Source of the DNA: Anaerolineae bacterium
GTDB lineage: Bacteria; Chloroflexota; Anaerolineae; B4-G1; SLSP01
Length of the DNA stretch: 64,000 nucleotides
NCBI GenBank assembly: GCA_049975525.1
Contig: JBNGCW010000006.1
Span: 68,702-132,701, forward strand
Direction: 5' to 3'
Part shown: positions 1-64,000 of the stretch, piece by piece
Layout of the letters: the number at the start of each line of letters is the position of its first letter
How positions within the stretch are numbered: position 1 is the first letter of the stretch
Notes under the pieces: model-generated
Database searches by the model: none
Seen by the model: the letters and a program-made list of their open reading frames with translations, nothing else
Told to the model about the DNA's origin: nothing
Position numbers and translations under genes: made by a program

Positions 1-182
1 GGCAGCCGGGGGACTTGATCCTGGATGAGCACCCGCTGCCCGACATCAAGCCGGATCCCGCACGGGATCAGTTGCGCGTGGGGCTCTATCAGAGCGAGAC
101 GGGTGAGCACCTGCCGCTGCTGGACGCGCGCTACCAACCGGTGGCGGAGTGGGTTGAATTGCCGGTGATTCTAGCGGAATGA
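1..182 (+). CDS. 3' end of a gene (5' truncated by the window edge) whose C-terminus resembles that of the next gene; tandem paralog
   Basis: Frame 3 has no stop until TGA at 180-182. The translation ...VGLYQSETGEHLPLLDARYQPVAEWVELPVILAE is similar to the C-terminus of the 321..3815 protein (...VGWYEAETGTRLPAFDSQGE...). GC3 is high. Confidence 0.55.
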   Translation, partial: QPGDLILDEHPLPDIKPDPARDQLRVGLYQSETGEHLPLLDARYQPVAEWVELPVILAE

Positions 183-201
183 AACTAAAATGCCCCAGTC
201 C

Positions 202-223
202 CCGTCCTCGGGGACGGTTTATT
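202..223 (+). terminator. Intrinsic terminator-like hairpin with T-tract after the upstream partial gene
   Basis: CCGTCC (202-207), loop TCGG, GGACGG (212-217), followed by TTTATT. Confidence 0.45.
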
Positions 224-320
224 CGGTGAAATCTGGCTATAATGCCCCCGCGGACGGGGGCTATGAGCCTCAGGAAAGGCTTTTGACTTACCAGGACTCC
301 AAGGTGAATTTCTGCTAACT

Positions 321-3300
321 TTGAAGAGAAGTAAAAGATTCCATTGGTTTAATCTTGTAATTCTCGCGCTGGCGATAGCGCTGGCACTTGTCGCGGCTGC
401 GCCGCTCTGGGGACCGGGCATCGTCAACACGCGGGGCGGCGGCGACAGTCCCTTCCTCCTGCGGCGCACGCTAGAGATGGCGGAGAGCCTGCGCCACGGG
501 ATCTTCCCCGTCCGCTGGATGAGCCACGCAGCCTACGATCTGGGCTATCCGTTCTTCAACCACTACGCGGCGCTGCCCTACTACCTCAGCGGCGGGCTGA
601 CGGCGCTGGGTCTCTCGCCACCGGTCGCCATTCAGGCGACGCAGACGCTGGGCTTTATGCTGGCGGCGCTGACCATGCTGTTCTGGTTCCGGCGGCTTTT
701 CCAAAATCGCGTGGCGGCGCTGCTGGCGACGGCGGCCTATACCTTCGCGCCCTTTCACCTGGTCAACGTCTACGTGCGGGGCGATTCACTTTCCGAGTTC
801 TACGCTTTCGTCTGGTATCCGCTGATTCTGTGGGCGCTGGATCGGCTGGCAGCGCGCTTCACGACCCGGCGCGTGCTCGGCGCGGCGCTGGCTTACAGCG
901 CGCTGATCCTCACGCACAACGTCTCCGCTCTCATCTTCTCCCCCTTCGCCTTTCTCTATGCCCTTGTCGTGACCTGGGATCGAGCAAAGACGTCTCGCCG
1001 GCATCCGGCATCCGCCCTCGACTTTCACGTTTCACGCATCGTCCTTCCTTTTGCCCTCGGCATCTTGCTCAGCGCCTGGTTCTGGCTGCCCGCCATTGCG
1101 GAGATACGCTACGGGCAGATGGGGCCGGCGTTCACCGAGGGTTACTTCAACTACGAGAACCACTTTCGCAGCACGAACCTGGTGCAGCGCTCGTTGCGTT
1201 TCAATTATGAGATCGCGGGTCGCGTCGACGAGGCCGGGCCTTTCGCCATGGGGCTGGCGCAGGCGGGGCTGGCGCTGATAGGAAGTGTTCTTCTATCGTG
1301 GCGGGTTTTACGGCAGGCCAGAAGGCAGAGGTCAGGAGTCGAACGTAAATCCAAAATCCTCGCCCGTGAAGTCTACCTGTTGATCGGGCTTGCGCTGGCG
1401 ACGGTGATGATCACGCCCCTCTCGCGGCCGCTCTGGCGGTATCTTCCGTTGCTGGCGACGACACAGTTCCCCTGGCGCTTTCTCTCCGTCCAGGCGCTCT
1501 TCACCGCCGCCGTCAGCGGCGCGTTGGCAGACCGGAGTGGGGGCCGCCCGATCCACGTTTCAACGCTCATCGGCCTGCTTTGTACCGCCGCGCTCATTCT
1601 CTCCGCGCTGCTCTCCCTACACCCCGACCGCCTGCGCATCACGGCGGAGGACGTGACCTGGGACAACCTGCTGCTCTACGAGTCTTTCACCGGCAACATC
1701 GGCACGACCATCCGGCATGAGTATCTGCCGGCGGACGTGGTCCCGCGCCTTTACATCTCCGGGGCGGTGGTGGACGGTGTGAACAGCATGATGCCGAAGG
1801 TCGACGGTAACGCCCGGCTGCTCGCCACGCTGACGCGCCGCACGCCGGTGCAGCAGGTCTGGCGCGTGACGCTGGACCGCGCGGCGACGGTCGCCTTCCC
1901 GCTGCATTGGTGGCCCGGCTGGCAAGCGCGCATTGACGGCGAGCGCGCCGACGCCCGCCCGCTAACCGGCTCGGGGCGCCTGGCGGTGGACATGCCCGCC
2001 GGCCCGCACGTCGTGACGTTGCGCCTGCGGAATACGCCGCTGCGTACGGCCGCGTTGCTCGTCTCCGCCGCCACGCTGCTGGGCTGTGCCATCTGGCTGC
2101 TCTCCTCCGCTCCCGCTTTGTCATTTTATCCTTTGTCCTTTGTTATTTTATCCCTTGTCATTTCCATCATCCTATGTGCACTCTTTCAACAGCCCCCCAC
2201 CGCCGGGCCCGCGACGTTCTTCGACTTCGTCCAGATGCCCTATCCGCACCGGGGGCCGGTGGACTTCGGCGCGGCGCAGTTGACGACGGTGCGCGCGCCT
2301 GATACCGCTGTGCCCGGGGAGACGCTCAACATTGAGCTGGCATGGGCTGACGTGACGGCGCCGCTGACGGGCACGCTGCGCCTGGTCTCCCCGGCGACGC
2401 CGCGCCACAACGTCCCACTGACGCTGGCGGAGACGTCCTTCGCCGTGAAGGCGGTGCAGACGGCAAGGCTGGCGCTGCCGGGGGATCTGGCGCGCGGCCT
2501 CTATCTGCTGCAACTGCGCGTCCACGACGATGCCGAGGAGCGCTTTGGACAGACGGCGCAGGGGCGGGGGATGGGAGCGTTTTACATCGGGGCGGTGCGC
2601 GTGCCGGGAGGGCCGCCGCTGCCGGCGGACGCGCCGCAGGTCGCGGCGCTGGGCGACGGTGCGCTGACGCTGCACGCCGTCGAGGCCCACCAGGTGGACC
2701 CCCGCACGCTGGCTCTCGCCTTCACCTGGTCGACGAGGGGGACGCCGCGCAACTGGAGTCTTTCGCTGCGCCTGCGCGATGCGACGGGCCGGCAGCTGGT
2801 GCAGATGGATCTGCAGCCGGGCTACGGGTATCTGCCCACGACGCTCTGGACGCCCGGCGAGCAGGTGGTGGATCATCTGCGGATGCCGCTGCCGGAAGGG
2901 CTGGCGCCGGGCGCTTACACGCTTTCCGTGATCACTTATCTGCAGGCGACGATGCAGGAAGGCGGCGAGGTGGACGTGCCCGTTCGGCTGACGGATGCCA
3001 CGCGGCGGGAGCCGCCCGACACGGCGATCTGTGAGGCCGGTGGTCTGCGTCTCACCGAGGTGCGGCTACCCGACGCGGTAGACGAGGGTGAAGCGCTGAC
3101 GTTCGACGCGGTCTGGAGCGCGGTTGAGGTGCCGGAGGTGGCGCTGACGGCGCGCTGGGAGGTGTTGAACGGGCTGGGGAAGGTGGTCGCCTCGCAGGAG
3201 GGAGCGGTGGCGCCCGGATCAGAGACGTCGCTCTGGCCGAAACACGCCTGGGTGCGCGCGCCGGTGCGATTGGAGATGCCGCCGTCGTTGCCCCATTCCC

Positions 3301-3815
3301 CTTATCGTCTGCAGTTGACGTTGCTGGCGGAGGGGAAAGCCCCGGTGACCTGTTCTGTGGTCGAGGGGCTGCCCATCGTCGCCCGCGAGCGCGTCTTCGA
3401 GCCGCCCCCTTTGCCCTTCGCCCAGGAAGCGTTCTTTGGCGAGGTTTTGCGGCTTTTGGGATACGACCTTGTGTCCCAAAAAAATGAAATCCGCCTGACG
3501 CTTTGGTGGCAGGCTGTGCAGACTCCCGCTCGGGACTATAAGCGCTTTGTCCATCTCTACGATGTGGACAGTGGGGTTGTGTTGGCGCAGGACGATGCTA
3601 TGCCGCGCGATTGGACGTATCCCACCGGTGCCTGGGTCGCCGGGGAGGTGGTCAGTGAGACGGTGACGCTGACGACGGAGGGGATTCCGCCCGGCGAGTA
3701 TCGGCTGGGCGTGGGCTGGTACGAAGCAGAGACGGGTACCCGGCTGCCCGCTTTCGATAGTCAGGGTGAGCGGATTCCTGAAGATCGGGTGATGTTGGCA
3801 TGGGGTCCTTATTAA
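321..3815 (+). CDS. Large polytopic membrane protein, GT-C-fold-like putative glycosyltransferase. N-terminal multi-TM domain and about 800 aa of extracytoplasmic repeated beta-rich domains.
   Basis: 1164-aa ORF with a TTG start. The N-terminus holds many hydrophobic helices (MKRSKRFHWFNLVILALAIALALV..., FPVRWMSHAAYDLGYPFFNHYAALPYYL) typical of GT-C/PMT/ArnT-like transferases. The C-terminal part contains three related repeats (LTLAETSFAVKAV..., WSLSLRLRDATGRQLV..., LTLWWQAVQTPARDYKRF...). The exact family is not resolved. Confidence 0.7.
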   Translation: MKRSKRFHWFNLVILALAIALALVAAAPLWGPGIVNTRGGGDSPFLLRRTLEMAESLRHGIFPVRWMSHAAYDLGYPFFNHYAALPYYLSGGLTALGLSPPVAIQATQTLGFMLAALTMLFWFRRLFQNRVAALLATAAYTFAPFHLVNVYVRGDSLSEFYAFVWYPLILWALDRLAARFTTRRVLGAALAYSALILTHNVSALIFSPFAFLYALVVTWDRAKTSRRHPASALDFHVSRIVLPFALGILLSAWFWLPAIAEIRYGQMGPAFTEGYFNYENHFRSTNLVQRSLRFNYEIAGRVDEAGPFAMGLAQAGLALIGSVLLSWRVLRQARRQRSGVERKSKILAREVYLLIGLALATVMITPLSRPLWRYLPLLATTQFPWRFLSVQALFTAAVSGALADRSGGRPIHVSTLIGLLCTAALILSALLSLHPDRLRITAEDVTWDNLLLYESFTGNIGTTIRHEYLPADVVPRLYISGAVVDGVNSMMPKVDGNARLLATLTRRTPVQQVWRVTLDRAATVAFPLHWWPGWQARIDGERADARPLTGSGRLAVDMPAGPHVVTLRLRNTPLRTAALLVSAATLLGCAIWLLSSAPALSFYPLSFVILSLVISIILCALFQQPPTAGPATFFDFVQMPYPHRGPVDFGAAQLTTVRAPDTAVPGETLNIELAWADVTAPLTGTLRLVSPATPRHNVPLTLAETSFAVKAVQTARLALPGDLARGLYLLQLRVHDDAEERFGQTAQGRGMGAFYIGAVRVPGGPPLPADAPQVAALGDGALTLHAVEAHQVDPRTLALAFTWSTRGTPRNWSLSLRLRDATGRQLVQMDLQPGYGYLPTTLWTPGEQVVDHLRMPLPEGLAPGAYTLSVITYLQATMQEGGEVDVPVRLTDATRREPPDTAICEAGGLRLTEVRLPDAVDEGEALTFDAVWSAVEVPEVALTARWEVLNGLGKVVASQEGAVAPGSETSLWPKHAWVRAPVRLEMPPSLPHSPYRLQLTLLAEGKAPVTCSVVEGLPIVARERVFEPPPLPFAQEAFFGEVLRLLGYDLVSQKNEIRLTLWWQAVQTPARDYKRFVHLYDVDSGVVLAQDDAMPRDWTYPTGAWVAGEVVSETVTLTTEGIPPGEYRLGVGWYEAETGTRLPAFDSQGERIPEDRVMLAWGPY
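2101..2170 (+). repeat. AT-rich imperfect tandem repeat (TTTGTCATTTTATCC-like units) embedded in the high-GC ORF; it encodes a TM helix
   Basis: ctttgtcattttatcctttgtcctttgttattttatcccttgtcatttcc is read directly from the sequence and translates to ALSFYPLSFVILSLVISIIL. Confidence 0.5.
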
Positions 3816-3818
3816 GTG

Positions 3819-3846
3819 TTGTATCTTGTTTTAAATCCGTTATAAT
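3819..3846 (+). promoter_or_regulatory. Sigma70-like promoter (TTGTAT-N16-TATAAT) upstream of degV-like gene with a roughly 200-nt leader
   Basis: ttgtat (3819-3824), 16-nt spacer, tataat (3841-3846) in an AT-rich intergenic stretch right after the stop of the 321..3815 gene. Confidence 0.4.
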
Positions 3847-4049
3847 GAGCGATGTTTATTGCCGGCAGGTTGGAGGGTGCGTGATGTTGCTATTATTTTC
3901 CGTTGCTGTATTTTCCATGGCAGAGAATGTCAGTGGTGGCAAGGGGCTGTGGGGGCCGGGGGCTGTGGAGGGCCGGACCTGCAGCAGAACTCAACATCGA
4001 GGTTATCCCCTCCCCTGCGGTGTCGATTTATCTAGGCAAGGGAGGTATC

Positions 4050-4883
4050 ATGATTCACCTGGTGACGGATACGACGGCGTATTTGCCTGAGCAGTTGGAG
4101 AGGCGTTGGCAGATTCAGAAGGTACCGCTGAAAATTAACGTCGATTATGAGGCGGTGGACGAGGATAAAATCGCGCCGGAGGTTTTTTACCGACGGTTGG
4201 CCAGGGTGGAGACGGCACCCAGTACCAGTCAGCCGGCGCCGGGCGAGTTTATGACGCTTTACGAAGCGCTGACACGCAACGGTGATGAGGTGCTTTCGGT
4301 TCACATCTCTGAGGGGTTGAGCGGCACGCCGCTGGTGGCGCAGATGGCGGCCCGCGAGGTGGCACCGGATCGGATCACGGTGGTCGATTCCCAGGCGACG
4401 ACGTGCGCGCTGGCCCTGATGGTTGAGGCGGCTGCGCAGGCGTTGGCAAACGGCGCCTCGCGTGCCGAAGCCGCCGCCGTGGTTGAGGGTATTCGGGCAC
4501 GTTTCGGTAGTGCGTTTCTGGTGGAGGATCTGGAGTATCTGCGCAAGGGAGGGCGGATCAACGGCGCGGCCAAGTTTCTGGGCGCGATGCTCAACGTGCG
4601 GCCCATTCTCTATCTGAAGGAGGGGAAGATCGAGCCACTGGGCTTGGCCCGCACGCGCAAGCGGGGCCTCCGCCAGCTGGTGCAAGAGGTGCGGAAGCAG
4701 GTGGGCGAGGGGCCTGTCCGCGCGGCGGTGACGCACATCCAGTGCCCCGAGGAGGCCCAGGCGCTGGCGGAGCAGGCCCGTGCGCAGTTGAACTGTGTGG
4801 AGCTTTTTATCAATGAGACCGGGCCGGTGATCGGGTCGCACGTGGGGCCGGGCTTCATCGGATTGGCTGCGTATCCGGTATAG
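4050..4883 (+). CDS. DegV family (EDD-fold) fatty-acid-binding protein
   Basis: MIHLVTDTTAYLPEQ... has typical DegV N-terminal and internal motifs. RBS GGGAGGT lies 5 nt upstream of the ATG at 4050. The ORF-track start at 3903 lacks an RBS. Confidence 0.8.
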   Translation: MIHLVTDTTAYLPEQLERRWQIQKVPLKINVDYEAVDEDKIAPEVFYRRLARVETAPSTSQPAPGEFMTLYEALTRNGDEVLSVHISEGLSGTPLVAQMAAREVAPDRITVVDSQATTCALALMVEAAAQALANGASRAEAAAVVEGIRARFGSAFLVEDLEYLRKGGRINGAAKFLGAMLNVRPILYLKEGKIEPLGLARTRKRGLRQLVQEVRKQVGEGPVRAAVTHIQCPEEAQALAEQARAQLNCVELFINETGPVIGSHVGPGFIGLAAYPV

Positions 4884-4982
4884 GTGTCACCTTCCCGGAG
4901 GAGAGCCAACCTTCTTCCAAAGTGATAGGTGGCCGGTTTTCCCAGAAGGTTGGCTTTTAAGTTGCGAGTGCAAAGAGGTGTT

Positions 4983-5537
4983 ATGAGCGAGAATAACAGG
5001 CCGTTGGCGATTGTGTTCGGCAGTTCGCGGACGAAAGACAACGGGCATCTGAACGACGCGGAGTGCTTGGGTCGCTTGTTGGTCGAAGCGGGCTACGATG
5101 TGGGCAGCGGCGGTTACAGCGCTGTGATGGATCGCGTGAGCAAGGGTGCCCACGAGGCCGGAGGGTACGTCGTGGGCTACACGACGGACCAGTTTCCTGA
5201 CGCTGTGCCGTCGCGGTGGCTGACTGAGGAGCGTCGCACGCCCGACGTGCTGCTCCGCATCCGGCGTATGTTGCAGGAAGGCGATGCCTTTATCGCTCTT
5301 TGGGGTGGTATCGGCACGTTGACGGAGGTGGTCGTCACCTGGAGTATGGGGCAGGTACTGGCCGACACCGGTGGGCGCGTCAAGCCGCTGCTGTTGGTGG
5401 GTGCGCACTGGCCCCCGCTGGTCAGGTGTATCGGCGAGCAGACGGAGATCGGCGACGGGGTGCTGGCCTATCCGCAGCTCTGTGCTACGGTGGAAGAGGC
5501 CGTGGTCAGGTTGCGCGACCTTCGAGAAGAGGAGTAG
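4983..5537 (+). CDS. LOG family protein (TIGR00730 Rossmann-fold nucleotide-binding, cytokinin riboside 5'-monophosphate phosphoribohydrolase-like)
   Basis: MSENNRPLAIVFGSSR...GSGGYSAVMDRVSKGAHEAGGYVVGY...ALWGGIGTLTEV matches the LOG signature (PGGxGTxxE-like). The start is chosen at the internal ATG 4983. Confidence 0.75.
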   Translation: MSENNRPLAIVFGSSRTKDNGHLNDAECLGRLLVEAGYDVGSGGYSAVMDRVSKGAHEAGGYVVGYTTDQFPDAVPSRWLTEERRTPDVLLRIRRMLQEGDAFIALWGGIGTLTEVVVTWSMGQVLADTGGRVKPLLLVGAHWPPLVRCIGEQTEIGDGVLAYPQLCATVEEAVVRLRDLREEE

Positions 5538-5541
5538 CGCC

Positions 5542-6867
5542 ATGCCCAATGCGACGTATCACTTTCCGCCGGATTTCAAATGGGGCGTGGCGACGGCCTC
5601 GCATCAGGTCGAAGGGAACAACGAGAACAATCAATGGTGGGCCTGGGAGCAGCAGGAGGGGCGTATCAAGCAGGGACACACTTCGGGCCTGGCCTGCGAC
5701 TGGTGGGAGAACGCCGAGGCGGATTTTGATCGCGCCGCCGATATGGGTCTGAACGCGCTGCGGCTTTCTATCGAGTGGAGTCGGGTGGAGCCGGAGCCGG
5801 GGGCCTTCGACAACGCGGCGTTGGAGCGTTACCGTGAGATGCTCCAGGGGCTGCGAGCGCGTGGCATCGAGCCTATGGTGACGCTACATCATTTTTCCAA
5901 TCCGCTCTGGCTGGAGCAGCAGGGTGGTTGGGAGAACGTGGGCACCATCGCTTATTTCACCCGTTACGTGGAGCGAGTGGTGCGCGCGCTGAGCGAGGAG
6001 ACGCGGCTCTGGTGCACCGTCAACGAGCCCAATGTCTACGCCACCATGGGCTATCTCACAGGGCTCTTCCCGCCCGGCCAGCGAAGCCTCAAGGCCACGC
6101 GGACGGTGCTCCGTAACCTGCTCAGGGCGCACGGCGCAGCCTATCGCGCCATCCATCGCATCCAGCCGGCGGCGAAGGTGGGGCTGGCGCACAACCTGCG
6201 CATTTTCGACCCCGCCAATCCCCGCTCGCTCCTGGATGGGCTGGTGGCGCGCATTCAGGACCTGGGGTACAACCGGAGCACGCTCAGCGCGGTGTGGAAA
6301 GGGTGGTGGGCGCTGCCCATCGGCTTTGGACCGGCCTTCAAGTTGCGCCGCACGTTGGATTGGATCGGCTTAAATTACTACACGCGCGACCTGGTCGCTT
6401 TTGACAGCGGCGCCCATGAGATGCTCTTCGGGCGCGCCACGCACGCCGGCGACGCCGAGATGTTGGACGGCGGCTACGGCGAGCTCTATCCCGAAGGTAT
6501 GGCCCGCGCGCTGAGGCGCCTGGGAAAGCTGGGCCTCCCCATCTACGTCACCGAGAACGGCATTCCCGACAGCGACGACGACCAGCGTCCCCGCGCACTG
6601 CTGCTCCATCTGCATCAGATGTGGCGCGTCATGCAAGAGAATCTACCGCTGCAGGGTTACTATCACTGGACGCTGGTGGACAACTTCGAGTGGGCGGAGG
6701 GCTGGACGCTGCGCTTCGGCCTGATTGCCCTGGATCCGGAGACGCAGGAGCGCATGCGGCGGCCCAGCGCCGACCTCTACGCTGCGATTGCGCGGGGAGG
6801 CGCCATCACGCCGGAGCTGATCGACACTTACGCACCGGAAGCCCGTCCTCTGCTGTTGCCGGAGTGA
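5542..6867 (+). CDS. bglA: GH1 family beta-glucosidase
   Basis: MPNATYHFPPDFKWGVATASHQVEGNN...TVNEPN...ITENGIPD are classic GH1 motifs, including both catalytic Glu contexts (NEP, ENG). RBS GAGGAG sits upstream of the ATG at 5542. Confidence 0.88.
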   Translation: MPNATYHFPPDFKWGVATASHQVEGNNENNQWWAWEQQEGRIKQGHTSGLACDWWENAEADFDRAADMGLNALRLSIEWSRVEPEPGAFDNAALERYREMLQGLRARGIEPMVTLHHFSNPLWLEQQGGWENVGTIAYFTRYVERVVRALSEETRLWCTVNEPNVYATMGYLTGLFPPGQRSLKATRTVLRNLLRAHGAAYRAIHRIQPAAKVGLAHNLRIFDPANPRSLLDGLVARIQDLGYNRSTLSAVWKGWWALPIGFGPAFKLRRTLDWIGLNYYTRDLVAFDSGAHEMLFGRATHAGDAEMLDGGYGELYPEGMARALRRLGKLGLPIYVTENGIPDSDDDQRPRALLLHLHQMWRVMQENLPLQGYYHWTLVDNFEWAEGWTLRFGLIALDPETQERMRRPSADLYAAIARGGAITPELIDTYAPEARPLLLPE

Positions 6868-6873
6868 CGCCAG

Positions 6874-7935
6874 ATGAAGACATCGGCCCTTGACTACGAC
6901 CTGCCTGAAGAGCTGATCGCGCAGGTGGGCGTGGAGCCGCGCGACGCCTCGCGCCTGCTGGTTATCTACCGCGAGACGGGCGAACTGGAGCACCGTATCT
7001 TCCGCGAGATCGGCGACTATCTGCGTCCCGGTGATCTGCTCGTCGCCAACGAGAGCCGCGTGATCCCCGCGCGCCTCTTCGCCCGCAAAGTCCCCACCGG
7101 GGGCAGAGTGGAGATCCTGCTGTTGCGTCGGATTGAGGAGGGACGCTGGCGCGGGCTGATGGGCGGCGCGCGGACGCGTGTCGGCACCCGTGTGCGCCTC
7201 TTCAAGGGGGACGAGCCCACGGAGATCGAAGCCGAGGTAGTCGAAGTGGGCGGGCGCGGCGAGCGCGTGCTGGCCTTCTCCGAGCCGTTGGCGCCGCATC
7301 TGGACGACCTGGGTGCAGTTCCCCTGCCGCCGTACATCCATGAAGAGCTGAAGGATCCGGAGCGCTACCAGACGGTCTACGCGCAGACGCCGGGCAGCGC
7401 CGCCGCGCCGACGGCGGGCCTGCACTTTACACCGGCGTTGATGCTGGAGCTGCGCGAAGCCGGCGTCAAGTTCGCCTTCGTCACGCTCCACGTGGGATTG
7501 GACACCTTCCGCCCTATCGAAGAGGAGACCGTCGAGGGGCATGAGATTCACAGCGAGTGGGCGCGTCTCTCGCCCCACGTCGCCGAGCAGATCAACCAGA
7601 CCAAGGTGAGGGGTGGACGCGTCATCGCCGTGGGGACGACGAGCATGCGTGTGCTGGAGACGGCGGCGCGCAGCGGGCTTTTTCAATCGGAGACGGAGAG
7701 CTGTCCCTGGCGCGCCGTCGCGCCCTACGAGGGCTTCACCGACCTCTATATCACGCCGGGTTTTGAGTTTCGCGTGGTGGACGCGCTGATCACCAACTTC
7801 CACCTGCCCCGCAGTTCACTGCTGGCGTTGGTGATGGCCTTCGCGGGGGTGGATCTCGTCCGCAAAGCCTACGTGACGGCGATAGAAAAACGCTATCGCT
7901 TCTACTCGCTGGGCGACGCCTGTTTGTTCCTCTGA
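6874..7935 (+). CDS. queA: S-adenosylmethionine:tRNA ribosyltransferase-isomerase (queuosine biosynthesis)
   Basis: MKTSALDYDLPEELIAQ...RDASRLLV...VANESRVIPARL...[15 protein letters not shown] is QueA signature sequence throughout. Confidence 0.9.
   Translation: MKTSALDYDLPEELIAQVGVEPRDASRLLVIYRETGELEHRIFREIGDYLRPGDLLVANESRVIPARLFARKVPTGGRVEILLLRRIEEGRWRGLMGGARTRVGTRVRLFKGDEPTEIEAEVVEVGGRGERVLAFSEPLAPHLDDLGAVPLPPYIHEELKDPERYQTVYAQTPGSAAAPTAGLHFTPALMLELREAGVKFAFVTLHVGLDTFRPIEEETVEGHEIHSEWARLSPHVAEQINQTKVRGGRVIAVGTTSMRVLETAARSGLFQSETESCPWRAVAPYEGFTDLYITPGFEFRVVDALITNFHLPRSSLLALVMAFAGVDLVRKAYVTAIEKRYRFYSLGDACLFL
7776..7935 (+). repeat. Direct repeat copy 1 (3' end of queA); it is duplicated at 9695..9854
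   Basis: About 160 bp with about 96% identity to 9695..9854, read directly from the sequence. Confidence 0.85.
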
Positions 7936-7990
7936 GGCGCTTATCCAGTATCCGGCAACCGGATTTCGTCCCTTACTTCTCTCCTATTGC

Positions 7991-8018
7991 TTGACCCCCG
8001 ATCATTGGGGTAAAATAT
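7991..8018 (+). promoter_or_regulatory. Promoter-like element (TTGACC ... TAAAAT) in the AT-rich region upstream of the cassette gene
   Basis: ttgacc at 7991-7996, taaaat at 8011-8016 (short 14-nt spacer; alternative -10 candidates nearby). Strong RBS AGGAG at 8047-8051. Confidence 0.3.
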
Positions 8019-8059
8019 AGGTTAGAACATAATCGGGCGCACAATAAGGAGTCAGGAGC

Positions 8060-9655
8060 ATGCAAGAAAACATATGGATACGGTTTACTGCTGTGGTGCT
8101 TCTACTGGGCATCATGGTGATTGCCTTGTTCATTGCTACGTCTGTATGGAGCCGACCGCTGTCCGCATCCGCGTGGCACGTTGCCCCTCCGCTGAAGGGG
8201 CCGGTGGATCATCGGCCGGCGCCGGTTATCGTTACGCCCCAGGCTCAGCTGCAGTCCGGCGGCTTGAAAGCCATCGCCATCGTAGGTGAGGTCGGAGATG
8301 TCACTCAGCTTTACAAAGACGACATGCAGTACGCGGTAGACGCACTGGAGGATCATGGCGTTACGGTTTATAAGTTTTTCTACGGCGATAGCGCTTTCAC
8401 TTGGAGCGATATTGTCGCAGCAGCCAATGGCGCACATTTTCTCCTCTACATGGGGCACGGCGTTTACTGGGGCGACTCGTGCGTCAATCCAACGGAGGTC
8501 GGTGGTTTCTATCTAGGTAGCGAGTTCGTCTCTCCGGATCAGATCCGCAATGATCTTGGCGGAAAATTAGCCGAGGACAGCGTGGCAATTCTCAGCCACG
8601 CTTGCTTTTCGGCAGGCGATTCAGCCTGCGATCCCGAGGGCACATTGACGCAAGTGGAGGCCGAGCGCCGGGTGCGGATGTACGCTGCGCCCTTTGTGGA
8701 TATCGGCATGGAGGCTTATTACGCCAACAACAACTATTATTCTGCCAGCAATATTGTCAACCAGCTGTTAACGGATCCCAGCCAACGAAAGAGCGTGGGG
8801 GAGATTTTCAAGAGCATCTCCCCCTTCAGCGCCGGCGAGTTCCGCGATCTGACCTATCCCGACAGCGGCTATGATCTGTGGCTGAGTGGGAGCACAGGTC
8901 ACTGGAGCGATGCCTTTGTCGGTATGCCCGGCTATGTCTTCGCCGGTGATCTTACGACGCCCCCAGAATTGGGTGGGTTGCCGGAGACGTTGGCTTTTGC
9001 GTTCAATCAAGCCACCAGCGTTCTTTCACCCGACTCTTACACTGTGACCCCCGAAAACGTCGGCAATAGCGATCCCCTCACCTGGACCATCACTACCGGC
9101 TGTGCCTGGCTCGACTTTTCGCCGGAAACGGCGACGACACCGGAACCGTTTGGGGTGATGCCCAATCAGGCTGCGATTGCGGCATTGCCCGAAGGCCAGC
9201 ACACCGGCACGTTCACCGTGACAGTCACCGACCCGGCGGAGACGCTCAACGCCGTCCAGCGGGTCGAGGTGACGCTGGATATCGTGAGGCCACGGCTGGG
9301 AAACCTTCCGGCGGAGCTCAATTTCACCTATCTTATTTCTGACGCGCTGATGCTGCCGCGCTCCCACGTCGTGACACCGCGCAACGTCGGCTCGGAAGAT
9401 GTGTTGACGTGGGATCTTGAGCAGGCGGGCACCTGGTTCGAGACGTCGGTCACCAGCGGCACGACGCCCGGCGTCTTCACCATCACGCCCATCAGCTACT
9501 CCACGACCCAGTCGATGAGCTATACGGGCTGTGTTACCGTGACGGCGACGGCGCCGATAGGGACGGACGACGCCGTCCAGCGCATCGATCTCACCCTGCA
9601 GGTCCGGGTGGCCGAAGCGGCGCGTGTATTCTTGCCCCTGGTGACCCGAAACTGA
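8060..9655 (+). CDS. Membrane-anchored secreted protein with a putative clan-CD (legumain/gingipain/caspase-like) cysteine peptidase domain and two tandem C-terminal beta-sandwich-like repeats
   Basis: N-terminal TM ([24 protein letters not shown]). KAIAIVGE strand, then FLLYMGHG (His) and, 49 aa later, [14 protein letters not shown] (Cys). The spacing and context match the clan CD His-Cys dyad. Two repeats follow ([17 protein letters not shown]... and [17 protein letters not shown]...). The region is AT-richer than its surroundings. Confidence 0.5.
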
Positions 9656-9694
9656 GGATTGGGCCTCTCCGCAGCATAAAGCAACGTGCGGGGC

Positions 9695-9854
9695 GGTGGA
9701 CGCGCTGATCACCAACTTCCACCTGCCCCGCAGTTCACTGCTGGCGCTGGTGATGGCCTTCGCGGGGGTGGCTCTCGTTCGCAAAGCCTATGCGACGGCG
9801 ATAGAAAAACGCTATCGCTTCTACTCGCTGGGCGACGCCTGTTTGTTCCTCTGA
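9695..9854 (+). pseudogene. Duplicated 3' fragment of queA (direct repeat copy 2); a gene remnant with no start
   Basis: It would encode ...[52 protein letters not shown], near-identical to the QueA C-terminus, with a few substitutions and no upstream start. Confidence 0.8.
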
Positions 9855-9887
9855 TAGGTCAACGGCAAACCGCCGGCGGATGCATCC

Positions 9888-10238
9888 TCACAGGAAGGCC
9901 GAAAGCAGCAAGAAGGCCGCTTCGACGCCCAATGTTTCCGCGAACAGTTTCCAGGACGCGGGCTCCCCGACGTGGCCGTAATGGTACTCTCCCCCACCGA
10001 TGACCACCGCTACGGCGATCAGGCCCAGGAAGAGGGTCAGGAGCTGGCGTATGGCGACGCCCATCTGATAGACTTCGCCGTAGAAGCCATAACTGCCCCA
10101 GAAAGCGGCGTAGATTTTGAGGACGATGTCCAGCACGGTGGGAATGAGCACAACGGCCAACGCCGAGGTCAGTCCCCAGAGGACGAGCGCGCCGACCATG
10201 TTCAGCGGTTCTGCTTGTGCGTTGTGGGTCTCGGTCAT
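9888..10238 (-). CDS. Small 3-TM membrane protein with the conserved GGGEYHYGHVGE motif; paralog of the anti-sigma C-terminal domain
   Basis: 116 aa and hydrophobic. The C-terminal half aligns with residues about 150-254 of the 12410..13174 anti-sigma protein (IGGGE[YH]HY[GR]HVGE..SW[KR]LF..TL..E..L.LS..L). Confidence 0.65.
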   Translation of the reverse strand: MTETHNAQAEPLNMVGALVLWGLTSALAVVLIPTVLDIVLKIYAAFWGSYGFYGEVYQMGVAIRQLLTLFLGLIAVAVVIGGGEYHYGHVGEPASWKLFAETLGVEAAFLLLSAFL

Positions 10239-10257
10239 CTCGGATACCTTTCTCTAA

Positions 10258-12363
10258 TCAGGGCGTGTCATCTGCCGGGTTGCACTGCAGCGGCAGCCAC
10301 GTGGGCACGCCCCTGATCTCGCTGCCGATGAGGCCCAGGTACGGTGTAGGCACCAGCAGGCCGGTCTTTTGCAGATCGTAGGGCAGCGGCGTGTCGCGTT
10401 CGTCGGCGCGGTTGACCAGGGCGGCGGGGAAGGTGCCGTCGGCGCGTGCCGGGGTGATGGCGAAGTGCACGTGTACCCAGAGCGGCCCTTGCCACCAACG
10501 TCCTTGATAGCCCAGCAGCTCGCCTGCTTCCACGGGCACGTTCTCGACGCCCGGCGGGAAGGCCTCGGCGACGAAGGACTGCCGGTTGGCGCTATCGGCC
10601 ATCCCGCCGTAGAAGGTCCACACCTTTTTTCCGGGGTGCAGCGGGTCGTTGTGCTGGATGGCGACGGCGTCATTCCACGTTTCGCGCCGGGTGAGCAGGC
10701 CGTCGGCCACAGCGTAGACGGGCACGCTGTTCTGATGGCCGAGCCCCATGAAGCCCAGGGCTTTGTTGTACCACCACATGCCCAGCTGGCTTGCCGACGG
10801 CAGACGCCAGGGCGCGTCGGGACAGCGGTTGCCTTCCGGCGGCGGGTTCTCCAGGGTGCTGCGCGGCTGGAAGACCAGGGTGTTGGCTTTGAAAGAGGTG
10901 GGCGCATAGGCCGTCACGAGGGCGTTGAGCATCTCCGGCGTCCAGCGCTCCAGATAGACCGGATAGCCCATGAAGTGATGGAGGAAGATGTAGGGGAAGG
11001 CGCCGGCGCGGATCTCCTCGACCAGCGGACGCTGATCCCAGAGCCCGGCCTGCGCCAATTGTGTCATCTCGAAGGGTTGGAGGTAGAGCGGGCGTCCCTC
11101 GAGCGTCAGCAGCCCGGCGTATTCGTCCGCCAGGATGGGGCCCTCGGCGTGATCGATGAGCCAGGTGAGGTCTTTGTAGTTCGCCAGGGGGCCGACGCGC
11201 TGTTTGAGGTCCTCGATGGGGTTTTGCAGCGTCTCACGGATCAGCATCCCGGCCTGCACGGCCAACACCAGCAGGATCGCAGCGTGGAGGTAGGCCCGCC
11301 AGCCGTTTTTGCTTGCCCGTCGTACACCGTCGGCGTGCCCCCGGTTGCCGATGTCGCTCCAGGCGATGAGGCTGCCGGCGGCCAGGCTGAGCGCGGCGGA
11401 GAGCTCCAGCAGGTAGTTGACGTTGGAGCCGATTTTGCCGACGGTGGCCGCGGAGAGCGTCGCGCCGAGGAGATAGGGCGTCAGTAGGGGCCAAAGTTGG
11501 ATCTGACCGGGGAGCAGGAAAAGGAATGCTCCCGCGCCGATGAGCAGCACGGGGGCCAGACTGCTCAGCTCTCGGGCGTAGCGGATCACGGTCTCCCATT
11601 GGAAGGGGTTGACGTTGGCGGTGACGATATTGAAGAAGAAACCGCCGTCGGTGAGCAGTTGCAAGATCAGGAAGAGCAGGAGGCCCGCTCCGGCGACGAG
11701 GCTTGCCAGTTTAAACGCCACGCGCCGTCCGCACCGATGCCACAGCCAGACGAAGGCCGCCAGCGGCGCGGCGAGACCGTAGGATTGGCGGGTGTAGATC
11801 GCACCCAGCAGCAGGAGGGCGGGGATAAGCACGGCGTTGTGTTCCTCGTCAAGACGCGAGACGGCGTAGAGCGCAGCGACGCTCAGCGCCAGTGCCAGCA
11901 TATCGACCCGCGCCAGCGCCGACCAGCCGACGACGTAGCGGAGAGCCAAGAAGAATCCGGCGGCGACCAGCGCAGCTGTGCGGTTTTGTGTCTGCACGTG
12001 CAGGATGAGACCCAGCAGCCCTGCCGTCGCCATGGTGCAGAGCACGGAGATCAAGCGTCCCGGTAGAAATGAAGGGCCGAAGAGGCCTACGAAAGGCGTC
12101 ATCAGCAGCGGGTAGAGCGGGGGGTAGTTGGAGATGGTGTAGGGGGGCTTGGAGAGATCGCGCCGGTAGATGTTTTCCCCCTGTGCCAGCCGCTGCGCCT
12201 GATCGACCAGCGGCGCTTCACCGTAGTCCAGAGGGTAGCGGTGCGCCAGCGCGATGACGCTGTGCGTAAGGAAGATCAGCGCCGCCAGTGCCAGCAAGAC
12301 GAACAGCGTGAGCCGCAAGCCGTGTTCTACGTAGGGTCCCAGATGGGAGAAGAATCGCTTCAT
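10258..12363 (-). CDS. Fusion protein: N-terminal GT-C/GT39-like (ArnT/PMT-type) membrane glycosyltransferase domain plus a C-terminal M23/LytM-like peptidase domain
   Basis: About 13 TM helices in the first 400 aa with GT39-like loops. The C-terminus reads ...SVPVYAVADGLL...AVAIQHNDPLHPGKKVWTFYGGMA...GELLGYQGRWWQGPLWVHVHFAI, resembling the M23 core (G.PV.A...G.V / V.I.H / GPHLHFE). The HxxxD Zn motif is not clear, so the domain may be degenerate. Confidence 0.6.
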   Translation of the reverse strand: MKRFFSHLGPYVEHGLRLTLFVLLALAALIFLTHSVIALAHRYPLDYGEAPLVDQAQRLAQGENIYRRDLSKPPYTISNYPPLYPLLMTPFVGLFGPSFLPGRLISVLCTMATAGLLGLILHVQTQNRTAALVAAGFFLALRYVVGWSALARVDMLALALSVAALYAVSRLDEEHNAVLIPALLLLGAIYTRQSYGLAAPLAAFVWLWHRCGRRVAFKLASLVAGAGLLLFLILQLLTDGGFFFNIVTANVNPFQWETVIRYARELSSLAPVLLIGAGAFLFLLPGQIQLWPLLTPYLLGATLSAATVGKIGSNVNYLLELSAALSLAAGSLIAWSDIGNRGHADGVRRASKNGWRAYLHAAILLVLAVQAGMLIRETLQNPIEDLKQRVGPLANYKDLTWLIDHAEGPILADEYAGLLTLEGRPLYLQPFEMTQLAQAGLWDQRPLVEEIRAGAFPYIFLHHFMGYPVYLERWTPEMLNALVTAYAPTSFKANTLVFQPRSTLENPPPEGNRCPDAPWRLPSASQLGMWWYNKALGFMGLGHQNSVPVYAVADGLLTRRETWNDAVAIQHNDPLHPGKKVWTFYGGMADSANRQSFVAEAFPPGVENVPVEAGELLGYQGRWWQGPLWVHVHFAITPARADGTFPAALVNRADERDTPLPYDLQKTGLLVPTPYLGLIGSEIRGVPTWLPLQCNPADDTP

Positions 12364-12409
12364 CGCGTGCTCCTTGTTTTCTGCGGGATTTCCGTTGCTG
12401 CCTTTGCCT

Positions 12410-13174
12410 TCACAGGAACAATGCCAGGCTCAAGATCAACAGCTCGCCGACGAGGGTCCAGCCGAAGAGGCGCCACGAACGACGTTCCCCAACGTGTCGA
12501 TAGTGGTGTTCCCCTCCACCGATGACCAGGGTGATCCAGCCCAGGGACAGGAAGAAGACGCCCCAGTTGCCCAGCGCGACGGCCGGCCAGGGATCTTGCC
12601 AGAGGCGCGCGTAGACGCGGAAGAAGAGCTCCCGCAGCAAGTAGATTTCGTAAAGGGCCACCACGGCAGTGCCCAGCCAGAGCGTCACGGCCAACGCCGT
12701 GGTGAGTGTGCGGCGCGGTTGCAGCAGGCGGGGATGTTGCCCCCAGCTCATCACCGGGACGAGGAAGAGGATGCAGGCCAGGGTGGGGAACGCCATCGTC
12801 CGCCCCGGCTTGGCGGCGATGAAAGCGGGCTCGACCTGCTGCACGAGGCCTAACAGCGCCGCCAGCAGCCCGATGAGGGCCGCGCCCACGGGCAGAAAGT
12901 CCACGACACGGCGGCGGTGCAGCTGCCGTTGGGGCGCGCGTCCCATGCGTGTCCGGACCGCGGCGAAGGTCATCTCTGCCGGCGGTTTGACGTCGTCAAG
13001 CGCGGTGCGCAGTTCGCGCCGCAGCCGCCGTTGGGTCTCCTCGTGGACGGTCAGCGCGGTACGGCAGGCGGGACAGGCGACCAGGTGTCGGTCCATGTGC
13101 TCCCGTTCCGCATCGGTCAGCGTCTGATGCACGTATCCGATCAGCTCATCTTGGGTGAGGTGTTGCTTCATCGC
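12410..13174 (-). CDS. Anti-sigma factor (zf-HC2 type) with a C-terminal tri-TM GGGEHHYRHVGE domain
   Basis: The start is at MKQHLTQDELIGYVHQTLTDAEREHMDRHLVACPACRTAL (H-x3-C-x2-C zinc finger), overlapping the sigma factor stop as ATGA. A TM segment and a membrane domain paralogous to 9888..10238 follow. Confidence 0.75.
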   Translation of the reverse strand, partial: AMKQHLTQDELIGYVHQTLTDAEREHMDRHLVACPACRTALTVHEETQRRLRRELRTALDDVKPPAEMTFAAVRTRMGRAPQRQLHRRRVVDFLPVGAALIGLLAALLGLVQQVEPAFIAAKPGRTMAFPTLACILFLVPVMSWGQHPRLLQPRRTLTTALAVTLWLGTAVVALYEIYLLRELFFRVYARLWQDPWPAVALGNWGVFFLSLGWITLVIGGGEHHYRHVGERRSWRLFGWTLVGELLILSLALFL

Positions 13175-13752
13175 AGTTCCTCTTCTTTCATCTGATGATA
13201 CAGGGCCGTCGGCGCGAGGCGTGTGCGCAGCTGCTTGTAGGCCAGTCGCACCCGCGACTGAGCGGTCCGCACCGGGCAATTCATGATGTCGGCGATTTCG
13301 CGGTAGGTGTGCCCGGCCCAGTAGCGCAGCACTACCGCCTCGCGCAGTGGTGGACTCAGGGCTTGAAGCGCGTCCCAGACTTCGCGGCGCGTCTCTTGCG
13401 CGAGGGCGCGGTGCTCCGGCCCGGGGCGGCCGGCGCGGGGCTCGTGGCCTCGATCCAGCCAGCGGGTCAACGAGATGACAGGCGCACGCCGTCGGCGATG
13501 GCGATCGCGGCTACGACTCACGGTGATGGTGTGCAGCCACGTCGAGAAGGTAGCGCGCGTGGGGTCGAAGCGGTGGATGTTGGTCAGCGCGTAGGTCAGC
13601 GCGTCCTGCGTCGCTTCCTCTGCATCCTCGGCGTTGCCCAGCAGGCTATAGGCCAGGCGGTAAGTCGAAGCGCGGAATCGCTCGTAAAGCGCCTTCGCGG
13701 CCCGCTCGTCGCCTGTCTGCCAACGTTCAATCCACCGCTCGATCTCGGTCAT
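13168..13752 (-). CDS. ECF-type RNA polymerase sigma-70 family factor
   Basis: Regions 2 and 4 are recognisable (ATQDALTYALTNIHRFDP...FSTWLHTI; LREAVVLRYWAGHTYREIADIMNCPVRTAQSRVRLAYKQLR). It is translationally coupled to the downstream anti-sigma gene. Confidence 0.85.
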   Translation of the reverse strand: MTEIERWIERWQTGDERAAKALYERFRASTYRLAYSLLGNAEDAEEATQDALTYALTNIHRFDPTRATFSTWLHTITVSRSRDRHRRRRAPVISLTRWLDRGHEPRAGRPGPEHRALAQETRREVWDALQALSPPLREAVVLRYWAGHTYREIADIMNCPVRTAQSRVRLAYKQLRTRLAPTALYHQMKEEELR

Positions 13753-14039
13753 GGTTTGATCCTTTTCCGGTCGCTGCTACCTTATTATACGCGAGGACGG
13801 GGGGAGATGATCACGAAAATTGTAGGAGGCTACACACATTTGTGGGGACATGTCGATTAGGTTTGTACCTTCCCAAACGCGACTCCGCAGGTGCGTTGTA
13901 CTTGACCGAACCCGGAGGCCGTAATTTGAGGATGATCCGTGTATCGAGGGGCGGTGGAGAAACGGCGATCCCGCTACACGCTTTGAGGAAAAGGGGGTGT
14001 GATGGGTTTCGTCGGGGTTGGGTGATGCACTGTGGTGTT

Positions 14040-15779
14040 TCAGGCTTCGGCTTTCCGCAGATACCACACGCCGCCCACGACGCCTAACCCCAACAGAGTC
14101 GCGCCCAGCAATGACCCCACCAGAAGTTTGCGGCGGCGTGGACGGGCTTCGGCGCGCCGGGCTTGTGCTTTGACCAACGCGGCTTTCCAATCGGGGATGG
14201 ACGCCTTGGGCGGCAGGCTGTAGCAGCGGTCCCAGAGTTTGAGATACGCGGCAACTTCGCCTTCCCAGCGCGCCTCGTCCCAGCCCAGTTCCGGCTGACA
14301 GAGGGCGCGGACTCTGGGCAGGATCTCCCGTCCCCCGTGGGGGAGCAGCAGGCCGAGGCGCGTGCGGCGCAGCAGCAGATCGTCCAGGTGTTCGACGGCT
14401 TCGCTGCGCGCGGCCCAGCGCAGCTCCGCCCAGAGCGTCTCGGTGCCGGGGATCTCGACGAGCTCGCCGGATTGCGCCGCCTCCGTCAGCGCCGGGGCCG
14501 CCGCGCCGTAGCGCCCCAGCAGACGACGCCGCCGGTCAGGCGTCAGCGCCTCGCCCTGGGGCAGCGGTACGTCCACCGGATCCAGCATCGGTACGTCGTC
14601 CTGCGGCTCAGGCATCGCCGACAACCGGTGCCGCACGGCGCACAGCGCGTCCAGGGCGATACGGCGGAAGGTCGTCAGCTTGCCGCCGGTCACCGTCAGC
14701 AGCCCCTGCTCGTCCCAGACGACGTGGTCGCGTGACTCCTTCGACGGATCAGCCTTGCCGGAGCCGATGACGGGCCGCACGCCGGCGAAGGTGCTGATCA
14801 CGTCGTCCGGCGTCAGGCCGAGGGAGGGGAACTGGGCCTCCACCGCCGCCATGAGATAGGCGACCTCGTCCGGCGTGATCTGCGGTTCCGCGTTCAAGGG
14901 CCGGTCATGGTCGAGGTCGGTGGTGCCCACCAGCGTCACGCCTTCCCAGGGGAAGAGGAAGACGGGCCGCCGGTCGAGGGGATGCAGAAAGCTGATGGCC
15001 TGCGCCAGCGGCAGCCGCCACGCCGGGAAGATCAGGTGGCTGCCCCGCAGCGGACGGATGCGCGGGCGCGCCCCGATCTGCCGGCGCAAGTCGTCGGCCC
15101 AGGCGCCCGTGGCGTTGATGACGACGGAAGCGTACACGTCGGCCCGGCGGTCCCTCACTCGGTCGTGCAGGCGCACGCCGACGACCTGTCCGTCGTCGCA
15201 GAGTACCTGTTCGGCGCGACAGTAGTTCAGCGCGGTCGCCCCGTCGGCGATGGCCTCGAAGATCACGCGCAATACCAGCCGCGCGTCGTCGGTCTGCGCG
15301 TCGCCGTAGCGCCAGCCGCCCACCAGCCCGTTCTTGACGATGTGGGGCGCCAACATCTGGAAATCCTCGGCGCTGTAGTAGCGGTGGCCCCACTGCAGCG
15401 CCAGCAGATCGTAGACCGTCAGCCCGGCGCCGTAGATCCATTTGCCGGGGACATCGCCTTTGTAGGTCGCCAGCAGGAAGCCCAGCGGGTCGATGAGACC
15501 GGGCCCCTCTTCGATCAGCCGCTTGCGCTCCTGCACGGAGGTCAGCGTCAGGTGTACCTTGCCCTCCTTGAGGTAGCGCAAGCCGCCGTGGACCAACTTC
15601 GACGAGCGGCTGGACGTCCCCCAGGCGAAGTCCTGCTGCTCGACGAGCAGCGCCTTCAAGCCCAGGCGCGTCGCCTCCCGCAGAATCCCCGCCCCGGTGA
15701 TCCCGCCCCCGACGACGACAATGTCCCACGCTTGATCCAAACGATCCCAGGCCTCAGCGCGCCAATTTTCCATTAACAT
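14040..15779 (-). CDS. glpD: FAD-dependent glycerol-3-phosphate dehydrogenase (GlpD/GlpA-like) with a C-terminal TM tail
   Basis: DIVVVGGGITGAG dinucleotide-binding motif and GlpD-like sequence throughout. The start is chosen at MLMENW (ATG 15779). The C-terminus LLVGSLLGATLLGLGVVGGVWYL is hydrophobic. Confidence 0.75.
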   Translation of the reverse strand: MLMENWRAEAWDRLDQAWDIVVVGGGITGAGILREATRLGLKALLVEQQDFAWGTSSRSSKLVHGGLRYLKEGKVHLTLTSVQERKRLIEEGPGLIDPLGFLLATYKGDVPGKWIYGAGLTVYDLLALQWGHRYYSAEDFQMLAPHIVKNGLVGGWRYGDAQTDDARLVLRVIFEAIADGATALNYCRAEQVLCDDGQVVGVRLHDRVRDRRADVYASVVINATGAWADDLRRQIGARPRIRPLRGSHLIFPAWRLPLAQAISFLHPLDRRPVFLFPWEGVTLVGTTDLDHDRPLNAEPQITPDEVAYLMAAVEAQFPSLGLTPDDVISTFAGVRPVIGSGKADPSKESRDHVVWDEQGLLTVTGGKLTTFRRIALDALCAVRHRLSAMPEPQDDVPMLDPVDVPLPQGEALTPDRRRRLLGRYGAAAPALTEAAQSGELVEIPGTETLWAELRWAARSEAVEHLDDLLLRRTRLGLLLPHGGREILPRVRALCQPELGWDEARWEGEVAAYLKLWDRCYSLPPKASIPDWKAALVKAQARRAEARPRRRKLLVGSLLGATLLGLGVVGGVWYLRKAEA

Positions 15780-15824
15780 GTCTATCCCGCCTCCGTATTC
15801 ATCACACAACACGCAATACGTTGA

Positions 15825-15853
15825 CTCTACTGAAAAAAGGTTTTTCAGTAGAG
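15825..15853. promoter_or_regulatory. Palindrome CTCTACTGAAAAA-N3-TTTTTCAGTAGAG (candidate operator/terminator hairpin) in the glpD-like upstream region
   Basis: Perfect 13-bp arms read from the sequence. The left arm is part of TTGACTCTACTGAAAAAA, which recurs at 17631-17649. Confidence 0.5.
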
Positions 15854-15865
15854 AAAGGGATACTT

Positions 15866-15901
15866 TATGTTGTGGTTGGGCTGCAGCCCAACCACAACAT
15901 A
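15866..15901. other. 36-nt perfect palindrome TATGTTGTGGTTGGGCTGCAGCCCAACCACAACATA between the FAD-oxidase and glpD-like genes
   Basis: Read directly from the sequence. It lies 60 nt downstream of the stop of the 15960..17549 gene (minus strand), and a T-rich run follows on both strands. It is a possible terminator or attenuator. Confidence 0.5.
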
Positions 15902-15959
15902 TACCCCATATTTTTCTTTGGCTGCCTCTTTTTTCAGGGCAGCCAATACGTTTCACGAG

Positions 15960-17549
15960 TCAGATCAGTTTTCCGGGATTCATAAGTTTTTCAGGGTCGA
16001 AAGTCTCCATGGCGACGTGGAGCGTTTTTACACCCAGCGTGCCTTTCTCCGCCGCCAGATAGGGCTTGTGATCGATCCCCACGCCGTGCTGATGGCTGAT
16101 GGTCGCGCCGTGTTCGACGATAACTTCGCTGGCGGCCCGCTTCATGGCCGACCAGCGGTGCAGGGTTTCCTCCGGTGTCGCCGTCAATCGGAAGACATAC
16201 TGCACGTAGACGCTGGCGCCGTAGGGGTAGAGGTGAGACATGTGGGTGAAGACGTGCACGCGCTCGCCGCCGGGCATGGCCTCACGGATGGCGCGCTCGA
16301 CGGCGGGGATCAGCGCGGCGACGTCGGCCCAATCCGTCGCCGTCTCCAGCGTGTCGATGCCGTAGCCCGCGTCCCAGAGCGCGTTGCGCAGGTAGGGCGA
16401 CGTGAAACGGTGCTTGTGCCACGTTTTGCCGAAGGTCTGGGTGCCGTAGACGCCGTGGTGCGCTCTGGCGATGCGCAGTGCCTCCCGGCGACCCAGGTCC
16501 ACGAGGCGCTCGCGTCCCGTCGCGCCGAAGAGCAGCATGCACTTGCCCGCGCCGACGCCGCGCAGGCGCAGGTAGGCCGAAAGACCGCCCAGCAACAGGG
16601 CGTGCCCCGCCATAGCCAGCGTCGTCTCCGTCTCCGCTGCGGTGCTCAGTCGCACCATGGAGAGAGGGAGGCGCGCCTGCAGCATCTCGCGGACGGCGGC
16701 GCGCCCGTGGTCGAAATCGGGGAAGAAGACGGCGTGGAACTCCTCCTGCTCCGGCAGCGGCGAGACCCGCACCGTCGCCTCGGTGATGATGCCCAACCGT
16801 CCCTCGGAGCCCAGTACCAGTTCGCGCAGGTCCGGCCCCGCCGCCGACGCGGGCAGGTTGGCCGGCAGCTCCAGGGTTCCCGCCGGGGCGACCAGACGCC
16901 CGCCGGCGAAGAGCTGCTCGATGCGCCCGTAGCCCAGCGACTGCTGCCCGCTGCTGCGCGTGGCGATCCAGCCGCCGAGGGTTGAGTATTCGAAGGACTG
17001 CGGGTAATGTCCCAACGTCCGCCCGTGGGCGCGCAATTGCGCCTCCAGATCCGGGCCGCGTGCACCCGCGCCGAAGGTCGCCAGGTTGCTCACCTCGTCC
17101 AGCGCGCAGAGACCGGAGAGCCGCGCCATATCCACGGTGAGTACCGGACGGTCGCCCGGCAGTGGGTTGATATGGCCGACGACGCTGGTCCCACCGCCGT
17201 AGGGGATCAGCCGCGCGCCGGTCTCCGCAGCGTAGTCGAGCAGGGCACGCACGTCGTCTTCACTCTCCGGGAAGGCGACGCCATCGGGGAAGGGGCCCGC
17301 GTTGCCGCTGCGCAGCGCCACCCAATCGGGGAAGCTTTGACCCCGCGCGTGCCGCAGGCGCGTCTCGGCGTCCGTGCAGATCAGCGGGTGGGCCGCCAGT
17401 CGCGATGCCGGTACCGTGGCGATGACATCCGTCAGCGCCGCGTCCTCCGGCGGGTGTCCGGGCCCCAGGAGCGCTTCAAGGAACCGGCGCGCCGAGTCCG
17501 GCAGCGGATAGTCAAAGGTATCGTCGCCCCAGCCGTTCCAACGTCGCAT
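15960..17549 (-). CDS. FAD-linked oxidase (alkyldihydroxyacetonephosphate synthase / GlcD-like FAD-binding oxidoreductase)
   Basis: 529 aa with an FAD_binding_4-like N-terminal half (RLIPYGGGTSVVG) and an AGPS/GlcD-like C-terminal half (ATISHQHGVG, FDPEKLMNPGKL). Confidence 0.7.
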   Translation of the reverse strand: MRRWNGWGDDTFDYPLPDSARRFLEALLGPGHPPEDAALTDVIATVPASRLAAHPLICTDAETRLRHARGQSFPDWVALRSGNAGPFPDGVAFPESEDDVRALLDYAAETGARLIPYGGGTSVVGHINPLPGDRPVLTVDMARLSGLCALDEVSNLATFGAGARGPDLEAQLRAHGRTLGHYPQSFEYSTLGGWIATRSSGQQSLGYGRIEQLFAGGRLVAPAGTLELPANLPASAAGPDLRELVLGSEGRLGIITEATVRVSPLPEQEEFHAVFFPDFDHGRAAVREMLQARLPLSMVRLSTAAETETTLAMAGHALLLGGLSAYLRLRGVGAGKCMLLFGATGRERLVDLGRREALRIARAHHGVYGTQTFGKTWHKHRFTSPYLRNALWDAGYGIDTLETATDWADVAALIPAVERAIREAMPGGERVHVFTHMSHLYPYGASVYVQYVFRLTATPEETLHRWSAMKRAASEVIVEHGATISHQHGVGIDHKPYLAAEKGTLGVKTLHVAMETFDPEKLMNPGKLI

Positions 17550-17630
17550 GATGCATCTCCTTCAAGAAACAGTCAGTTAGTCTTTTCGTCAGATCGTCGC
17601 ATAGTCAATGGATTGAGCGGAGTACAAGGA

Positions 17631-17760
17631 TTGACTCTACTGAAAAAAAGTCCAAAAAATCGGATTTTTAGCAAGACATCCCCTATATCTAGTGGTTTTG
17701 ACCGCGAATTTTCGCACATGTAGTGGCGAGTTCCGGAAAAATCCGATTTTTTCAGTGGAG
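17631..17760. promoter_or_regulatory. Intergenic region with the TTGACTCTACTGAAAAAAA motif and long imperfect inverted repeats (17637-17670 / 17735-17760); candidate operator for the FAD-oxidase/glpD operon
   Basis: aaaaaatcggattttt (17655-17670) is the exact reverse complement of aaaaatccgatttttt (17738-17753). ctactgaaaaaaa (17637-17649) pairs with tttttcagtggag (17748-17760). Confidence 0.45.
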
Positions 17761-17770
17761 TAAAGGGGTT

Positions 17771-18523
17771 TCAGTCTTCGTCTTCAGTTGTGTTCTCTGT
17801 GTCCAATCGTTCCCATAGCTCGATGCTTTTCTGCATTACTTCGCGCGTAATCCGCTCCGCGGCGTCGGCGTCCCCCCGCTCGGCCGCTTCCAGCAGCGCC
17901 GCGTAGAACGCCGCCGACGTCGCCCGCGCTTTTTCCGTGGCGAAGTAGCGCCGTGCCATCTTCTCGTAGAAGCCCGCGAACCCGTTGAGGATCAGGGGGT
18001 AGATGGGATTGCCCGACGCCAGAGTCAGTGTATGGTGCAGTGTCCAGTCGAAGGCAGCGTAGGCCGCCGGCGTCGCGGCCAGATCTGGATGTCCGCTCAG
18101 CCGGGAGATGACGGCCTGAGGATCGTGGGCGACCGCCGCGTGGGTGTAGGCCGGCGCCATGGCGAGACGCACCTCCAGCAGATCCCGCACAAAGGTCGCG
18201 GGCAGGCCCAGGTCATAGCGCACCAGCGTATCGAGGACGTTGAGCCCACCTTCGCGCCAGAAGTCATTGACCACGGTGGATTTGCCATGTTGGATGGTGA
18301 GCCAACCGTCGCGCTCCAGGCGCTGCAGCGCCTCGCGCAGGGTGGGGCGGGTGATGCCCAGCTGCTCGGCCAGCCGGCGCTCGCCGGGCAACGTCGAGCC
18401 GGGGGGATAGGTACCGTCGACGAAGGCGATGACCAGCGTTTCTTCCGCGTACTCGGCGGGTCGTTGAGGTGGCATAGGTCTCCTCTCTACTGGTAAGTGG
18501 TCTGACCAGTTGTATTGTACCAT
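17771..18523 (-). CDS. GntR family (FadR-like C-terminal domain) transcriptional regulator
   Basis: The N-terminal wHTH (LPGERRLAEQLGITRPTLREALQRLERDGWLTIQHGKSTVV) is followed by an all-helical FCD-like domain. Confidence 0.8.
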   Translation of the reverse strand: MVQYNWSDHLPVERRPMPPQRPAEYAEETLVIAFVDGTYPPGSTLPGERRLAEQLGITRPTLREALQRLERDGWLTIQHGKSTVVNDFWREGGLNVLDTLVRYDLGLPATFVRDLLEVRLAMAPAYTHAAVAHDPQAVISRLSGHPDLAATPAAYAAFDWTLHHTLTLASGNPIYPLILNGFAGFYEKMARRYFATEKARATSAAFYAALLEAAERGDADAAERITREVMQKSIELWERLDTENTTEDED

Positions 18524-18540
18524 AGGAAAGGGGGGAAGGC

Positions 18541-18580
18541 AAGGGGGTAAAAAGAGACGAGCACCTGCCGGTGCTCGTCT
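18541..18580 (-). terminator. Rho-independent terminator closing the NTPase/GNAT/radical-SAM transcription unit
   Basis: Perfect 10-bp stem GACGAGCACC/GGTGCTCGTC with loop TGCC (18556-18579). On the minus strand it is followed by TCTTTTTACCCCC. Confidence 0.6.
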
Positions 18581-18606
18581 GAGAGTATAAGAGCGTGATG
18601 GCTACG

Positions 18607-20133
18607 TCAGTGGCACCACCTCAGAAGACGCAGTCCCTCCAGGCGCAGGAGCGCAGGGAAGAGCGCGCGGTAAATGGCACAATAGGGGGAGGGGCCGGGC
18701 CTGGCCTGGACTGAGCGTGCCAGGAGTGGGCAGCCACCGGCACACCAGTAGCGCCAGGGGCACGTGTGGCATTGCAGCTTATCGTCCACGGGGACGTTTT
18801 GGAAGTTGGCATCAGCCGCCCGGATGGCATCGAGGGGGTCGTCGTTCTTGACGGTGCTCACGGTGTCATCCATGCGCATCTGGCAGCGGGACACGTTGCC
18901 CTGGGGGCCAATGACCAGGTAGCTGCGTCCGGCACCGCAGGGGTAGGCGTGGGGGCTGCTGAACAGGCTGCGATCCAGCAACCCATCGATAAAGCGCTCT
19001 CTGGGTAGATTTGCTTCGATGGTAGAGAGGGCGTTTTGCAACCCTGCGATCCAGCGCTGTTGGGCGTGGGGCTCTGCCAGGCGTGATATGCGCTCAGGAT
19101 CGCGCACAAAGTTGAGATTGAAGCGCAGATCGCGTTCCAGCGCAAAGGCGACTACCTCGCCGAGGTGATCGATGTTATGCTCGGTCACGGTGATGGAGAG
19201 ATAGGGAGCGAGGCCACGGTCTAACGCCCGATCGATAGTGCCGGCGACCTGTGCAAAGGAGCCCCGTCCATCGCTGAAAGGGCGTTGGGCATCGTGCGGC
19301 GCACCGACGCCGTCCAGCGAGATCATCAAGCGCACGTTTTGGTCCTGCAGCCAGGCGATCATGGCGTCGGTGAGACGGGTGCCGTTGGAGAGGAGGGTGG
19401 CGTGCAGTCCCAGACCACGGTGGTCCGTCAACGTCCGCGCATAAGCGTGCAGCGTGCTCACCAGGGGCCAGCGCAGTGTCGGCTCCCCGCCGGCGTACTT
19501 GAGTTTGACAGCCCGGAAGCCGTGCGCCTCGGCGGATCGAACGACGGCCTTGATGGCAGCGCGACCGGTGGCGACGTCCATCTCGCGTCCACGCTTGCGG
19601 ACGTAACAGTAGGGACAGCGGAGATTGCAGGCGTCGGTCACGTGCAGCCAGACGGTGAGGAGTTGCGGAGGCGCGTGCAAATGCTCGCCGGGTCCGCAGT
19701 CTGAGCTCAGCAGGCCCAGGGCGGCGAATTGCTCATCGGTTTCCGTCTTCAGGGGTCGGGGCTCCGTAAAGTGCGCGAACCGCTGCTGCGCGGCTGCGTT
19801 GAGCACCGCCACGGTGGCAGCGCCCTGGGTGTTGAAGAGTAGCGTATGGCCCTCCGGGAGCGGCGCTCGGTAGAGTGATGGGGGGATCTGCCAGAGAGCG
19901 TTGGTGCACGAGGGGGGTAGGCCCAGGGCAATCACCTCTGGGGCGCAGGCGCAGTCAGAGGCGGCTGTAGAATCCTTTAGCCAAATTCCACAGAACGATA
20001 GCGTCTCTGGGTACGCGCAGTCAGATTCGTTGTTCTCACCCAGGAGAGACCAAAAGAGCCGGGGGCGTTGCTTATTAAGCAAGGGTTTGTTCCCCCAATC
20101 GTAAACTACAAATCGTGTATCATCACCATCCAC
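18607..20133 (-). CDS. Radical SAM/SPASM-domain enzyme with an N-terminal roughly 150-aa extension containing a PqqD/RRE-like segment; a putative peptide-modifying maturase
   Basis: CNLRCPYCYV (CxxxCxxC), and C-terminal Cys clusters (CQMRM...CHTCPWRYWCAGGCP...YCAIY) typical of SPASM. The N-terminal HTLLFNTQGAATVAVLNAAAQQRF resembles the RRE/PqqD strand-helix. The start codon is uncertain, and the 5' end overlaps the GNAT gene by 28 nt. Confidence 0.75.
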   Translation of the reverse strand: MDGDDTRFVVYDWGNKPLLNKQRPRLFWSLLGENNESDCAYPETLSFCGIWLKDSTAASDCACAPEVIALGLPPSCTNALWQIPPSLYRAPLPEGHTLLFNTQGAATVAVLNAAAQQRFAHFTEPRPLKTETDEQFAALGLLSSDCGPGEHLHAPPQLLTVWLHVTDACNLRCPYCYVRKRGREMDVATGRAAIKAVVRSAEAHGFRAVKLKYAGGEPTLRWPLVSTLHAYARTLTDHRGLGLHATLLSNGTRLTDAMIAWLQDQNVRLMISLDGVGAPHDAQRPFSDGRGSFAQVAGTIDRALDRGLAPYLSITVTEHNIDHLGEVVAFALERDLRFNLNFVRDPERISRLAEPHAQQRWIAGLQNALSTIEANLPRERFIDGLLDRSLFSSPHAYPCGAGRSYLVIGPQGNVSRCQMRMDDTVSTVKNDDPLDAIRAADANFQNVPVDDKLQCHTCPWRYWCAGGCPLLARSVQARPGPSPYCAIYRALFPALLRLEGLRLLRWCH

Positions 20134-20585
20134 ATCGTATCACAAATCTCAAACTTAGTAAAGCTGTACTTCTTGAAGACATGAATGGCGCGCCGGTTGT
20201 CACGACGCGTTGTCAGTTTCAAGCGAGATAAACCACGGTGCTCAGCCCACGTCATGGCGTGTTGGATCAGGCAGGTGCCGAGCCCCTGATTTCGGTATGG
20301 GGGCAGCAACCCAAGCCCCAGTTCCGCTTCCTTTGGGGCATCCGTGGGAAAAACGCGGCACCAACCGATGGGACGTCCCTCTACCCTGGGCACCATCAAC
20401 AGATGGTCAGGACACTCCGGGTGGGAGAGCGCATGCGCCCACCTGGGGGTTGCTTTGAAACGAGCGGTGTGCATCCACTTACGCTCTCCGCAGACTGTAT
20501 CAATCACGGTGATAAGAAGATCTTGATCCTCAAGTCGATATCGAGAAACGATGAAGGTGTTGTAGCGCTCGAAGATGATATTCAC
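20106..20585 (-). CDS. GNAT family N-acetyltransferase
   Basis: The acetyl-CoA binding motif region is present (RNQGLGTCLIQHAMTWAEHRGLSRLKL...NRRAIHVFKKYSF). The start is apparently GTG. Confidence 0.8.
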   Translation of the reverse strand: MNIIFERYNTFIVSRYRLEDQDLLITVIDTVCGERKWMHTARFKATPRWAHALSHPECPDHLLMVPRVEGRPIGWCRVFPTDAPKEAELGLGLLPPYRNQGLGTCLIQHAMTWAEHRGLSRLKLTTRRDNRRAIHVFKKYSFTKFEICDTMWMVMIHDL

Positions 20586-20603
20586 GCCGAATAACTTCTT
20601 ATT

Positions 20604-23600
20604 TTATGTCAAAGAAACGTTACCCAGTTGCCTGGAGGCGAGCATCGTGTAGTGTTCATAAGACCCGAAAGTGTTTTCGAGCTCACGCCACAAGCGATTC
20701 TCCTCGGCTATAGTTGCCCATTCCCGGGCCATGTCACGGATAGTATTAAAGGCGGCAACCATCTCCTGCACATTCAACCCTTTCAGGCGTCTATGAATAG
20801 TGTTGAGCGCTCTGCGAATGCCCTGATATTCCTTACCCACCAATTCATTATATTCCATCGCCAGTACAAACTCTCGAATAGCTGTACAAAGGTTGGGATA
20901 GGGGGCTTCTTTTGTTCCTGCATCGAAGCTATCCATGGCCATCACGCCCCGCAAGACGTGTAATCGCCCCAATTGACTGAAGATGTCGATGAGAGTATCA
21001 TCGTTGATCTCCGGCTTCCGCTCTTTAGTGAGGAAATAGTCTCCAAAATTTCGCCTGGTTTCTTCCCCAAGTATTTCAAGGAAAGTCTCCGTATCCTCCC
21101 ACTCTTGTTCCGCGGCTCTCTCCGGTTGCTCTCTTTGCAGATAGTAGTACGTCCAGGCCAGACCCAGTGAAGCATCTAGATATTTCTGCCAGAGGTTTTC
21201 CTCTATAGCGATCTTCCTTGAGGCTTCCAGATTTTGAATCGCTGCTTTGGCGTGTTCTAAAGCGTGATCCTCTTCAGACAGAATAAGTTGCCGGTGGGTC
21301 AAGCCCTGTTCGTAAAGGGCAACCATGCGCCGCTCCGGTTCTCCATCTTTGAAGTGCTTCAATGCTTCTTTGGCTTCTTCTAAGGATTGCTGTAAAAGCC
21401 TAGGTCTCTCTCGCGCCGGTGTCTCTGGATCCTCACTCAAGAAGCGATGTAATCGACTTAGCGTCAGAAGAGATAGCCCTATGCCTCGCTTGAAATTCAG
21501 CGTTTGGGAAATCTCCAGAGATCTGGCTGCGTAGGGCTCTGCTTCACGGTAACGTCCTGCCTGGACTTCGACAGCAGCCCGCGTATTGTAGGTCAACGCT
21601 AATGGCAGGCGCGTGCCCAGCTTCTTACGCAGATTTAACGCATCTTTTACTTGATGACGGGCTACCTCGAATTCCCCGCTTAGCGCCAATGCGTATGCCA
21701 GATTTGTCAGCGTGTTCGCCTGCTCCGCTTCCAGTTTGGTAAGTCGCCAGTGCGGTAAGGCGTCTTGATAGGCTTCTGAGGCTGCGATAAATTGTCCCTG
21801 CACCCGGCGTAAATAGCCCAGATTGTTGTAGTTCCGTGCCAAAAGGGCGCTCCAGCGGATGAATTGGGAAGCGGGAACATCATATTCTTTTAGCTGCTTA
21901 TTGGCTGTGAGTAGAATATCTCCTGCCCGTTCGAGATCGTTTTGTTCGCTGTCTCCGCGGTAAATGCGAACCAATGCCTCCCATGTATTCAGTTCTGCTT
22001 CCGCCAGAACGCCACCATCAGCGACTAAGTCGCGTCCTCCATCGCGTAGCATCTGTACAATGCGCCAGGCTTCATCGAGGTTTTGTCGCTCGACGTACCG
22101 TTTTACCCACCGGATGGCCGCATCAGCCTCAAGATCGGCGCGTCTCAAGCCGTCGGCGATGATCTCCTGCTTGCCAGATGGATCCTGTTCGGCTACAAAA
22201 GTCAGGAGCTCGGCCCGCAATTGCATATCCAGATTCTCGTCGTGGGTGGCAATGGCCTCTTCTGCATAAAGGAAGTATGTCTGAAAACCCGCAGAGGGAT
22301 TCCAGCGCAGGCGATAATGCAGGTCTTCCACCAAAGCGTCTTCGAGGTACGCGCGAGCCTCCGCAACCTTTAAGGTATCAGGCAGTTCTTTTTCCAGGGC
22401 AGGATAGAGACCCGCGATGGCCTCCCGCGCCTCTTGGATGCGTTGCTTATAATAAGCCCGGATCTCCCGATAAACGCGCTCCCGCTCTTTATCTGCAATA
22501 TCTTTCAAGGCATGTTGGAACAACAAGTCGTACATCTCATCGTGCAGAAAGAGCCAGTCATCCTCAGGGCGGCGCTTGACGAAGGAGAGATCGCGGATCT
22601 GCTCCAGAGCATCTTCGACTTCTTCGAGCGTCAGGTCGGCAACGCGAGCCAGCAAAGCCGGTGGGCCACCTTTACGTAACCAGCCCAGTGCGATGATCAC
22701 CTCGTCGCCCGGACGGCGGTTCTCGCGCAGGGCCTGCACGAGACGCCTCCCTAGCTCGTCCCGTATCTCTTCTCGTCGATGGGTGGAGTATTGACGGGCT
22801 TCGTCCAGGGTGCTGCCAAAGGCTTCCAGCGGCCTGCCATCGATCACCAGGTGATCGATGGCGAGGGCCAACCAGATGGGCGGAATGGTCGGTGGATCTC
22901 CTCCATCGTGCAGACAATGAAAAATAGCGCGCCGTCTCTCTTGACCGAGGTGTTGAATGGCTTCTGCTGTCCTACGATCATGGGGGTTGTCGCTGTCCTG
23001 TGCAGCGGCAATAACGGCATCGAAATACGCTCGCGCTGCTTTTTCCTTCAAGCCTGATAGCTTCAAGGGTAGTATCTCCTGCCGTTCACTCAGACGGGCT
23101 TTCAATGTGGTGGCTAGATCCGGTTGATAAGGGCGTCCCGATAAGATCAGCACGACGTTTTGCACCTGTGGTAGGAACGTATTCAGCAACCACTTCAGTA
23201 CGTCGGGTTGCTCTTCCGTGATATGCAGATCGGCGGCGGCCAAATCCTCTTGTTGAAAAAGCTTCTCCACGGTGTCCAGCACCAACACCACACGCTGTTG
23301 ATCGGTAAGATTCTTTAGATCAGCGAAGAAAGCTTTTTGCAAGGCTTGGCGTTCGGCGGAAGGTATGGGTTCACCACGAGTGTAACGCTCACGAAGCTCT
23401 CGCCGCTTTTCTTGATAGCGCTCAAACTCAGTCGGTAAGACCGCCTGAATGCGTTCCATCAGCCCTGCAGCAGTACGCGCCGAGGTATGGTAAAGATCAA
23501 TGATGTCTGAGGCGACCAGCGGCTTGATCTCGAGTTGAGGGACATGTTCCAACACGTGTTGGACCAGGCGCGTTTTGCCGATACCTCCGGGGCCGGTGAT

Positions 23601-23720
23601 ATAGATGACGTAAGCGTTTGCGGTGTCAAGAATTGCTTGGTTGATCTGCAATACTTCTTTCTCACGTCCTACCAACTCAGGCGTGGCACGAACGCTCTCA
23701 TAGGTCTCGCGGTATGTCAT
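20604..23720 (-). CDS. STAND-type (AAA_16-like) P-loop NTPase with long C-terminal TPR repeat region (1038 aa)
   Basis: ELVGREKEVLQINQAILD...YVIYITGPGGIGKTRL (Walker A) and VVLVLDTVEKL (Walker B). The C-terminal half has multiple TPR-like repeats (LGYLRRVQGQFIAASEAYQDAL..., LTNLAYALALSGEFEVARHQ...). The region is about 50% GC versus about 67% in the flanks. RBS GGAGGG is upstream. Confidence 0.8.
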   Translation of the reverse strand: MTYRETYESVRATPELVGREKEVLQINQAILDTANAYVIYITGPGGIGKTRLVQHVLEHVPQLEIKPLVASDIIDLYHTSARTAAGLMERIQAVLPTEFERYQEKRRELRERYTRGEPIPSAERQALQKAFFADLKNLTDQQRVVLVLDTVEKLFQQEDLAAADLHITEEQPDVLKWLLNTFLPQVQNVVLILSGRPYQPDLATTLKARLSERQEILPLKLSGLKEKAARAYFDAVIAAAQDSDNPHDRRTAEAIQHLGQERRRAIFHCLHDGGDPPTIPPIWLALAIDHLVIDGRPLEAFGSTLDEARQYSTHRREEIRDELGRRLVQALRENRRPGDEVIIALGWLRKGGPPALLARVADLTLEEVEDALEQIRDLSFVKRRPEDDWLFLHDEMYDLLFQHALKDIADKERERVYREIRAYYKQRIQEAREAIAGLYPALEKELPDTLKVAEARAYLEDALVEDLHYRLRWNPSAGFQTYFLYAEEAIATHDENLDMQLRAELLTFVAEQDPSGKQEIIADGLRRADLEADAAIRWVKRYVERQNLDEAWRIVQMLRDGGRDLVADGGVLAEAELNTWEALVRIYRGDSEQNDLERAGDILLTANKQLKEYDVPASQFIRWSALLARNYNNLGYLRRVQGQFIAASEAYQDALPHWRLTKLEAEQANTLTNLAYALALSGEFEVARHQVKDALNLRKKLGTRLPLALTYNTRAAVEVQAGRYREAEPYAARSLEISQTLNFKRGIGLSLLTLSRLHRFLSEDPETPARERPRLLQQSLEEAKEALKHFKDGEPERRMVALYEQGLTHRQLILSEEDHALEHAKAAIQNLEASRKIAIEENLWQKYLDASLGLAWTYYYLQREQPERAAEQEWEDTETFLEILGEETRRNFGDYFLTKERKPEINDDTLIDIFSQLGRLHVLRGVMAMDSFDAGTKEAPYPNLCTAIREFVLAMEYNELVGKEYQGIRRALNTIHRRLKGLNVQEMVAAFNTIRDMAREWATIAEENRLWRELENTFGSYEHYTMLASRQLGNVSLT

Positions 23721-23735
23721 GATTTCCCTCCACTC

Positions 23736-24914
23736 TCAAGACAGTGCCATCACAGATGTGCAATCTGCTTCACGGTGTTGCAGCTGCTGCTGGTGATATT
23801 GATACGCTTTCTGCCAGTGTTCTTGGGTGCGCTTATATTTTTGGGCCCATCCCTGGTATAGATTGGCTGCCGCACATTGCAGGCGTTCCCAGGTGGCTGG
23901 TCTGTTGTTTCTCATGTACTGCTCAACCAGCTGGCGGACAGGTTCGTCCAGCGCGTATGCGCTTTCTTCGGAGTCCCAGCGTGCGAAACCTGTCTCGACC
24001 AACGCTTCGCGGACCTGACGCGCTTGTGCGTGGGACCAGTGATGATATTGGGAATTGTTGTGGTAGGCGGCTAACATGACCGGGATCCGCGCCTCATCGA
24101 AGACCTGCAGGACGCACAGAGCCTCAAGGTACTCGCGTACGCTCTGCCGTCGGCCTGGATCCTTGATGCTCTTCAACATCTCGTGGATGACTTGGCCGAG
24201 GGCTTCTCCTGGATCCTCGTGTTCGGCTAAGAGGTAAGTTGCCAGGGGATTCCCTTTGCTGATCTTATAGATCTCCTGTGCGCGTGAGACGGCTCGTTTG
24301 CGTTGTCGCTTCAATTGTTCGTGCGTCGCGGACTTGGAGAACGGCTCTAAATCGACAAATTCTGCATCAAACCTCAGTTCCGGCGTGGTAAAGGGATATG
24401 GACGTCCACGTCCTGCCAGGACAATCAGCGTTTGCGGTTCAACGGCCAGGGGGCCCAAGACGTACTCTTCCAGTGCGTCCAGCAGATCCCAACCGGCTTC
24501 GTAGACGTGATCAACCAGCAATACCAATACCCGGGCATTCAGTTGCTTGGTCACCTGTGCCAAAAAGCGCCGGCTCATCTCGGAAGGTTCATCGGTCTGC
24601 AGTTTGAGATTCAAGGTTTTTGCCAGGTGCTGCAGAATGTCGGTGACGGCGATCAAGGGATTCCAGTCCTCGTATGCCGTGAGATCCAGCCCACAAGGGA
24701 TGACCCCCCGCATACTGTCGAGTACCGTCTGCAGGTGTTTGAGCAGCCACGTTTTGCCGGTCCCTCGTTCTCCCAGGAAGATCACCGTCCGCTTAGGGAC
24801 CGATTTACCCTCAGCCAGACGGTGGGCTCTATCGATAACCTCCTCGATTTTATCTTCTCGGTCCACGAAGAGTTCCTTTTTGTATTCAAGTAGGGTAATT
24901 TCTTTGTTATTCAT
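23736..24914 (-). CDS. AAA_16/STAND-like P-loop NTPase (about 390 aa)
   Basis: FVDREDKIEEVIDRAHRL...VIFLGERGTGKTWLLKHL (Walker A) and VLVLLVDHV (Walker B). The start is chosen at the second ATG (MNNKEI) preceded by a purine-rich RBS. A 15-nt gap separates it from the downstream gene. Confidence 0.7.
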   Translation of the reverse strand: MNNKEITLLEYKKELFVDREDKIEEVIDRAHRLAEGKSVPKRTVIFLGERGTGKTWLLKHLQTVLDSMRGVIPCGLDLTAYEDWNPLIAVTDILQHLAKTLNLKLQTDEPSEMSRRFLAQVTKQLNARVLVLLVDHVYEAGWDLLDALEEYVLGPLAVEPQTLIVLAGRGRPYPFTTPELRFDAEFVDLEPFSKSATHEQLKRQRKRAVSRAQEIYKISKGNPLATYLLAEHEDPGEALGQVIHEMLKSIKDPGRRQSVREYLEALCVLQVFDEARIPVMLAAYHNNSQYHHWSHAQARQVREALVETGFARWDSEESAYALDEPVRQLVEQYMRNNRPATWERLQCAAANLYQGWAQKYKRTQEHWQKAYQYHQQQLQHREADCTSVMALS

Positions 24915-24965
24915 CTCGATTCTCCCTTCCATACAAAGCGGCGAGCGAACGCGGTTGGCGGCGTC

Positions 24966-26189
24966 TCACTCGCCTTGGTATGCGGGTGTTCCCCCTCGGT
25001 TGTGTTGATAGCGTTCTATAGCTTGCTCGATGTCCTTTTCTTCCAAATAGCCCTCACGGCCCGCGCGTCGCAAGTGAAACTGCAACATATCGCGGGTCAG
25101 CACAAGCATCTCGCGCGGCAGGGGCTCAACAGCTTCGGCTAACAGCGTCTCCACGTCGCGCAGTCCCGGGGACGCGATGGCATCCAGACTGCCAAAGGCT
25201 CCCTCACTGGCTACGTAGACGCGACGGCGAACGACCTCGCTCAACAGCGCCGGTGACCACGTCAGAAAAGCACAGCGCTGCGCAGCAAAGGCTTCGGGAC
25301 ATCGCTGCTGTAAGGTTCGATGCGTCGCCAGCGGGAGAAAGCCCTTGACGTAGATGCCTTGCTCCGCCCACGTGAAGAGGTGAGGTATCCAGGGGTCCAG
25401 AACGGCGACGACGTTATCGGCGTCCAGATACGTCTCCGGGACAGCGTCCAGACCATCCAGCAGGATGTACAAAGAGCGCACGTGTAGGGTGTCCAACAGC
25501 GCTGCAAGCAAAGCCTCCCAGCGGGTCGCTGCACTCTCAGGCCTGTCCTCCGCAGAGGGCGTCGCTTCTATTGCCCGGCACCACTCACGCAACGTATCGG
25601 GTTTTGGCGGGTCGGGCAAGGCGAAGGCCGGCCCCAGGTTCAACGCTCTCCGCACCTGCGTTAAACTGCCCGTTTCCCGGCAGAGCTCAACATATGTGGA
25701 CAGCGGTCCCGGCAGATTCCACGCCAACGCTCTGCGGAGTACACGCCGGTCTTCACCTTGCAGGTTCATGAACCAGTGAGGGCGATAGGCCAGCGTCATG
25801 AGTAGGGCGCGAGCGCCAGCACGTCCCAATGCCAGGAGATGGTCGTCCCACGAAGGCGGCAGCCGCTCCCAGCGTAAATAAGGAGGATTATACGGGATGG
25901 GAAAGGGGCGGTTGGGTGCCTGTCCAACCCAACAGGCGCGTGTGGTACGGACGCGCATAGCCGTCTTACCTCCGCCGGCCGGTGCGAAAAGCCAGGCAAT
26001 CCAGTCGCCCCAGACGTGCGCAAACTGCTCGTGCCCGACGAGGTATTGACTCAAATGGGGATCTTCAGCCGCATTGAGGACGGCAAACGGATCAAAACGC
26101 AGTCCCCGATCGCGCAGCCAGTGCCACAGGGATGCCTCGTCTGCTCGCAATGTAGCCTGGGTAGTGCTTGATAAAGATGACATCTTCAT
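24966..26189 (-). CDS. P-loop NTPase (407 aa), family unresolved
   Basis: WLFAPAGGGKTA (Walker A) and LYILLDGLDAVPE (Walker B-like). There are no other recognisable domains. Confidence 0.6.
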   Translation of the reverse strand: MKMSSLSSTTQATLRADEASLWHWLRDRGLRFDPFAVLNAAEDPHLSQYLVGHEQFAHVWGDWIAWLFAPAGGGKTAMRVRTTRACWVGQAPNRPFPIPYNPPYLRWERLPPSWDDHLLALGRAGARALLMTLAYRPHWFMNLQGEDRRVLRRALAWNLPGPLSTYVELCRETGSLTQVRRALNLGPAFALPDPPKPDTLREWCRAIEATPSAEDRPESAATRWEALLAALLDTLHVRSLYILLDGLDAVPETYLDADNVVAVLDPWIPHLFTWAEQGIYVKGFLPLATHRTLQQRCPEAFAAQRCAFLTWSPALLSEVVRRRVYVASEGAFGSLDAIASPGLRDVETLLAEAVEPLPREMLVLTRDMLQFHLRRAGREGYLEEKDIEQAIERYQHNRGGTPAYQGE

Positions 26190-26413
26190 CTAAGCGGTTT
26201 GATCATACGTTCACTAGGCCATCTGACTATATCAAAACTCGCTTCTAAGGTGTGCAAATGCAACGGGCAAACCCCACAGCTTGAGGACTACCTCAATCAG
26301 GTTAACAAACATTATATGTCAAACACAAGAAGATACTTTTATCATAACGGGTATTTGCTCACTGCTATGCCACAATTCTCTAACTTAGATGTCACGTATA
26401 TCTCACGACAATC

Positions 26414-27796
26414 TCACCAGCGCACATGGAGCCTGATGCCGTATCCGCGAACTGTCTCCAGCAGCACGGGATGGGAGGGGTCCGGTTCAATCGCCTTCCG
26501 CAGCCGCCACAAGTTGGTGTCGATAACACCCTCGTAATTGTGTGTATCTTCGTACTTCTCCTCATGCTGAGCTGGAATCCGCTTCAGTTCGCGATATCCA
26601 AGGTAGTAGAGTTCCTTCTTTGGAATGACCTCGTCCGCTCGTTGGTAAAGATACCGCAGCATCGCATACGCCTTAGCCGGAACCTTGGAGAGGTCGATGT
26701 CCCGTCCACCCACCAGGATGCGACGGGCCTGCTCGTCCAGATAGAGCCGAGGCGGGTGTTCTTCTCGCAACGTCAACCAGGTGGTTTCGTCAATGGGTAG
26801 ACGGTTTTGCCGGACGGCATGGCGCGCCAGCGGCGCGACCTGATCCAACCAGTGCCGGGGGGAGTGACCCCCTGCTTTCTTCAGCCAGGGGAGGAACTCG
26901 GGGGAGGCACACAGTGCTTCCAGCGAGACCTTTTCTTTATCAAGCACCAGAGCCAGACGGCGCTCAACAACGCGCCGGAGCGAGCCCGTGTCCCAGCGGA
27001 GATGCATGCTATCCAACCGTCGGCGGGCTATGCCCCCGGCGTGACTCAATATCGGCGCCAGATGGGTGGGAGCCCAGAGTTTGTAGATCAAGCCGGCTTG
27101 TTCAAAGAGGGCCAGGGTTGAAAGAAAAGCGCCTAAACCACGAACGACGTGTTCAGTATCTACCGGAGCCCAGCCCGCCAAGCCGTCGCTCATAATCCAA
27201 ATTCCATCCAGCTCTATGCCATGTAAGGTGGTGACCAACTCTGCAAGGATCTGATCAGGGTCTGCGTCGTCATGGAGGACATCTTTCACCGGTGCTTCTA
27301 GAAGATCATTGATAACCTCCGCGCCCTGAGGGTACTGTTGTGTCAGCGGCTCAAGCCGCAGACGAGCATCTCCGTGTAGAAACCGACAAATGAACCAGCG
27401 CAGGCGTGTTTTCACCCAATCGGGGGCTTCTCGGTAGTCCGTCGGATGAGCGGCGAGATGGCCCACCAGTGCCTTCGCGCATTTGTCGAAAATCTCGAAG
27501 ACTTGTCGCCGGACCCAGCCGAGATTGGCTTCAACGCCGGGGGGGAGCGGTGCAGGGCGCCAGTCCACCAGGAGGCGCAACGGGTGCCCCTCGGTGGTGT
27601 GACTGCGGCGGCGGAGCTCGCGATAGAGCGCCGTCTTGCCGGAGCCGGGACCGCCGAAGACGATGATAGAGCGGGGAGCGAGTATCCGCTCAAAGCCCGG
27701 CGGCGGCACGAAGCAGGCAGACAGCCAGGGCTCGGCCTCGGCCCGCAGGTCGTTAAAGGCCGCCTCGTAGGTCACGGGTGGAGTCTCGGTTTTCAT
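26414..27796 (-). CDS. P-loop NTPase fused to a C-terminal OmpR/PhoB-type winged-helix DNA-binding domain
   Basis: IIVFGGPGSGKTALYREL (Walker A) and IWIMSDGLAGW (Walker B-like). The C-terminus NLWRLRKAIEPDPSHPVLLETVRGYGIRL matches the trans_reg_C consensus (hIsrLRkKl.dp...I.TVRGvGYrl). Confidence 0.75.
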   Translation of the reverse strand: MKTETPPVTYEAAFNDLRAEAEPWLSACFVPPPGFERILAPRSIIVFGGPGSGKTALYRELRRRSHTTEGHPLRLLVDWRPAPLPPGVEANLGWVRRQVFEIFDKCAKALVGHLAAHPTDYREAPDWVKTRLRWFICRFLHGDARLRLEPLTQQYPQGAEVINDLLEAPVKDVLHDDADPDQILAELVTTLHGIELDGIWIMSDGLAGWAPVDTEHVVRGLGAFLSTLALFEQAGLIYKLWAPTHLAPILSHAGGIARRRLDSMHLRWDTGSLRRVVERRLALVLDKEKVSLEALCASPEFLPWLKKAGGHSPRHWLDQVAPLARHAVRQNRLPIDETTWLTLREEHPPRLYLDEQARRILVGGRDIDLSKVPAKAYAMLRYLYQRADEVIPKKELYYLGYRELKRIPAQHEEKYEDTHNYEGVIDTNLWRLRKAIEPDPSHPVLLETVRGYGIRLHVRW

Positions 27797-29793
27797 GCTG
27801 CGGTCTCTTCCGGAGGATCTCCCAGGATGTCGATAAGATCATCCATATTTAGCAGTGCCTGCTTTTGACCGATCCGTCGGATAAGATCATTCCCCAATTG
27901 GAACATCCGGCCCAGTTTTCCCTCGGCGGCGTGAACGATCCACGCCTCGAGATCAGGAAGCGAGGGTCTTATCACCGGATCACACCACTCCCGGAGGGCG
28001 CTTTCACCGCTGTGTTTTAATCTTTGCTCTAGAATCGCCTTCAGTTTGGCTGGCGAGAGGGTTAAATCATAATGGGGAATGTCGAGGCTTTCGGTTAACA
28101 TCGTCATCGCCGAAGCCTGCACAGGCGGCATAAACACCTTGATAAACACACCGGCATGGCCTAACTTTTCACACCAGATCGATAGTCTCCTACCCCATAG
28201 ACGGGGATCCTGGGGTGTACTCTGTACATCTAATAACATCAAAGTGGCCTCAAAGGGTCGGGGGCGCGCTTGACGCAGTAGGATCAGCAGCTCGTTTTCT
28301 GATAGCGGCGCATCGGTGGGTGCAGATTGCGCCAGAGTCTCGATTTCCTGCACCATCTGAGCACCCTCTCCGACTTCCGGCACGCCGGCTCTCCGGAAAT
28401 GATAGGTCAGCCGGGGCGTGAAGTATCTGCCCAGCAAATGGGCCATGGATGCTTTTTTGTCAATTGATGACTTGAGAAAATCCTCCGGGGTTACCGCGAG
28501 GTAATGTAACAACGTGTAGGCCAGGGAACGGCTCAGGGTTTCAAATTGCAGTTGAACCGGTGTTCCGCGCCAGTAGACCGGGAAGACCGATCGGTCAGCC
28601 GTAAGTGCGTCGCGGGCTATCCACAGCGCTGTGGCCGTCTTGCCCGCGCCTTTGTCACCGGTGTACAAAGCGGTTTCAAACAAACGGATGTCTTTCCACC
28701 AGTTTGGCGAAATGCGCGTTTTGAGCAGAGCAGAGTCGGTTTCTGCGACCGCATTCCCAAAAGGCGGAACGTGGAGGCCTACGTAACGCAGGCCGGAGGC
28801 CAGGGCCGTATCAGGTGTTGGAGGGAGCCTGTGCCAGAGTGAAATCTGTGGAGAACATCGTAAAATCTGCACCCACTGTCGCTGCTGTGCTTGCTGTAAT
28901 CGGCGGCCGTCAATATGTATCGCATAGGCCGGAAGATCGCTTAAGGATAAGAACCCCGGCCATGCCTTTTGACGCCAGTCGTCGTCCAGATTCTCCAGTG
29001 TCCATTCCAAGACGTGAGCCGGACGGGATTCCTCCATCTCCCCCGCGATTTTCTTGAAGCGCTCCGCTTCGTCGACACAGGCTAACAGTCTCACGGCATC
29101 GCGAAGGTCAGCCGGCGCAGTGGTTTGCCAGGCTTCCTTCAACCCGCTCTGGATCCGCTCTTTTTTCCATACCCCATCATTTCTTCTCAACAAACTCAAG
29201 TAGCGGCGTGCGCCTTTCGAATAATCGTCCTGCAATAACCGCCGCCATTCTTCGATCTCGTTCCTGGCATCACGAAGATGCTTTTTGCGTTCCTCTTCAC
29301 CCGACGAGATTATTTTCCACTGTTGAATGCCAAATCCTGCCAGGGTCGTGATCAGGGTGCCAATGAGAGCAGTCGATGACTGACCTGTGGCTTTTTCGAG
29401 TAAAGTGTAGACAACATAAGCAATAAGTAGCCATAATCCTAACAACGGCAGCGCCTTGACAAAGACCAGCACGGAGGTCAACGGCCAGTCTTCAGACCAA
29501 CGCCACCAATGATGTGCTACCCTCTTCCAGAGACGGAAACGTTCTCTGAAGTTAACGAAATCGATGGATAGGAGACTTAAAGTGATGATCAGTGCTATCT
29601 GCAGTGCTAGCGACCGCTCAACTTGGAGAACGGCTAATAGAATCAGACATGACAAGTAGAATAATACGGCTCTAGCGAACCACGTTGTTACATGGGGTAA
29701 ATCCCAGAGTAGTGCATAGAGTGAGTGTAAGAACGAGACGGCCTCTTCCCACACTGGTTGTAGCCACTCCCGCACATCAAAGCGCTTTCGCAT
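27793..29793 (-). CDS. Membrane-anchored P-loop NTPase (about 4 N-terminal TM helices)
   Basis: TM helices (VLFYLSCLILLAVLQV, LALQIALIITLSLLSI, VLVFVKALPLLGLWLLIAYVVY, LIGTLITTLAGFGI), then TALYTGDKGAGKTATALWIARDA (Walker A) and TLMLLDVQ (Walker B-like). The start is chosen at MRKRF (ATG 29793) with a GGAGGAG RBS; the ORF could extend to 29910. Its stop overlaps the downstream gene's start (27793/27796). Confidence 0.65.
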   Translation of the reverse strand: MRKRFDVREWLQPVWEEAVSFLHSLYALLWDLPHVTTWFARAVLFYLSCLILLAVLQVERSLALQIALIITLSLLSIDFVNFRERFRLWKRVAHHWWRWSEDWPLTSVLVFVKALPLLGLWLLIAYVVYTLLEKATGQSSTALIGTLITTLAGFGIQQWKIISSGEEERKKHLRDARNEIEEWRRLLQDDYSKGARRYLSLLRRNDGVWKKERIQSGLKEAWQTTAPADLRDAVRLLACVDEAERFKKIAGEMEESRPAHVLEWTLENLDDDWRQKAWPGFLSLSDLPAYAIHIDGRRLQQAQQRQWVQILRCSPQISLWHRLPPTPDTALASGLRYVGLHVPPFGNAVAETDSALLKTRISPNWWKDIRLFETALYTGDKGAGKTATALWIARDALTADRSVFPVYWRGTPVQLQFETLSRSLAYTLLHYLAVTPEDFLKSSIDKKASMAHLLGRYFTPRLTYHFRRAGVPEVGEGAQMVQEIETLAQSAPTDAPLSENELLILLRQARPRPFEATLMLLDVQSTPQDPRLWGRRLSIWCEKLGHAGVFIKVFMPPVQASAMTMLTESLDIPHYDLTLSPAKLKAILEQRLKHSGESALREWCDPVIRPSLPDLEAWIVHAAEGKLGRMFQLGNDLIRRIGQKQALLNMDDLIDILGDPPEETAA

Positions 29794-30005
29794 CGTCTCC
29801 TCCGCAAGGGGTAATGGGGACATCTTTATCTTACTACAACTCCACGCAAAGCACAACTTTCCCCGTGAGATTGCTGTGAGATTCGGGTGGGAGAAGAGTA
29901 TGCCCACCAACAGGAAGCGGTTGGGTAGCTGTATGCGGGTCGCGGCCTAAAGATGCTTTAATAAGATCAGATTACTTCTCAGACCCACCAATGAAGGAGG
30001 CAGCC

Positions 30006-31535
30006 ATGCACACAGAATCCCCCCAAGGGGCTGGGCGCCGGGATGAAGTCGTCGCCATCGTCGACCGCTATCAGCTCCAAGAGCGCAGCAAACGCCGCAA
30101 TGTCAAGGTCGATCCCGCACGCGAGGCCGAGATGTTACGGCTGCTGTTGGGCGTCTACGGGCGGAACAAGCGTCTAATCGCCGTCCTCAACGAGGACGAC
30201 CGCGACGCCATCAGCGCTTACAAGAAGCACGCCTATGAGGTCAAGCCGATGAACGGAGATCGTCCCAATGCGCTCCGGCGCCTGATCAAGGAGGAGTTCG
30301 ATCGCCCCTCGCCTAAGCACCTCGTCGTCATCAGCGACGACCCCGCGTTCTCCACGCTCTGCACCTTCGCCGCCCGCAACAACACCCAGGTCTCCGTCTG
30401 GTCCCCTACCAGCCGCATCCCCGAGGACCTGCGCGACGCCCGCTTCGACGTCCGCTATCTCAACGAGCTCCTCCCCGATACCTACATCCAGCTGGGCGTG
30501 GCCGTCGTCTGGCTGGATATCGAGAACTTGCTCATCGGCCTGAAGGAAAAGGGCGTCATCCCGGACATCAAAACCTTCGTCGATGCCATTCGCCAGGAGG
30601 TCAGCGACCTGGGCGACGTGACCAGCATCATCGCCTACGGCGACTTCGGGCTCCTGCGCAAGATCTTCGGCACCGACGTGCAGCGCAAGTTGGAGCAGCT
30701 CGGCGTCCGCACCCGCTACCAGGTCAACGTGCACGGCAAGAACAGCGCCGACATGGAGATCGCCGGCGACATCCACACGTATCTGGAGCGTGACCCCAAC
30801 GTCGAGACGGTCATCATCGGCACCGGCGACCGCGACTTCCGTCCCTCCGTGGACGCTGCCCACGGCAAGGGCAAGAAGGTCATCATCCTGGCCCTCAAGG
30901 AGAGCCTCAGCCGCGACCTCCGCCAGGCCGCCGACGACGTGCGCTTTCTCGACAAGTACTTCACCGCCGACACCCCTTCGCCGACGCCGGTGACCGCCGA
31001 GCTGCGCAACCGCTGGGTCCCCATCCTCCTGCGTTTCGCCGACCGGCTCCACAGCCGCCGCTGGCGCTGGGCTTACCGTGACAAGGTAAGTGACCTGTTC
31101 TCCAGCGACGAGATCCGCGAGGCCCTGGAGGCCGGACTGCTCAAGCACGGACGCGACGGCGATCCCCGCACCCTCACCTTCGACTTCAACCATCCGCTGG
31201 CCTGTCAGGTTTATCACATGGCCTGGTGGATCGTTGAGCGCGTGGAGTACCTCGTCAACGAGAAAGGCATGCCCTACGTCGATACCCACTACCTCGCCCG
31301 AGGCATGCGCCGGGATGCAAAGTGCCGGGATCTGGACATCGGTCAGGATCGTGCCGACGCCGAAGCGTGGCTCCACGCCGCGGCGGCCGCCGACCTCATC
31401 GTCAAGCGCACTCAACCGCATCCCAAGGCGCCGCACAAACAGATCGACACTTGGTGGCCGCAGGCGCCCCTCCTCCCGACCCCGGCGATCTTCCGTCAGC
31501 GCGAGGAACGCCCCCCCGCCCCCACCGAGGTCTGA
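30006..31535 (+). CDS. NYN (LabA-like, PIN-related) domain nuclease with possible additional N-terminal degenerate NYN and C-terminal OST-HTH/LOTUS-like region
   Basis: VAVVWLDIENL...GKNSADMEIAGDIHTYL...VIIGTGDRDFRP match NYN catalytic motifs. The start is chosen at ATG 30006, 6 nt after GGAGG. It is divergent from the NTPase array. Confidence 0.7.
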   Translation: MHTESPQGAGRRDEVVAIVDRYQLQERSKRRNVKVDPAREAEMLRLLLGVYGRNKRLIAVLNEDDRDAISAYKKHAYEVKPMNGDRPNALRRLIKEEFDRPSPKHLVVISDDPAFSTLCTFAARNNTQVSVWSPTSRIPEDLRDARFDVRYLNELLPDTYIQLGVAVVWLDIENLLIGLKEKGVIPDIKTFVDAIRQEVSDLGDVTSIIAYGDFGLLRKIFGTDVQRKLEQLGVRTRYQVNVHGKNSADMEIAGDIHTYLERDPNVETVIIGTGDRDFRPSVDAAHGKGKKVIILALKESLSRDLRQAADDVRFLDKYFTADTPSPTPVTAELRNRWVPILLRFADRLHSRRWRWAYRDKVSDLFSSDEIREALEAGLLKHGRDGDPRTLTFDFNHPLACQVYHMAWWIVERVEYLVNEKGMPYVDTHYLARGMRRDAKCRDLDIGQDRADAEAWLHAAAAADLIVKRTQPHPKAPHKQIDTWWPQAPLLPTPAIFRQREERPPAPTEV

Positions 31536-31669
31536 GATTCGGGCGAGCCCCGATGTCCTCACCCTTGGGGCGCGTCACCACAAGATCTGAGAGGCACCTG
31601 CTTCCCGTGACGCCGGCTCCTGAGGGTGCATCTCTCCAACGTGTCGCGTGAGATGGGTTCCCCCTGATT

Positions 31670-32551
31670 TTACCCCGCCTGCGCGAAGGCTAACAGCTCC
31701 TCGAAAGGTGCCGTCGCCAGACCGATAAGGCGGTCGGCGCCACCGTAGTAGACGTAGACTATGCCGTCTACCACGGGATTCGCCGTGGAGAAGACGACGT
31801 TAGGCACGTCGCCCTTGATCTCCCATGTCACCTCCGGCTCCAGGATAAAAGGCTTCGGGCGGGCCAACACGCGGGTGGGATCCTCGAGGTCGAGCAGACA
31901 GACGCCCAAGCGGTAGACGTGGTCGAAGTCGTAGGCATGATAGATAACCAACCAGCCGTGCTCCGTTTCGATGGGCACGCCCCCGGCTCCAATCCGTTTG
32001 CAATCCCAGCCTTCCGCGCGCGGCTCCATCACCTCCACAAAGTCGCCCCAATGCACCAGATCGTTGCTGTAGGCGAGCCAGATGGAGGGCGGACGGCGGT
32101 GGAAGGCGACGTAGCGTCCGCCGATCTTGCGGGGGAAGAGCACGTGATCTTTGTTGTCCTCTCCCGTGACCAGGGGCCCTAAACGTCGCCAGCTGATGAG
32201 ATTGGTGCTTTCGGCGAAGAGGGGGGTGATGCCTTCAGGGCCGTAAGCCGTGTAAGCCATGACGAAGCGCGCCTCGTCCGTCAGATAGGTCACGCGGGGG
32301 TCCTCCACGCCCCAGCGCTCCCGGTCGTCCTGCGGCGTGAAGACGGGTTTCCGCAGGCGGTTGAAGTGCACTCCATCCTCGCTGACAGCGTAACCAATGC
32401 GGCTGACGTAATCCACGCCCTGGGCGCGGTAGAGCATGTGAAACAGTCCCCCGTGATGAACGACCGCGCAGTTGAAGACGTTCAACGCTTCCCAGGCGTT
32501 GAGGGGGTCGGGGATGAGAATTGGATTCTCAGCGTGACGTTGCAGTTTCAT
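31670..32551 (-). CDS. GH130 family glycoside phosphorylase/hydrolase (beta-mannoside-active family; DUF377)
   Basis: [31 protein letters not shown]..., five-bladed propeller GH130 signature including conserved Asp/His-containing segments. Confidence 0.8.
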
Positions 32552-32675
32552 CGATCTCCTTTCCGGTATACAAGCTGTATGCTACGGGCCGCCACAGCGG
32601 CGGTTGAGTTGTTCGATGGCCATTTCCAAGGGGAGACGTTGATGGTTACCGTCGACGTGGCCTCACGCACGCCGG

Positions 32676-35177
32676 TTATGGCGTCTCCTCCCAGTGCGTT
32701 GCTCCGGTGAGTGCGTCGTAGCAGAGCGTCAACGTGTGCCCTCTGTCGTCGACGTGCGTCTTGCAGAGCAGGCGGGGGACGATCTCGAAGGCATCGATCA
32801 CGGCCCGGCGATCCGTTTGCTTTCCGGCGAAGGTGACGGTGAGCGTGTGTTCACCGGCCTCCAGGAAAAACGCTCCGTCATCCAAGGGCTCCAGCCACAG
32901 GTAATCTCGATCGGGGGAGACGGCCTGCGGTACAAGGATCTCAGGCTCATCGTCCAGGGCGACGGTGAACGCGACGTCCTCCGGCGCCTGCTCCGCCGCC
33001 TCGGCGGGCCGGGCGGCGGCGGGCGAGCGCTGCGTCACGAACGCCAATGGCGCCAGGTTGCCCGGTATGTCGGGATCGTGCCCCGTCCAATCGATGAAAC
33101 CACCTGTGAAGCCCATCCCCGCTTCAAACCGCATCTGCTTGCCGGCGGCGGGGCTCAGACGAGGGAGGCTTTCCAGGGGCAGTGCTGCTTCGTAGACGTA
33201 GCCGTCCCCGGTGGGCGCCCAGGCCAGCTCGGCGCCGGGCAGGAAGGACTGCGCCACCCAGTTCCAGACCTGGGGGCCGTCGGGCGTCTGCGCCAGCGTC
33301 AGCTTCACGTCGATGCGCTCGCCGCGCCCCTGTGTATCCAGGTAGAGCCAGAGCGCGTCTCCCCGCCAGGCGGAAGGTCCCGTTTCCTCCTGGACGTGTT
33401 GGGGATCGCGGACGCGGGCGGCGACGTAGAGGTGCGTCGTGTCCCACATCCAGTAGAGAGTGAAGCCGGCCTCCTCGGGGCCGGGCCAGGCGGCAGCGCC
33501 CCGCAGGATCTGCGCCCGCGTGTTGACCTCCAGGGGCTGCGCGGCGTCCCATTCCGCGAGATCACCGTCGATGGTGACGGAAGCGGGCGCGCGGACAGCC
33601 TCGGCGACAGATGCGAGGCGGGGCGCGGCACGTCGCAGGTGCGCCACAGAGATGACGTATGCCGCCGTCGTCGGCACGCGGAAGGGCAGGGCTACAGCGT
33701 CGCCCGGCCCCAGTGCGTAGTAGCGTTCGTTGGAAAAACGCGCCTCCCCCGTCCAGACCTGACGTCCGTACTTGGCCTCTCCGGCGATCTTCTCCCCATT
33801 CTCCATCTCCACGACGAGGTGCGGCGGCGTCTCGACGGCCCGGTAGGTGAGATAGGGCTGGGCCTCCGGCGTGCGCTCGAGCCGAAGCAGTGTGTAGAGT
33901 GCCTCGATAGTGGATTCGGCGCCGGCGTTGCGGTTGACCTGCGCCATGTTGGGGCCACCGATGCCGTCGAAGCAACGCCCCGTCTCGGGATCGTACATCG
34001 GCACAGCGGCGATATTGTTGCCGAAAAACCAGGACGCCGCCAGGCCGGCGTAGCGGGCGTAACGCGCCTCCCCGGTGGCTTCGTAGAGCGCCTGAAAGCC
34101 CAGGGCGATGACCTGGGTGCCGTAGGCGATTTGCCCACCCGGCATGGGCAGCGGTGTCATCTCGTTGAGGAAGCGCGTAGCGAGCAGGCGCACAAAGAAG
34201 TCGTCGGCGGCCTGTTGCGCAGAGGCGATCCAGTCCTCCCGCTCCAGCAGCTGGCCTGCCACCGCCAGCGCGTGCACCTGATGGCTGCCCCAGGCGTGCC
34301 AGAGGGCCAACGACGTGGTGGTGGAGGGATGCGCGCCGTAGGGATAGACGCCCGCTTCGCTCAGCTGATAGGCGGCGACGCCGTTGGCGAGGTTGGTGAG
34401 CAGCTGTCGCGTCCCGCTGTTGGGCTCCGCCTCGTAATAGGCTGCCAGGCCCAATACCGCCAGCGCCGAGAGATCGGAACCGTTGTGCAACAGCCACGCC
34501 GGAACGCGCACGCCGTGTAGCACATCGTAGGCGCCCACAGGCCCCAGGGTGCGACGGAGCGCCTGCTCGCCACGCAGGTAGTGCGTCTGCAGGCGCGCAG
34601 CGTAGTCGGCGTCCACCGCACGGAAGACGGCGTAGCCTCGCGCCAGTGCCCATTGCCCCCGCGCCGCCCACCAACTCCAGGATTTGTAGCTGGTGCGCCC
34701 TTCGCGGTTGATGGTCCCCGCGCGGTCAAAGACGAAATTGTAGTACTCTCCGTCCTCGGCCTGGAGGCGCATCACGAAGTTGAGAGAGACTCGGGCCAAC
34801 TCCAGCGCCCGTTTGTCGCCCGTCCGTGCGTAGAAATCCAGATAGACCAGGGCGGCGCGGGCCACGTCGTCCACAGCGGCGATGCCCTCTCCCGGCGCAT
34901 CGACCCAATTGTAGTTGGGGTGCTCGGAGTAGATATGCACCAGTGCGACCGGTTCCTCCTCCCACCTCACGACCTCCGTCAGCCGCTGCAGGTGGGCCAG
35001 ATTGACAAGCCCGTCGCGCAACGGCTCCGTCACGGGAGAGGGACGGGGGAGGGGCGTGGCCACCGAGGTGGGCGCCATCTTTGCACCTGGGGGGAGAGCG
35101 GGCGTGCCGAGGTCCGCGCACCCTGCGAGAAAAACACCGAGCCAGAGAGACGCCAGAAGCCGTCGTGGTCGCAGCAT
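32676..35177 (-). CDS. Secreted lipoprotein with (alpha/alpha)6-barrel glycoside-hydrolase-like domain and C-terminal CBM9-like carbohydrate-binding domain
   Basis: Signal peptide plus lipobox LWLGVFLAGCAD. The central region resembles six-hairpin glycosidases. The C-terminus (DGDLAEWD...YLDTQG...) is like family 9 CBM / sugar-binding domain. Confidence 0.6.
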   Translation of the reverse strand: MLRPRRLLASLWLGVFLAGCADLGTPALPPGAKMAPTSVATPLPRPSPVTEPLRDGLVNLAHLQRLTEVVRWEEEPVALVHIYSEHPNYNWVDAPGEGIAAVDDVARAALVYLDFYARTGDKRALELARVSLNFVMRLQAEDGEYYNFVFDRAGTINREGRTSYKSWSWWAARGQWALARGYAVFRAVDADYAARLQTHYLRGEQALRRTLGPVGAYDVLHGVRVPAWLLHNGSDLSALAVLGLAAYYEAEPNSGTRQLLTNLANGVAAYQLSEAGVYPYGAHPSTTTSLALWHAWGSHQVHALAVAGQLLEREDWIASAQQAADDFFVRLLATRFLNEMTPLPMPGGQIAYGTQVIALGFQALYEATGEARYARYAGLAASWFFGNNIAAVPMYDPETGRCFDGIGGPNMAQVNRNAGAESTIEALYTLLRLERTPEAQPYLTYRAVETPPHLVVEMENGEKIAGEAKYGRQVWTGEARFSNERYYALGPGDAVALPFRVPTTAAYVISVAHLRRAAPRLASVAEAVRAPASVTIDGDLAEWDAAQPLEVNTRAQILRGAAAWPGPEEAGFTLYWMWDTTHLYVAARVRDPQHVQEETGPSAWRGDALWLYLDTQGRGERIDVKLTLAQTPDGPQVWNWVAQSFLPGAELAWAPTGDGYVYEAALPLESLPRLSPAAGKQMRFEAGMGFTGGFIDWTGHDPDIPGNLAPLAFVTQRSPAAARPAEAAEQAPEDVAFTVALDDEPEILVPQAVSPDRDYLWLEPLDDGAFFLEAGEHTLTVTFAGKQTDRRAVIDAFEIVPRLLCKTHVDDRGHTLTLCYDALTGATHWEETP

Positions 35178-35184
35178 GGGACAG

Positions 35185-36090
35185 TTATCCTTTCACCGCC
35201 CCCACCTGGATGCCCTCGATGAAGTAATCCTGCGCGATGAAGTAGAGCGTCAGAATGGGCGCGGTCATCACCGTGGACATCGCCATCATGTAGTGCCACT
35301 TCGGCGCCTCCTTGGAGAGGGATTCCTGGAAAAACTTGAGAGCGACCGACATGGGGAACTTCTGGGTCGTGTTCAGGTAGATCAGCGGTCCCTGGAAGTT
35401 GTTCCAGTTGGCCTGGAAGATCATCACACCCAGGGCCAGCAGCGCCGGTTTCACCAGCGGCAACATGATGTGATAATAGATCTGGAAGGTGTTGGCCCCG
35501 TCGATGATGGCGGCTTCTTCCATCTCCCGGGGAACGGTGAGGAAGAATTGCCGCAGCATGAAAACGGCCCAGGCGCCGCCCCCAAACCAGATGGGGATCA
35601 CCAGCGGGTCGTAGGTGTCGATGCGCCCCAACCAGCGCCAGATGAGAAAGGTGGGAATGAGTGTGATAATCCCCGGCAACATCATGGTCGAAAGCATCAC
35701 GATGAAGAGCGTGTCGCGGCCCGGGAAGCGGAAGCGGGCGAAACCGTAGGCTACCAGGGTCACGGCGATGAGCTCCGCCGTCATCGCCAGCATGGTGATG
35801 AAGAGCGTGTTGCCCAGAATGCGCCAGAAGGTCAGGCCGGGGGCGATAGAACTGAGCTCGCGGAAGGCCTGTGGGTAGTTCTCCCAGGCCACAGGATTGG
35901 GGATCCAGCGGATGGGCCAGTCGAAGAGTTGCTCTTCGGTCTTCAGAGAGGTAGAGAGCATAAAGGCGAAGGGGACGAGGACTAAAAGAGAACAAAGCGC
36001 CAGCAGCGCGTAGGTGAGGGCGTTGCCCAGGGATTGGCGCATCTTCTGACTCAGGAAAGGCTTGTGCATCTGAATCTCTGTCGTCGCCAT
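35185..36090 (-). CDS. Carbohydrate ABC transporter permease (MalG/UgpE-like)
   Basis: Six TM helices and an EAA-like loop ([17 protein letters not shown]..., [31 protein letters not shown]). The start is chosen at MATTEIQ with RBS GGAGGCTCC. Confidence 0.85.
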
Positions 36091-36100
36091 GGAGCCTCCT

Positions 36101-37102
36101 TTATGCCTTCTCACCGGCGTAGAAGACCCAAAGCGCCGATGAGCGGAAGACAAGCAGGGTCAAGAGGAGAATAATCACCAGCAGAAACCAGGCCATGGCC
36201 GAAGCGTAGCCCATGTGGCGAAAGGAGAAGGCTTCTTCGTAAATACGGACGTTGAAGAAGGTCCCGGCGCGTTGGGGGATGCTGATGAAGAACGCTACCG
36301 TGAAGATCTGCAGGGCGCCGATGATGCCGGTGACGACATTGTAGAACATGGTGGAGCTGAGCATGGGGAGGGTCACGTGCCAAAACTTCTGCCAGCCGTT
36401 AGCCCCGTCCAGCTCAGCGACCTCGTAGAGCTGGCGGGGGATGTTCTTGAGACCCGCTAAGAGGATCACCGAGTTGGTGCCGAAGACACCCCACATTCCC
36501 ATGATGATGAAGGCGGGCAACACCAGGTCAGGATTGGTGAACCAGGCCAGGGGCTCCATGTTCAACAGGTTGTAAAAGGGTTGCAGGATAAAGTTGATCA
36601 GACCGGATCGCGGGCTAAACATCCAGCGCCAGAGGAGGGCCACGGCGGCGCCGGGCAGCACGGCGGGCAGGTAGTAGATGGTTCGCCAGACGCCGATGCC
36701 TTTGACGTTGCGGTTGAGGAGCAGGGCGACGCCCAGAGACCCCACCAGGCCCAGTGGCACGTTGAAGAGCGCATAGAGTAAAGTAAGACGCAGGGAGCGC
36801 CAGAACTGGGGGTCCTCCGTGAACATTTTCACGTAGTTGCGCACGCCCACCCACTGCGGTGGCTGGAAGATGTTGTATTCCGTGAAACTGAGGTAGAAGG
36901 AGCGTACGAAAGGGTAGAGGGTCCAGATAAGAAAGCCCAACATCCAGGGCAAAACCAGGGAATAGCCCGTCGCTGCCTCGCGCTTGACGCCCACCAGCAC
37001 CAGGAACTTCTGCAAAAGCAGCATCAAAAGGATAATCCCGCCTCCGACGAGGATCCAACGCCAAAACGTGGAGACGTAGCTTTCCCAGGCGGAAACATCC
37101 AT
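36101..37102 (-). CDS. Carbohydrate ABC transporter permease (MalF/UgpA-like)
   Basis: A typical binding-protein-dependent transport inner-membrane component, ...[29 protein letters not shown] (EAA motif). Confidence 0.85.
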
Positions 37103-37236
37103 CGTTTCACTCCTTTCGGTTATCCGACCTTTGAAGCCCGCCGCGGAGAAGGCTGCTGTCGTCGCCTCCGTTGCGCGTCGGCGGCTCCAAAGGGAGGCGA
37201 GGCCGGAGGTCCGACCTCGCCTCGGAGGATACTTCG

Positions 37237-38544
37237 TTAAGGTAACAAGGCCTCCAGCTCCGGCTTGACCTCCGCCGCCAGCTCCGCAGCCGTACCCTCA
37301 CCATGGAAGAGGGGATCCATGAACTGACCCCAGAAGATGCTGTCCCACTCCTGATGCTGAGGAATGATGTTGAAGGCGCGCATGTAGGGGACGGCCTCGG
37401 CGATGGCCTCGGCGCTGGCCGCCTTGCGCGGCTCGATCTCGGAGATCATCTCGGCGGTCGCCAGCGACTTGCGCGGTGGTACGATCTTCCAGTGATGGAT
37501 GCCCTCGGTTAGCAGCACCAATGCCTCGTAAGCGGCATCGGGGTGCTTGGTATCTGCCGCGATGACGGTGGAGGCGTTCCAAGCAAAGGTGGCGCGGCTC
37601 GCGGGCCCGGCGGGCACGGCCACGACGCCCACGTCAAGCCCTTCGACGCGGTCCAGGTCGTCGGCAGCGCCGCCCATGAACATGGCGATCTTGCCGGCCT
37701 TGAACATCTCGCCGAAACCTTGCTCTTGAATCACCGCCTCGGGCGGCGTGTGGACGTCATCGTAGATCATGTCGGCGTAGAACTCGAAGCCTTTGATGGC
37801 CTCCGGCGTGTCGATGGGCACGCTGGAGAGATCCTCAGAGATCACGTCGCCGCCGGCTTGCCAGACGAACATCTGCGGTGGAGGCCAGCCGTTCATGGTG
37901 AAGCCCCACTGGTCGTTTTGGCCGTCACCGTCAAGGTCTTGGGTCATCTCGGCCGCCGCCTGCTTGAAGTCATCCCAGGTCCAATCCATGGTGGGGTAGT
38001 CTATCCCGGCCTCGTCGAAGAGCGCCTTATTGTAATAAAGGACGACGGGCTGTGCAATCCAGGGCAGGCCGTAGTAGCGTCCTTCGTACATGGCGGTCAT
38101 GATGATGTCCTCGAAGTAGTCGTCGAGGTCGGCAGCGGGATGGGTGGTATCGGCCTCAAGGTAATCGGTGATATCCAGCAGGGCGCCCTGCGCCGCCATG
38201 CCCCGGATCCACTCCTGCGAAAGCCAGAACAGATCCGCCGAGGTGCCGCCCGCCAGTGCCGTCTGAATCTTGGTGTAGTAGTCGTCGGGTGCCGGTTCGT
38301 GGACGATGGTCAGGGTGTCGGAGCTGGCGTTGATCTCGTCGAGAACTTCCTGTAGCTCCGCCGCCTCCTCCACGCCTGCCCAGGTGCTCAGCCGGATGGT
38401 GATCTTCTCTGCCGGTTCCTCTTCCGTCGTTTCGGGTTCCTCTACCTCGGCGCCGCCGCCGCCATTGCAGCCGGTGATCAGCAGGCTGAACACAACCAGC
38501 GCCGAGAGCCACACAAACCATACACGTTTAGCGTTCATCTCCAT
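37237..38544 (-). CDS. ABC transporter extracellular solute-binding protein (family 1, sugar) lipoprotein
   Basis: Signal peptide plus lipobox [11 protein letters not shown]. The SBP_bac_1-like sequence is present ([14 protein letters not shown]...). RBS AGGAGG is upstream. Confidence 0.85.
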
Positions 38545-38931
38545 CCTCCTGGAATGTATTTAATCATGACTCTGATCGGGAATTAGGTGAAGCCCTGGAT
38601 CTGCTTCTATGCGAGCTATGGAAGCATCCGCAGATTAACGCGGATTTTCACAGATGACATCGTTTTTGGCCGTGTTTAGGCGTGCAAGCCGTGCGCAGTT
38701 TTAAGCCGTCCAGGACCCTTCACCTGAAAACCTCTAAGAGCCTTAATCATCCATGCATCCAACGCCTGGTATCTGTAGCAACTTTTTTTCGGGTTCACCT
38801 CCTTATGACTCTGACCATCGGCGAAAAAAAATCCCTTCTCAGGCGCGGGCGTGGCGCCTTCCACCTGGATCGAGCCGTTACGACTTCACAAACAGCGGCT
38901 TCGTACGCCTGCCGGATAGGTTGGATACCCT

Positions 38932-39963
38932 CTACTTCTCTTCCAGCACGCTGCACGTTTTACGCTGGATCAACTTCGTCGCCACCAGGGTCTTGATGGG
39001 GGGGAGATCCGGAGATTTGATGGTTTCCAGAAGGCGTTGAGCGGCCAGCACCCCTATCCGGCGTTTGAAGACGTGGATCGTTGTCAGGGGCGGGTCACTC
39101 ATCTGCGCCCAGCTGATGTCGTCGAAGCCTACGACGCAGAGGTCCTGTGGCACGCGCCGGCCCAACGACGCGGCGGCGCGCATAGCCCCGATGGCCATGG
39201 AGTCGTTGGCAGCGCAGACCGCCGTGGTGTCGGGCCACTGTTCCAGAGCTTGCGGCAGGAGCCTTTTGCCGCTCTCAATGGTGGTTTCCTCAGCGTAGAA
39301 GATGAGCGGCTCGCATTCCCACTCGCGCATCGCTCGACGGTAGCCGCGCGTCCGCTCGCGGTTGCTGATCCAGTCGGAGGGACCCGAGAGATAGAGAATG
39401 CGCCGGTGACCGTGTTCCAGGAGATGGCGCGCCGCCGTGTAAGCGCCGCCTTCGTCGTCGCTGAGCACGCAGTTGACAGAGGTCTGGGAGAGCGCGTTGT
39501 CCACCAGCACCACCGGGAACCCCATGCCGACCACCCGCAGGATAAAGGAGGCCGGGATCTGAGGCCCGGCCAGGATCAGCCCGTCGATACGGTTGCTGTT
39601 GAGCACCGGCAGGCGTTCTGGGTGATCCAGGGCTTCCTCGTCCAGGGTGGTGAGCAGCACGTGATAGCCGTAGTCGGAAAGGTGCGATTCCACGCCTTCC
39701 ATGATCAGCGGATAGAAGGGATCCGCTGCGGCGGAGAGGTTTGTCTTGGGAATGACAAACGCCACGGTGTGGGTCTTGGCACCCGCCAGGCTCCGGGCCG
39801 AAAGATCCGGCACGTAGCCCATGCGCCGGGCGGTCTCCAAAATCTGTTGTCGCACGGCGTCGCTGACGCCGGGCTGATCGTTGAGCGCTCGGGAGACGGA
39901 GGCCGTTGAAACGCCGACCGCCTCGGCGATGGATTTGAGGGTCACGTTCTGCTTGGGAGACAT
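38932..39963 (-). CDS. LacI family transcriptional regulator
   Basis: N-terminal HTH (VTLKSIAEAVGVSTASVSRALND) plus periplasmic-binding-protein-like sugar-binding domain. Confidence 0.9.
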   Translation of the reverse strand: MSPKQNVTLKSIAEAVGVSTASVSRALNDQPGVSDAVRQQILETARRMGYVPDLSARSLAGAKTHTVAFVIPKTNLSAAADPFYPLIMEGVESHLSDYGYHVLLTTLDEEALDHPERLPVLNSNRIDGLILAGPQIPASFILRVVGMGFPVVLVDNALSQTSVNCVLSDDEGGAYTAARHLLEHGHRRILYLSGPSDWISNRERTRGYRRAMREWECEPLIFYAEETTIESGKRLLPQALEQWPDTTAVCAANDSMAIGAMRAAASLGRRVPQDLCVVGFDDISWAQMSDPPLTTIHVFKRRIGVLAAQRLLETIKSPDLPPIKTLVATKLIQRKTCSVLEEK

Positions 39964-40368
39964 CCCCGGGTACCTCGCATAAGTTAAACTCAGCGTAAGC
40001 GCTTACGTAAATTATACGTCAACTTACCCTCTGTTGTCAAGAGGTTGGCGGACGAATTTTACGATTTCCCGGCAGATTGATACGCTCCCTCGGTCCAGAT
40101 AATAGAAAAGGTAGCGCCTCATGGAATCGGGGTGAGTGGGAATCGCCCCACCAATGATGAGCCCTCTTGTTTACCACGTTGAAATGGCCCTGGAGCGTGC
40201 TATACTGATATGCGTCGGTTGTGCTGCGCGGGTGAAGGGTGCCCAGGGTGCTGAGAGCGGCTCTCGGATAGAGGGTTGCTGTCTCTCAACCCGATGGAGC
40301 AGCTCACACGCTGGCGTGAACGCAGCCGATGAGACGTTCCGGCAGACGCAGGGGGAGCGAGGGAAAGC

Positions 40369-40770
40369 ATGAGCCAACAGAAGACCGGGCGCAAGATCAA
40401 GCACCTCTCTTGGGTGCTTTGGGGGTTGTTCATTGTTTTAGGGGTTCTGCTGTTTGCTGCTTTTTCCCGGGCCTGGGCTTTGCAGCGGGCGCTGCGGGAA
40501 AAAGAGGCCCGCTTGCAGCCCATGCTCACCGCGCAGGCCCACGAGCATGCGACGCTGGAGGCTCAATTGACTTACGTGCAAAGCGAGGGCTACGTCGAGG
40601 CCTGGGCCCGGGAGGAAGCCAAGATGGTGTATCCCGGCGAAACGCTTGTCGTTCCTCTGCTCCCAACGGCGACCGCTACCCCAACGCCCGCACCCACGTA
40701 CACACCTACTCCCACGCCGACGCCTCAGGCTTTCTGGCGGCGGTGGTGGGATCAACTTAGAGGAAGATGA
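40369..40770 (+). CDS. Septum formation initiator (FtsB/DivIC-like) with Thr/Pro-rich tail
   Basis: TM segment, coiled coil, and (EGYVEAWAREEAKMVYPGETLVV) the FtsB/DivIC signature, then TATPTPAPTYTPTPTPTP. Confidence 0.6.
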   Translation: MSQQKTGRKIKHLSWVLWGLFIVLGVLLFAAFSRAWALQRALREKEARLQPMLTAQAHEHATLEAQLTYVQSEGYVEAWAREEAKMVYPGETLVVPLLPTATATPTPAPTYTPTPTPTPQAFWRRWWDQLRGR

Positions 40771-40777
40771 TGGGGTT

Positions 40778-41605
40778 ATGAACGACATCGAGAAGATTCT
40801 GGACATTGCCGTGGAGATCGCTTACGAAGCCGGTGAGATCGTCCGTGAAGGGTTCGGCAGGACACACAAGGTGGATTACAAAGGCGAGGTCAATCCGGTC
40901 ACCGAAACCGACCGCGCTTCCGAGGCCCATATCGTCAAGCGCCTGCACGCTGCTTTCCCGCGCCATCACATTCTGGCGGAAGAGGAAGGCGGGGATGCGC
41001 TGCACAGCCCGGGAGCCATCTGGATCGTCGATCCTTTGGATGGCACCAACAACTTCGCCCACCACTTCCCGCACATCGGCGTCTCCATCGCGTTGCTCCG
41101 CGACGGCGTGCCCCAGGTCGGCGTCATCTACGATCCGCTGCGCGACGAGCTTTTCGCCGCCCGGCAAGGTGCCGGGGTGACGCTCAACGGTGCGCCTATC
41201 CGCGTCTCCCCCATCTCCCGTCTGGCCCATGCCTTCCTGGCGACCGGCTTTCCCTACGACCGCCGGGTCGCCGAGGACAACAACGTCCGTCGTCTCGACC
41301 ATTTCCTGCGTCGTTCCCTGGGCGTGCGCCGCGCGGGCGCCGCTGTTCTGGACCTGGCCTACGTCGCCTGTGGACGCTTTGACGGCTTCTGGGAACCGGG
41401 GCTCAGTCCCTGGGATGTTGCGGCGGGTATCTTGCTGGTCGAGGAGGCCGGCGGTCGGGCCACCGATTTCGATGGGCACCCCCGTCCCCTGGACGGGCGG
41501 CGGATCGTCGTCAGCAACGGGCGTCTTCACGAGGCCATGTTGCGCGTGATCCGGGAGGGGGAGCGGGCGCCCCACCCGGACTTCGACCCGGACCAGGCGC
41601 TTTGA
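40778..41605 (+). CDS. suhB: Inositol monophosphatase family protein (SuhB-like)
   Basis: WIVDPLDGTNNF and ...GAAVLDLAYVACGRFDGFWE motifs are present. The ATG at 40778 is 8 nt after the upstream stop. Confidence 0.88.
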   Translation: MNDIEKILDIAVEIAYEAGEIVREGFGRTHKVDYKGEVNPVTETDRASEAHIVKRLHAAFPRHHILAEEEGGDALHSPGAIWIVDPLDGTNNFAHHFPHIGVSIALLRDGVPQVGVIYDPLRDELFAARQGAGVTLNGAPIRVSPISRLAHAFLATGFPYDRRVAEDNNVRRLDHFLRRSLGVRRAGAAVLDLAYVACGRFDGFWEPGLSPWDVAAGILLVEEAGGRATDFDGHPRPLDGRRIVVSNGRLHEAMLRVIREGERAPHPDFDPDQAL

Positions 41606-41624
41606 ACTCCGGGAGGCTGCAGCC

Positions 41625-42356
41625 ATGCCTTACTACCGGGCTCCACGCAGCGATGGGAAGCGTCTGCGCTTCCTCCGCAAGACGCTGAAGGCGGATTTTC
41701 ACGACCGGCAGCGAGGACAGCCTTATCTCCATCCCCTTCTGCGCGCCGAGGTACGCGCTCTCGTCCCTGCCTTTGAGCGGGCGTTGCAGGCTTTGAAGAC
41801 GCAACAGGAGGTGCGATCCCGGCGGATTGAGGCCCGCAACCGTGCTTTGGACGAGATGGAGCTCTATCTCCGCGATTTCTGGGAGGTGCTCAAGCGTCGG
41901 GTGGCCCGGGAAGCCCAACCGCTTTCCTTGCTCAAGACCTACGGACTGCCGAGCAGCGGGCGGGTGCCCAAGCCTACGACCTACGAGGGATGGTTGGACG
42001 CGGCTGCCCAGGTGGTGCAGGGGGATGTTGAGGCCACGGCGGTCGGTTATGCGCCCATGGTCAATCCCAGTGCCGAGGAGGTGCGCCTCCGACTCGACGA
42101 GGTCTACCGACGCGCCGCCGCCGTCGCCGCCGCCGAGCGTGCGTATGACGCCGCACAGGCGCGGCTCGTCCAACTGCGCGCCGAGGTCGATGAGGCTATC
42201 CAGGACGTCGTCGAGACGCTGCGTTTTCGTTTGCGGAAGTACGATGCGGCGGAGCAACGCCGGATTATGCACCGCTACGGTGCTGCTTTTCGCTATCGCA
42301 AAGAGGAGCAGCCCGCCTACGCCGTCACCTCCGAAGGTGAGAAGGAGCCCGGATGA
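41625..42356 (+). CDS. Hypothetical protein (helical, Arg/Ala-rich)
   Basis: 243-aa ORF with high GC3. Its stop overlaps the next gene's start (ATGA at 42353). No recognisable motif. Confidence 0.5.
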   Translation: MPYYRAPRSDGKRLRFLRKTLKADFHDRQRGQPYLHPLLRAEVRALVPAFERALQALKTQQEVRSRRIEARNRALDEMELYLRDFWEVLKRRVAREAQPLSLLKTYGLPSSGRVPKPTTYEGWLDAAAQVVQGDVEATAVGYAPMVNPSAEEVRLRLDEVYRRAAAVAAAERAYDAAQARLVQLRAEVDEAIQDVVETLRFRLRKYDAAEQRRIMHRYGAAFRYRKEEQPAYAVTSEGEKEPG

Positions 42357-43891
42357 ACCGAGAGATTCTACCTGCGAGACTGTACGTCGCCGCTTTCGTG
42401 GGGGGGCTGGTCTCCCTGGCCCTGGAGCTGGCGGCCGCTCGCCTGCTCGCGCCGGCCTTTGGCACCTCAGAGCTGGTCTGGTCGGCTATCATTGGCCTGA
42501 TTCTGCTCTACCTTTCGGTGGGCTACGTCGTCGGCGGACGGTGGGCCGACCGCTCGCCGCGCCGGGCTACGCTCTACACGTTGCTGGTGGGCGCGGGGTT
42601 GGCTATCGGCGTGATCCCCTTCGTTGCCCAGCCGGCGCTGCGTTTAGCCGCGCGGGGCATGTTGCAGTGGAACGCGGGGCAAGTCGTCGGCCCCTTCATC
42701 GCCGTGTTGATCCTCTTCGCCGTGCCGGTGACGCTGCTGGCCTGCGTCTCCCCCTTCGTTATCCGCCTGGGCATGCGCGACCTCCACACCTCCGGCGTCA
42801 CCGCCGGGCGCGTCTACGCCATTTCCACCGCCGGCAGTTTCCTGGGGACCTTTCTGCCTAACCTTGTCCTCGTTCCCTTGATCGGCACGCGACGCACGTT
42901 CCTGCTGCTGGCCATGGTCGCCGCTGCGACGGGCGTCTGGGGGCTGTGGCGGGCCGACCGGCGGCGCTTCTGGCTGCTGATCTGGACGCTCCCGCTGCTG
43001 GTGGGCCTGCTGCTGCTGAAGCCCGGCGCCATCAAGCCGCGCCCCGGCTTGATCCACGAGGAGGAGTCCGCGCATAACCTGATCCAGGTGGTGGAAAACG
43101 AGCGCGGGGCGCGCTTCCTGCTGTTGAACGAGGGCCAGGGTGTGCACTCTGTCTACGTTCCCGACGGCGTGCTGACCGGCGGAACGTGGGACTACTTCCT
43201 CATCGCGCCCTATTTCAACCCACCGCCTTATCGCCCCCAGGACGTGGACTCGTTGCTGGTCATCGGTTTGGCCGCGGGGACGATCCCCGATCAGTACACC
43301 GAAATCTATGGCCCCATTCCCATCGACGGGGTGGAGATCGACCCGGCGATTATCGAGGTCGGGCGTGAGTACTTCGAGATGACCCAGCCCAATTTGAACG
43401 TCTACGCTGCCGACGGACGCGCCTTCCTGCAGTGCACCGAAGGGTCCTACGACGTGGTGGCCGTGGACGCCTACCGCTTGCCTTACATCCCCTGGCACCT
43501 GACCACCGTCGAGTTTTTCCAGGAGATCGCTGCCCACCTGACGGCGGAGGGCGTCGTCGCCATCAACGTAGGGCACACGCCGGAGGACTGGCGGTTGGTC
43601 GCGGCCATGGTGGCGACGCTGGAGCAGGTCTTTCCCTCGACGCACGTCGTCGCCGTGCCTGAGACCTTCAACGCCATCGTGGTGGCGACCGCGCAGCCCA
43701 CCAGGGCAGGGCATCTGGAGGCGAACCTCGTGCACCTCGAGGAACCGCACCTGCGCGCCGTCGCCGGGCGGGCCCTCGCTAACCTGGTGGAGATCGCGCC
43801 GGGTCGTCCGATCTTCACCGACGACCGCGCGCCCGTGGAGTTGCTCACCGACGCGCTGGTGTTAAACTACGTGTTAGGAGCGAGACCATGA
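42353..43891 (+). CDS. Membrane-fused spermidine synthase-like (polyamine aminopropyltransferase) protein
   Basis: About 7 N-terminal TM helices, then a SpeE-like class I methyltransferase fold region (LVIGLAAGTIP...VVAVDAY..., GVVAINV). Confidence 0.65.
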   Translation: MNREILPARLYVAAFVGGLVSLALELAAARLLAPAFGTSELVWSAIIGLILLYLSVGYVVGGRWADRSPRRATLYTLLVGAGLAIGVIPFVAQPALRLAARGMLQWNAGQVVGPFIAVLILFAVPVTLLACVSPFVIRLGMRDLHTSGVTAGRVYAISTAGSFLGTFLPNLVLVPLIGTRRTFLLLAMVAAATGVWGLWRADRRRFWLLIWTLPLLVGLLLLKPGAIKPRPGLIHEEESAHNLIQVVENERGARFLLLNEGQGVHSVYVPDGVLTGGTWDYFLIAPYFNPPPYRPQDVDSLLVIGLAAGTIPDQYTEIYGPIPIDGVEIDPAIIEVGREYFEMTQPNLNVYAADGRAFLQCTEGSYDVVAVDAYRLPYIPWHLTTVEFFQEIAAHLTAEGVVAINVGHTPEDWRLVAAMVATLEQVFPSTHVVAVPETFNAIVVATAQPTRAGHLEANLVHLEEPHLRAVAGRALANLVEIAPGRPIFTDDRAPVELLTDALVLNYVLGARP

Positions 43892-44280
43892 ACGAGAAAA
43901 AGCAGGTTGAAGTCATCGGGGTCTATCACGTGCCCGAGCACAAAGGCCTCTCCATGGTCGAGATGCGGGTCAACGCGCGTTACGCCAGCTTCGACCCGGA
44001 GGGCTTTCTCAAGCCGGATCCAGAAGCGCCACCGGATCGGTGGGAGGCCGCCGACGACGTGCGCTACCTCAATCCGCAGGGCGATCTGATGATCGGCGAC
44101 CGTTTTCAGCGTCCGCTGGAGGAGCACGAAACGACGCGGCTGGTTATGTTCTTCCACGACCTGGATATCCGGGGGCCGCTGGTGACGCCCTTTGGTCTCG
44201 TCGAGCTGCCTAAACGCCGGCCCATCCCTGAACGGTTGCGCTCCATTATCCAGTACCATCCGGTTGAGGAGCAGTCTTGA
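43888..44280 (+). CDS. Hypothetical protein
   Basis: 130-aa ORF, overlapping the upstream gene's stop (ATGA). Confidence 0.5.
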   Translation: MNEKKQVEVIGVYHVPEHKGLSMVEMRVNARYASFDPEGFLKPDPEAPPDRWEAADDVRYLNPQGDLMIGDRFQRPLEEHETTRLVMFFHDLDIRGPLVTPFGLVELPKRRPIPERLRSIIQYHPVEEQS

Positions 44281-44369
44281 TTTCACTTGAAATAGCACCT
44301 GAAAATCGGATTTCTCCAAAACTTACCCCCATCTGTAGGAGACTTAAATTGCGGTATTAGACTGTGGCC

Positions 44370-44384
44370 AGGTGCGACGCACCT
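44370..44384. promoter_or_regulatory. 15-bp perfect palindrome AGGTGCGACGCACCT (member of a recurrent motif family)
   Basis: Read from the sequence. Related copies are at 44455-44469, 62870-62884 and 62939-62953. Confidence 0.55.
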
Positions 44385-44454
44385 TCGAATGTTTGAAAAT
44401 AGCCATTTCGTGCACGCTAGGATAGGCTTTTAGCCAACATGATCGGGTAATCGC

Positions 44455-44469
44455 AGGTGCGTTGCACCT
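44455..44469. promoter_or_regulatory. Palindrome AGGTGCGTTGCACCT (6-3-6)
   Basis: Same family as above; upstream of the DUF3048 lipoprotein gene. Confidence 0.5.
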
Positions 44470-44666
44470 TATACCGTAATTTCAAGTAGGAGAATTCGCG
44501 TCAAAACCACCGGATATAGGGGGTGGCCGACTATCCACCTTTTTTCAGGTGAGTCAATCTTAACGGATTCGGCGGTTTGGAAAGAAGGCCGTTTGTGCAT
44601 CTTCTATAAACAAGATGGTGACTATCTGACTCATTGACTACTCAACTATCCTGAGGAGAAAGTCCT

Positions 44667-45860
44667 ATGCCCAGACCAAAATCTTTGTTCACGTTGGTGG
44701 TGTTAACCATGTGGCTGATCAGCGGCTGTAGCGCCGCGACGCCGGCTGCGACCCCCACGCCCACTCGCACGCCGGAACCCTCGGCGACGCCCATTCCTCC
44801 CACGCCCACCGCCACCGCAACGTCGGTCCCACCGACACCGACGCCGACGCCGGAAATCGTCGAGGTCACGCCGTACCCGCCGGATGTCAACCCGCTGACC
44901 GGGCTGAAGGTTGAGGATGCGTCTATGCTGGATCACGCGCCGCTGGCGATCAAGGTCTCCAACTCACCGGAAGTCCGTCCCCAATCCGGCCTGGCGTTAG
45001 CGGATATCGTTTACGAGCATTACGCTGAGGGCGGCATCACACGCTTCACCGCCGTCTTCTATGGGACGTACCCGGAGCGGGTAGGCTCGGTGCGCAGCGG
45101 ACGCCTCATCGACCTGGAGATTCCGGCGATGTATCATAGCCTCTTTGCTTTCTCCGGTATGAGCGGCGGCGTCAAAGAGCGCTTCCGTCAGTCCGACCTC
45201 TTCCCCGATCAGGTGGCCACGCCGGACTTCGGTGTGGGGCAGCCGTATTTCTATCGCGTGCCCCGTGAGGGCCTGGCCTTTGAGCATACCCTTTTCGCTG
45301 ATCCCATGGCGCTACGGGATCTGGCTCAGGAGCGCGGCATCGACGAGCGACCGGAGTTTCCCAAGCTGATGGCCTTCAGTGAGACGCTGCCGGAGGGCGC
45401 GGTAGTGGATGACGTCGGCTACGTGGAAGTCAACTATCTACCCACCGTCTGCACTGCTCAGTGGACGTACGACGCGGAAACAGGGCGCTGGGCGCGTCAG
45501 ACCGCCGGCGCCGTGCACACCGACTACCTCACCGGTGAACAGCTGACGGCGGCCAATGTCGTGCTGGTCTTCGCCAACCACGTGGAATCGGAGATCTGGG
45601 AGGAGATGATCGGTGATCAGAGCAACTGGAAACGCTCCATTCAGATCCAGGTCTGGGGCAGCGGGCCGGCGTTGATCTTCCGCGACGGCAAGATGTTGCA
45701 GGCCTACTGGAAACGTGAGGCTCGCGATCACATGCTCACCTTCTGGGACGGCAATGGGTATCCGCTGCCGCTGAAGCCCGGTAACAGTTGGTTCCAGATG
45801 GTCCCCCTGGACGTCCCCGCCGAGGAATTCGAAGAGGGGCGCTATCGGTTTAACCCGTAA
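44667..45860 (+). CDS. DUF3048 (YerB-like) family lipoprotein
   Basis: Signal plus lipobox (LISGCSA) and a Pro/Thr-rich linker. The conserved DUF3048 segments are present (APLAIKVSNSPEVRPQSGL..ADIVYE...GITRFTAVF...VRSGR). Confidence 0.7.
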   Translation: MPRPKSLFTLVVLTMWLISGCSAATPAATPTPTRTPEPSATPIPPTPTATATSVPPTPTPTPEIVEVTPYPPDVNPLTGLKVEDASMLDHAPLAIKVSNSPEVRPQSGLALADIVYEHYAEGGITRFTAVFYGTYPERVGSVRSGRLIDLEIPAMYHSLFAFSGMSGGVKERFRQSDLFPDQVATPDFGVGQPYFYRVPREGLAFEHTLFADPMALRDLAQERGIDERPEFPKLMAFSETLPEGAVVDDVGYVEVNYLPTVCTAQWTYDAETGRWARQTAGAVHTDYLTGEQLTAANVVLVFANHVESEIWEEMIGDQSNWKRSIQIQVWGSGPALIFRDGKMLQAYWKREARDHMLTFWDGNGYPLPLKPGNSWFQMVPLDVPAEEFEEGRYRFNP

Positions 45861-45895
45861 CCCTGCTCGCAGGGAGTGTCTTGGTTCTGTGTTGT
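45861..45895 (+). terminator. Weak intrinsic terminator after DUF3048 gene
   Basis: CCCTG-CTCG-CAGGG hairpin followed by a T-rich run tgtcttggttctgtgttgtgtg. Confidence 0.35.
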
Positions 45896-46166
45896 GTGCC
45901 AGATGAACGTCGCGGCGTCGCGTCCAGGCGACATTCCGCCTGACGGCATTTGAGCATCACGTTCAGGTATACCCCGTTCGGGTGCTCTCTGACGCCACGC
46001 CACCTAAAGGCGGACCTATGGGGCTGCTTTCCCAAACGCGACTCCGCTGACGCTGCGTCGCCGACGACGAGCGGAAGGCTTGTCGTCAAGCGTGCAGATG
46101 TCGGCCAGCGCGAAGCGACAAAGCAGGGAAGGGGCCGATTTACGATGAGCAAGACGGTACGCCGAT

Positions 46167-46949
46167 GTGTTCAGAGGTGTGATGATGTTATTGGCTGTCG
46201 ATATCGGTAACTCCAACATCGTCTTCGGTGTTCACGATGGGGAGCGCTGGTGCCATCACTGGCGCGTGCGCACGGTGCGCGATAAGATGCCCGACGAGTA
46301 CGTGGTGCTTTTTCTCGCCTTTCTGAGGGAGGCGGGACTGGACGTCGGGTGCTTTGAGCAGGTGGCTCTCAGTAGTGTGGTTCCTCCGCTCACCGGCGGT
46401 TTTGGGGAGATGTTGGCCGCGCAGACCGGCGTCGCGCCGTTGATTCTCAATCACGAGACGGCGACAGGGTTGGCCTTCGCTGTGGACGATCCCGCCGAGG
46501 TGGGAGCTGACCTCATCGCCAATGCGGTGGCGGCCCACGCTCGCTGTGGCGGCGCGTGCATCGCCGTGGATTTCGGCACGGCCTCGACGTTCACGGTGGT
46601 TTCGGATGCGCCGACCTTTTTGGGCGTCGCCATCGCCCCAGGGCTGAACCTGGTGGCCTCGGCGTTGGCCGGAGGGACGGCGCAGTTGCCGCAGGTTGAG
46701 TTGGCGGCGCCGCCCGGTCCCATCGGCACCAACACCGTCACCGCTATCCAGGCGGGCGTGGTGTTAGGATACGTGGGGCTGGTGGAAGGGTTGATCGACC
46801 GTCTGCACGGGGCGTTGGGTTTCTCGACGCCTGTCTTCGCCACCGGTGGTCTCTCCCGCGTCATCGCCCCGCTGACCGACCGTTTCACGGCTGTCGACCC
46901 CTGGTTGACGTTGGAGGGCATCCGCCTGATCGCGCTGCGCAATCGCTGA
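46167..46949 (+). CDS. coaX: Type III pantothenate kinase
   Basis: LLAVDIGNSNIVFGV...; ASKHA-fold CoaX motifs are present (DFGTASTFTVV, ATGGLSRVIAPL). Alternative start at 46182. Confidence 0.85.
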   Translation: MFRGVMMLLAVDIGNSNIVFGVHDGERWCHHWRVRTVRDKMPDEYVVLFLAFLREAGLDVGCFEQVALSSVVPPLTGGFGEMLAAQTGVAPLILNHETATGLAFAVDDPAEVGADLIANAVAAHARCGGACIAVDFGTASTFTVVSDAPTFLGVAIAPGLNLVASALAGGTAQLPQVELAAPPGPIGTNTVTAIQAGVVLGYVGLVEGLIDRLHGALGFSTPVFATGGLSRVIAPLTDRFTAVDPWLTLEGIRLIALRNR

Positions 46950-46965
46950 ACGGCGGGGCCAGGGG

Positions 46966-48450
46966 ATGAAGAGGTCGCACCACGCTCGCCTCCTCCCTCC
47001 GCTGCTTCTGCTGCTGACGGCGTTGGTGCGGACAGCGTGGTTGGCCCGTTTTCCTCAGGATCCGCTCGGTGCGGTGGACGCCGAGGGGTATCATCTTTTG
47101 GCCCGCAACTGGTTGGCAGGACGCGGATTCTCCATGAGGTGGGAGCCGTCCTTTTGCCCTACCACGGTGCGCACTCCGCTCTATCCGCTCTTCCTGGCCG
47201 CCATCTACAGCGTTCTGGGACTCGATCCGGCGCGGGTGGTGCCGATCCAGGTGCTTCTGGAAGTAGTGACGACGGCCTGGGTGCTGCGGCTGGGAGGCGA
47301 GGTGGCGGGGCGACGGGCCGGGGCGCTGGCCGGGTTGCTCTACGCGCTCAACGGAACGACGCAGCGTTACACGGGGGTGCTCTACGCCGAGACGTTGTTG
47401 CTGCCGCTGTTCACGACGGCGCTCTGGGTCACGGTCCGAGGGCTGCGGTCGGCGCGGAACGGTACCGTCCTGGCGGCGGGTGTGCTGTGGGGGCTGGCGG
47501 CGTTGACCAAGCCCAACGTCCAGTATCTGGCGTTGGGCGCCGGCCTCTCGCTCGCCGTCTGGCCAGCGCGCTCCACGCTTTGTAGGCGCTTCATGTCTCA
47601 TGTTTCTCGTGCGCTGCTTTTCGCTCTGGGCTTGCTCATGGTGGTGTTTCCCTGGTTGACGCGCAACTACGCGCTCCTGGGGCGCGTCACGCTCTCCACG
47701 GCTTTCGAGGAGAACGCGGCGCGGGTCAGCGCGGTAGCGGCGTTGGCCGAGGCGCGGGACCTGGAGGTGGAACCGTGGACGGCGTCGTGGGAGGTGTTGT
47801 ATGGGGAGTTGGTCGTTGAGGCGGCGCAGCGCTACGGCTGGGAGCGGCGCGCTGGAACGGAGACGGTCTGTGCAGAAGAGCGCCGGCGGCATCGCGAGGT
47901 GGCGCAGGTGGCCCGTGAAGTGCTGTGGACGCATGGTCAGGCGGCGCTGACGGCGCATCTGCGCGGCGTGGCGCGTTCGCTTCTGGATCCGGGGCACCGT
48001 ACCTGGTATCCGGCGCTCACCGGGCGCGGGTGGGAGACGACGGGGGTGGTGGCGGATGTGTGGCGGCGGATGGGGGCGTCGCTGCGCATCGGGGCGGTGG
48101 GCGACGCGCTGCATGCGCTCTGGTTGGAGCGCGTTGTGCGCCCGCCGGGGGAGGCAGCGCTGCTCTGGTGGGGGCTGTTTTCAGCCCGGCTCACGCTTTG
48201 GGGGGCGGGCCTGCGGGGATGGCGATGGCTCCGTCGCCGTGGGCGCGGTGGGGCAGACTTCCTGGTGGGAAGCGTGGGCTACGTGTTGCTGTTACCCGGC
48301 CCCATCGCCTATGAGCGATTCTATCTACCCGCCATTCCTCTTGTGGTGATCCTGGTGGGTATCGGCCTGACCGGGAGACGTCACAGCGGAAGGGGGGGCG
48401 CGAGTCAGGTGCGCTTGGATTCGATCTGCAGGCCGGGGATGTGGAAGTAG
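46966..48450 (+). CDS. GT39/GT83-like (ArnT/PMT family) membrane glycosyltransferase
   Basis: Multi-TM protein with the ArnT-like N-terminal DE motif region (AVDAEGYHLLARNWLAGRGF...). Its 3' end overlaps the convergent permease gene by about 46 nt. Confidence 0.7.
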   Translation: MKRSHHARLLPPLLLLLTALVRTAWLARFPQDPLGAVDAEGYHLLARNWLAGRGFSMRWEPSFCPTTVRTPLYPLFLAAIYSVLGLDPARVVPIQVLLEVVTTAWVLRLGGEVAGRRAGALAGLLYALNGTTQRYTGVLYAETLLLPLFTTALWVTVRGLRSARNGTVLAAGVLWGLAALTKPNVQYLALGAGLSLAVWPARSTLCRRFMSHVSRALLFALGLLMVVFPWLTRNYALLGRVTLSTAFEENAARVSAVAALAEARDLEVEPWTASWEVLYGELVVEAAQRYGWERRAGTETVCAEERRRHREVAQVAREVLWTHGQAALTAHLRGVARSLLDPGHRTWYPALTGRGWETTGVVADVWRRMGASLRIGAVGDALHALWLERVVRPPGEAALLWWGLFSARLTLWGAGLRGWRWLRRRGRGGADFLVGSVGYVLLLPGPIAYERFYLPAIPLVVILVGIGLTGRRHSGRGGASQVRLDSICRPGMWK

Positions 48451-49127
48451 CGCTCGATTTTGCCCATGCTCCAGGTGATGAGGAGCACCAGGAGCAGGTA
48501 GACCAGGCCCACGAAGGGTAACATCACCATCTGGTTGTAGTGGGCGCTCATGATGCGTCGGGCTTCACCGAAGAAGTCCTGGACGGCGATGATGTAGACG
48601 ACGGAGGTGTATTTGACCATGTAGGCGGCCTCGTTAGACCAGGGGGCGATAACGAGACGCAGCGCCTGAGGCATGACGATGTGGAGGATAGCCTGAAGTC
48701 GGGTGAGGCCCAGAGCACGGGCCGCCAGCATCTGTCCACGCTCTACGGCCTGCAAAGCGCCTCGAAAGTACTCGGCCTGATAGGCGCCGCTGTTGAGGCC
48801 CAACGTTATGTAGGCCGCCGTCATGGCGTCCAGGACCAGCAAATCAGGCGGGAGTCCCACCTTGGCGAGAAGGTCGCTGACGTTGGGGTCCGCCAGGCCG
48901 TAGTAGATGAAGAAGAGCTGCACCAGCAGGGGGGTGCCCCGGAAGATGTCCACGTAGGCGGTGGCCAGGCGTTGAAGCCAGCGAGAGCCGTAGACCCGCG
49001 CCAGGGCGGTGGGGAAGCCTACGCCCAGGCCGATGAGCAGGGCGCCACCGCTGAGGCGAAGGGTGATAAGCAGGCCGCGTCCCAGTTCCGGCCAGATCAT
49101 CTCCCAGAAGTTGACGAGCCAGGTCAT
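48405..49127 (-). CDS. Amino-acid ABC transporter permease (polar amino acid/HisMQ family)
   Basis: The His/Gln/Glu/Arg-family permease signature is present ([20 protein letters not shown]; EAA-like [18 protein letters not shown]). Confidence 0.85.
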
Positions 49128-49885
49128 GTCGGTTGTTCCTCGCCATAGAGTTTGGTGATTTTACCCAGGAACTCGCCGGTGCGCCGGTGTTGGGGGTTGT
49201 AGAAGAGCTGTTGGGGCGGGCCTTCTTCGACGATTTTGCCTTTTTCCATGAAGATGATGCGGTTGGAGACCTCTTTGGCAAAGCCCATCTCATGGGTGAC
49301 AACGAGCATGGTCATGTGCTCGCGGGCCAGTTTTTTCATCACTTCCAGCACTTCTCCAATGAGCTCAGGATCCAAGGCCGAGGTGGGCTCGTCGAAGAGC
49401 ATGACTTTGGGGTTCATGGCCAGCGCGCGGGCGATGGCGACGCGCTGTTTCTGGCCGCCCGAGAGTTGGCCGGGATAGGCGTCGGCTTTGTCGGCCAACC
49501 CTACCCGCTCCAGTTCGAACAGCGCCAGGTCCCGCACCTGTGCCTTGGGCATCTTTTTGACTTGGACCGGGCCGATCATCACGTTGTCCAGGGCCGTCAT
49601 GTGGGCGAAGAGGTTGAAGTCCTGGAAGACCATGCCCACCTGGGCGCGGACTTTGTTGATGTCGGTCTCGGGATGGGTGACCTCAACGCCGTCAACCCAG
49701 ATGCGTCCCTGGTCGGGGTAGGTGAGCAGGTTGATGCAGCGCAGAAGGGTGCTTTTCCCTGTGCCGCTGGGGCCGATGATGACCAGGACTTCGCCTTTAT
49801 CGACTTCCAGGCTGACGCCTTTGAGAACTTCAAGGTCGCCGTAGGTTTTGTGCAGGTTTTCGATCCGTACGATGGGTGCGTTCAT
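49124..49885 (-). CDS. Amino-acid ABC transporter ATP-binding protein (GlnQ-like)
   Basis: GPSGTGKST (Walker A), [15 protein letters not shown] (signature) and [11 protein letters not shown] (Walker B). Confidence 0.9.
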
Positions 49886-49933
49886 GGGGGTTTAGGCTCC
49901 GTGTGGGTTAGCCGCCGGCGTTCCTTCGGTCTT

Positions 49934-50428
49934 TTACGCAACGGCATGAGAAAAGTTCATAGATTGCTGGCCGGCCACGCGCCGGATGTTGAGGTTGGCG
50001 GTGCGTAGTTTTTCCATCAGATCGGCTGCCATGCGGCGCATGATGTAGAAGCCGATTTCGGGGTAGTCTTCAACCGTCTGGAGGAGACGCTTGCGAGGCA
50101 AACGCACCAGTGAGACGTTGGTGCGACAGCGGGCGGTGGCGCTGCGTGCACCTTCTTCGATGAGGACGGCCTCGCCAAAGGTATCGTGTTCTTTCAGCAC
50201 TGCCAGTTCCATGGGCTTCTCTTCATCTTCGGTTTCCAGAATGATCTCCACTTCTCCCCGGGCGATGATGTACAGGGCGTCGCCGGGATCGTCTTGATGG
50301 AAGATGATCTCACCGCTCTGATAGTTGAGCTCCTCACAGGTCATCAGCACCAGGTCAAGGTGCGTGTCGTGTAGATCTTGGAAGAGGTGCGAGTTTCTCA
50401 GCACTTGTTTGCTTTCTTCGAAGTGCAT
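49934..50428 (-). CDS. Cyclic nucleotide-binding domain protein
   Basis: cNMP-binding beta-roll motifs are present (GEIIFHQDDPGDALYIIARGEVEI...FGEAVLIEEGARSATARC). Confidence 0.75.
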   Translation of the reverse strand: MHFEESKQVLRNSHLFQDLHDTHLDLVLMTCEELNYQSGEIIFHQDDPGDALYIIARGEVEIILETEDEEKPMELAVLKEHDTFGEAVLIEEGARSATARCRTNVSLVRLPRKRLLQTVEDYPEIGFYIMRRMAADLMEKLRTANLNIRRVAGQQSMNFSHAVA

Positions 50429-50602
50429 TGTTCAACCTCCTGTGTGCACACAGCCCGCTCCGACGCGGCTCCGATGGGATGAGAGTCGGAGGTCTTAGCC
50501 GGATTTATTCAGTGACTTCATTATAGAGAACAACGGGGGTAATGCAAGTTCAAGCCGCCGGCGAGCCCCCGTCCGCGTTTTCTGCCTTCGGCTTTTCGGC
50601 CC

Positions 50603-51091
50603 TCAGATGGAAAGGGTCGTCAGTTCACCGCTGTCCAGGTCAAGGATGGCAAAGGTGCTGGAGCGCCACGGTGGATTTCCGACGGCCCCGGGATTGAGGC
50701 GGCGCGTGCCTTGTATCTGTTGGTCCTCCGGCACGTGCGTGTGCCCGCACACAACGTAGTCGTAATGTTGCGCGTAGCTCACGCCTTGCAACATCTGGCG
50801 GTCGTGACCGTGGAGCAGGGCGATGGGGTGATCGTCGAAGAGGAGGTCGTGAAAGGGGGCGAAGCGTCCGGCACCAAAGAGGTCTGTGGCGGTCTCGATG
50901 AGGGCCTCGGCGCGATCCATGTTGCCTTGAGCGATCCACAAGTTGAAATCCCGTAACATCTCCAACGTGTGTGGGGAGGTGAGGTCGCCGGCGTGTAAAA
51001 CGACCTCGATGCCGCTCGCCTGCAAGTAGGCGACCACGGACTCGAGGTGCTCGAAGTGATCGTGGGTGTCGGAGATTAAAGCGAGACGCAT
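50603..51091 (-). CDS. Metallophosphoesterase (MJ0936/YfcE family phosphodiesterase)
   Basis: SDTHDHFEH...HAGDL...GNMD...LHGHD...CGHTHVP are canonical metallophosphatase motifs I-V. Confidence 0.85.
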   Translation of the reverse strand: MRLALISDTHDHFEHLESVVAYLQASGIEVVLHAGDLTSPHTLEMLRDFNLWIAQGNMDRAEALIETATDLFGAGRFAPFHDLLFDDHPIALLHGHDRQMLQGVSYAQHYDYVVCGHTHVPEDQQIQGTRRLNPGAVGNPPWRSSTFAILDLDSGELTTLSI

Positions 51092-51106
51092 GGCAAAGGG
51101 AAAGGG

Positions 51107-51745
51107 TTAGCGGAGGTCTTCGATCTGAACCTCGATGTCCTTCATGGCACGACGTGCTGTGGTCTCGTCAACGCCACGGATCTTGAGGATCACGAGGCCG
51201 GTGGAGCGATCTTCTCCGTAGAAAGTTCCCAGGGTGATGATATCTGCGCCCACCGCAGCGAGACTGCCGGCAATTTTGGCGAAGGCGCCTTTCTCGTTCT
51301 TTACCCGGAGGGTCAGGCGGATGCCTTCCTCGCGGGCGCCCAACATCTCCAGCACCGTCTTGAAGATATCTGTCTCTGTGATGATGCCGACCAGCTCCTC
51401 TCCCTCCATGACGGGCAGGCCGCTGACCTGGCGATCGATCATGATACGCGCAGCCTCCTCCAGGGGAGCGTCGGCGTCGACGGTGATCGGATCTTTGGTC
51501 ATGATCTCGCGGACTTTGAGCTTGGCGAGCAGATAGCCCACCTCGTAGACGCTGAGGCTGGTGGCGGGGGAGGGCGAAGCGTAGAGCAGGTCTTTCTCGG
51601 CGACGATGCCGATCATCTTGCCGTGTTTGTTGACGATGGGCAGACGGCGCACCTGATTCTGGCGCATAAAGCTGAGCGCCTCGGCAACGGGTGTCTCCGG
51701 GGTAATGGTAATGGGTTTGGGGGTCATGCGGTGTCGTACCAACAT
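51107..51745 (-). CDS. CBS-pair plus ACT domain protein (AcuB-like)
   Basis: Two CBS motifs (MTPKPITITPETPVAEALSFMRQNQVRRLPIV; IMTKDPITVDADAPLEEAARIMIDRQVSGLPVM) and C-terminal ACT-like region. Confidence 0.8.
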   Translation of the reverse strand: MLVRHRMTPKPITITPETPVAEALSFMRQNQVRRLPIVNKHGKMIGIVAEKDLLYASPSPATSLSVYEVGYLLAKLKVREIMTKDPITVDADAPLEEAARIMIDRQVSGLPVMEGEELVGIITETDIFKTVLEMLGAREEGIRLTLRVKNEKGAFAKIAGSLAAVGADIITLGTFYGEDRSTGLVILKIRGVDETTARRAMKDIEVQIEDLR

Positions 51746-52044
51746 CTTTTCTCTCCTTCAGTCGCTTTCGTGCATCTTCATCGTCGATAGCCGCTTGAGA
51801 GGGATGGGCATCGAGAGACAGCCCCTTGAAAGCCGGACGCTCAAACGCACCTCAAGGACGTGCCCCCCCTCGACCAGTGGATACCTTATCATAGCACAGA
51901 TTTGTATCTTCTCAATGTGAGAGTGGCGTTAAAACGGCACCTCACTGCCTTCCGTGCCTGACTACGAGCTGCATTTAAAACTAAAAGATGAGGCTCTCCG
52001 AGGTCAATTGACCTCGGAGAGCCCGGGTGTCGCCTGCTACAGGA

Positions 52045-53496
52045 TCACTCCACCGGCTCGATCCAGAAGTTGTCGAAGCGGGATTCGACAGGGGTAAGGT
52101 CCCAGGAACCGGTGTCCAGGCCCACCCGTCGATGATTTCGCAGGGCGTCGTCGGTGAATTCTTTGACTTTCACCTTGGTGTCGCCGTCCATCACGTAGAT
52201 GGTCGCTTTGTTGTCCCGCACCTCGACCAGCAGGTGGTTGTTGGCATTGTACCCTCCTTCGAGCTTAAAGGCGTCGCAACTTCGCCAATCCATGAGGATG
52301 TGCGATTGCAGGTCGGAGTCTTCGTATATCGTGACGGGGTAATCCACGTTGGTGTACTTGTAGACGGCGCAGTTGCCTTCGTAGTTCCATTCAAAGGTGT
52401 AGATGGTGGAGAAAGCATCGTTGGCGCCGAAGATCAGGCCCGCTTTGCCAAACTCTGGCGCCACCACTTGATCGGAGGCTTGTACGAAGCTGTGGTTGAC
52501 TTGAACGTCGTAGTTGGTATGCGCTTCCGCGTAGGGCGCCTTGGTCAAACCCATCAGGCGGTTGTTACGTCCGTCGTAATTCAGAAGGATTTTCATGCGG
52601 TAGGTGCCGTCGACGTAGCCTACGCGCATCAAATCCACCCCGTCGGCGTGGTCGTAGAGCTGATCACGCCAGCCGCTTTCGGGATCGGAGAAGTCATCGT
52701 AGAAGCCCTGGACCTCGGGGGTGGTGGACCACTTATTGGCGACGATGGGCAAGTAGACCGTGCCGCCGTAGTTGGCCCACAGCTCCAGGTGATCCAACCA
52801 CACGCCCTGATCAACGTTGTCGTCCTCGTTGCTGGTGAAACCGAAGGCCACCCAGAGTTGTTCGTTCCCCCGGTTGACCGCCCAGTCCAAACGGGCGCCG
52901 CCCCACATGTTGGGGTTCATTTTCAGGCTGTGGATGCGCAGCCCCTCGAAGTTGACGCCGTCGGTGGAATAGCCGGCGTAGAAGAAATCCCCCTCGCCCA
53001 GCGAGATAAAGTAGTCGAATGTCAAGCGCAGGTCCCAGATTTTCTCGCTGTCCTCGAGGGGCCCGTAGACCAGCCAGGTGTCCATGTTGGGTGTGTAGGT
53101 GTAGATGGTGCTGGAACTGAGATCGGCCCACACGGCACCGCCGCGCACCCAGGCGCCCCGGTTGCCTTCGCTGATGAGCCCAACGCCCCAGGTGTCGGCG
53201 GGCGTGGCGCTGTAGCTGACGGAACTCCAATCACCCAGATCGTTGATGGGGAAGTCCTCGGTCTCGACCAGCTTCCAGCCGCTCAGGTTCGAGGTGAGGT
53301 GGGTCGCCGGGGTGACCGTTTTGTCAGGAGCAGACGGCAGGGATAGCGTAAACCGATAGGGTTCGGCGTATTCGTCCAGGGGACCTTCGGACGCGGATAA
53401 CGAGGTTTCCGGCGATAAGCCGCTGCCCAACAGCAACGCCGGTAAGAGAACGAGCAGGCCAAACCGCAGCAGCGAATACCGAGGTGTTTTCAACAT
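52045..53496 (-). CDS. Secreted hypothetical protein (signal peptide; beta-rich)
   Basis: N-terminal signal (LLRFGLLVLLPALLLGSG). 483 aa, rich in Trp/Tyr/Asn/Asp. No recognisable catalytic motif. Confidence 0.55.
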   Translation of the reverse strand: MLKTPRYSLLRFGLLVLLPALLLGSGLSPETSLSASEGPLDEYAEPYRFTLSLPSAPDKTVTPATHLTSNLSGWKLVETEDFPINDLGDWSSVSYSATPADTWGVGLISEGNRGAWVRGGAVWADLSSSTIYTYTPNMDTWLVYGPLEDSEKIWDLRLTFDYFISLGEGDFFYAGYSTDGVNFEGLRIHSLKMNPNMWGGARLDWAVNRGNEQLWVAFGFTSNEDDNVDQGVWLDHLELWANYGGTVYLPIVANKWSTTPEVQGFYDDFSDPESGWRDQLYDHADGVDLMRVGYVDGTYRMKILLNYDGRNNRLMGLTKAPYAEAHTNYDVQVNHSFVQASDQVVAPEFGKAGLIFGANDAFSTIYTFEWNYEGNCAVYKYTNVDYPVTIYEDSDLQSHILMDWRSCDAFKLEGGYNANNHLLVEVRDNKATIYVMDGDTKVKVKEFTDDALRNHRRVGLDTGSWDLTPVESRFDNFWIEPVE

Positions 53497-53891
53497 GGAA
53501 TACCTCCTTTTTGTGTGTTCTCCAGATTTGACGGTTGAAATGTAGCACGCAGCCAGCCTTTAAGACGTCGGGAGTGCGTCAAAAGTTCCGCCGCTCCGCG
53601 ACATCTATGCAACCTCATCCTTTTGAAGGCGAGGAATTTCTCGGGGCGTTTCTTCCGCCGCCACGTTTCCGCCCGGCGCTTGAACTTGAGCACTTTGCGG
53701 TCGTAGTTGCCGATGACGCTCAGAGCCTGTCGGCGACGCAGCTGCTGGACGATCTCATTGGGAAAAGCGCCATAGCCGGGGAAGTCACCGATGTGCCAAA
53801 TGTGCGCGACGCCCTGCTTTTCGGCGTGCGTGATACCTGCCAGCAGCGCCGGCAGGTTGGCGTGTACGTCCCCGATCAACGCGATTTTCAT
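53490..53891 (-). pseudogene. Truncated metallophosphoesterase-family gene remnant
   Basis: The first roughly 60 aa match metallophosphoesterase motifs I-III (IGDVHANLPAL...HIGDFPGYGAFPNE...IGNYD). The remainder is basic and low-complexity, and the ORF is terminated by or overlaps the start of the 52045..53496 gene. A full-length protein (over 160 aa of fold) cannot fit. Confidence 0.4.
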
Positions 53892-53995
53892 GCTCTGGGT
53901 GTCAGAAGCGTGATGGGATTGCGACGGAGTCTAAGTCTGCCCCAGGGGACGCCGCACACAGGGCCTGGGGGTTTCTTGCAGACGAGACGTGGGTC

Positions 53996-56164
53996 TCAGC
54001 CCTCACTGTGCCAAATACCCCGGTGCTCGACCATCCAGAGCTGGGAGTTGAGCTCCGGCTCCCCGGGTGCCGGCGCGACGCGCTCGTACTCCCCACTGGA
54101 GAGCAAACGACGGGCCTGCACATTGTCCTCCAGGTGCTTGAAAAGAATGTGCTCCCGAATGTGTTCGCGCAAAGAGGTGTCTTCCACCGGGAAGAGCAGC
54201 TCCACGCGGCGGTCCAGGTTCCGGGGCATGAGGTCCGCGCTGCCGATCAGGAGCTCCTCGTCACCGCCGTTGTGGAAGTAATAGATGCGCGGATGCTCCA
54301 GAAAGCGGCCCACGATGGAGGTGACCTCGATGTGCTCGCTTACCCCGACCACGCCGGGCCGCAGGCAGCAGATGCCACGCACGGAGAGGTCCACGCGGAC
54401 GCCTGCCTGTGAAGCGCGGTACAGCGCCTGGATACAGGCTTTGTCCACCAGCTGGTTCATCTTGAAGGCCAGATACCCGTCCCCGTGCTTCTCGTGCCGT
54501 TTGATCTCACGTTCGATGCGGGCGATAATCTGTTCTCGCATGCGACCCGGCGCCACCAGCAGCTTACGATACCGATCCTGTCGCGAGTAACCGGTCAGGG
54601 CGTTGAACAGATCGGAAACGTCGGCCCCGATGTCCTCGTCCGAGGTGAGGAAGCCCAGGTCGGTGTAGATGCGGGCCGTGACCGCGTTGTAGTTGCCGGT
54701 GCTCATGTGCACGTAGCGCCGGATGCCGTTGCTTTCCCGACGCACCACCAGGCACATCTTGGCGTGGGTCTTCAGGCCGACCAGGCCATAGACCACGTGG
54801 ACGCCGGCCTGCTCCAGCGCTTTGGCCCAGACGATGTTGTTTTCCTCGTCAAAGCGGGCTTTGAGCTCCACCAGCACCGCGACCTGCTTGCCGTTCTCGC
54901 GTGCCTTGAGAAGCGCATCCACCACGGGTGAGTTCTGTCCCACGCGGTAGAGCGTCTGTTTGATAGCGATGACGTGGGGGTCTTCGGCCGCCTCGCGGAT
55001 AAAGTCGACCACCGGCGTGAAGCTGTCGTAGGGGTGATACAATAGGATGTCCTCGCGCTGAATGGCGGAGAAGGTGCTGACGGAGCGTGCCAGCTGCGGG
55101 GGCACCGAGGGCATAAAATGCTGGTCTTTGAGGTCGGGGCGCTTGACTTTCAGCAGCTCCATGAGGTCACTCATCCCCAGCGGTCCGTCGGTCGTGTAGA
55201 CTTGGTAGGGGGCCAGATCCAGGTTGGCGATCAGGATTTCGCGCACGTTGTGCGGCATGGTTTCACTGATCTCCAACCGCACGACGGAGCCGAACTCCCG
55301 CAGGCTGACGCTCTCCTCGATAGCGGCGAGCAGGTCGGCCGCTTCATCCTCCTCGATCTCCAGGTCGGCGTCCCGCGTCACCCGGAAGGGATACACGGCT
55401 TTGATCTCCAGGCCGGGGAAGAGCATATCCAGGTTGGCCGCGATCACTTCCTCGATCCATACAAAGTTGTTGGAGACGATGTTGGTGAGCCCCAGGTTTT
55501 CGAAGGAATCGGCGTCGTCATCCTGGGGGATGGAGAGGAAGCGGGGGAAGAGAGAAGGCACCTTCAGGCGGGCGAAGCGTTCGCCCTTCAAGGGATCGTC
55601 GATGACGATAGCCAGGTTTAGACTCAGGTTGGAGATGTGAGGGAAGGGATGCGCGGGATCGAAGGCCAGGGGGGTGAGGGCGGGAAAGATCTCATGGGCG
55701 AAATAGCGGCGCAGTGCCTTTTGTTGCTTGCCCTTCAGCTCGCTGTAGTGCAGGACTGCCACCCCCTGCTGTTTGAGCTTGGGAAGCACGTCGTATTGCC
55801 AACACTCCGTGTGACGTCGCAGCTGGGGTTTCAGCTCCCGGCGGATGGCGGCCAGCTGTTCGGCGGGCGTCATGCCGTCGGGTGGCGTTTCCAGAATGCC
55901 CGCCAGGAGCTGTTTGCGCAAGCCGGAGACGCGCACCATGAAGAACTCGTCCAGATTGTTGGAGAAGATGGAAAGGAACTTGACCCGCTCCAACAGCGGG
56001 TGGCGCGGGTCAAGCGCCTCCTCCAGCACCCGCTCGTTGAACTTCAACCAGCTTAGCTCGCGGTTGATAAAAAGATGGGGCGAATCCAGGTCCACGATTT
56101 CGACTGCCGAGGGTGCTTTTTCCGTCGCCTCGGGCTCTTTCACCTTGGTTTTGGTCTTTGGCAT
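53996..56164 (-). CDS. ppk: Polyphosphate kinase 1
   Basis: PPK1 N, H, C1 and C2 domain sequences are present (FINRELSWLKFNERVLEEA; MVRVSGL; HAKMCLVVRRE...; two PLD-like HxK motifs). The start is chosen at MPKTKTK with an upstream RBS. Confidence 0.9.
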   Translation of the reverse strand: MPKTKTKVKEPEATEKAPSAVEIVDLDSPHLFINRELSWLKFNERVLEEALDPRHPLLERVKFLSIFSNNLDEFFMVRVSGLRKQLLAGILETPPDGMTPAEQLAAIRRELKPQLRRHTECWQYDVLPKLKQQGVAVLHYSELKGKQQKALRRYFAHEIFPALTPLAFDPAHPFPHISNLSLNLAIVIDDPLKGERFARLKVPSLFPRFLSIPQDDDADSFENLGLTNIVSNNFVWIEEVIAANLDMLFPGLEIKAVYPFRVTRDADLEIEEDEAADLLAAIEESVSLREFGSVVRLEISETMPHNVREILIANLDLAPYQVYTTDGPLGMSDLMELLKVKRPDLKDQHFMPSVPPQLARSVSTFSAIQREDILLYHPYDSFTPVVDFIREAAEDPHVIAIKQTLYRVGQNSPVVDALLKARENGKQVAVLVELKARFDEENNIVWAKALEQAGVHVVYGLVGLKTHAKMCLVVRRESNGIRRYVHMSTGNYNAVTARIYTDLGFLTSDEDIGADVSDLFNALTGYSRQDRYRKLLVAPGRMREQIIARIEREIKRHEKHGDGYLAFKMNQLVDKACIQALYRASQAGVRVDLSVRGICCLRPGVVGVSEHIEVTSIVGRFLEHPRIYYFHNGGDEELLIGSADLMPRNLDRRVELLFPVEDTSLREHIREHILFKHLEDNVQARRLLSSGEYERVAPAPGEPELNSQLWMVEHRGIWHSEG

Positions 56165-56301
56165 GCCGCTCCCACCTGTGTAATGGCTGAACCGTTGTTC
56201 GACCGACGACCTCAACCCCATTTTAGCAAATCAGGGAAAGTAATGCAAGGTGCACCTTCCGAGACGCCGAAACGCCTCGGAGGGCGCGTGAGAGTCGGCG
56301 C

Positions 56302-59300
56302 TTACGGTTGGATGCGCAGAACGTCTCCGTCCGTCCGTCCCCAGACCTCGGGGAAGTATGTCTCTGAAGCCGTCGCCGGCAAGACGCGATATTCGCCGGG
56401 CAAGGTGGCCCGCAGCAGGTAACGCACCTGGTAGACGCCGGGGGAGAGGGTTTGGGCGAAGAACACCGCCCGCTCGTCCCGCAGCTCGCGGTGTTCGAAG
56501 GGGTCCCACCACCAGTCCCACTGCGATCTTGACGCCGGCACCGGCCCGGGCTCCGGCAGATCCTGCTGCTCGGTGAGTAATGTGGGGTCCACCGGCTCCA
56601 TGCCCGCCGGATAGACATCTTCCAGCACCACAAAATGACGCGGCTCCGGCACTGTCAGCGTCAGGCGCACCTCCACCAGATCGCCCGGGGTCACGGTCTC
56701 CGGTGGCTCGCAGGGCTGTGGTCGGGTGGTTTCTTCGGTGACGGTGCAGTAGGCTCGCTCCACGGTCAAACCACGGCTTTCGGCCTCCAAATCCTCCACC
56801 GGTCGGTAGAGGGAAAGGTGCGCACTGTAGTAGAGCCGTCCTTCCCCCTCGCCTCGGGCGATTTCCAGAGCGTTGGTACGCTCCTGGGCCAGCCCTTCGG
56901 CGGGATCGTCGGCCTGCTCGAAGCGCAGCTCTACAGACTTCGCCAGGGTCGCCGGGGAGGCGACGCCGGTCGCCTTTTCCAGACCGTTGAGCGCCACCCC
57001 CCATTCGTACTCGGCCTGGATCTCGCCCGTCATCGCCATGTAATCCGTCAGCGCGATGAGGGTCCAGGCGACCTCCTGCGTGGTTGTCCAGCGGTCGGCG
57101 CGGCGCGCTGTCATCAACCAGCGCACCGCTTCCTTCGCCAGCCCGTCCTCCGGCGCCAGTCGTACCAGGGCCTCCAGCACCACGGCGGTAGCCCGCACGT
57201 CCGTCGACCAGGAGGAGGTGTGGGTGTCATGCCACTGAACGCCTGTCGCCGTGATTTCGGCTGCATCCCGCAACTCATTCAACAGCGTCGTGACGCGCCG
57301 GTCGGCGGGATCGACGGTGCCCAGCCCCAGCGCCAGGAACGCCTGCCCGGTGGTGCCCAGCTCGTCGCGTGCTGCGTAAAGCAGACCTGCTGCCTCATCG
57401 GGCCACGGCTCGCCCGCCAGACTGAGGACGTAAAACGCCATGGCGTGGGAACGGGTCCAGTTGTGCGGGGATGCCTGGACCTCCACCGTCAACGCGTTCG
57501 TCAGGTAGTCGAGGCTCTGATGCAAGGCGTCGGTTCGCACGGTGAACCCGGCCCGCTGCGCTTCCAGCAGCCCCAGGGTGACGTAGGCCGTCACTTGCAG
57601 ATGGCTGCGATTCGACCACCAGCCCCACCCGCCGTCCTCGTGCTGCCGACCGTAGAGACGGTCCAGTGCGTCGCGCACCAGCAGGTCAAGCTCCTCTTTC
57701 AGCTCTGGCGTCTCGATCTCCAGATCCTGCAGTGTTCGATAGGTGAGCAGGTTAGGCAAGAAACGGCTCACAATCTGCTCCGTGGAATGATAGCCGGCCG
57801 TCTCCAGGTAGGTGAGAGCGTCGAGCAGGCCGGCCGCCAGCGAGGGTTGCACCTGAACGGTGAGCGCGGTCTCCGCGCCGGACTCCGGCGGCAGAGCGAT
57901 GGCTTCCAGACGACTGCCGGCTTCGCTCAGCACGCCGGCGGTGCCCATCACGTCGGGGCTTTCGTAGCGGTAGATGGGTAATGTCTGATCCGGCGGGCGA
58001 CCCAGGGTGGGGCGCGTTGCGTCGGCGTACCCGCCACCCTCGGCGGAGAAGGTGAGCAGGGCTGTGTCGCTGCCTCGCGTCGGCACCTCCACGTTCCAGG
58101 CTACGCGGGTCCGACCGCCCGCGGGCACGTTTATCTGTTTCTCGGGCTCATCTGTCACCGAGAGGCCCGAGGCGTCCAGGCGCGTGGTGACGTCGAGAGC
58201 CTGCTCTGTCGTGTTGTGCACCACGGCGGCCAGCTGCAGGCGGTCACCCGCCACGAAGAAGCGCGGCGTGACGGGCTGCACCAGCAGCGGCTTGCTGACC
58301 ACCAGCTCTGTCTGCGCTTGCCCAACCCTGGTGTCGGCGGTGACCGCCCGCGCGTCGGCCACCCAGGTGGTCAGAGAATCCGGCAGCTCAAAGCTCACCT
58401 GCGCCTCACCGGAGGGCCCGGTGCGGATTTGCGTCTTCCAGAGTGCTGTGTCGGGGAACTCCTGGCGGATCTCCGTCTCGGCCGGGGCCGCGCCTCCACC
58501 TCCGCCCCCGATCCCACCCATGGAGAGCTCCTCGGCCAGCCTGTCGGCTTGCTCGTTGAGCGCTTCCAGGTCGGCCGAAATTCTGTTGAAGAGCACCAAC
58601 AAGGAGTTGCCGGTCATCACGCCCAGGGGTTGTTCACCGTAGAAGCTCTTCTCTATGGAGGGGGCGTTGGGTGGCATGAGGTTCAGCGCGGCCTTGTCCA
58701 CCACGGCCAACCCCACCTCGGCGTCCACGGTGCGGCCTTCGCTATCGATGGTGCGCACCGTCAGCTCGACCTCGTCGCCGGGCGTGTAGGTCGTGGTGCG
58801 GTCGGCGGTCAGCGTCACGGTGAGCGTCTGTGCTACCGGTTCCACCGGTAGTTTCACCAGGCCGAGGCGCACGTCGGGCGCGGCGCCTCCCTCTGTCTCC
58901 TCGTCCGGCGTGATGCCTTTCACGATGACGAAGGAGACGTAGACGTTGGGTGCGTAGCTGCTTTCGATGGGCAGTTCCACGACGGGATTGGCCTCCTCGA
59001 TAACGAGGCGTTGCGCTTCCAAGACGCCGCCGCGCTCCACCGTCATTAACATCTGGAAGGGGCCGTCGAAGGGTGTGGGCACGAAAATGGAAGCCGTGTC
59101 GCCGGGGCGGTAGCGCTCGGCGTTGGCCACCGGCGTGACGGTGCCCTCGGGTATGCGCCAGGCCTGTCCCTCCGGACCGCTGACCCAAAGCGAGGTCTCC
59201 GAACGCACCGGGTTGCCTTCGGCGTCAACCGCCGTGGCCTTGACGACGTAGGGGCTGGCGGTGGGTGGCGTGACCACGGCTTCGGCTCGACCGTCGTCTC

Positions 59301-62300
59301 CTGTTGTCACGCGCAGCGTGGAGACCACGGTGTCGGTGTAGGCCCATGTGGTCTCGGCAAAGGGTTTGGATGCGGGGATCTGATACCAGGTTCGCTCCGC
59401 CAGCGTGATCTCTACCTCCTGATCGCTGACGGGGTCCGCAGCCCAGTCCAGGGCTGCCACGTCCACCGTCGTCTTCTCGCCGGCGAGCACCACCCAGTTG
59501 CGAGGGCGCAATCCCAGGTAGAAGCGCGCCGGATGCACGTTCACGGCAGCCCGTGCGCTGACAGGGAAGCCGCTCTCGTCGGTCACCGTGGCCTCCAACG
59601 TCCACCTCTGGGGACCGTCCAGGGGTGTTTCGTCCTTCATCGCGGCGGAGAGGTCGGCGGGCAGCTCGATGAGGAAGTGGCCCCCGGCATCGGTGACACC
59701 CTCACCTTCGGCGAGGGGCTCTTTGTACCTATAGTCTTGCCGGGGTGGCGTCTGCCATTGCCAGCGACCTGGTGTCTGGGGGGTGAAGGTGGTGGGATGT
59801 GCCCGCACCTCCCACTGCACCCGCGCGTCTCTCACCGGGTTGCCGAAAAAGTAGGCCGTCTCCACCAGGGCCCGGATGTTTTCGCCGTCCAACACCTCGT
59901 CGCGTTCCGGGGTTACGGTGACCTCGAACTTGGGCTTGCGATAGGCGGCGACAGTGAGGGGCAGCTCCCAGGTGCGCTGTACGTCTTCCAGCTCGGCGAT
60001 GACGGCGTAGGAGCCTAATGGAGCCTCCGGGGAGAGATAAAAGGATTCGGCAAAGCCACCCAGATTCGAAAGAGAGGTCGTGGTGGTGTAGACGACGTTC
60101 CACCGGGGATCCCGCAGGCTCAACGTCACTTCGCGTCCCGGATCGGTGAGGGTGTAACGGGCGTCGTTGACGGCGCGCAGGATGCCACGGACGTGTATCA
60201 TCTGGCCGGGGCGGTAGAGGGGGCGGTCGGAGTAAAGGTAGACGTGGTAGGGGGCAAAGTCTCCGTACTGCACCGCAATGTCAAAGTTCCAGGGAGAGGC
60301 GCCCTCGAACCACTGGTTGAGGGTTATGCCGAAGCCGGGCGCGCCGGGTTGTCCTACGACGGCGGCGACGCGCTCCCAGAGTGAGTTCCGACGCTCGATG
60401 GGGATACGGGCCACGCCGTCGGCGTCGGTGGTGCCGGCGGCGATCAACGTCGCTGTTTCGTCGAGCAAACGCACCTCTGTTGCGGTCACCGGCTCGCCGC
60501 TGCGCAGCTCCGTCACCCAGACCAATGCCTCGGTTGCGCCCAGCTTGAGGGTCACGTGACGGTCTACGACGGCGATGCGCATCTCGGTGCGCCAGCCAGG
60601 CTCCTCACCTGCGTCCCAGGTGAGGCCGTAGTAACCGGTGGGGAGGGGGGTCGCCCGCCGGGTGAGCATCACGGGGGATATCTCTGTGACGTTAGGGTCG
60701 TTTCTGAAATACTCCACCCAGGAGCGCAGCTGTGTCCCCTCCACGGAGCCGCTGTCGATAAAGGCGCGTTCGTTCATCTGCAACAGGGTCAGGGAGGCCA
60801 GATCGACGTTACGCGAGAGCACGTAGATTTCCGGCGGCTCCGCTGCGTCCAGGGTGATGGCCGAAAGTGGGGTGGCCGGCGCAAAGACGGGGCGGAGGTC
60901 GCCGGTGGTGAAGCAGCTTTCAACCCCCGTCTCCAGCGTGTTGCCGTAGCGGTCGGGGAGGTCGGGGGCGACGCCGACGCAGTACTCGGTGCGCGGTTCC
61001 TTGTCCCACGCCAGTCGGAGGACGTTTCCGTCCCAATAGGAGTAGAGATCGTCGGCGGAGACGGTCGGGGTGATGGTTACGTAAGTGTCGGCGACCTGAC
61101 GGTCGATGGCGCCGGCGAAGGCGATGTGCACAGGGCGGGAGATGTCGTAGCCGCGCACACCGTCGGCGGGACTTATGCTTTCCACCGCCGGATAGGGCAC
61201 GGTGGTAAACGACCAACGCCGGGGGGTTTCGACCGGTGCGCCCGTCAGCGCGCGGGCCCCTTCGTTGATGGCGGCGGTGTAGCGGGTGTCCAACGCCAGG
61301 GTCTGGGTGGGGGTGAAGACCATCTCGGTTTCTTCCTCCTGCCAGGTAATGGCGCCCGGCACCGGCTCACCGTTTTCGGAGAGGAGGGTGAAGGCGCTGC
61401 CGGTGGCTTCGGGATCCATGGGGGTGTTGAAGATCACGCGAAGCCCGCTTTCCACCAGGACGTCTTGCGCTTCCTGTTGGGGGGAGACGGAAAGGACGCG
61501 CGGCTGGGCGAAAGTGAAGGACCAGCGGTAAGGCTCTCTCAGGAGGGCGCCATTGACGGCGGTGAGCCCGGCGGACAGCTCCACGGTGTAGCGTTCGCCG
61601 GCTTCCCATCCCAGGCGAGGGGTAAAGCGGTAGAGGGCGGTGTTCACCCAAAAGCCTTCTCCGCTGATGTAGGGGGTGATGTTCAGCGGAAGGTCCGGGC
61701 ACGAAGGCGTTTTCCCCGCCGGCGCACCGCTGCAGGCGAGGGGGATCACGGGGCGGTTAAAAGCGATGAGCAGCGGGGAGTCCAGACGCAGATCGGTTGC
61801 GCCGTCGGCCGGCGTGACGTGGGTCACCACCAATCCTCCCGTCGTCGAAAAGGAGAAAGCCAGAGGATGACTCAACGCTCGCCCTTCGGTCGAACGGGCC
61901 TCGGTGCTCAGCGTGACGCGATACCGCGTGGCGGAGGAGAGATCTCGGGGTCTGAAGTGCACGAGCCGGTCGTTCTCCCAGCGCGCTTCAGTTTCAACCT
62001 TAGGGGTGATCTGGAGCGCCTGCTCCACCGTGGTGTGATCCATGGCTTGGTCGAAGCGCACGGTAAGGAGGGCGTCCTCGGGGACCAGCTCCTGTCCGGG
62101 CTTCGGGCTGAACTCGACCACCGTCGGCGGCAGTTCCATCTCCGCGAGAGGAGAATGTAGGGGTGTCGCCGTCGGTTCGAGGGTTTCTGTCGCCGTCGGC
62201 TCGGGCGTGGAGACGGGGAGGAACCGGGAACATGCTGTGGTGATCAGCAGAAGACCGACCAACAGGCGTCGAAGTTTCACATAAGCATTCAGGGAAAACA

Positions 62301-62301
62301 T
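56302..62301 (-). CDS. Alpha-2-macroglobulin family lipoprotein (about 2000 aa), thioester motif not conserved
   Basis: Signal plus lipobox (LLLITTACS), N-terminal Ig-like repeats, and MG/A2M domains (FPDTALWKTQIRTGPSGEAQVSFELPDSLTTWV). At the position of CxEQ the sequence reads AGYHSTEQ, with no Cys. The start is chosen at MFSLNAY (ATG 62301) with RBS AGGAGGAAGG. Confidence 0.85.
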   Translation of the reverse strand: MFSLNAYVKLRRLLVGLLLITTACSRFLPVSTPEPTATETLEPTATPLHSPLAEMELPPTVVEFSPKPGQELVPEDALLTVRFDQAMDHTTVEQALQITPKVETEARWENDRLVHFRPRDLSSATRYRVTLSTEARSTEGRALSHPLAFSFSTTGGLVVTHVTPADGATDLRLDSPLLIAFNRPVIPLACSGAPAGKTPSCPDLPLNITPYISGEGFWVNTALYRFTPRLGWEAGERYTVELSAGLTAVNGALLREPYRWSFTFAQPRVLSVSPQQEAQDVLVESGLRVIFNTPMDPEATGSAFTLLSENGEPVPGAITWQEEETEMVFTPTQTLALDTRYTAAINEGARALTGAPVETPRRWSFTTVPYPAVESISPADGVRGYDISRPVHIAFAGAIDRQVADTYVTITPTVSADDLYSYWDGNVLRLAWDKEPRTEYCVGVAPDLPDRYGNTLETGVESCFTTGDLRPVFAPATPLSAITLDAAEPPEIYVLSRNVDLASLTLLQMNERAFIDSGSVEGTQLRSWVEYFRNDPNVTEISPVMLTRRATPLPTGYYGLTWDAGEEPGWRTEMRIAVVDRHVTLKLGATEALVWVTELRSGEPVTATEVRLLDETATLIAAGTTDADGVARIPIERRNSLWERVAAVVGQPGAPGFGITLNQWFEGASPWNFDIAVQYGDFAPYHVYLYSDRPLYRPGQMIHVRGILRAVNDARYTLTDPGREVTLSLRDPRWNVVYTTTTSLSNLGGFAESFYLSPEAPLGSYAVIAELEDVQRTWELPLTVAAYRKPKFEVTVTPERDEVLDGENIRALVETAYFFGNPVRDARVQWEVRAHPTTFTPQTPGRWQWQTPPRQDYRYKEPLAEGEGVTDAGGHFLIELPADLSAAMKDETPLDGPQRWTLEATVTDESGFPVSARAAVNVHPARFYLGLRPRNWVVLAGEKTTVDVAALDWAADPVSDQEVEITLAERTWYQIPASKPFAETTWAYTDTVVSTLRVTTGDDGRAEAVVTPPTASPYVVKATAVDAEGNPVRSETSLWVSGPEGQAWRIPEGTVTPVANAERYRPGDTASIFVPTPFDGPFQMLMTVERGGVLEAQRLVIEEANPVVELPIESSYAPNVYVSFVIVKGITPDEETEGGAAPDVRLGLVKLPVEPVAQTLTVTLTADRTTTYTPGDEVELTVRTIDSEGRTVDAEVGLAVVDKAALNLMPPNAPSIEKSFYGEQPLGVMTGNSLLVLFNRISADLEALNEQADRLAEELSMGGIGGGGGGAAPAETEIRQEFPDTALWKTQIRTGPSGEAQVSFELPDSLTTWVADARAVTADTRVGQAQTELVVSKPLLVQPVTPRFFVAGDRLQLAAVVHNTTEQALDVTTRLDASGLSVTDEPEKQINVPAGGRTRVAWNVEVPTRGSDTALLTFSAEGGGYADATRPTLGRPPDQTLPIYRYESPDVMGTAGVLSEAGSRLEAIALPPESGAETALTVQVQPSLAAGLLDALTYLETAGYHSTEQIVSRFLPNLLTYRTLQDLEIETPELKEELDLLVRDALDRLYGRQHEDGGWGWWSNRSHLQVTAYVTLGLLEAQRAGFTVRTDALHQSLDYLTNALTVEVQASPHNWTRSHAMAFYVLSLAGEPWPDEAAGLLYAARDELGTTGQAFLALGLGTVDPADRRVTTLLNELRDAAEITATGVQWHDTHTSSWSTDVRATAVVLEALVRLAPEDGLAKEAVRWLMTARRADRWTTTQEVAWTLIALTDYMAMTGEIQAEYEWGVALNGLEKATGVASPATLAKSVELRFEQADDPAEGLAQERTNALEIARGEGEGRLYYSAHLSLYRPVEDLEAESRGLTVERAYCTVTEETTRPQPCEPPETVTPGDLVEVRLTLTVPEPRHFVVLEDVYPAGMEPVDPTLLTEQQDLPEPGPVPASRSQWDWWWDPFEHRELRDERAVFFAQTLSPGVYQVRYLLRATLPGEYRVLPATASETYFPEVWGRTDGDVLRIQP

Positions 62302-62542
62302 AGCCTTCCTCCTGCAATCTGGCTTATCGGAAGCGGTCTTATCGCTCTCGTTACGTCCCTTGTTACGTTCTTCTGTGGCTGCCTTGAACAAACGGGACAG
62401 TCAAGCAGAATCTTCATTGGCGCCACTGAGATAACTCATAAACATCAGATTTCTCCAGCGCTTACCACTAGGTAGTGTCCCTGGACAATTGAGATAATGG
62501 CCGGCATATTATCAGCAAAACATCATCTTTGAAAGGAGGTAA

Positions 62543-62668
62543 ATGATGAAGCTGATAGCATGCCTGCGTATATTGTCGCTGATCTTTGTCTTTTGGTCAA
62601 GCGTTCCCCGCGGAGCGAGCCCAAGAGATGACGCCGATACGAGCCGATGGGACGGACAATGTCGATAG
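62543..62668 (+). CDS. Candidate small ORF (41 aa: MMKLIACLRILSLIFVFWSSVPRGASPRDDADTSRWDGQCR) with strong SD
   Basis: GAAAGGAGGTAAATGATG is a near-perfect RBS with spacing. The N-terminus is hydrophobic. It lies in the AT-rich intergenic region upstream of the A2M gene. Confidence 0.3.
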   Translation: MMKLIACLRILSLIFVFWSSVPRGASPRDDADTSRWDGQCR

Positions 62669-62869
62669 GACTTGAACCATTCCGGCGGCGTTGTACGCGT
62701 AGGTGAAGATGCCGTGCGGGGTTTGTAGTCACGCGCTTGAGGGCGGTCAATGGCGCTGAAGCGTCTTACTACGAACTGGGCTGGTGCCTTGTCAATCTTA
62801 ACGGATGGACGAAAGTGGCTACCGGTACACCCATCTGTCCATCATATCACGCCTGACGGAACAGTAGTC

Positions 62870-62884
62870 AGGTGCGTCGCACCT
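62870..62884. promoter_or_regulatory. 15-bp perfect palindrome AGGTGCGTCGCACCT
   Basis: Same family as 44370-44384, differing by one central base. Confidence 0.55.
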
Positions 62885-62980
62885 TAACATTGCCCACTAC
62901 GTCCGGCTAATGAAAAGCGATGGCATTAGGAGGTAACAAGGCGCAACGCACCTTTTGAGTACCATATACCACAATTTCGT

Positions 62981-63448
62981 TTACAGCCACTCGCCCAGGA
63001 AGCGCACGTCAGGGTCGGCGCCGGCGAACCGCCGCACCAACGTCTCGTCGGCGGTGACCAGCGGCAGTGATAGGCGCCACGCCAGCGCGACGTAAGCCGC
63101 GTCGTAGGCCGTGCTGCCGTGTTCGAGCGCCAGGGCCAGCGCGTCCGAGGCCAGCGTCGCCGTGGAGACGCTCTGCAGCGGCAACCGACTCAGATCGATG
63201 ACGTCCTGCTGTGCGGCCTCCATCGGATAGTCGAAGTGGCGTACGTACTTCCAGAGGATGTTGCCGCACTCGATGAAGAAAAGATCCGGGACGTAGAAAC
63301 GTGCGGGCGGCGTGTCGCTCAGATGATCAAAGAGCGCGTCGGCGCGCTCTGAGAGCGGCTCGACGAGAAAGAGCTTGATGCCGACGCTGGCGTCGACCAC
63401 GCAGTCGAAGGCGCCGGGTGGCACCGGTGGCGAATCCACCGGCGTCAT
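62981..63448 (-). CDS. vapC: Type II toxin-antitoxin system VapC-family toxin (PIN domain)
   Basis: PIN acidic residues are present in context (CVVDASVGIKLF...; ...TAYDAAYVALA...; LVTADE). Confidence 0.85.
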   Translation of the reverse strand: MTPVDSPPVPPGAFDCVVDASVGIKLFLVEPLSERADALFDHLSDTPPARFYVPDLFFIECGNILWKYVRHFDYPMEAAQQDVIDLSRLPLQSVSTATLASDALALALEHGSTAYDAAYVALAWRLSLPLVTADETLVRRFAGADPDVRFLGEWL

Positions 63449-63690
63449 CGTCCGCGATCTTCCCGTAACAGCGTTGTGCTATCGGGCGCGCCGGTAGCGT
63501 CAGGCGTGAAGAAGCGCCGCTCCCGAATGGATGCCAACGTCGTGTCCGTAGACGCGCGCTCGGCCTCGGTGACGGCCCACTCCAGCAGCGTGATCACCTC
63601 GGCGCTGAGTGAACGGCGCTGCGCGTCAGCCCGCTCCTTCAAGCGGGCGTGCAGTTCCTCGGGCACATTGCGTACGTGTAGAATAGGCAT
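63445..63690 (-). CDS. vapB: VapB-type antitoxin (ribbon-helix-helix/FitA-like)
   Basis: MPILHVRNVPEELHARLKERADAQRRSLSAEVITLLEWAV is an RHH/Arc-like N-terminus. RBS GGAGGTG is upstream. Its stop overlaps the vapC start (ATGA). Confidence 0.8.
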   Translation of the reverse strand: MPILHVRNVPEELHARLKERADAQRRSLSAEVITLLEWAVTEAERASTDTTLASIRERRFFTPDATGAPDSTTLLREDRGR

Positions 63691-63714
63691 ACTCTCACCT
63701 CCACCTTCATTATA

Positions 63715-63747
63715 CGTCTTATGGTTGCACTCTGCAACCATAAGACG
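63715..63747. promoter_or_regulatory. 33-bp palindrome (15-3-15: CGTCTTATGGTTGCA-CTC-TGCAACCATAAGACG); a putative VapB/VapBC operator
   Basis: Perfect inverted repeat 25 bp upstream of the vapB start, read from the sequence. Confidence 0.6.
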
Positions 63748-63842
63748 GCACAACTTGACAACCATGTGATGAAAAGCATCCGACTTGGAGAAAGACAAGG
63801 TCTTGCACACGAAACGAGCCGGCCGCTGGCGGAGGGGATGGA

Positions 63843-64000
63843 TCATCGTTCCATGTGAGCGGTCTCGCCACTTTCTTTGCCCGCGCAGCGATACGTTGCG
63901 CCGGGGAAGACCTTCCGGTACGCTTCCCAGACAGCGCTAAAACTCAAACTCAGGCAGCGCTTGTACTCCTCAGGGATCTTGTTCCACAGGCGACGACAGG
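63843..64000 (-). CDS. 3' end of a minus-strand ORF whose 5' part lies beyond the window edge (unknown function)
   Basis: The reverse-strand frame is open from the window edge to TGA at 63843-63845 and has high GC3 (...AVWEAYRKVFPGATYRCAGKESGETAHMER*). Confidence 0.3.
   Translation of the reverse strand, partial: CRRLWNKIPEEYKRCLSLSFSAVWEAYRKVFPGATYRCAGKESGETAHMER

Follow-up and report, generated by a model that had tools for sequence, protein, structure and literature searches.

A duplicated queA 3' end at a synteny breakpoint beside a native gene for a predicted clan-CD peptidase-like protein in Anaerolineae

Background

A textbook analogue of elements that replace the 3' end of a protein-coding gene is SCCmec at rlmH, while the join points of tandem duplications, and duplications that were remodelled afterwards, are the subject of a bacterial literature of the kind associated with the Roth laboratory. 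Duplicated segments around an insert have also been produced in E. coli, where a single crossover of circularised DNA with a truncated homologous segment yields duplications of 109-950 bp that flank the insert (PMC3240628). Here we analyse a window of 64,000 nucleotides (the whole stretch under study) from an Anaerolineae bacterium, in which the 3' end of queA recurs in direct orientation beyond a single downstream gene, here termed CAS. A preliminary description of this DNA had proposed that a foreign, AT-richer cassette was inserted at the queA 3' end. Based on comparisons with related genomes, the second copy is best read as the scar of one lineage-specific recombination event at a chromosome rearrangement breakpoint.

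The repeat pair and its surroundings

The features of the locus, in order along the window, are as follows:

6874-7935, plus strand: queA, intact, coding for tRNA preQ1(34) S-adenosylmethionine ribosyltransferase-isomerase (353 aa; full-length match to Pfam Queuosine_synth, E=8.8e-124)
7776-7935, plus strand: repeat copy 1, the functional queA 3' end (residues 302-353 and TGA), with the ancestral spacer next to it
7936-8059, plus strand: native queA-CAS spacer with promoter-like block and Shine-Dalgarno sequence (SD), from alignment with L005, L087, L006 and L108
8060-9655, plus strand: CAS, a 531-aa membrane-anchored, predicted clan-CD cysteine-peptidase-like protein with two C-terminal BACON-like beta-sandwich domains
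9656-9692, plus strand: native CAS 3' tail, ending in a truncated left hairpin arm (AACGTGCGGG, 9683-9692), 35/37 identical to L005
9693-9694, no strand: two orphan nucleotides (GC) at an illegitimate junction, no microhomology
9695-9854, plus strand: repeat copy 2, a displaced or duplicated queA 3' end on the synteny breakpoint, with a 52-aa remnant ORF (9696-9854)
9855-9887, no strand: 33 nt from copy 2 to the sm116 stop, with two 10-nt palindromes (GGATGCATCC, CCGCCGGCGG)
9888-12363, minus strand: start of the right-hand non-syntenic block, with sm116 (9888-10238) and a PMT_2 family-39 glycosyltransferase (10258-12363)

The two copies (7776-7935 and 9695-9854) align over 160 nt with 155 identical positions (96.9%) and no gaps, which bears out the roughly 160-bp, 96% duplication first described, as well as its topology, in which the 3' end of a gene is directly duplicated around about 1.76 kb and the gene itself is left intact. 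Copy 1 is the last 160 nt of queA, TGA included, and this pair is the sole repeat of at least 40 nt at such identity within the 64-kb window. The left edge is sharp at GGTGGACGCG, 4 nt 5' of a conserved queA coding motif; the right edge is the stop codon of queA, and the dinucleotide TA 3' of the stop is common to copy 2 and the relative L005. For the identity to run out precisely with the stop codon, or 2 nt further on, is a coincidence of about 0.2-2% under any non-programmed model. The window QueA is identical to an NCBI protein from a metagenome-assembled genome (P0209) that is named QueA; exact-protein look-ups returned no record for either QueA or the 52-aa remnant, and an Rfam search of 6500-10500 gave no non-coding RNA match. 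Copy 2 contains a 52-aa ORF starting with GTG (9696-9854) that is reported by gene callers and whose match to the Queuosine_synth model is confined to its final 50 positions. Copy 2 is hence a remnant, as had been noted, although not an ORF-less one.

The five differences between the copies comprise three synonymous changes (7828/9747, in a Leu codon; 7860/9779; 7872/9791) and the replacements D327A (7853/9772) and V334A (7874/9793), with no indels. All five are confined to 47 nt (Monte Carlo P=0.024), a segment in which the queA genes of relatives vary as well, and by polarity two are derived in the functional copy 1 and three in the remnant copy 2. This pattern, which comprises only five sites, hints that two functional alleles were involved.

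CAS is a long-standing native neighbour of queA

At least six related Anaerolineae genomes have a CAS ortholog as the gene directly 3' of queA. The order GH1-queA-CAS is shared by L005, L006, L087/L088, L108 and L013, and by L107 for the N-domain, and the repeat is absent from L005, L006, L087, L108, L013 and L107. What is orthologous and syntenic in these relatives comprises CAS, the 5' spacer with its promoter and SD, and the 37 nt of 3' tail, with blastn collinearity extending through the queA-CAS spacer into CAS. The preliminary description was correct that a promoter-like element and a strong SD precede a single gene at 8060-9655: the promoter-like block (about 7975-8027; CCTATTGCTTGAC...GGTAAAATA..GGTTAGAA) and the SD (AGGAGTC, 8047-8053) are strongly conserved in five relatives, while a simple consensus scan called neither. 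Despite these conserved blocks, the coding sequence just past the SD is only 46-72% identical to that of relatives. The dip in GC is likewise real (0.49 in the spacer and 0.556 in the 5' half of CAS, against 0.659 in queA), but it does not mark a foreign segment, as the orthologous gene and spacer of L005 and L006 show an equal dip. Given this synteny and the dip common to the orthologs, CAS is no foreign cassette; together with its promoter spacer it is a long-standing native neighbour of queA.

Structure prediction gives CAS the caspase-hemoglobinase fold of clan CD, and a candidate catalytic dyad of H133 (in LLYMGHG) and C182, each following a hydrophobic strand as is typical of the clan, is at least 90% conserved over 45 homologs. 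The predicted structure identifies CAS as a putative clan-CD cysteine peptidase of the gingipain/caspase-fold type, anchored in the membrane and carrying a pair of BACON-like domains. What sets it apart from gingipains and other clan-CD peptidases is that no Pfam peptidase family matches it at the sequence level, its peptidase nature being predicted from the fold, and that it has a membrane anchor at its N-terminus as well as the BACON-like (PF19190-type) domains. The locus brings to notice a family of predicted caspase-fold peptidases in Anaerolineae that are surface-anchored, evolve fast and lack annotation.

The breakpoint downstream of CAS

In blastn comparisons the window loses its homology to L005 and L087 at 9692, which falls inside the left arm of a bidirectional terminator hairpin between CAS and a convergent PDZ gene. 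This hairpin is intact in L005, L006 and L087, and the relatives' version has a 14-bp stem with a dG of -19 to -20 kcal/mol and z of -5.7 to -6.7, compared to a z of -0.09 at the window junction. The orphan GC at 9693-9694 matches neither the relatives' hairpin (AA) nor queA 7774-7775 (GT). The PDZ-PLD-PTP-DUF87 block that follows in relatives is absent from the whole 64 kb; core genes, among them coaX and ppk, make up the DNA rightward of copy 2. The homology of L105/L106 to this right block spans only 12382 to 9887, and in those genomes the two-gene module of sm116 and PMT_2 occupies a different context.

A deletion within one neighborhood was rejected, since the downstream genes of L087 are not in the window; the two ECF sigma factors are only 26% identical and are thus not orthologs. 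As tblastx comparisons proved too noisy in this GC-rich DNA, targeted tblastn was used instead. A multi-piece templated junction was also rejected, as the 33 nt at 9855-9887 have no source elsewhere in the window; nor was a source found in the fetched loci. Should the PDZ-PLD-PTP-DUF87 block be found bordered by CTTCCCGGACGTT and joined to the former sm116 flank, a reciprocal inversion or translocation would be indicated, and a single intrachromosomal event would be favoured.

The event belongs to a common class of genome scar, the partial gene duplication at a rearrangement junction, and the region 3' of queA emerges as a recombination hot spot in this Anaerolineae clade. The case carries a caution, namely that an integrated cassette can be mimicked by a directly repeated gene end in combination with a GC dip and a private promoter; only synteny with relatives reveals which flank is ancestral. 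Given the two 160-nt repeats, RecA-mediated homologous recombination between the copies would delete CAS precisely and leave queA intact and unharmed.

Possible origins of the duplication

On the best reading, the single event of which copy 2 is the scar broke the chromosome in the hairpin after CAS and brought a different core-gene block (sm116, PMT2 and onward) to that place. As its route we tentatively favour, at somewhat less than even probability, a homologous insertion-duplication in which a close relative supplied the queA3'-CAS fragment, over an intrachromosomal duplication and deletion. Under this proposal the ancestor would have had queA abutting the sm116 block after the CAS region was lost or moved by an earlier rearrangement. 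A donor fragment from a closely related CAS-carrying strain, reaching from the queA-internal position 7776 to the hairpin break at 9692-9694, may then have been circularised or illegitimately joined, and could have recombined via the 160-nt queA 3' homology by a Campbell-type single crossover or by homology-facilitated illegitimate recombination (HFIR). This would rebuild a complete queA followed by CAS and displace the resident queA 3' end to a position downstream of CAS, where it would form copy 2, a route for which no integrase would be required. We infer the order of events, the queA-sm116 intermediate and the donor.

Several observations are as expected for insertion-duplication. The duplicated segment corresponds to the homology between insert and target, in direct orientation and with the target gene regenerated, and the far junction (9692|GC|9695) is illegitimate, with two orphan nucleotides and no microhomology. 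Furthermore, the CAS_mid, CAS_C and tail segments are closer to L005 (85.5%, 90.1% and 94.6% identity) than GH1 and queA (85%), and the locus is mosaic in every lineage, CAS being hypervariable between lineages, which points to import up to the junction. Among about 40 Chloroflexota queA loci, none has sm116 right behind queA, and the protein collection lacks such an arrangement too. A gapped DNA scan (queA anchor, N160, sm116-side anchor) retrieved 0 metagenome contigs, a weak negative as the collection lacks this organism's samples; a 20-mer from the 33-nt spacer matched 15 metagenome loci, all by chance, and did not retrieve the known JGI contigs, which indicates that their samples are missing from the collection. 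Insertion-duplication takes two events: a rearrangement first, and the re-insertion afterwards.

An origin within the chromosome, which we consider possible but rather doubtful, could have followed one of two routes. In the first, replication would have stalled at the hairpin and switched template back to 7776, so that 7776-9694 (1919 bp) became duplicated in tandem, and a later deletion or rearrangement would have removed the second spacer, CAS, PDZ and what followed up to the sm116 block. In the second, one illegitimate rearrangement would have captured or copied 160 nt of "filler" from 1.8 kb upstream at its junction. A stable hairpin is a classic site for replication stalling and template switching, and the junction lies in a very stable one, without microhomology and with its two orphan nucleotides; moreover, 9694 is joined to the equivalent of 7776, so that the end of a unit meets the start of a unit. 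Copy 2 lies in direct orientation only 1.76 kb from its source, and neither a second genome nor the unobserved queA-sm116 intermediate is required, with the second route further having the merit of a single event. Against this, the second unit does not continue like the first, as identity stops at the stop codon and the spacer and CAS are unrepeated; a retained piece ending at the queA stop would be a matter of chance (about 0.2%). Tandem duplications of 1.9 kb are also unstable, and the second route has no microhomology to guide its two template switches. In addition, a copy 2 that was never functional should have changed faster and at random, whereas the observed changes, three versus two, lie in the variable segment and are mostly synonymous, which argues weakly against this origin.

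We regard it as improbable that copy 2 is a relic att "mimic" of a lost integrative element, such as a serine-recombinase phage, most of which would later have been deleted with adjacent host DNA. Elements of this type bring a queA 3' end with them, by which the gene is restored when they integrate. The boundaries, from 4 nt before the conserved motif to the stop codon, fit the anatomy of an att mimic, the viral queA 3' fragments from Firmicutes (L112, L122) begin 0-50 nt upstream of the equivalent motif and adjoin large serine recombinases, and the break within a palindrome might represent a pseudo-att site. However, a Pfam search of 30 large ORFs across the 64-kb window detected no recombinase or transposase, core genes such as coaX and ppk lie to the right of copy 2, and the viral contigs lack Chloroflexota-like queA or CAS. 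Such an origin would also need integration at a secondary site 1.76 kb from the intact primary site, and an att-like remnant is present in 0 of about 40 related queA loci. A phage-database protein search found mostly whole queA genes in prophage-derived records, and the literature yielded nothing relevant on queA as an integration or serine-recombinase site.

It is more improbable still that the hypervariable peptidase gene behind queA in Anaerolineae is swapped as a cassette through recombination directed at the conserved queA motif, with a recombinase acting in trans or none at all and with the window holding the only un-decayed attR-like copy; if true, this would be a Chloroflexota counterpart of the Abi_2 islet of L122 beside the serine-recombinase prophages at Firmicute queA. 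An integron-type cassette was rejected, as the repeats consist of queA coding sequence, the gene is preceded by a conserved promoter of its own and an integrase is lacking.

The initial reading, in which CAS is a foreign single-gene cassette or decayed islet inserted site-specifically at the queA 3' end, is very unlikely to be correct. Direct repeats of the target gene's 3' end (160 nt, 96.9%) do flank one gene with its own promoter, and L122 provides a true example of such a topology. Yet the relatives that lack the repeat hold CAS, its promoter spacer and its tail as orthologous, syntenic sequence at the same site, so that the cargo is not missing there; compositional or phylogenetic foreignness is likewise not seen, given that L005 and L006 share the GC dip and that no viral-contig relatives of the window-lineage QueA or CAS were found. 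Furthermore, the logic of att sites puts the ancestral flank after the distal copy, whereas the ancestral spacer and CAS adjoin the proximal copy and the distal copy adjoins the non-syntenic block, which argues against integrative insertion. The 64-kb window has no tRNA genes and, as the preliminary description had said of integrases, no recombinase; that description had also offered a different recombination mechanism as an alternative. The comparison of related queA loci that it had recommended went largely against the insertion: relatives carry the gene, and there is no empty site among them, in one metagenome scan or in the QueA 90% protein cluster, which has a single member.

Finally, the least credible explanation is an assembly artefact, in which two strains were chimerically joined where they have queA 3' sequence in common. 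The source is a metagenome-assembled genome, and the short-read contigs L003, L004 and L086 are indeed interrupted within the repeat. However, the junction of CAS tail and queA 3' end cannot result from a path through the assembly graph of two normal alleles, and it recurs in independent JGI assemblies (two samples) and in Logan contigs from at least two runs. L002 (JGI 3300005882) is 100% identical to 7793-9981 and contains both copies with 5/5 diagnostic mismatches, both junctions are covered by L001 (JGI 3300005101) and the Logan contigs L003, L004 and L086, and the arrangement is real and fixed in all sampled populations.

Comparison with known systems

The L122/L123 pair is a genuine integrative counterpart in Firmicute prophage contigs. 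The Abi_2 islet of L122 is enclosed by a full queA on one side and a second copy of the queA 3' end on the other, with a 151-nt repeat of 93% identity, a GC of 0.46 against 0.63 in queA and a recombinase adjacent to it, and the sibling L123 has the empty site. As in the window, the repeats of these queA large-serine-recombinase prophages (L122/L123/L112) are the queA 3' end with a start at the same conserved motif, and in L122 a single gene separates the full queA from the second 3' copy. However, L122 combines an adjacent recombinase, cargo of foreign composition and an empty site in a sibling; all three are missing from the window, where the ancestral flank makes up the "cargo".

The join points of tandem duplications resemble the window in the connection of unit end to unit start without homology, at a hairpin, in direct orientation and near the source; they differ in that the window keeps 160 nt of the second unit, which end at the stop, and is non-syntenic beyond. 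Relative to the Campbell-type and HFIR events of E. coli conjugation recombinants (PMC3240628), the window event is natural and reconstructed from one genome, its insert is native to the locus in relatives and not heterologous, and the recipient arrangement is deduced. In both, an anchor of 100-1000 bp is directly duplicated around a kb-sized insert, the target gene is regenerated with no need of a site-specific recombinase, and little if any homology underlies the illegitimate far junction.

A second 3' end of queA

The final 160 nt of queA recur downstream with 155 bases identical and no gaps, confirming the 3'-end duplication reported in the preliminary description, and no other long repeat is present in the 64-kb window. 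The features concerned are:

6874-7935: queA (Pfam Queuosine_synth, 8.8e-124)
7776-7935: copy 1, the 3' end of queA
8060-9655: CAS, the gene between the copies
9695-9854: copy 2, the second queA 3' end
9855-9887: 33-nt spacer
9888-10238, minus strand: sm116, a 116-aa membrane protein
12410-13279, minus strand: zf-HC2 anti-sigma-like protein, two genes from sm116

Identity between the copies sets in sharply at GGTGGACGCG (7776/9695) and ends with the TGA stop (7935/9854); copy 2 amounts to a 52-aa remnant, with the QueA model match limited to its last 50 positions. Their five differences (7828, 7853, 7860, 7872 and 7874) are confined to 47 nt (P=0.024 in a simulation) and comprise three synonymous changes and two replacements (D327A and V334A); polarization with outgroups assigns two derived states to the functional copy and three to the remnant. 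Of the 120 queA loci tested, a second queA 3' copy occurs solely in the window and in L122, a viral contig from IMG/VR.

The gene between the copies

A search with QueA, taking one genome per species, recovered Anaerolineae MAGs with QueA 68-87% identical. A CAS homolog lies directly 3' of queA, with the same GH1 gene before queA, in the loci L005, L006 and L013, and a partial homolog is found in L009; all four lack a second queA 3' copy. The closest homolog (P0002, 69%) occupies the same position in L087/L088, as does another in L108, while L107 has a gene with an N-domain 70% identical to that of CAS. L005 DNA is collinear with the window from w1116 through queA and the entire spacer up to w8063, and the collinearity of L087 extends to w8951. 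The promoter and strong SD previously credited to this gene as its own are indeed there, but the promoter-like block and SD are conserved in five of five relatives, despite an identity of just 46-72% over the initial 300 coding nt, and so this is the native promoter of the clade rather than one private to a cassette. Similarly, GC does dip, from 0.659 in queA to 0.49 in the spacer and 0.556 in the 5' half of CAS, but this is no sign of foreignness: the orthologs dip too (in L005, CAS 0.58 against queA 0.66, with the spacer at 0.41; L006 is similar), and the dip reflects the gene itself.

CAS has no sequence match in Pfam or PDB, and its 88 homologs (P0001-P0088), many with PF19190 (BACON_2), come nearly all from Anaerolineae/Chloroflexota. 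H133 (in LLYMGHG), H180 and C182 are nearly invariant (at least 90% conserved in an alignment of 45 homologs), and the AlphaFold model (pLDDT 90) displays an N-terminal transmembrane helix, an alpha/beta domain (~70-290) and two beta-sandwich domains. We predict that these proteins are membrane-anchored, peptidase-like members of clan CD (gingipain/caspase fold) with BACON-like domains; the family is unannotated in Chloroflexota, and its putative catalytic domain has no Pfam model. Three homologs (P0012, P0047 and P0085) are S8 peptidase fusions, and in L107 a PPC domain replaces the C-terminal domains.

CAS is far more diverged than its neighbors (49-69% against 86-93% amino acid identity), with its promoter conserved, and is mosaic between lineages: its 5' part resembles L087/L107 (78-80%), and its middle, 3' part and tail resemble L005 (85.5%, 90.1% and 94.6%, with housekeeping flanks at ~85%), the excess identity of the C-terminal part to L005 relative to GH1 having a z of ~2.7. 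Throughout the clade, the region that follows queA is a hot spot of recombination. In L107 an acquired HU-HIG gene (7372-8067) lies between queA and the CAS-like gene, 33 nt past the queA stop and with no queA remnant at the insertion; this family is frequently found with mobile elements, and its presence here is a further sign of an insertion-prone region. Elsewhere, L087 has a PIN/MazE toxin-antitoxin pair (1184-1887) inserted between a PMT_2 (family-39 glycosyltransferase) gene and a 1207-aa ORF; this pair is absent from the counterpart at 183-362 of the window.

The junction at copy 2

In L087, L005 and L006 alike, the genes run big ORF-DegV-LOG-GH1-queA-CAS, followed by a convergent PDZ-PLD-h106-PTP-DUF87 set, none of which occurs anywhere in the window. 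Past the CAS stop, these relatives have a conserved tail and then a hairpin with a 14-bp stem (AACGTCCGGGAAG-loop-CTTCCCGGACGTT); its stability is very high (-19 to -20 kcal/mol, z -5.7 to -6.7), and it evidently serves both CAS and PDZ as a bidirectional terminator. In the window the tail is still present, matching L005 at 35/37 positions, but the hairpin is cut down to the initial 10 nt of its left arm; two orphan bases (GC) and then copy 2 follow, with no fold signal at the junction (z -0.09). In the nucleotide alignment this truncation explains why blastn homology to the window stops at w9692 for both L005 and L087, and copy 2 sits on a synteny breakpoint.

The 33 nt to its right consist mostly of two perfect 10-nt palindromes, GGATGCATCC and CCGCCGGCGG, and no source for them was detected in the window or any fetched locus. 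Next come sm116 and a family-39 glycosyltransferase gene, which in L105/L106 make up a two-gene module with other surroundings; homology there stops exactly at the sm116 stop (w9887), and the module adjoins an 818-828-aa S8 peptidase. sm116 is itself paralogous (~37% identity) to the membrane portion at the C terminus of the zf-HC2 anti-sigma-like protein, with which it shares the motif GGGE(Y/H)HY(G/R)HVGE. Farther right are ordinary or core genes (ECF sigma/anti-sigma, glycerol-3-phosphate dehydrogenase, ABC transporters, coaX, ppk and alpha-2-macroglobulin), and the window has no integrase or transposase among its large ORFs and no tRNA gene. A minus-strand run of large STAND-type ATPase genes at 20604-29910 (AAA_16/NACHT-like with TPR; AAA_16; a Trans_reg_C-containing protein), which also holds ORFs of 407 and 705 aa with no Pfam matches, may represent a cluster for defence or signalling.

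Origin of the arrangement

By att logic, queA, the spacer and CAS constitute an uninterrupted ancestral locus, and copy 2 an extra queA end with non-queA DNA on both sides, which excludes a simple integration of a cassette into queA. Irrespective of route, we consider it highly probable that this is a one-off recombination scar beside a native gene, a known and ordinary kind of event. As to the route, we tentatively favor homologous insertion-duplication, in which a close relative would have contributed a queA3'-CAS fragment with one end at the hairpin break, and this fragment would then have recombined via queA 3' homology with a chromosome having queA abutting the sm116 block. Such a process yields exactly the observed topology and has been shown experimentally, with duplications of 109-950 bp (PMC3240628). 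The differences between the copies, being mostly synonymous and in a naturally variable part, are as expected if both had diverged as functional alleles, and the closer match to L005 in the 3' half and tail of CAS suggests that imported DNA extends as far as the junction. The weakness of homologous insertion-duplication is that two events are needed, and its queA-sm116 intermediate was not observed in the queA loci examined. Somewhat unlikely, despite its parsimony in actors, is an intrachromosomal origin, whether by a hairpin-stalled template switch giving a 1919-bp tandem duplication and then a deletion, or by a rearrangement in one step that took in a 160-nt filler: the end of the retained piece must fall on the stop codon by chance, and faster, random decay of copy 2 is predicted. 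It is improbable that copy 2 is a relic att mimic of a lost integrative element; this would account for both boundaries (the conserved motif at the start and the stop at the end), but it comes without a recombinase, element DNA or a precedent in this phylum and requires integration at a secondary site although an intact primary site lies 1.76 kb away. The foreign integrative cassette of the preliminary description is very improbable given that CAS is native in the relatives, although the topology it described and its alternative of another recombination mechanism both stand. An assembly artefact is hardly credible: L002, which comes from a different JGI sample, matches 7793-9981 at 100% identity with both copies and 5/5 diagnostic bases, both junctions are covered by L001 and the Logan contigs L003, L004 and L086, and a CAS-tail/queA junction is not obtainable by mis-joining two normal alleles.

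Comparison with prophages at queA

A degenerate DNA pattern for the repeat-start motif matched 41 IMG/VR contigs of distant taxa, with QueA 44-58% identical. Among these, Firmicute prophages have a 150-200-nt queA 3' mimic beside the integrase, and in L112 (9690-11716) a true queA 3' fragment adjoins a large serine recombinase. The most telling contig is:

L122 (IMGVR_UViG_3300021254_003384), 2259-6534: SpoIID, full queA, Abi_2, 151-nt queA 3' repeat (93% identical), large serine recombinase, phage genes

Here the islet is one low-GC Abi_2 (abortive-infection) gene between the full queA and the repeat (GC 0.46 against 0.63 for queA). In its sibling L123, with a 95% identical host flank, the recombinase directly follows queA with no islet, and L123 is thus an empty site as regards the islet. 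In the Firmicute contigs L122, L123, L111 and L112, the queA 3' end thus serves large-serine-recombinase phages as an attachment region; the literature searched yielded no description of queA as a target of serine integrases. Follow-up may be merited both for this phage target with its defence-gene islet and for the unannotated, hypervariable clan-CD peptidase family. On every point where the window falls short of an integrative case, L122 displays the signature that had been envisaged for the window.

Follow-up and report, generated by a model that had tools for sequence, protein, structure and literature searches.

Protein X of an Anaerolineae bacterium, a predicted secreted cysteine peptidase of the caspase/gingipain type (clan CD) nearest to Peptidase C25

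Clan CD, which contains the caspases and the gingipains, also includes transamidases and ligases. PorU, a member of family C25 that acts as sortase in type IX secretion, itself bears a sorting signal which it processes. CHAT proteases and separase are cytoplasmic or regulatory. BACON domains, which will be of importance for the C-terminal half of the protein described here, are typically found in descriptions of Bacteroidota and crAss-like phages. In caspases the catalytic dyad resides on the loops following strands β3 and β4, and a small sheet is placed between β3 and helix α3 (PMC4357240). The clan CD fold was defined for the present comparison by a six-stranded sheet of strand order 2-1-3-4-5-6 with β6 antiparallel, five flanking helices and the small β3-α3 sheet.

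Gene X lies in a 64-kb stretch of Anaerolineae DNA that was analysed as a whole and will be denoted the window; the coordinates of its features are listed in Table 1. With a probability of roughly 75%, its product is a secreted, probably surface-associated cysteine endopeptidase of the caspase/gingipain type (clan CD), belonging to a large unannotated family nearest to Peptidase C25. The homologue search returned 88 homologues and a hypothetical protein of an Anaerolineae MAG with 100% identity to protein X. The open reading frame and the sequence motifs reported in an earlier note on this DNA are all present as described, namely FLLYMGHG (residues 127–134, containing His133), the cysteine motif (residues 175–188, including SHACFSAG with Cys182) and the spacing of 49 residues between His133 and Cys182. 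The hydrophobic segment KAIAIVGE corresponds to residues 70–77. Scans for promoters and terminators around gene X gave nothing convincing.

Table 1. Features of gene X and of the adjoining queA region. Coordinates are given in window numbering and residue numbers refer to protein X; the arrow marks the predicted cleavage site.
Feature	Coordinates	Strand	Remarks
queA, intact, 353 aa	6874..7935	+	immediately upstream of gene X; 88% identity to an L001 protein annotated PF02547
Direct repeat copy 1	7776..7935	+	3'-terminal 160 nt of queA, to the stop codon
Shine-Dalgarno-like AAGGAG	8046..8051	+	8 nt 5' of the ATG of gene X; read from the sequence
Gene X	8060..9655	+	531 aa, ATG start; predicted secreted clan CD-type cysteine peptidase precursor
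Probable cleavable Sec signal peptide, residues 1–38	8060..8173	+	R8, hydrophobic 9–30, A36-S37-A38↓W39
Conserved N-terminal motif [AS]-[PG]-[PA]-[IL]-[RK]-x-P-[DE]-x-Y, residues 42–51	8183..8212	+	
Catalytic α/β domain, residues 69–296	8264..8947	+	caspase/gingipain-like, from model, Foldseek, profile and Pfam links
His133 codon (Y-M-G-H-G)	8456..8458	+	predicted catalytic His, directly after β3 (127–131)
Cys141 (8480–8482) and Cys190 (8627–8629)	8480..8629	+	probable disulfide joining the loops after His and Cys
Cys182 codon (S-H-A-C-F-S-A-G)	8603..8605	+	predicted nucleophile after β4 (175–178)
Ig-like repeat 1 (BACON_2-type), residues 301–410	8960..9289	+	AlphaFold2 β-sandwich; similar to repeat 2
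Ig-like repeat 2 (BACON_2-type), residues 411–517	9290..9610	+	AlphaFold2 β-sandwich; similar to repeat 1
YLP-box, putative sorting motif, residues 522–531	9623..9652	+	NF053834
Direct repeat copy 2, orphan queA 3' fragment	9695..9854	+	97% identical to copy 1

In the family alignment of 78 sequences His133 and Cys182 are each kept in 77 members, the sole exception (P0043) being devoid of both residues, and Tyr130, Gly132, Gly134 and Gly186 are invariant. The signature Y-x-G-H-G ... C-x-x-A-G is retained in relatives at 26–39% identity, and Cys182, Gly134 and Gly186 are likewise invariant in an alignment of 47 distant relatives. As judged from these alignments, conservation of the His/Cys motifs within the family is far beyond chance. 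Further upstream, the motif at residues 42–51 contains Arg/Lys46 in 65 and Pro48 in 72 of the 78 sequences and is modelled with a pLDDT of about 92. At least 994 clusters (50% identity) match the profile of the catalytic domain at E≤1e-3. The family spans Anaerolineae and other Chloroflexota, while a few named members originate from MAGs of Bacteroidia/Flavobacteriales and one from a Kiritimatiellae MAG; every named member encountered is annotated as 'hypothetical protein'.

A second pair of residues varies in a strictly coupled manner: Cys141 and Cys190 are both present in 52 of the 78 sequences and both missing in 26, and none contains only one of them. This perfect covariation implies contact between the two catalytic loops, and a disulfide bond between Cys141 and Cys190 of protein X is probable.

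The AlphaFold2 model of full-length protein X has a pLDDT of 92.9. As Foldseek searches with the full-length model were swamped by the Ig-like domains, a model of the catalytic domain only was made (pLDDT 95.0, pTM 0.93). In both models the secondary structure elements of the domain follow the order β1-α1-β2-α2-β3-(H)-small β-sheet-α3-β4-(C)-α-β5-α-α-β6, with strand β3 leading into G132-H133-G134 and strand β4 into S-H-A-C182. The model thus places His, followed by Gly, at the end of β3 and Cys at the end of β4, as described for clan CD in PMC4357240. Caspases, metacaspases and orthocaspases (C14, PF00656) resemble this predicted arrangement in the order of the elements, the small β3-α3 sheet and the position of the dyad loops after β3 and β4. 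Contrary to the caspase layout in PMC4357240, an extra helix (residues 198–214) is found between β4 and β5 of protein X, at the position of the cleavable linker of caspases. Moreover, protein X carries a signal peptide and would be extracellular, and neither dimerisation nor Asp specificity is evidenced in it.

Searching the PDB with the domain model, Foldseek returned Dronc, gingipain R (RgpB, the second-best match), caspase-11, caspase-4 and caspase-1 at the top, with a legumain-type ligase and the CHAT-containing anti-sigma factor DdvA also among the matches. Against viral structures, caspases and metacaspases account for seven of the eight top matches, and the full-length model aligns with RgpB over 380 columns at E=5.6e-7. 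The best named matches are hence caspases, metacaspases and gingipain R, but the matches of the domain to the PDB are weak (best E=1.5e-3, TM 0.3–0.46) and are interleaved with flavodoxin-like proteins. The latter (MdaB, NQO1/2, WrbA and flavodoxins) appear at E-values similar to those of the caspases and bring up the alternative of a flavodoxin-like (or otherwise Rossmann-like) α/β fold for the N-terminal domain, with a non-proteolytic, i.e. binding or redox, function and a merely convergent likeness to clan CD in His and Cys. Weak matches to the NCBIfam flavodoxin FldA in six family members (E ~0.01) and the existence of thioredoxin-domain fusions of the X-type catalytic domain are in line with such a reading. 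We nevertheless consider it very unlikely, as the His and Cys residues sit precisely behind strands 3 and 4, one member has lost the pair as a whole, the top matches in the viral library are nearly all caspases, protein X is predicted to be exported and no flavin-binding family is significant. The sequence links described below argue against a flavodoxin-like domain as well.

Protein X itself matches no peptidase model of Pfam or NCBIfam, even at E≤10. No clan CD protein was retrieved from the PDB sequences by phmmer with protein X or by profile searches with the family alignments, and hhalign comparison of the family profile with single sequences of human caspase-3 and legumain (not verified against a database) was not significant. 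Among the 47 distant members, however, the commonest Pfam matches are all clan CD families, with Peptidase_C25 found in 11 (best E=8.7e-6), Peptidase_C14 in four and CHAT in three, which head the families listed, and Peptidase_C50 in one. Two distant relatives, P0222 (23.6 bits) and P0223 (23.1 bits), exceed the gathering score of 23 of PF01364, and both are reached by the X-family profile at E ~2e-34; a homologue search with P0222 yielded unannotated proteins only. Independent matches place the predicted catalytic residues of the family at the same positions of the PF01364 profile, namely the Cys at about 271 in four relatives and the His at about 244 in two. Among the 78 close homologues there is one match to PF01364 (E=1.3e-3). 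The sequence relationship between the X family and clan CD thus appears statistically supported, by transitive links only, and we place protein X in clan CD as a new and divergent member, closest to C25. The core of the earlier note, a secreted protein with a clan CD-like peptidase domain and two tandem repeats, is borne out by conservation, predicted topology, fold matches and the transitive links to C25, C14, CHAT and C50.

With gingipain R and family C25 (PF01364; RgpB, PDB code 1CVR), protein X shares the His...Cys pair positioned after consecutive parallel strands as well as the succession of catalytic domain, Ig-like domain(s) and C-terminal sorting signal. Significant differences are observed nonetheless. 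Protein X has no PF01364 match of its own, the gathering score being attained by distant relatives only, and the matches of these relatives cover no more than profile positions ~146–351 of 374, which indicates that the X domain forms one unit of about 230 residues. The gingipain catalytic unit is larger and consists of two subdomains. Furthermore, the Cys motif of protein X reads C-x-x-A-G, loops L3 and L4 are probably joined by the disulfide, the Ig-like domains are of the BACON_2 type and duplicated, and the host belongs to the Chloroflexota. Instead of the C-terminal domain of type IX secretion seen in gingipains and PorU, for which no family in Pfam or NCBIfam matches protein X, the chain ends in an ultrashort YLP-box of ten residues. 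The similarity to C14 is confined to sub-threshold matches of four distant relatives (best score 18.5 bits, cut-off 21.4), protein X itself giving none. CHAT (PF12770) and separase (C50) are likewise matched by distant family members, but at scores far below the cut-offs, and in contrast to these proteins protein X is predicted to be secreted.

The N-terminus of protein X is modelled as a helix (residues 3–27) followed by a low-confidence segment (28–36). N-termini of the homologues show a basic n-region, a hydrophobic core and an A-x-A-type site, i.e. the features of classic cleavable Sec signal peptides, and end a few residues before the conserved APP[IL]RxP; the corresponding site of protein X is found at the same place. 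The N-terminus therefore looks like a cleavable signal peptide rather than the membrane anchor assumed in the earlier note, and surface retention, if any, is more likely to originate from the C-terminal YLP-box. The two C-terminal repeats are real, with 37% identity to each other (BLASTP E=3e-22), but comprise about 107–110 residues each and not the ~90 first estimated. In the region homologous to residues 301–517, PF19190 is found in 58 of the 78 homologues (best E=1.2e-12) and PF13004 in ten, and the models show β-sandwiches in agreement with BACON and BACON_2 domains; in protein X itself both families stay below HMMER detection, and the domains occur here in Chloroflexota, attached to a predicted peptidase.

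Of the two NCBIfam models for the YLP-box / ultrashort_CTERM motif, the very C-terminus of protein X scores 12.1 bits with NF053834, above its cut-off of 10, and 12.4 bits with NF050076, below its cut-off of 15. The motif is located at the C-terminus of 66 of the 78 family members and within the window is carried by protein X only. A literature search for the YLP-box found nothing, and in NCBIfam, where the motif is termed 'putative', no sorting enzyme is named for it.

These observations also bear on whether protein X might be a transpeptidase or sorting enzyme, similar to PorU or to the GPI8/legumain-type transamidases, which processes YLP-box proteins and is not a degradative protease. The frequency of the motif in the family, the vacant position of its enzyme in both NCBIfam and the literature, the proximity to C25 as nearest Pfam family and the stand-alone position of the gene in conserved housekeeping neighbourhoods would all fit such an enzyme. 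On the other hand, a YLP-box on protein X marks it as a substrate, and no second carrier is found in the window. Bacteroidia possess the catalytic domain as stand-alone proteins of ~270 residues without a YLP-box, and elsewhere it is fused to dockerin, PKD, PA14, LysM or to an S8 subtilase with a fervidolysin-type prodomain; fusions to dockerin, PKD, PA14 and S8 subtilase form a pattern typical of degradative exo-enzymes. A sorting enzyme is thus very unlikely. Still less likely, in our estimation, is the more specific proposal, drawn by analogy, that the Anaerolineae branch represents the missing PorU-like transpeptidase for the ultrashort YLP-box signal of Chloroflexota, to which a stand-alone chromosomal gene of stable synteny would be suited; if true, clan CD would gain in this branch a new 'sortase' system acting on an ultrashort C-terminal signal.

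The degradative endopeptidase remains the preferred reading, for which the following course may be envisaged. Protein X would be exported by the Sec pathway, with removal of the signal peptide near the site given in Table 1, as suggested by its sequence and its homologues. The α/β domain of 230 residues would then offer His133 and Cys182 as a dyad hydrolysing peptide bonds, and by this pair protein X very probably cuts proteins: conservation and topology are observed in alignments and models, whereas catalysis and dyad geometry are deduced from them. The Cys141-Cys190 disulfide, as the covariation suggests, may brace both catalytic loops, in keeping with an enzyme located outside the cytoplasm. 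The two BACON_2-type domains, assigned by homology and model, could serve as a spacer or as a ligand-binding stalk, and the YLP-box (F-L-P-L-V-T-R-N) may direct sorting or retention, a function that NCBIfam, too, gives as putative. Protein X is likely to act in extracellular protein degradation or processing.

The surroundings of gene X had been taken in the earlier note as a mobile-looking context with the peptidase as cargo. Gene X is indeed bracketed by two direct repeats of 160 nt and 97% identity, the upstream copy of which completes queA, and has a GC content of 0.59 compared with 0.65–0.66 in the flanks; independent JGI assemblies (L008, L009) contain the downstream copy and its junction as well. 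Accordingly, an integrative element of 1.9 kb could be envisaged which targets and restores the 3' end of queA, carries gene X and has the repeats as attL and attR. However, in the related genome L001 the segment GH1-queA-X is collinear at ~81% nucleotide identity, intergenic region included, up to 37 nt past the stop codon of gene X, no more than 2 nt short of the repeat, and gene X is found at the same place without the downstream queA fragment. Since synteny ends exactly at the start of the repeat, this position is a breakpoint and not the end of an element. The low GC3 of gene X (0.70 versus 0.79–0.86) is shared by L001 and is therefore old.

No integrase or transposase is annotated in the flanks examined, the window contains no tRNA genes, and PHROGs and PADLOC scans of gene X and its neighbours gave no match, for which reason the readings as a phage gene or as part of a defence system were rejected as well. 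Other homologues stand alone among housekeeping genes, and none of the nine loci retrieved with protein X, all from Chloroflexota, adjoins queA. Of the features of an integrative element, direct repeats flanking at the 3' end of a gene are thus present, but neither a mobility gene nor presence/absence polymorphism with clean ends is found, and cargo of such an element is very unlikely. Metagenome contigs searched for the empty site (queA stop joined to the downstream sequence) gave 0 matches, which is uninformative as JGI contigs carrying the junction exist. The five differences between the repeat copies divide 3 against 2 when compared with L001, so that their polarity is unclear. In tblastn the queA fragment seemed to reach into gene X at its 3' end, but this proved spurious. 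Gene X has long stood next to queA on the chromosome and is not recently acquired mobile cargo, and the orphan queA 3' fragment is probably a scar of illegitimate recombination rather than evidence of a mobile element.

Protein X overturns nothing; within an enzyme class that is well understood it is a divergent but otherwise ordinary member. It does, however, define a sizeable protein family whose X-type domain escapes the Pfam and NCBIfam models, and its identification as a C25-like member of clan CD would improve the annotation of extracellular proteolysis in Anaerolineae. The caspase/gingipain clan would gain a compact catalytic domain of ~230 residues that is probably braced by a disulfide, and studies of protein sorting in Chloroflexota gain a well-defined carrier of the YLP-box motif.

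Gene X very probably encodes a cysteine peptidase of clan CD type that is secreted and carries two tandem Ig-like repeats of the BACON_2 type, catalysis being predicted. The central idea of the earlier note, a secreted clan CD-type peptidase with two tandem C-terminal repeats, is borne out by relatives that pass the C25 threshold, by residue conservation and by the similarity of the repeats (37% identical, E=3e-22). The strings it quoted are exact, namely KAIAIVGE, FLLYMGHG containing His133 and [14 protein letters not shown] containing Cys182, with a spacing of 49 residues from His133 to Cys182. The product has the same sequence (100% identity) as a 'hypothetical protein' from an Anaerolineae MAG, and a word-indexed search yielded 88 homologues, nearly all from Anaerolineae/Chloroflexota metagenome bins.

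Pfam and NCBIfam scans of X gave no peptidase match even at E<=10, and the family profiles found no clan CD chain among the PDB sequences. A 16-sequence profile of the catalytic domain, searched against 1.84 billion representative proteins, matched 994 of them at E<=1e-3 and 182 at E<=1e-30. Among the more distant matches (E about 1e-33 to 1e-38), secreted stand-alone proteins some 260-300 aa long predominate. These matches retain the Y-x-G-H-G ... C-x-x-A-G signature, and the named ones originate from Bacteroidia/Flavobacteriales MAGs and are labelled 'hypothetical'. In a Pfam scan of 47 such members the commonest families were Peptidase_C25 (11, best E=8.7e-6), Peptidase_C14 (4), CHAT (3) and Peptidase_C50 (1), all of them caspase/gingipain-type clan CD. 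The C25 gathering score of 23 is exceeded by two homologues, P0222 (23.6 bits), whose own relatives are all unannotated as well, and P0223 (23.1 bits). The C25 register is consistent, since the family Cys falls on profile position about 271 in four independent matches (P0196, P0207, P0220, P0227) and the family His on position about 244 in two. Judged by the Pfam matches of these distant relatives, the X domain is homologous to clan CD peptidases, nearest to C25, with a divergence too great for direct recognition.

Within the family alignment of 78 sequences Y130, G132, G134 and G186 are invariant, and His133 and Cys182 are each present in 77. The sole member lacking the catalytic residues, P0043 (540 aa), has lost both together, H to Q and C to P (GQG for GHG, TPF for ACF), which is the pattern expected of two cooperating residues; it is a probable pseudo-enzyme. 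Cys141 lies eight residues past His133, and Cys190 eight past Cys182; the two occur jointly in 52 sequences, are both missing from 26 and are never found singly. They are read as a putative disulfide joining the two catalytic loops, which fits an exported protein, and their co-occurrence is the sole support here for loop adjacency that is independent of model coordinates.

AlphaFold2 with the family alignment as input gave a pLDDT of 92.9 for full-length X, and of 95.0 (pTM 0.93) for residues 40-300 modelled alone. In the description by McLuskey and Mottram (PMC4357240), the caspase core has a six-stranded sheet of order 2-1-3-4-5-6 with five helices; a small sheet of three strands lies between b3 and a3, and the loops that follow b3 and b4 carry the His/Cys dyad. 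The linear order of the elements in the model, read as order along the chain, agrees with this core, except for one additional helix between b4 and b5. In the fold search with the full-length model Ig-like domains dominate the matches, among which RgpB (1CVR, 4IEF) is found with E=5.6e-7 over 380 columns covering catalytic and Ig-like parts. The domain-only model matches PDB entries weakly (best E=1.5e-3, TM 0.33-0.41). Dronc, gingipain R and caspase-11, -4 and -1 lead the list, in which DdvA, a CHAT protein, and a ligase of legumain type are found as well, with flavodoxin-like proteins interleaved among them all. By itself, this domain-only search is suggestive of clan CD without deciding.

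Coordinates of features in the window and in the product of gene X
Feature	Window (strand)	Residues of X	Remarks
Gene X	8060-9655 (+)		531 aa
Ribosome-binding site of X	8046-8051		AAGGAG, good match
Hydrophobic N-terminal stretch		9-30	
Motif [AS]-[PG]-[PA]-[IL]-[RK]-x-P-[DE]-x-Y	8183-8212	42-51	predicted mature N-terminus
KAIAIVGE		70-77	
FLLYMGHG		127-134	
String with Cys182		175-188	
Start of catalytic domain		b1 70-75, a1 79-98, b2 102-107, a2 115-121	AlphaFold2
His side		b3 127-131, GHG, short strands between 135 and 157	AlphaFold2
Cys side		a3 159-166, b4 175-178, SHAC	AlphaFold2
After SHAC		helix 198-214, b5 219-223, helices 228-236 and 246-252	AlphaFold2
End of catalytic domain		b6 261-265, hairpin 272-288	AlphaFold2
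C-terminal repeats		301-410, 411-517	beta-sandwiches (AlphaFold2)
queA 3' end and its repeat	7776-7935, 9695-9854		160 nt, 97% identical
Collinear with L001	2249-9692		about 81% nt identity
Low-GC block	20604-29910 (-)		GC 0.51-0.55 vs about 0.65 elsewhere
Radical SAM gene	18607-20133		flank of low-GC block
NYN-domain gene	29991-31535		flank of low-GC block

The N-termini of the homologues are typical Sec signal peptides whose A-x-A-like ends lie a few residues ahead of the conserved motif [AS]-[PG]-[PA]-[IL]-R-x-P-[DE]-x-Y. In X, R8 and the hydrophobic stretch are followed by A36-S37-A38|W39 and then H-V-A-P-P-L-K-G-P. Because of this resemblance to Sec signals a cleaved signal peptide is favoured from the sequence, and the membrane anchor formerly proposed is not borne out. 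The motif itself (R/K46 in 65 and P48 in 72 of the 78 sequences) is modelled with confidence, and a variable linker lies between it and the domain; it could be a latency plug or autoprocessing site.

The region matching the X repeats is assigned to BACON_2 (PF19190) in 58 and to BACON in 10 of the 78 homologues. The final ten residues of X, [10 protein letters not shown], match the NCBIfam 'YLP-box putative sorting motif' (NF053834, 12.1 bits vs a cut-off of 10; NF050076 lies under its cut-off), which forms the C-terminal end of 66 of the 78 members and for which a literature search found no publication. Catalytic domains of the X type also occur in fusions with PKD and, in P0012, P0047, P0085, P0091, P0093, P0098; P0079-P0084; P0112, P0163; and P0187, with S8 subtilase plus a fervidolysin-type prodomain, with dockerin, with PA14 and thioredoxin together, or with LysM, all of which are extracellular themes. 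Unexpectedly, P0197 combines the domain with an N6 DNA methylase plus a Type ISP specificity domain, a combination that may come from a fusion of gene calls.

The direct repeat of the queA 3' end is real and brackets X. It stops exactly at the queA stop codon, with no homology further upstream, and its downstream copy, an orphan fragment, was called as an ORF of 52 aa. The junction between X and this fragment is also present in independent JGI assemblies and is therefore no assembly artefact. In the related genome L001 (proteins X 69% and QueA 88% identical) the collinear stretch takes in GH1 and queA, then the intergenic region and X with 37 nt past its stop codon, no queA fragment lies downstream of X, and collinearity ends within 2 nt of the repeat start, beyond which gene content differs. 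The GC3 of X (0.70 vs 0.79-0.86 in adjacent genes) is markedly low, in L001 as well (L001 6001-7599), so that the compositional offset is older than the divergence of the two genomes. The flanks examined contain no annotated integrase or transposase, the window no tRNA genes, and PHROGs and PADLOC gave no match for X or the adjacent 116-aa ORF; other X homologues are single genes amid housekeeping genes. With X and queA collinear in L001 and no mobility gene annotated in the flanks examined, the proposed mobile cargo is not borne out, and X is not a recent cargo. The simplest reading of the locus is a recombination scar: as the orphan fragment starts exactly where L001 synteny ends, it looks like a scar of illegitimate recombination and not like an att site. 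A piece ending 39 nt past X would have become linked, by an illegitimate event, to queA nucleotide 903 in a second copy of the locus, and homology-facilitated illegitimate recombination with DNA of a close relative could be the route.

Immediately upstream of the X homologue P0020/P0030 a variable region is found (L004/L005/L007 about 4935-6000 vs L012 5863-6000 and L006). Some genomes have about 930 additional bp there, including an 84-aa ORF, and L006 has a HepT/Polbeta toxin-antitoxin pair in place of the usual neighbours; the downstream genes are constant across the compared genomes. Elsewhere in the window, the low-GC block is a possible genomic island. It contains genes for a STAND-type NTPase of 1037 aa (AAA_16 and TPR_12, NACHT-like), another AAA_16 protein and a Trans_reg_C-domain protein, together with two large ORFs that have no match in Pfam.

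By analogy with PorU, the C25-family sortase of type IX secretion, the X family might process the YLP-box signal, which is considered very improbable. X is a divergent, unannotated new member of a well-known enzyme class.

Follow-up and report, generated by a model that had tools for sequence, protein, structure and literature searches.

An ECF sigma factor cassette of Chloroflexota that encodes the membrane module of its anti-sigma factor a second time as a small protein

Results

Gene content of the locus

The window analysed here is a stretch of 64,000 nucleotides from an Anaerolineae bacterium. Its minus strand carries four consecutive genes encoding an ECF sigma factor, an anti-sigma factor, a glycosyltransferase (GT) with a GT-C fold and a membrane protein of 116 aa (Table 1), and the coordinates agree with the gene order given in a preliminary description of the sequence. 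The genes are tightly packed: the ATG of the anti-sigma gene overlaps the TGA of the sigma gene (ATGA), 46 nt separate the anti-sigma and GT genes, and the gene for the 116-aa protein, which has a GAAAGG ribosome-binding site, follows the GT stop codon after 19 nt. In this operon the three-helix module at the C-terminus of the anti-sigma factor is re-encoded as the separate small protein.

Table 1. Features of the cassette, with positions counted from the first nucleotide of the window.
Feature	Position	Strand	Details
Free three-helix membrane module gene	9888-10238	-	116 aa
Conserved cytoplasmic-face motif (predicted), free copy aa 80-99	9942-10001	-	IGGGEYHYGHVGEPASWKLF; from family conservation and predicted topology
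GT-C glycosyltransferase gene	10258-12363	-	701 aa; ArnT/PMT-like; extracytoplasmic C-terminal region
Beta-rich C-terminal domain of the GT, aa ~514-640	10444-10824	-	At best a degenerate LytM/M23-like fold
Anti-sigma factor gene	12410-13171	-	253 aa; CGATGAAG
Fused three-helix module, aa 147-253	12413-12733	-	Motif IGGGEHHYRHVGERRSWRLF
Anti-sigma TM1-TM2 hairpin, aa 92-144	12740-12898	-	Hydropathy segments 92-110 and 126-144
ZAS anti-sigma domain, cytoplasmic, aa 1-88	12908-13171	-	zf-HC2, HxxxCxxC
ECF sigma factor gene	13168-13752	-	194 aa
ECF-type promoter motif (predicted)	13785-13813	-	TGATCA-N16-CGTATAA; ends 33 nt upstream of the sigma ATG

Sigma factor and candidate promoter

The first protein is an ECF (group IV) sigma-70 factor consisting of sigma-2 and sigma-4 domains only, as it matches Pfam Sigma70_r2 (7.5e-17, 61.3 bits; cut-off 24), Sigma70_r4_2 (2.9e-15, 56.1 bits; cut-off 25.7) and NCBIfam TIGR02937 (98.6 bits; cut-off 42.9). 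It does not correspond to a named ECF equivalog such as SigW, SigM or RpoE, since the equivalog and subfamily models of NCBIfam scored 58-96 bits against cut-offs of 126-303; SigW models were among the better of these matches, though far under their cut-offs.

The promoter motif upstream of the sigma gene has a single match in the window and none in 100 shuffles. Among the 16 cassettes described below, 14 carry it upstream of sigma with the exact 16-nt spacer, in the shared form TGAYCA-N16-CGTATAA or TGA[TG][CT]A-N16-CGTATAA; locus L019 has a variant with one mismatch and the motif is absent upstream of sigma in L009. Judging from this conservation, the four-gene cassette is probably autoregulated from a predicted ECF promoter. 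Bacillus promoters of the sigma-W type have the consensus TGAAAC-N16-CGTATA. The cassette motif resembles them in its bipartite structure, 16-nt spacer and CGTATA -10 element, but its predicted -35 element is TGATCA or TGAGCA.

The anti-sigma factor is a ZAS-type protein with five transmembrane helices

The anti-sigma factor is of the ZAS type, with an N-terminal HxxxCxxC domain. Its match to zf-HC2 (PF13490) is 2.3e-5 with 24.8 bits (cut-off 22.2), the zinc motif H29-x3-C33-x2-C36 is intact, and an identical protein is named 'anti-sigma factor family protein' by NCBI. All 23 anti-sigma homologues match zf-HC2, and D20, R23, E24, H29 and C33 are invariant among them. The sigma gene lies directly upstream of the anti-sigma gene in 16/16 cassettes, and on this synteny we regard the protein as the putative inhibitor of the co-encoded sigma factor. 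The remainder of the chain forms five TM helices with almost no extracytoplasmic mass and no sizeable external domain; the loop between TM2 and TM3 is rich in arginine (HPRLLQPRR). In the ECF re-classification, the anti-sigma factors of the different groups have 1, 2, 6, 4 or 3 predicted TM helices, and five is not listed (PMC7826278).

The glycosyltransferase

The N-terminal half of the 701-aa protein is a GT-C fold enzyme with an acidic D-x-x-E motif (D46, E49) after TM1. It matches Pfam PMT_2 (3.8e-8, 34.1 bits; cut-off 26.1), and a Foldseek search with the AlphaFold2 model of the GT (pLDDT 89.3) retrieved ArnT (5ezm; E=8e-8, probability 1.00), followed by STT3, Pmt4, AglB, PglB and AftB. 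The segment L45-D46-Y47-G48-E49 is invariant in 53 homologues. Enzymes of the GT-C class work on the outer side of the membrane with sugars linked to polyprenyl phosphate. The family comprises 932 clusters at E<=1e-5 and, among the matches listed, all source names are Anaerolineae or Chloroflexota. The PMT_2 match, the best structural match to ArnT and the invariant D-x-x-E place the enzyme close to the ArnT/PMT family (GT83/GT39). Assignment as a GT39 (CAZy) protein O-mannosyltransferase was rejected: unlike true GT39 enzymes, it matches PMT_2 only, with no PMT (PF02366) or MIR match at E<=1, and its C-terminal region, which includes a beta domain that is at best degenerate LytM-like, is specific to the family. 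The name 'GT39' comes from the annotation pipeline.

The gene had been described as a 'GT39-M23 fusion', of which the GT-C half stands and the peptidase half does not. No match to Peptidase_M23 (PF01551) was found with the isolated C-terminal region in Pfam at E<=10, and a profile of the 53 GT homologues gave no PDB sequence match at E<=1. An M23-like fold is suggested at most by a weak Foldseek match (6yj1_A, rank 48, E=0.2, probability 0.98, TMt 0.40, 116 columns). Most of the 53 homologues lack the HxxxD zinc site: the first His is Tyr in 39/53 and His in only two, including the window protein, and there is no Asp four residues on. At the HxH position, H631 is present in 51/53 and H633 in 37/53, so it is only partly kept; H571 and D573 are invariant. 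The domain is at best a degenerate LytM-like fold. Degenerate LytM (M23-like) domains occur in EnvC and NlpD; the C-terminal domain of the GT would be similar to them in a possible M23-resembling fold, and it lacks the HxxxD zinc ligands; it differs in its fusion to a GT-C enzyme and in the weakness of the similarity (no Pfam match).

A three-helix module is present in fused and free form

The C-terminal part of the anti-sigma factor (residues ~147-253, ~107 aa) and the 116-aa protein are homologous, as had been claimed. BLASTP aligns the two with 37% identity over 87 aa (E=4e-13), and hhalign of the profiles of fused and free orthologues gave a probability of 99.9 and E=3.9e-34 over 106 columns. 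An exhaustive profile search recovered both architectures down to E=7e-38, with matches spanning residues 149-253 of the orthologue P0010. Hydrophobic composition alone could produce a generic, low-complexity likeness between TM segments, and a small ORF of this kind might not be a gene, but the profile results, the shared polar motifs and the eight orthologue clusters of the free copy (54-100% identity) with kept synteny make both ideas extremely improbable; the BLASTP, profile and hhalign searches refute the low-complexity explanation.

The AlphaFold2 model of the free module (pLDDT 92.5) has helices at residues 11-47, 55-88 and 93-115, and we are confident in the predicted compact three-helix bundle, in line with the tri-TM architecture first proposed. 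No described domain family accounts for the module, as suspected at the outset: apart from zf-HC2, no Pfam family is shared (0/119 free and 0/23 fused members), NCBIfam contains no match to the module, and a fold search in the PDB gave nothing better than E=3.5. Clustering at 50% identity divides the family into at least 250 clusters, and all module loci found in genomes belong to Chloroflexota.

A neighbour-joining tree puts the fused copies in one clade and the free copies in another, and both clades show the same division into two sub-clades. This topology indicates an old duplication that was kept, with both lineages diversifying in parallel. Residues also change together: fused E31 (8/8) accompanies free R64 (9/9) in one clade and fused N31 accompanies free N64/65 in the other (7/7), and position 106 is E in both copies at four loci and Q in both at five. 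These changes amount to no more than two or three evolutionary events, and shared ancestry or a shared ligand might also explain them.

The conserved residues of the module are predicted to face the cytoplasm

Between aa 80 and 99 of the free copy, G81, G82, E84, Y85, H86, G91, S95, W96 and F99 are conserved family-wide. The preliminary description emphasised a 'His-rich' motif, IGGGE[YH]HY[GR]HVGE; of it, only E84, Y85 and H86 are well conserved (148, 132 and 141 of 162 members); H89 is found in only about half, with R or N in its place in 67/162, which leaves one conserved His. E/Q106 is kept in 152/161 members, many of which have Q, and the motif is flanked by basic residues (positions 88, 94 and 97). 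W21, T24, G81, G82, E84, Y85, H86, S95, W96 and E106 cluster in the predicted cytoplasmic half of the module. This orientation is predicted from the four TM segments that come after the cytoplasmic ZAS domain and from the positive-inside counts (5.2 vs 1.8 K+R). Placing the His residues by topology had been suggested as a check, and the prediction speaks against the periplasm. The His residues are therefore unlikely to sense a metal or envelope ligand in the periplasm.

Each copy might instead bind a small ligand (a metal ion, a proton or a lipid head-group) at the cytoplasmic face through E84, Y85 and H86, with H89, and the intramembrane E106, the fused copy reporting its occupancy to the ZAS domain while the free one buffers or handles the same ligand. 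Consistent with this, every sub-family conserves E84, Y85, H86 and E/Q106, even where the copies have no link to sigma factors, the motif is bordered by basic residues, and the metal idea of the first reading is compatible with an E/H site. However, each chain offers one Glu and one reliable His, so that a metal site would need oligomerisation; H89 and E106 vary as described, a predicted cytoplasmic site would be unusual in a sensor of extracytoplasmic function, and the PDB search gave no ligand-bound structure of similar fold. We consider this explanation improbable.

Conservation of the cassette and other contexts of the module

We found 16 complete cassettes with a fused anti-sigma factor, in different Chloroflexota MAGs, mostly Anaerolineae, and all 16 contain the free paralogue. 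The order is sigma, anti-sigma, GT, small protein in nine, sigma, anti-sigma, small protein, GT in six, and sigma, anti-sigma, small protein, then other genes in one; in two further metagenomic loci, genes for 117-121 aa lie directly downstream. The module might be a mere membrane anchor or scaffold, the signal entering elsewhere (redox or zinc chemistry of the ZAS domain, or regulated proteolysis) and the small protein having an unrelated membrane role. Some ZAS anti-sigma factors, such as RsrA, do sense through the HxxxCxxC site itself, and the motif is intact here. Against a passive anchor, about 12 near-invariant polar or aromatic residues are kept across the clusters of the family, and the free paralogue is present without exception; we regard this explanation, too, as doubtful.

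Recurrence beside ECF sigma factors, a check proposed at the outset, holds for the 16 cassettes but is not specific to sigma. The genes for the GT and the small protein are neighbours or lie close together in 22 loci, among them L005, where the free copy accompanies the GT alone, and L016, where it accompanies the GT and an ABC-2 transporter, neither with sigma or anti-sigma genes nearby. In six further loci (L021, L025, L026, L027, L030 and L031), a free copy forms the 3' end of an Opp/Dpp-type ABC operon, and in L030 it overlaps the ATPase gene. Some function of the module is therefore independent of an anti-sigma partner. These contexts suggest a further possibility: the free module would be an accessory subunit of membrane machines (the GT-C enzyme here, ABC importers elsewhere), the fused copy would dock on the GT at the same site, and the anti-sigma factor would read the occupancy or abundance of the GT by competition (partner switching) and not by pairing with its paralogue. 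However, the conserved residues are alike in GT-linked, ABC-linked and fused copies, which argues for an intrinsic function and not a GT-specific interface, and locus L017 has no GT in the 1.7 kb of contig downstream of the small gene. We judge this possible, though rather unlikely.

Discussion

The cassette of ECF sigma factor, anti-sigma factor, GT-C enzyme and small protein, found so far only in Chloroflexota, is probably autoregulated. Our tentative reading, to which we give a probability of about 0.4, is that the anti-sigma factor and the free module may form an intramembrane heteromeric complex regulating envelope glycosylation. Through the three-helix module, the anti-sigma factor would sense a signal in the membrane or on the cytoplasmic side of it, and it would work as a heteromer with the free paralogue, as YhdL does with YhdK. 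Because it would be expressed from the sigma-dependent operon, the free paralogue would feed back on the sensor. The signal would most likely be the membrane state or lipid-linked glycosylation rather than a periplasmic ligand; a lipid carrier is suggested by analogy only.

The constant co-occurrence of the free paralogue with the fused anti-sigma factor is the pattern that a hetero-oligomer predicts. Further support for this heteromeric complex comes from the conservation and tight packing of the cassette, the promoter motif, the parallel diversification and residue changes of the two copies, the small external part of the anti-sigma factor and the clustering of conserved residues in the predicted cytoplasmic half, with SigM-YhdL-YhdK as a precedent. 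The free copies in loci that have no sigma or anti-sigma gene speak against it. If it is correct, a self-activating operon would control a cell-envelope sugar transferase.

Comparison with known systems

Like the ZAS factors RsrA, ChrR and RslA, the anti-sigma factor combines an HxxxCxxC domain with a gene directly 3' of, and translationally coupled to, that of an ECF sigma factor; unlike them, it has a C-terminal anchor of five TM helices, the last three of which make up an undescribed module. MgrB, a small membrane protein, acts on PhoQ as a feedback regulator of a sensor, and is not homologous to it. The small protein described here instead copies the membrane domain of the sensor itself, a situation similar to the 'microProtein' type of regulation, in which a truncated paralogue is the regulator. 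In Bacillus subtilis, SigM is held by a YhdL-YhdK membrane complex for which allosteric control and not proteolysis has been proposed, and which responds to undecaprenyl-phosphate levels (PMC11081497). Both are ECF operons that encode sigma, anti-sigma and a further small multi-pass membrane protein and are linked to envelope glycopolymer pathways using polyprenyl carriers. In contrast to SigM-YhdL-YhdK, the Chloroflexota cassette has an anti-sigma factor with five TM helices, a small protein that is a paralogue of its membrane domain, and a GT-C enzyme within the operon.

Organization and promoter of the cassette

The four cassette genes lie in tight succession on the minus strand. The sigma stop codon TGA is overlapped by the anti-sigma ATG (CGATGAAG), gaps of 46 and 19 nt separate the anti-sigma gene from the glycosyltransferase gene and the latter from the small gene, and a purine-rich ribosome-binding site precedes each of the four. 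The sigma factor matched Sigma70_r2, r4_2 and the ECF superfamily model TIGR02937, with no named equivalog matched among the NCBIfam models. The anti-sigma factor matched zf-HC2 above the cut-off and contains the H29-x3-C33-x2-C36 signature of a zinc-binding anti-sigma (ZAS) domain; neither the sigma factor nor the ZAS domain departs from the known family to which it belongs. Identical NCBI proteins are labelled hypothetical protein, anti-sigma factor family protein or glycosyltransferase family 39 protein.

Coordinates of the cassette genes and of other features of the window
Feature	Position	Strand	Length
ECF sigma factor	13752-13168	-	194 aa
Anti-sigma factor	13171-12410	-	253 aa
Membrane protein (glycosyltransferase)	12363-10258	-	701 aa
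Small membrane protein (free module copy)	10238-9888	-	116 aa
Bipartite motif upstream of sigma	13813-13785		
Large membrane protein (PTPS_related, YfhO-like)	321-3815	+	1164 aa
Protein convergent with the cassette	8060-9655	+	531 aa
Lipid-/glycerol-related gene run	14040-20133	-	
Low-G+C region	~20000-30000		
STAND-like AAA_16/TPR ATPases	20604-23720, 23736-24932		
Very long ORF	56302-62391	-	2029 aa

A sigma-70 scan found no promoter, and no canonical intrinsic terminator was found on the 3' side of the small gene. Upstream of sigma we found a bipartite motif, TGA[TG][CT]A-N16-CGTATAA, with a spacer of always 16 nt, which is exact in 14 of 16 cassettes from different genomes; one locus (L019) has a TAATCA variant and another (L009) lacks the motif. 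It occurs once in the window, ending 33 nt before the sigma ATG, and 100 shuffles gave no match. Its 16-nt spacer and CGTATA element recall the ECF consensus of the sigma-W type, TGAAAC-N16-CGTATA. Because the motif is conserved upstream of sigma, we infer that it is the autoregulated promoter of the whole operon.

The flanking genes showed no conservation between the loci compared. In the window, the run directly upstream of sigma encodes a GlpD-like FAD dehydrogenase (DAO and DAO_C), a FAD-linked oxidase (FAD_binding_4 and FAD-oxidase_C), a FadR-type GntR regulator and a radical SAM protein, and its adjacency to the cassette is not kept in other loci. On the other side, the 531-aa protein carries a transmembrane (TM) or signal segment at its N-terminus and lacks Pfam domains; its C-terminal tail (...VFLPLVTRN) bears a weak resemblance to the putative sorting motif 'YLP-box' of NCBIfam (E~0.1, close to the threshold). 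In the closest relatives (L001, L002, L003 and L005) the position of this protein after the small gene is occupied by a convergent GH32 gene (fructan or sucrose hydrolase). The 1164-aa protein, 6 kb from the cassette, is a probable further GT-C type enzyme. The low-G+C region (0.51-0.58 vs ~0.64 elsewhere), which encodes the ATPases and a 407-aa ORF without a Pfam match, may be an acquired island.

Fused and free copies of the membrane module

The preliminary description had proposed that the C-terminus of the anti-sigma factor is homologous to the small protein, and this was borne out for residues ~147-253. The two proteins matched in BLASTP with E=4e-13 (37% identity over 87 residues), and separately built profiles of 14 free proteins and 23 fused anti-sigma factors aligned over 106 columns in hhalign with a probability of 99.9 and E=3.9e-34, the profile-profile comparison having been named beforehand as the check on this claim. 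A word-indexed protein search returned only 8 free and 5 fused clusters; the full family became visible when 1.84 billion representatives were searched exhaustively by HMMER with a 13-sequence profile, giving 250 clusters at E<=1e-3, of which 150 also passed E<=1e-10. These hits had two architectures: free proteins of 100-140 aa, and proteins of ~250-265 aa with a C-terminal module, nearly all of which carry the ZAS motif at residues 29-36. In all 23 fused proteins scanned, zf-HC2 was the sole Pfam family. A single member of the alignment of 119 free proteins matched Pfam T2SSF (2.4e-18), and at least one family hit (P0137) seems to be chimeric, with the C-terminus of the module joined to an MFS-like N-terminus. 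Errors of assembly or gene calling probably account for both cases, and a link to secretion systems was set aside on these grounds.

With the small protein and the anti-sigma factor as queries, the module had no Pfam, NCBIfam or PDB sequence match, so that the known Pfam assignment which, by the preliminary description, would have spoken against a novel sensor did not appear. An AlphaFold2 model from the 119-sequence alignment showed a three-helix bundle with high confidence (helices 11-47, 55-88 and 93-115; pLDDT 92.5, pTM 0.81), for which Foldseek found only helical-bundle hits in the PDB, all non-significant. Across 162 members, and with positions numbered as in the 116-aa protein, conservation was concentrated in L20, W21 (149/152), T24 and I32, in I80, G81, G82, E84 (148/162), Y85 (132), H86 (141) and G91, and in S95, W96, F99, T102 and E/Q106, together with basic residues at 88, 94 and 97. 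Of the His-rich motif originally described, E84, Y85 and H86 thus stand, whereas H89 is present in just 81 of the 162; judged by this profile, the motif is better written E-Y-H ... S-W.

In the anti-sigma factor, two TM segments (92-110 and 126-144) and then a loop rich in Arg separate the ZAS domain from the module. As the ZAS domain must be cytoplasmic and two TM segments follow it, the module starts inside, and the motif loop between its helices 2 and 3 is predicted to be cytoplasmic. The lysine and arginine counts of the 119 free members agree with this (5.2 per protein in the N-terminus and loop 2 vs 1.8 in loop 1 and the C-terminus). On this prediction E106 and W21/T24 lie in the cytoplasmic half of the bilayer, and an extracytoplasmic domain is all but absent from the anti-sigma factor. 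Given the predicted topology, we discarded a sensor of periplasmic metal as unlikely.

The glycosyltransferase

The 701-aa protein had been described as a GT39-M23 fusion. The glycosyltransferase part of this held: PMT_2 is its sole Pfam match, and its AlphaFold2 model (pLDDT 89.3) matched ArnT best (E=8e-8), followed by STT3, Pmt4, AglB, ALG9/12, PglB and AftB, all with probability 1.00. By these structural matches the protein is a GT-C enzyme, and the sequence L45-D46-Y47-G48-E49 after TM1, invariant in 53 homologues, is consistent with an active one. It is a lineage-specific enzyme; the family comprises 932 clusters at E<=1e-5, the best 120 of which are 50-100% identical over the full length, and every organism name given among those 120 is Anaerolineae, Anaerolineales or Chloroflexota.

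The M23 part fared less well: Pfam and PDB sequence searches gave no M23 match, and the fold resembles that of a phage M23 domain only weakly (E=0.2, probability 0.98, TM 0.40). In most homologues the HxxxD position reads Y-E-N-T. H571 and D573 do not vary, and H631-x-H633 is retained for the most part. The region is at best a degenerate LytM-like domain, and binding is a likelier role for it than peptidase activity.

Distribution, gene order and evolution

A pattern scan covering 185,579 species, each represented by one genome, yielded 23 confirmed loci, all in Chloroflexota (Anaerolineae, Anaerolineales, Ardenticatenaceae or unclassified). All loci were searched for sigma, the ZAS domain, the module and the two glycosyltransferase halves. 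Complete cassettes numbered 16. Nine have the order sigma, anti-sigma, glycosyltransferase, small protein (the window, L008, L009, L011-L015 and L033); in six (L018-L020, L022-L024) the small protein comes before the glycosyltransferase, which is longer there (911-955 aa); and in L017 sigma, anti-sigma and small protein are followed by other membrane proteins. All 16 fused anti-sigma factors have a free paralogue in their cassette, and in two further metagenomic loci genes of 117-121 aa lie directly downstream of a fused anti-sigma gene. L008 carries two tandem paralogous GT-C genes (3919-5925 and 5922-7991), other cassettes one. A third, degenerate module copy of 139 aa without the E-Y-H motif (E~1e-6 to 1e-4) lies between the anti-sigma and free-paralogue genes in L023 (7533-7952) and L024 (7379-7798), and the metagenomic locus of protein P0013 has a 141-aa gene at this position.

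Recurrence next to ECF sigma factors, which the preliminary description had proposed looking for, was therefore found in the 16 cassettes, although the module is not tied to them, since free copies also occur without sigma. Such copies accompany a glycosyltransferase only (L005) or a glycosyltransferase and an ABC-2 transporter (L016), form the final gene of Opp/Dpp-type ABC importer operons (L021, L025-L027, L030 and L031) or adjoin a TetR/ABC pair (L028 and L029). The six Opp/Dpp-type operons encode two permeases and two oligo_HPY ATPases, with the module at ~8000-8330 (L021, L026 and L027), ~870-1160 (L025), 5477-5845 (L030, overlapping the ATPase gene by 8 nt) and 2823-3185 (L031); four continue with a GH13-like enzyme, a cNMP-binding protein and a ~1250-aa zinc-ribbon regulator. 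Given these several contexts, the module is a general small membrane protein of these bacteria that was fused to an anti-sigma domain in one lineage. A module specific to the glycosyltransferase was rejected, as free copies are also linked to ABC operons.

The ABC-linked copies favour an intrinsic function of the module and keep two alternatives alive. The module could be an accessory subunit of membrane machines, the copy in the anti-sigma factor competing for the glycosyltransferase, which is possible if rather unlikely; or each copy could independently bind a ligand or metal at a cytoplasmic E-Y-H site, which we regard as improbable. It seems similarly improbable that the module is a mere anchor, with sensing taking place at the ZAS site.

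In a neighbour-joining tree of 44 module sequences, fused copies and cassette-linked free copies formed separate clades, and both of these divided in two in the same way, along the lines of the two gene orders; the free copy of L016 and the ABC-linked copies resembled the fused type. This tree points to an old duplication of which both copies were retained and diversified in parallel. In clade A, fused E31 is paired with free R64 (8/8 and 9/9), and the two copies agree at position 106, with E in 4 loci and Q in 5; in clade B, fused N31 is paired with free N64/65 (7/7). These parallel changes would fit a direct contact between the paralogues, but this evidence is weak because they represent just two or three evolutionary events.

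Discussion

New here are a membrane module without a described family and its fused and free use inside one ECF operon. With at least 250 clusters at 50% identity the family merits a Pfam entry and probably an ECF group of its own; in the ECF re-classification, the anti-sigma factors have 1, 2, 6, 4 or 3 TM helices per group, and none five (PMC7826278). We found no description of the cassette or of this anti-sigma architecture in the literature on Chloroflexi or Anaerolineae. The cassette is solid, conserved and experimentally testable, and does not overturn current views of ECF signalling.

With the architecture, paralogy and conservation of the cassette, the GT-C fold, the co-occurrence of fused and free copies and the lack of an external sensor domain established, we propose that the sigma factor would transcribe its own operon from the conserved promoter, and that the anti-sigma factor would use the three-helix module to sense inside the membrane or on its inner side. 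The free paralogue would be its partner in a heteromeric anti-sigma complex and, being expressed from the same operon, would also feed back on sensing; the signal may relate to membrane state or lipid-linked glycosylation. Pairs of ECF sigma and anti-sigma factors are a major means of signalling in bacteria, but the sensing domains and signals of most anti-sigma factors are obscure. The present case is compact and clearly delimited: its sensor lacks an external domain, the operon also encodes the sensor module as a free protein, the enzymatic output is limited to a GT-C envelope glycosyltransferase, and the promoter is recognisable. It therefore offers a tractable system for anti-sigma control by signals arising within the membrane, with a bearing on the regulation of the poorly understood Chloroflexota envelope.

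The best precedent for the proposed heteromeric complex is SigM-YhdL-YhdK of B. subtilis, in which two proteins form a membrane anti-sigma complex, with allosteric control thought likely, and which responds to undecaprenyl-phosphate levels (PMC11081497). In its most far-reaching form, to which we give roughly one chance in five, our reading is that the module represents a new class of intramembrane signalling and dimerisation domain, and that the anti-sigma factor pairs with its truncated free paralogue in a heteromer sensitive to stoichiometry (in effect a membrane 'microProtein' co-receptor), which reports on polyprenyl-phosphate-linked glycosylation or on how far membrane machines such as GT-C enzymes and ABC importers are occupied. 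If so, the cassette would be a lipid-carrier homeostasis circuit of Chloroflexota, of independent origin and analogous to SigM-YhdLK.
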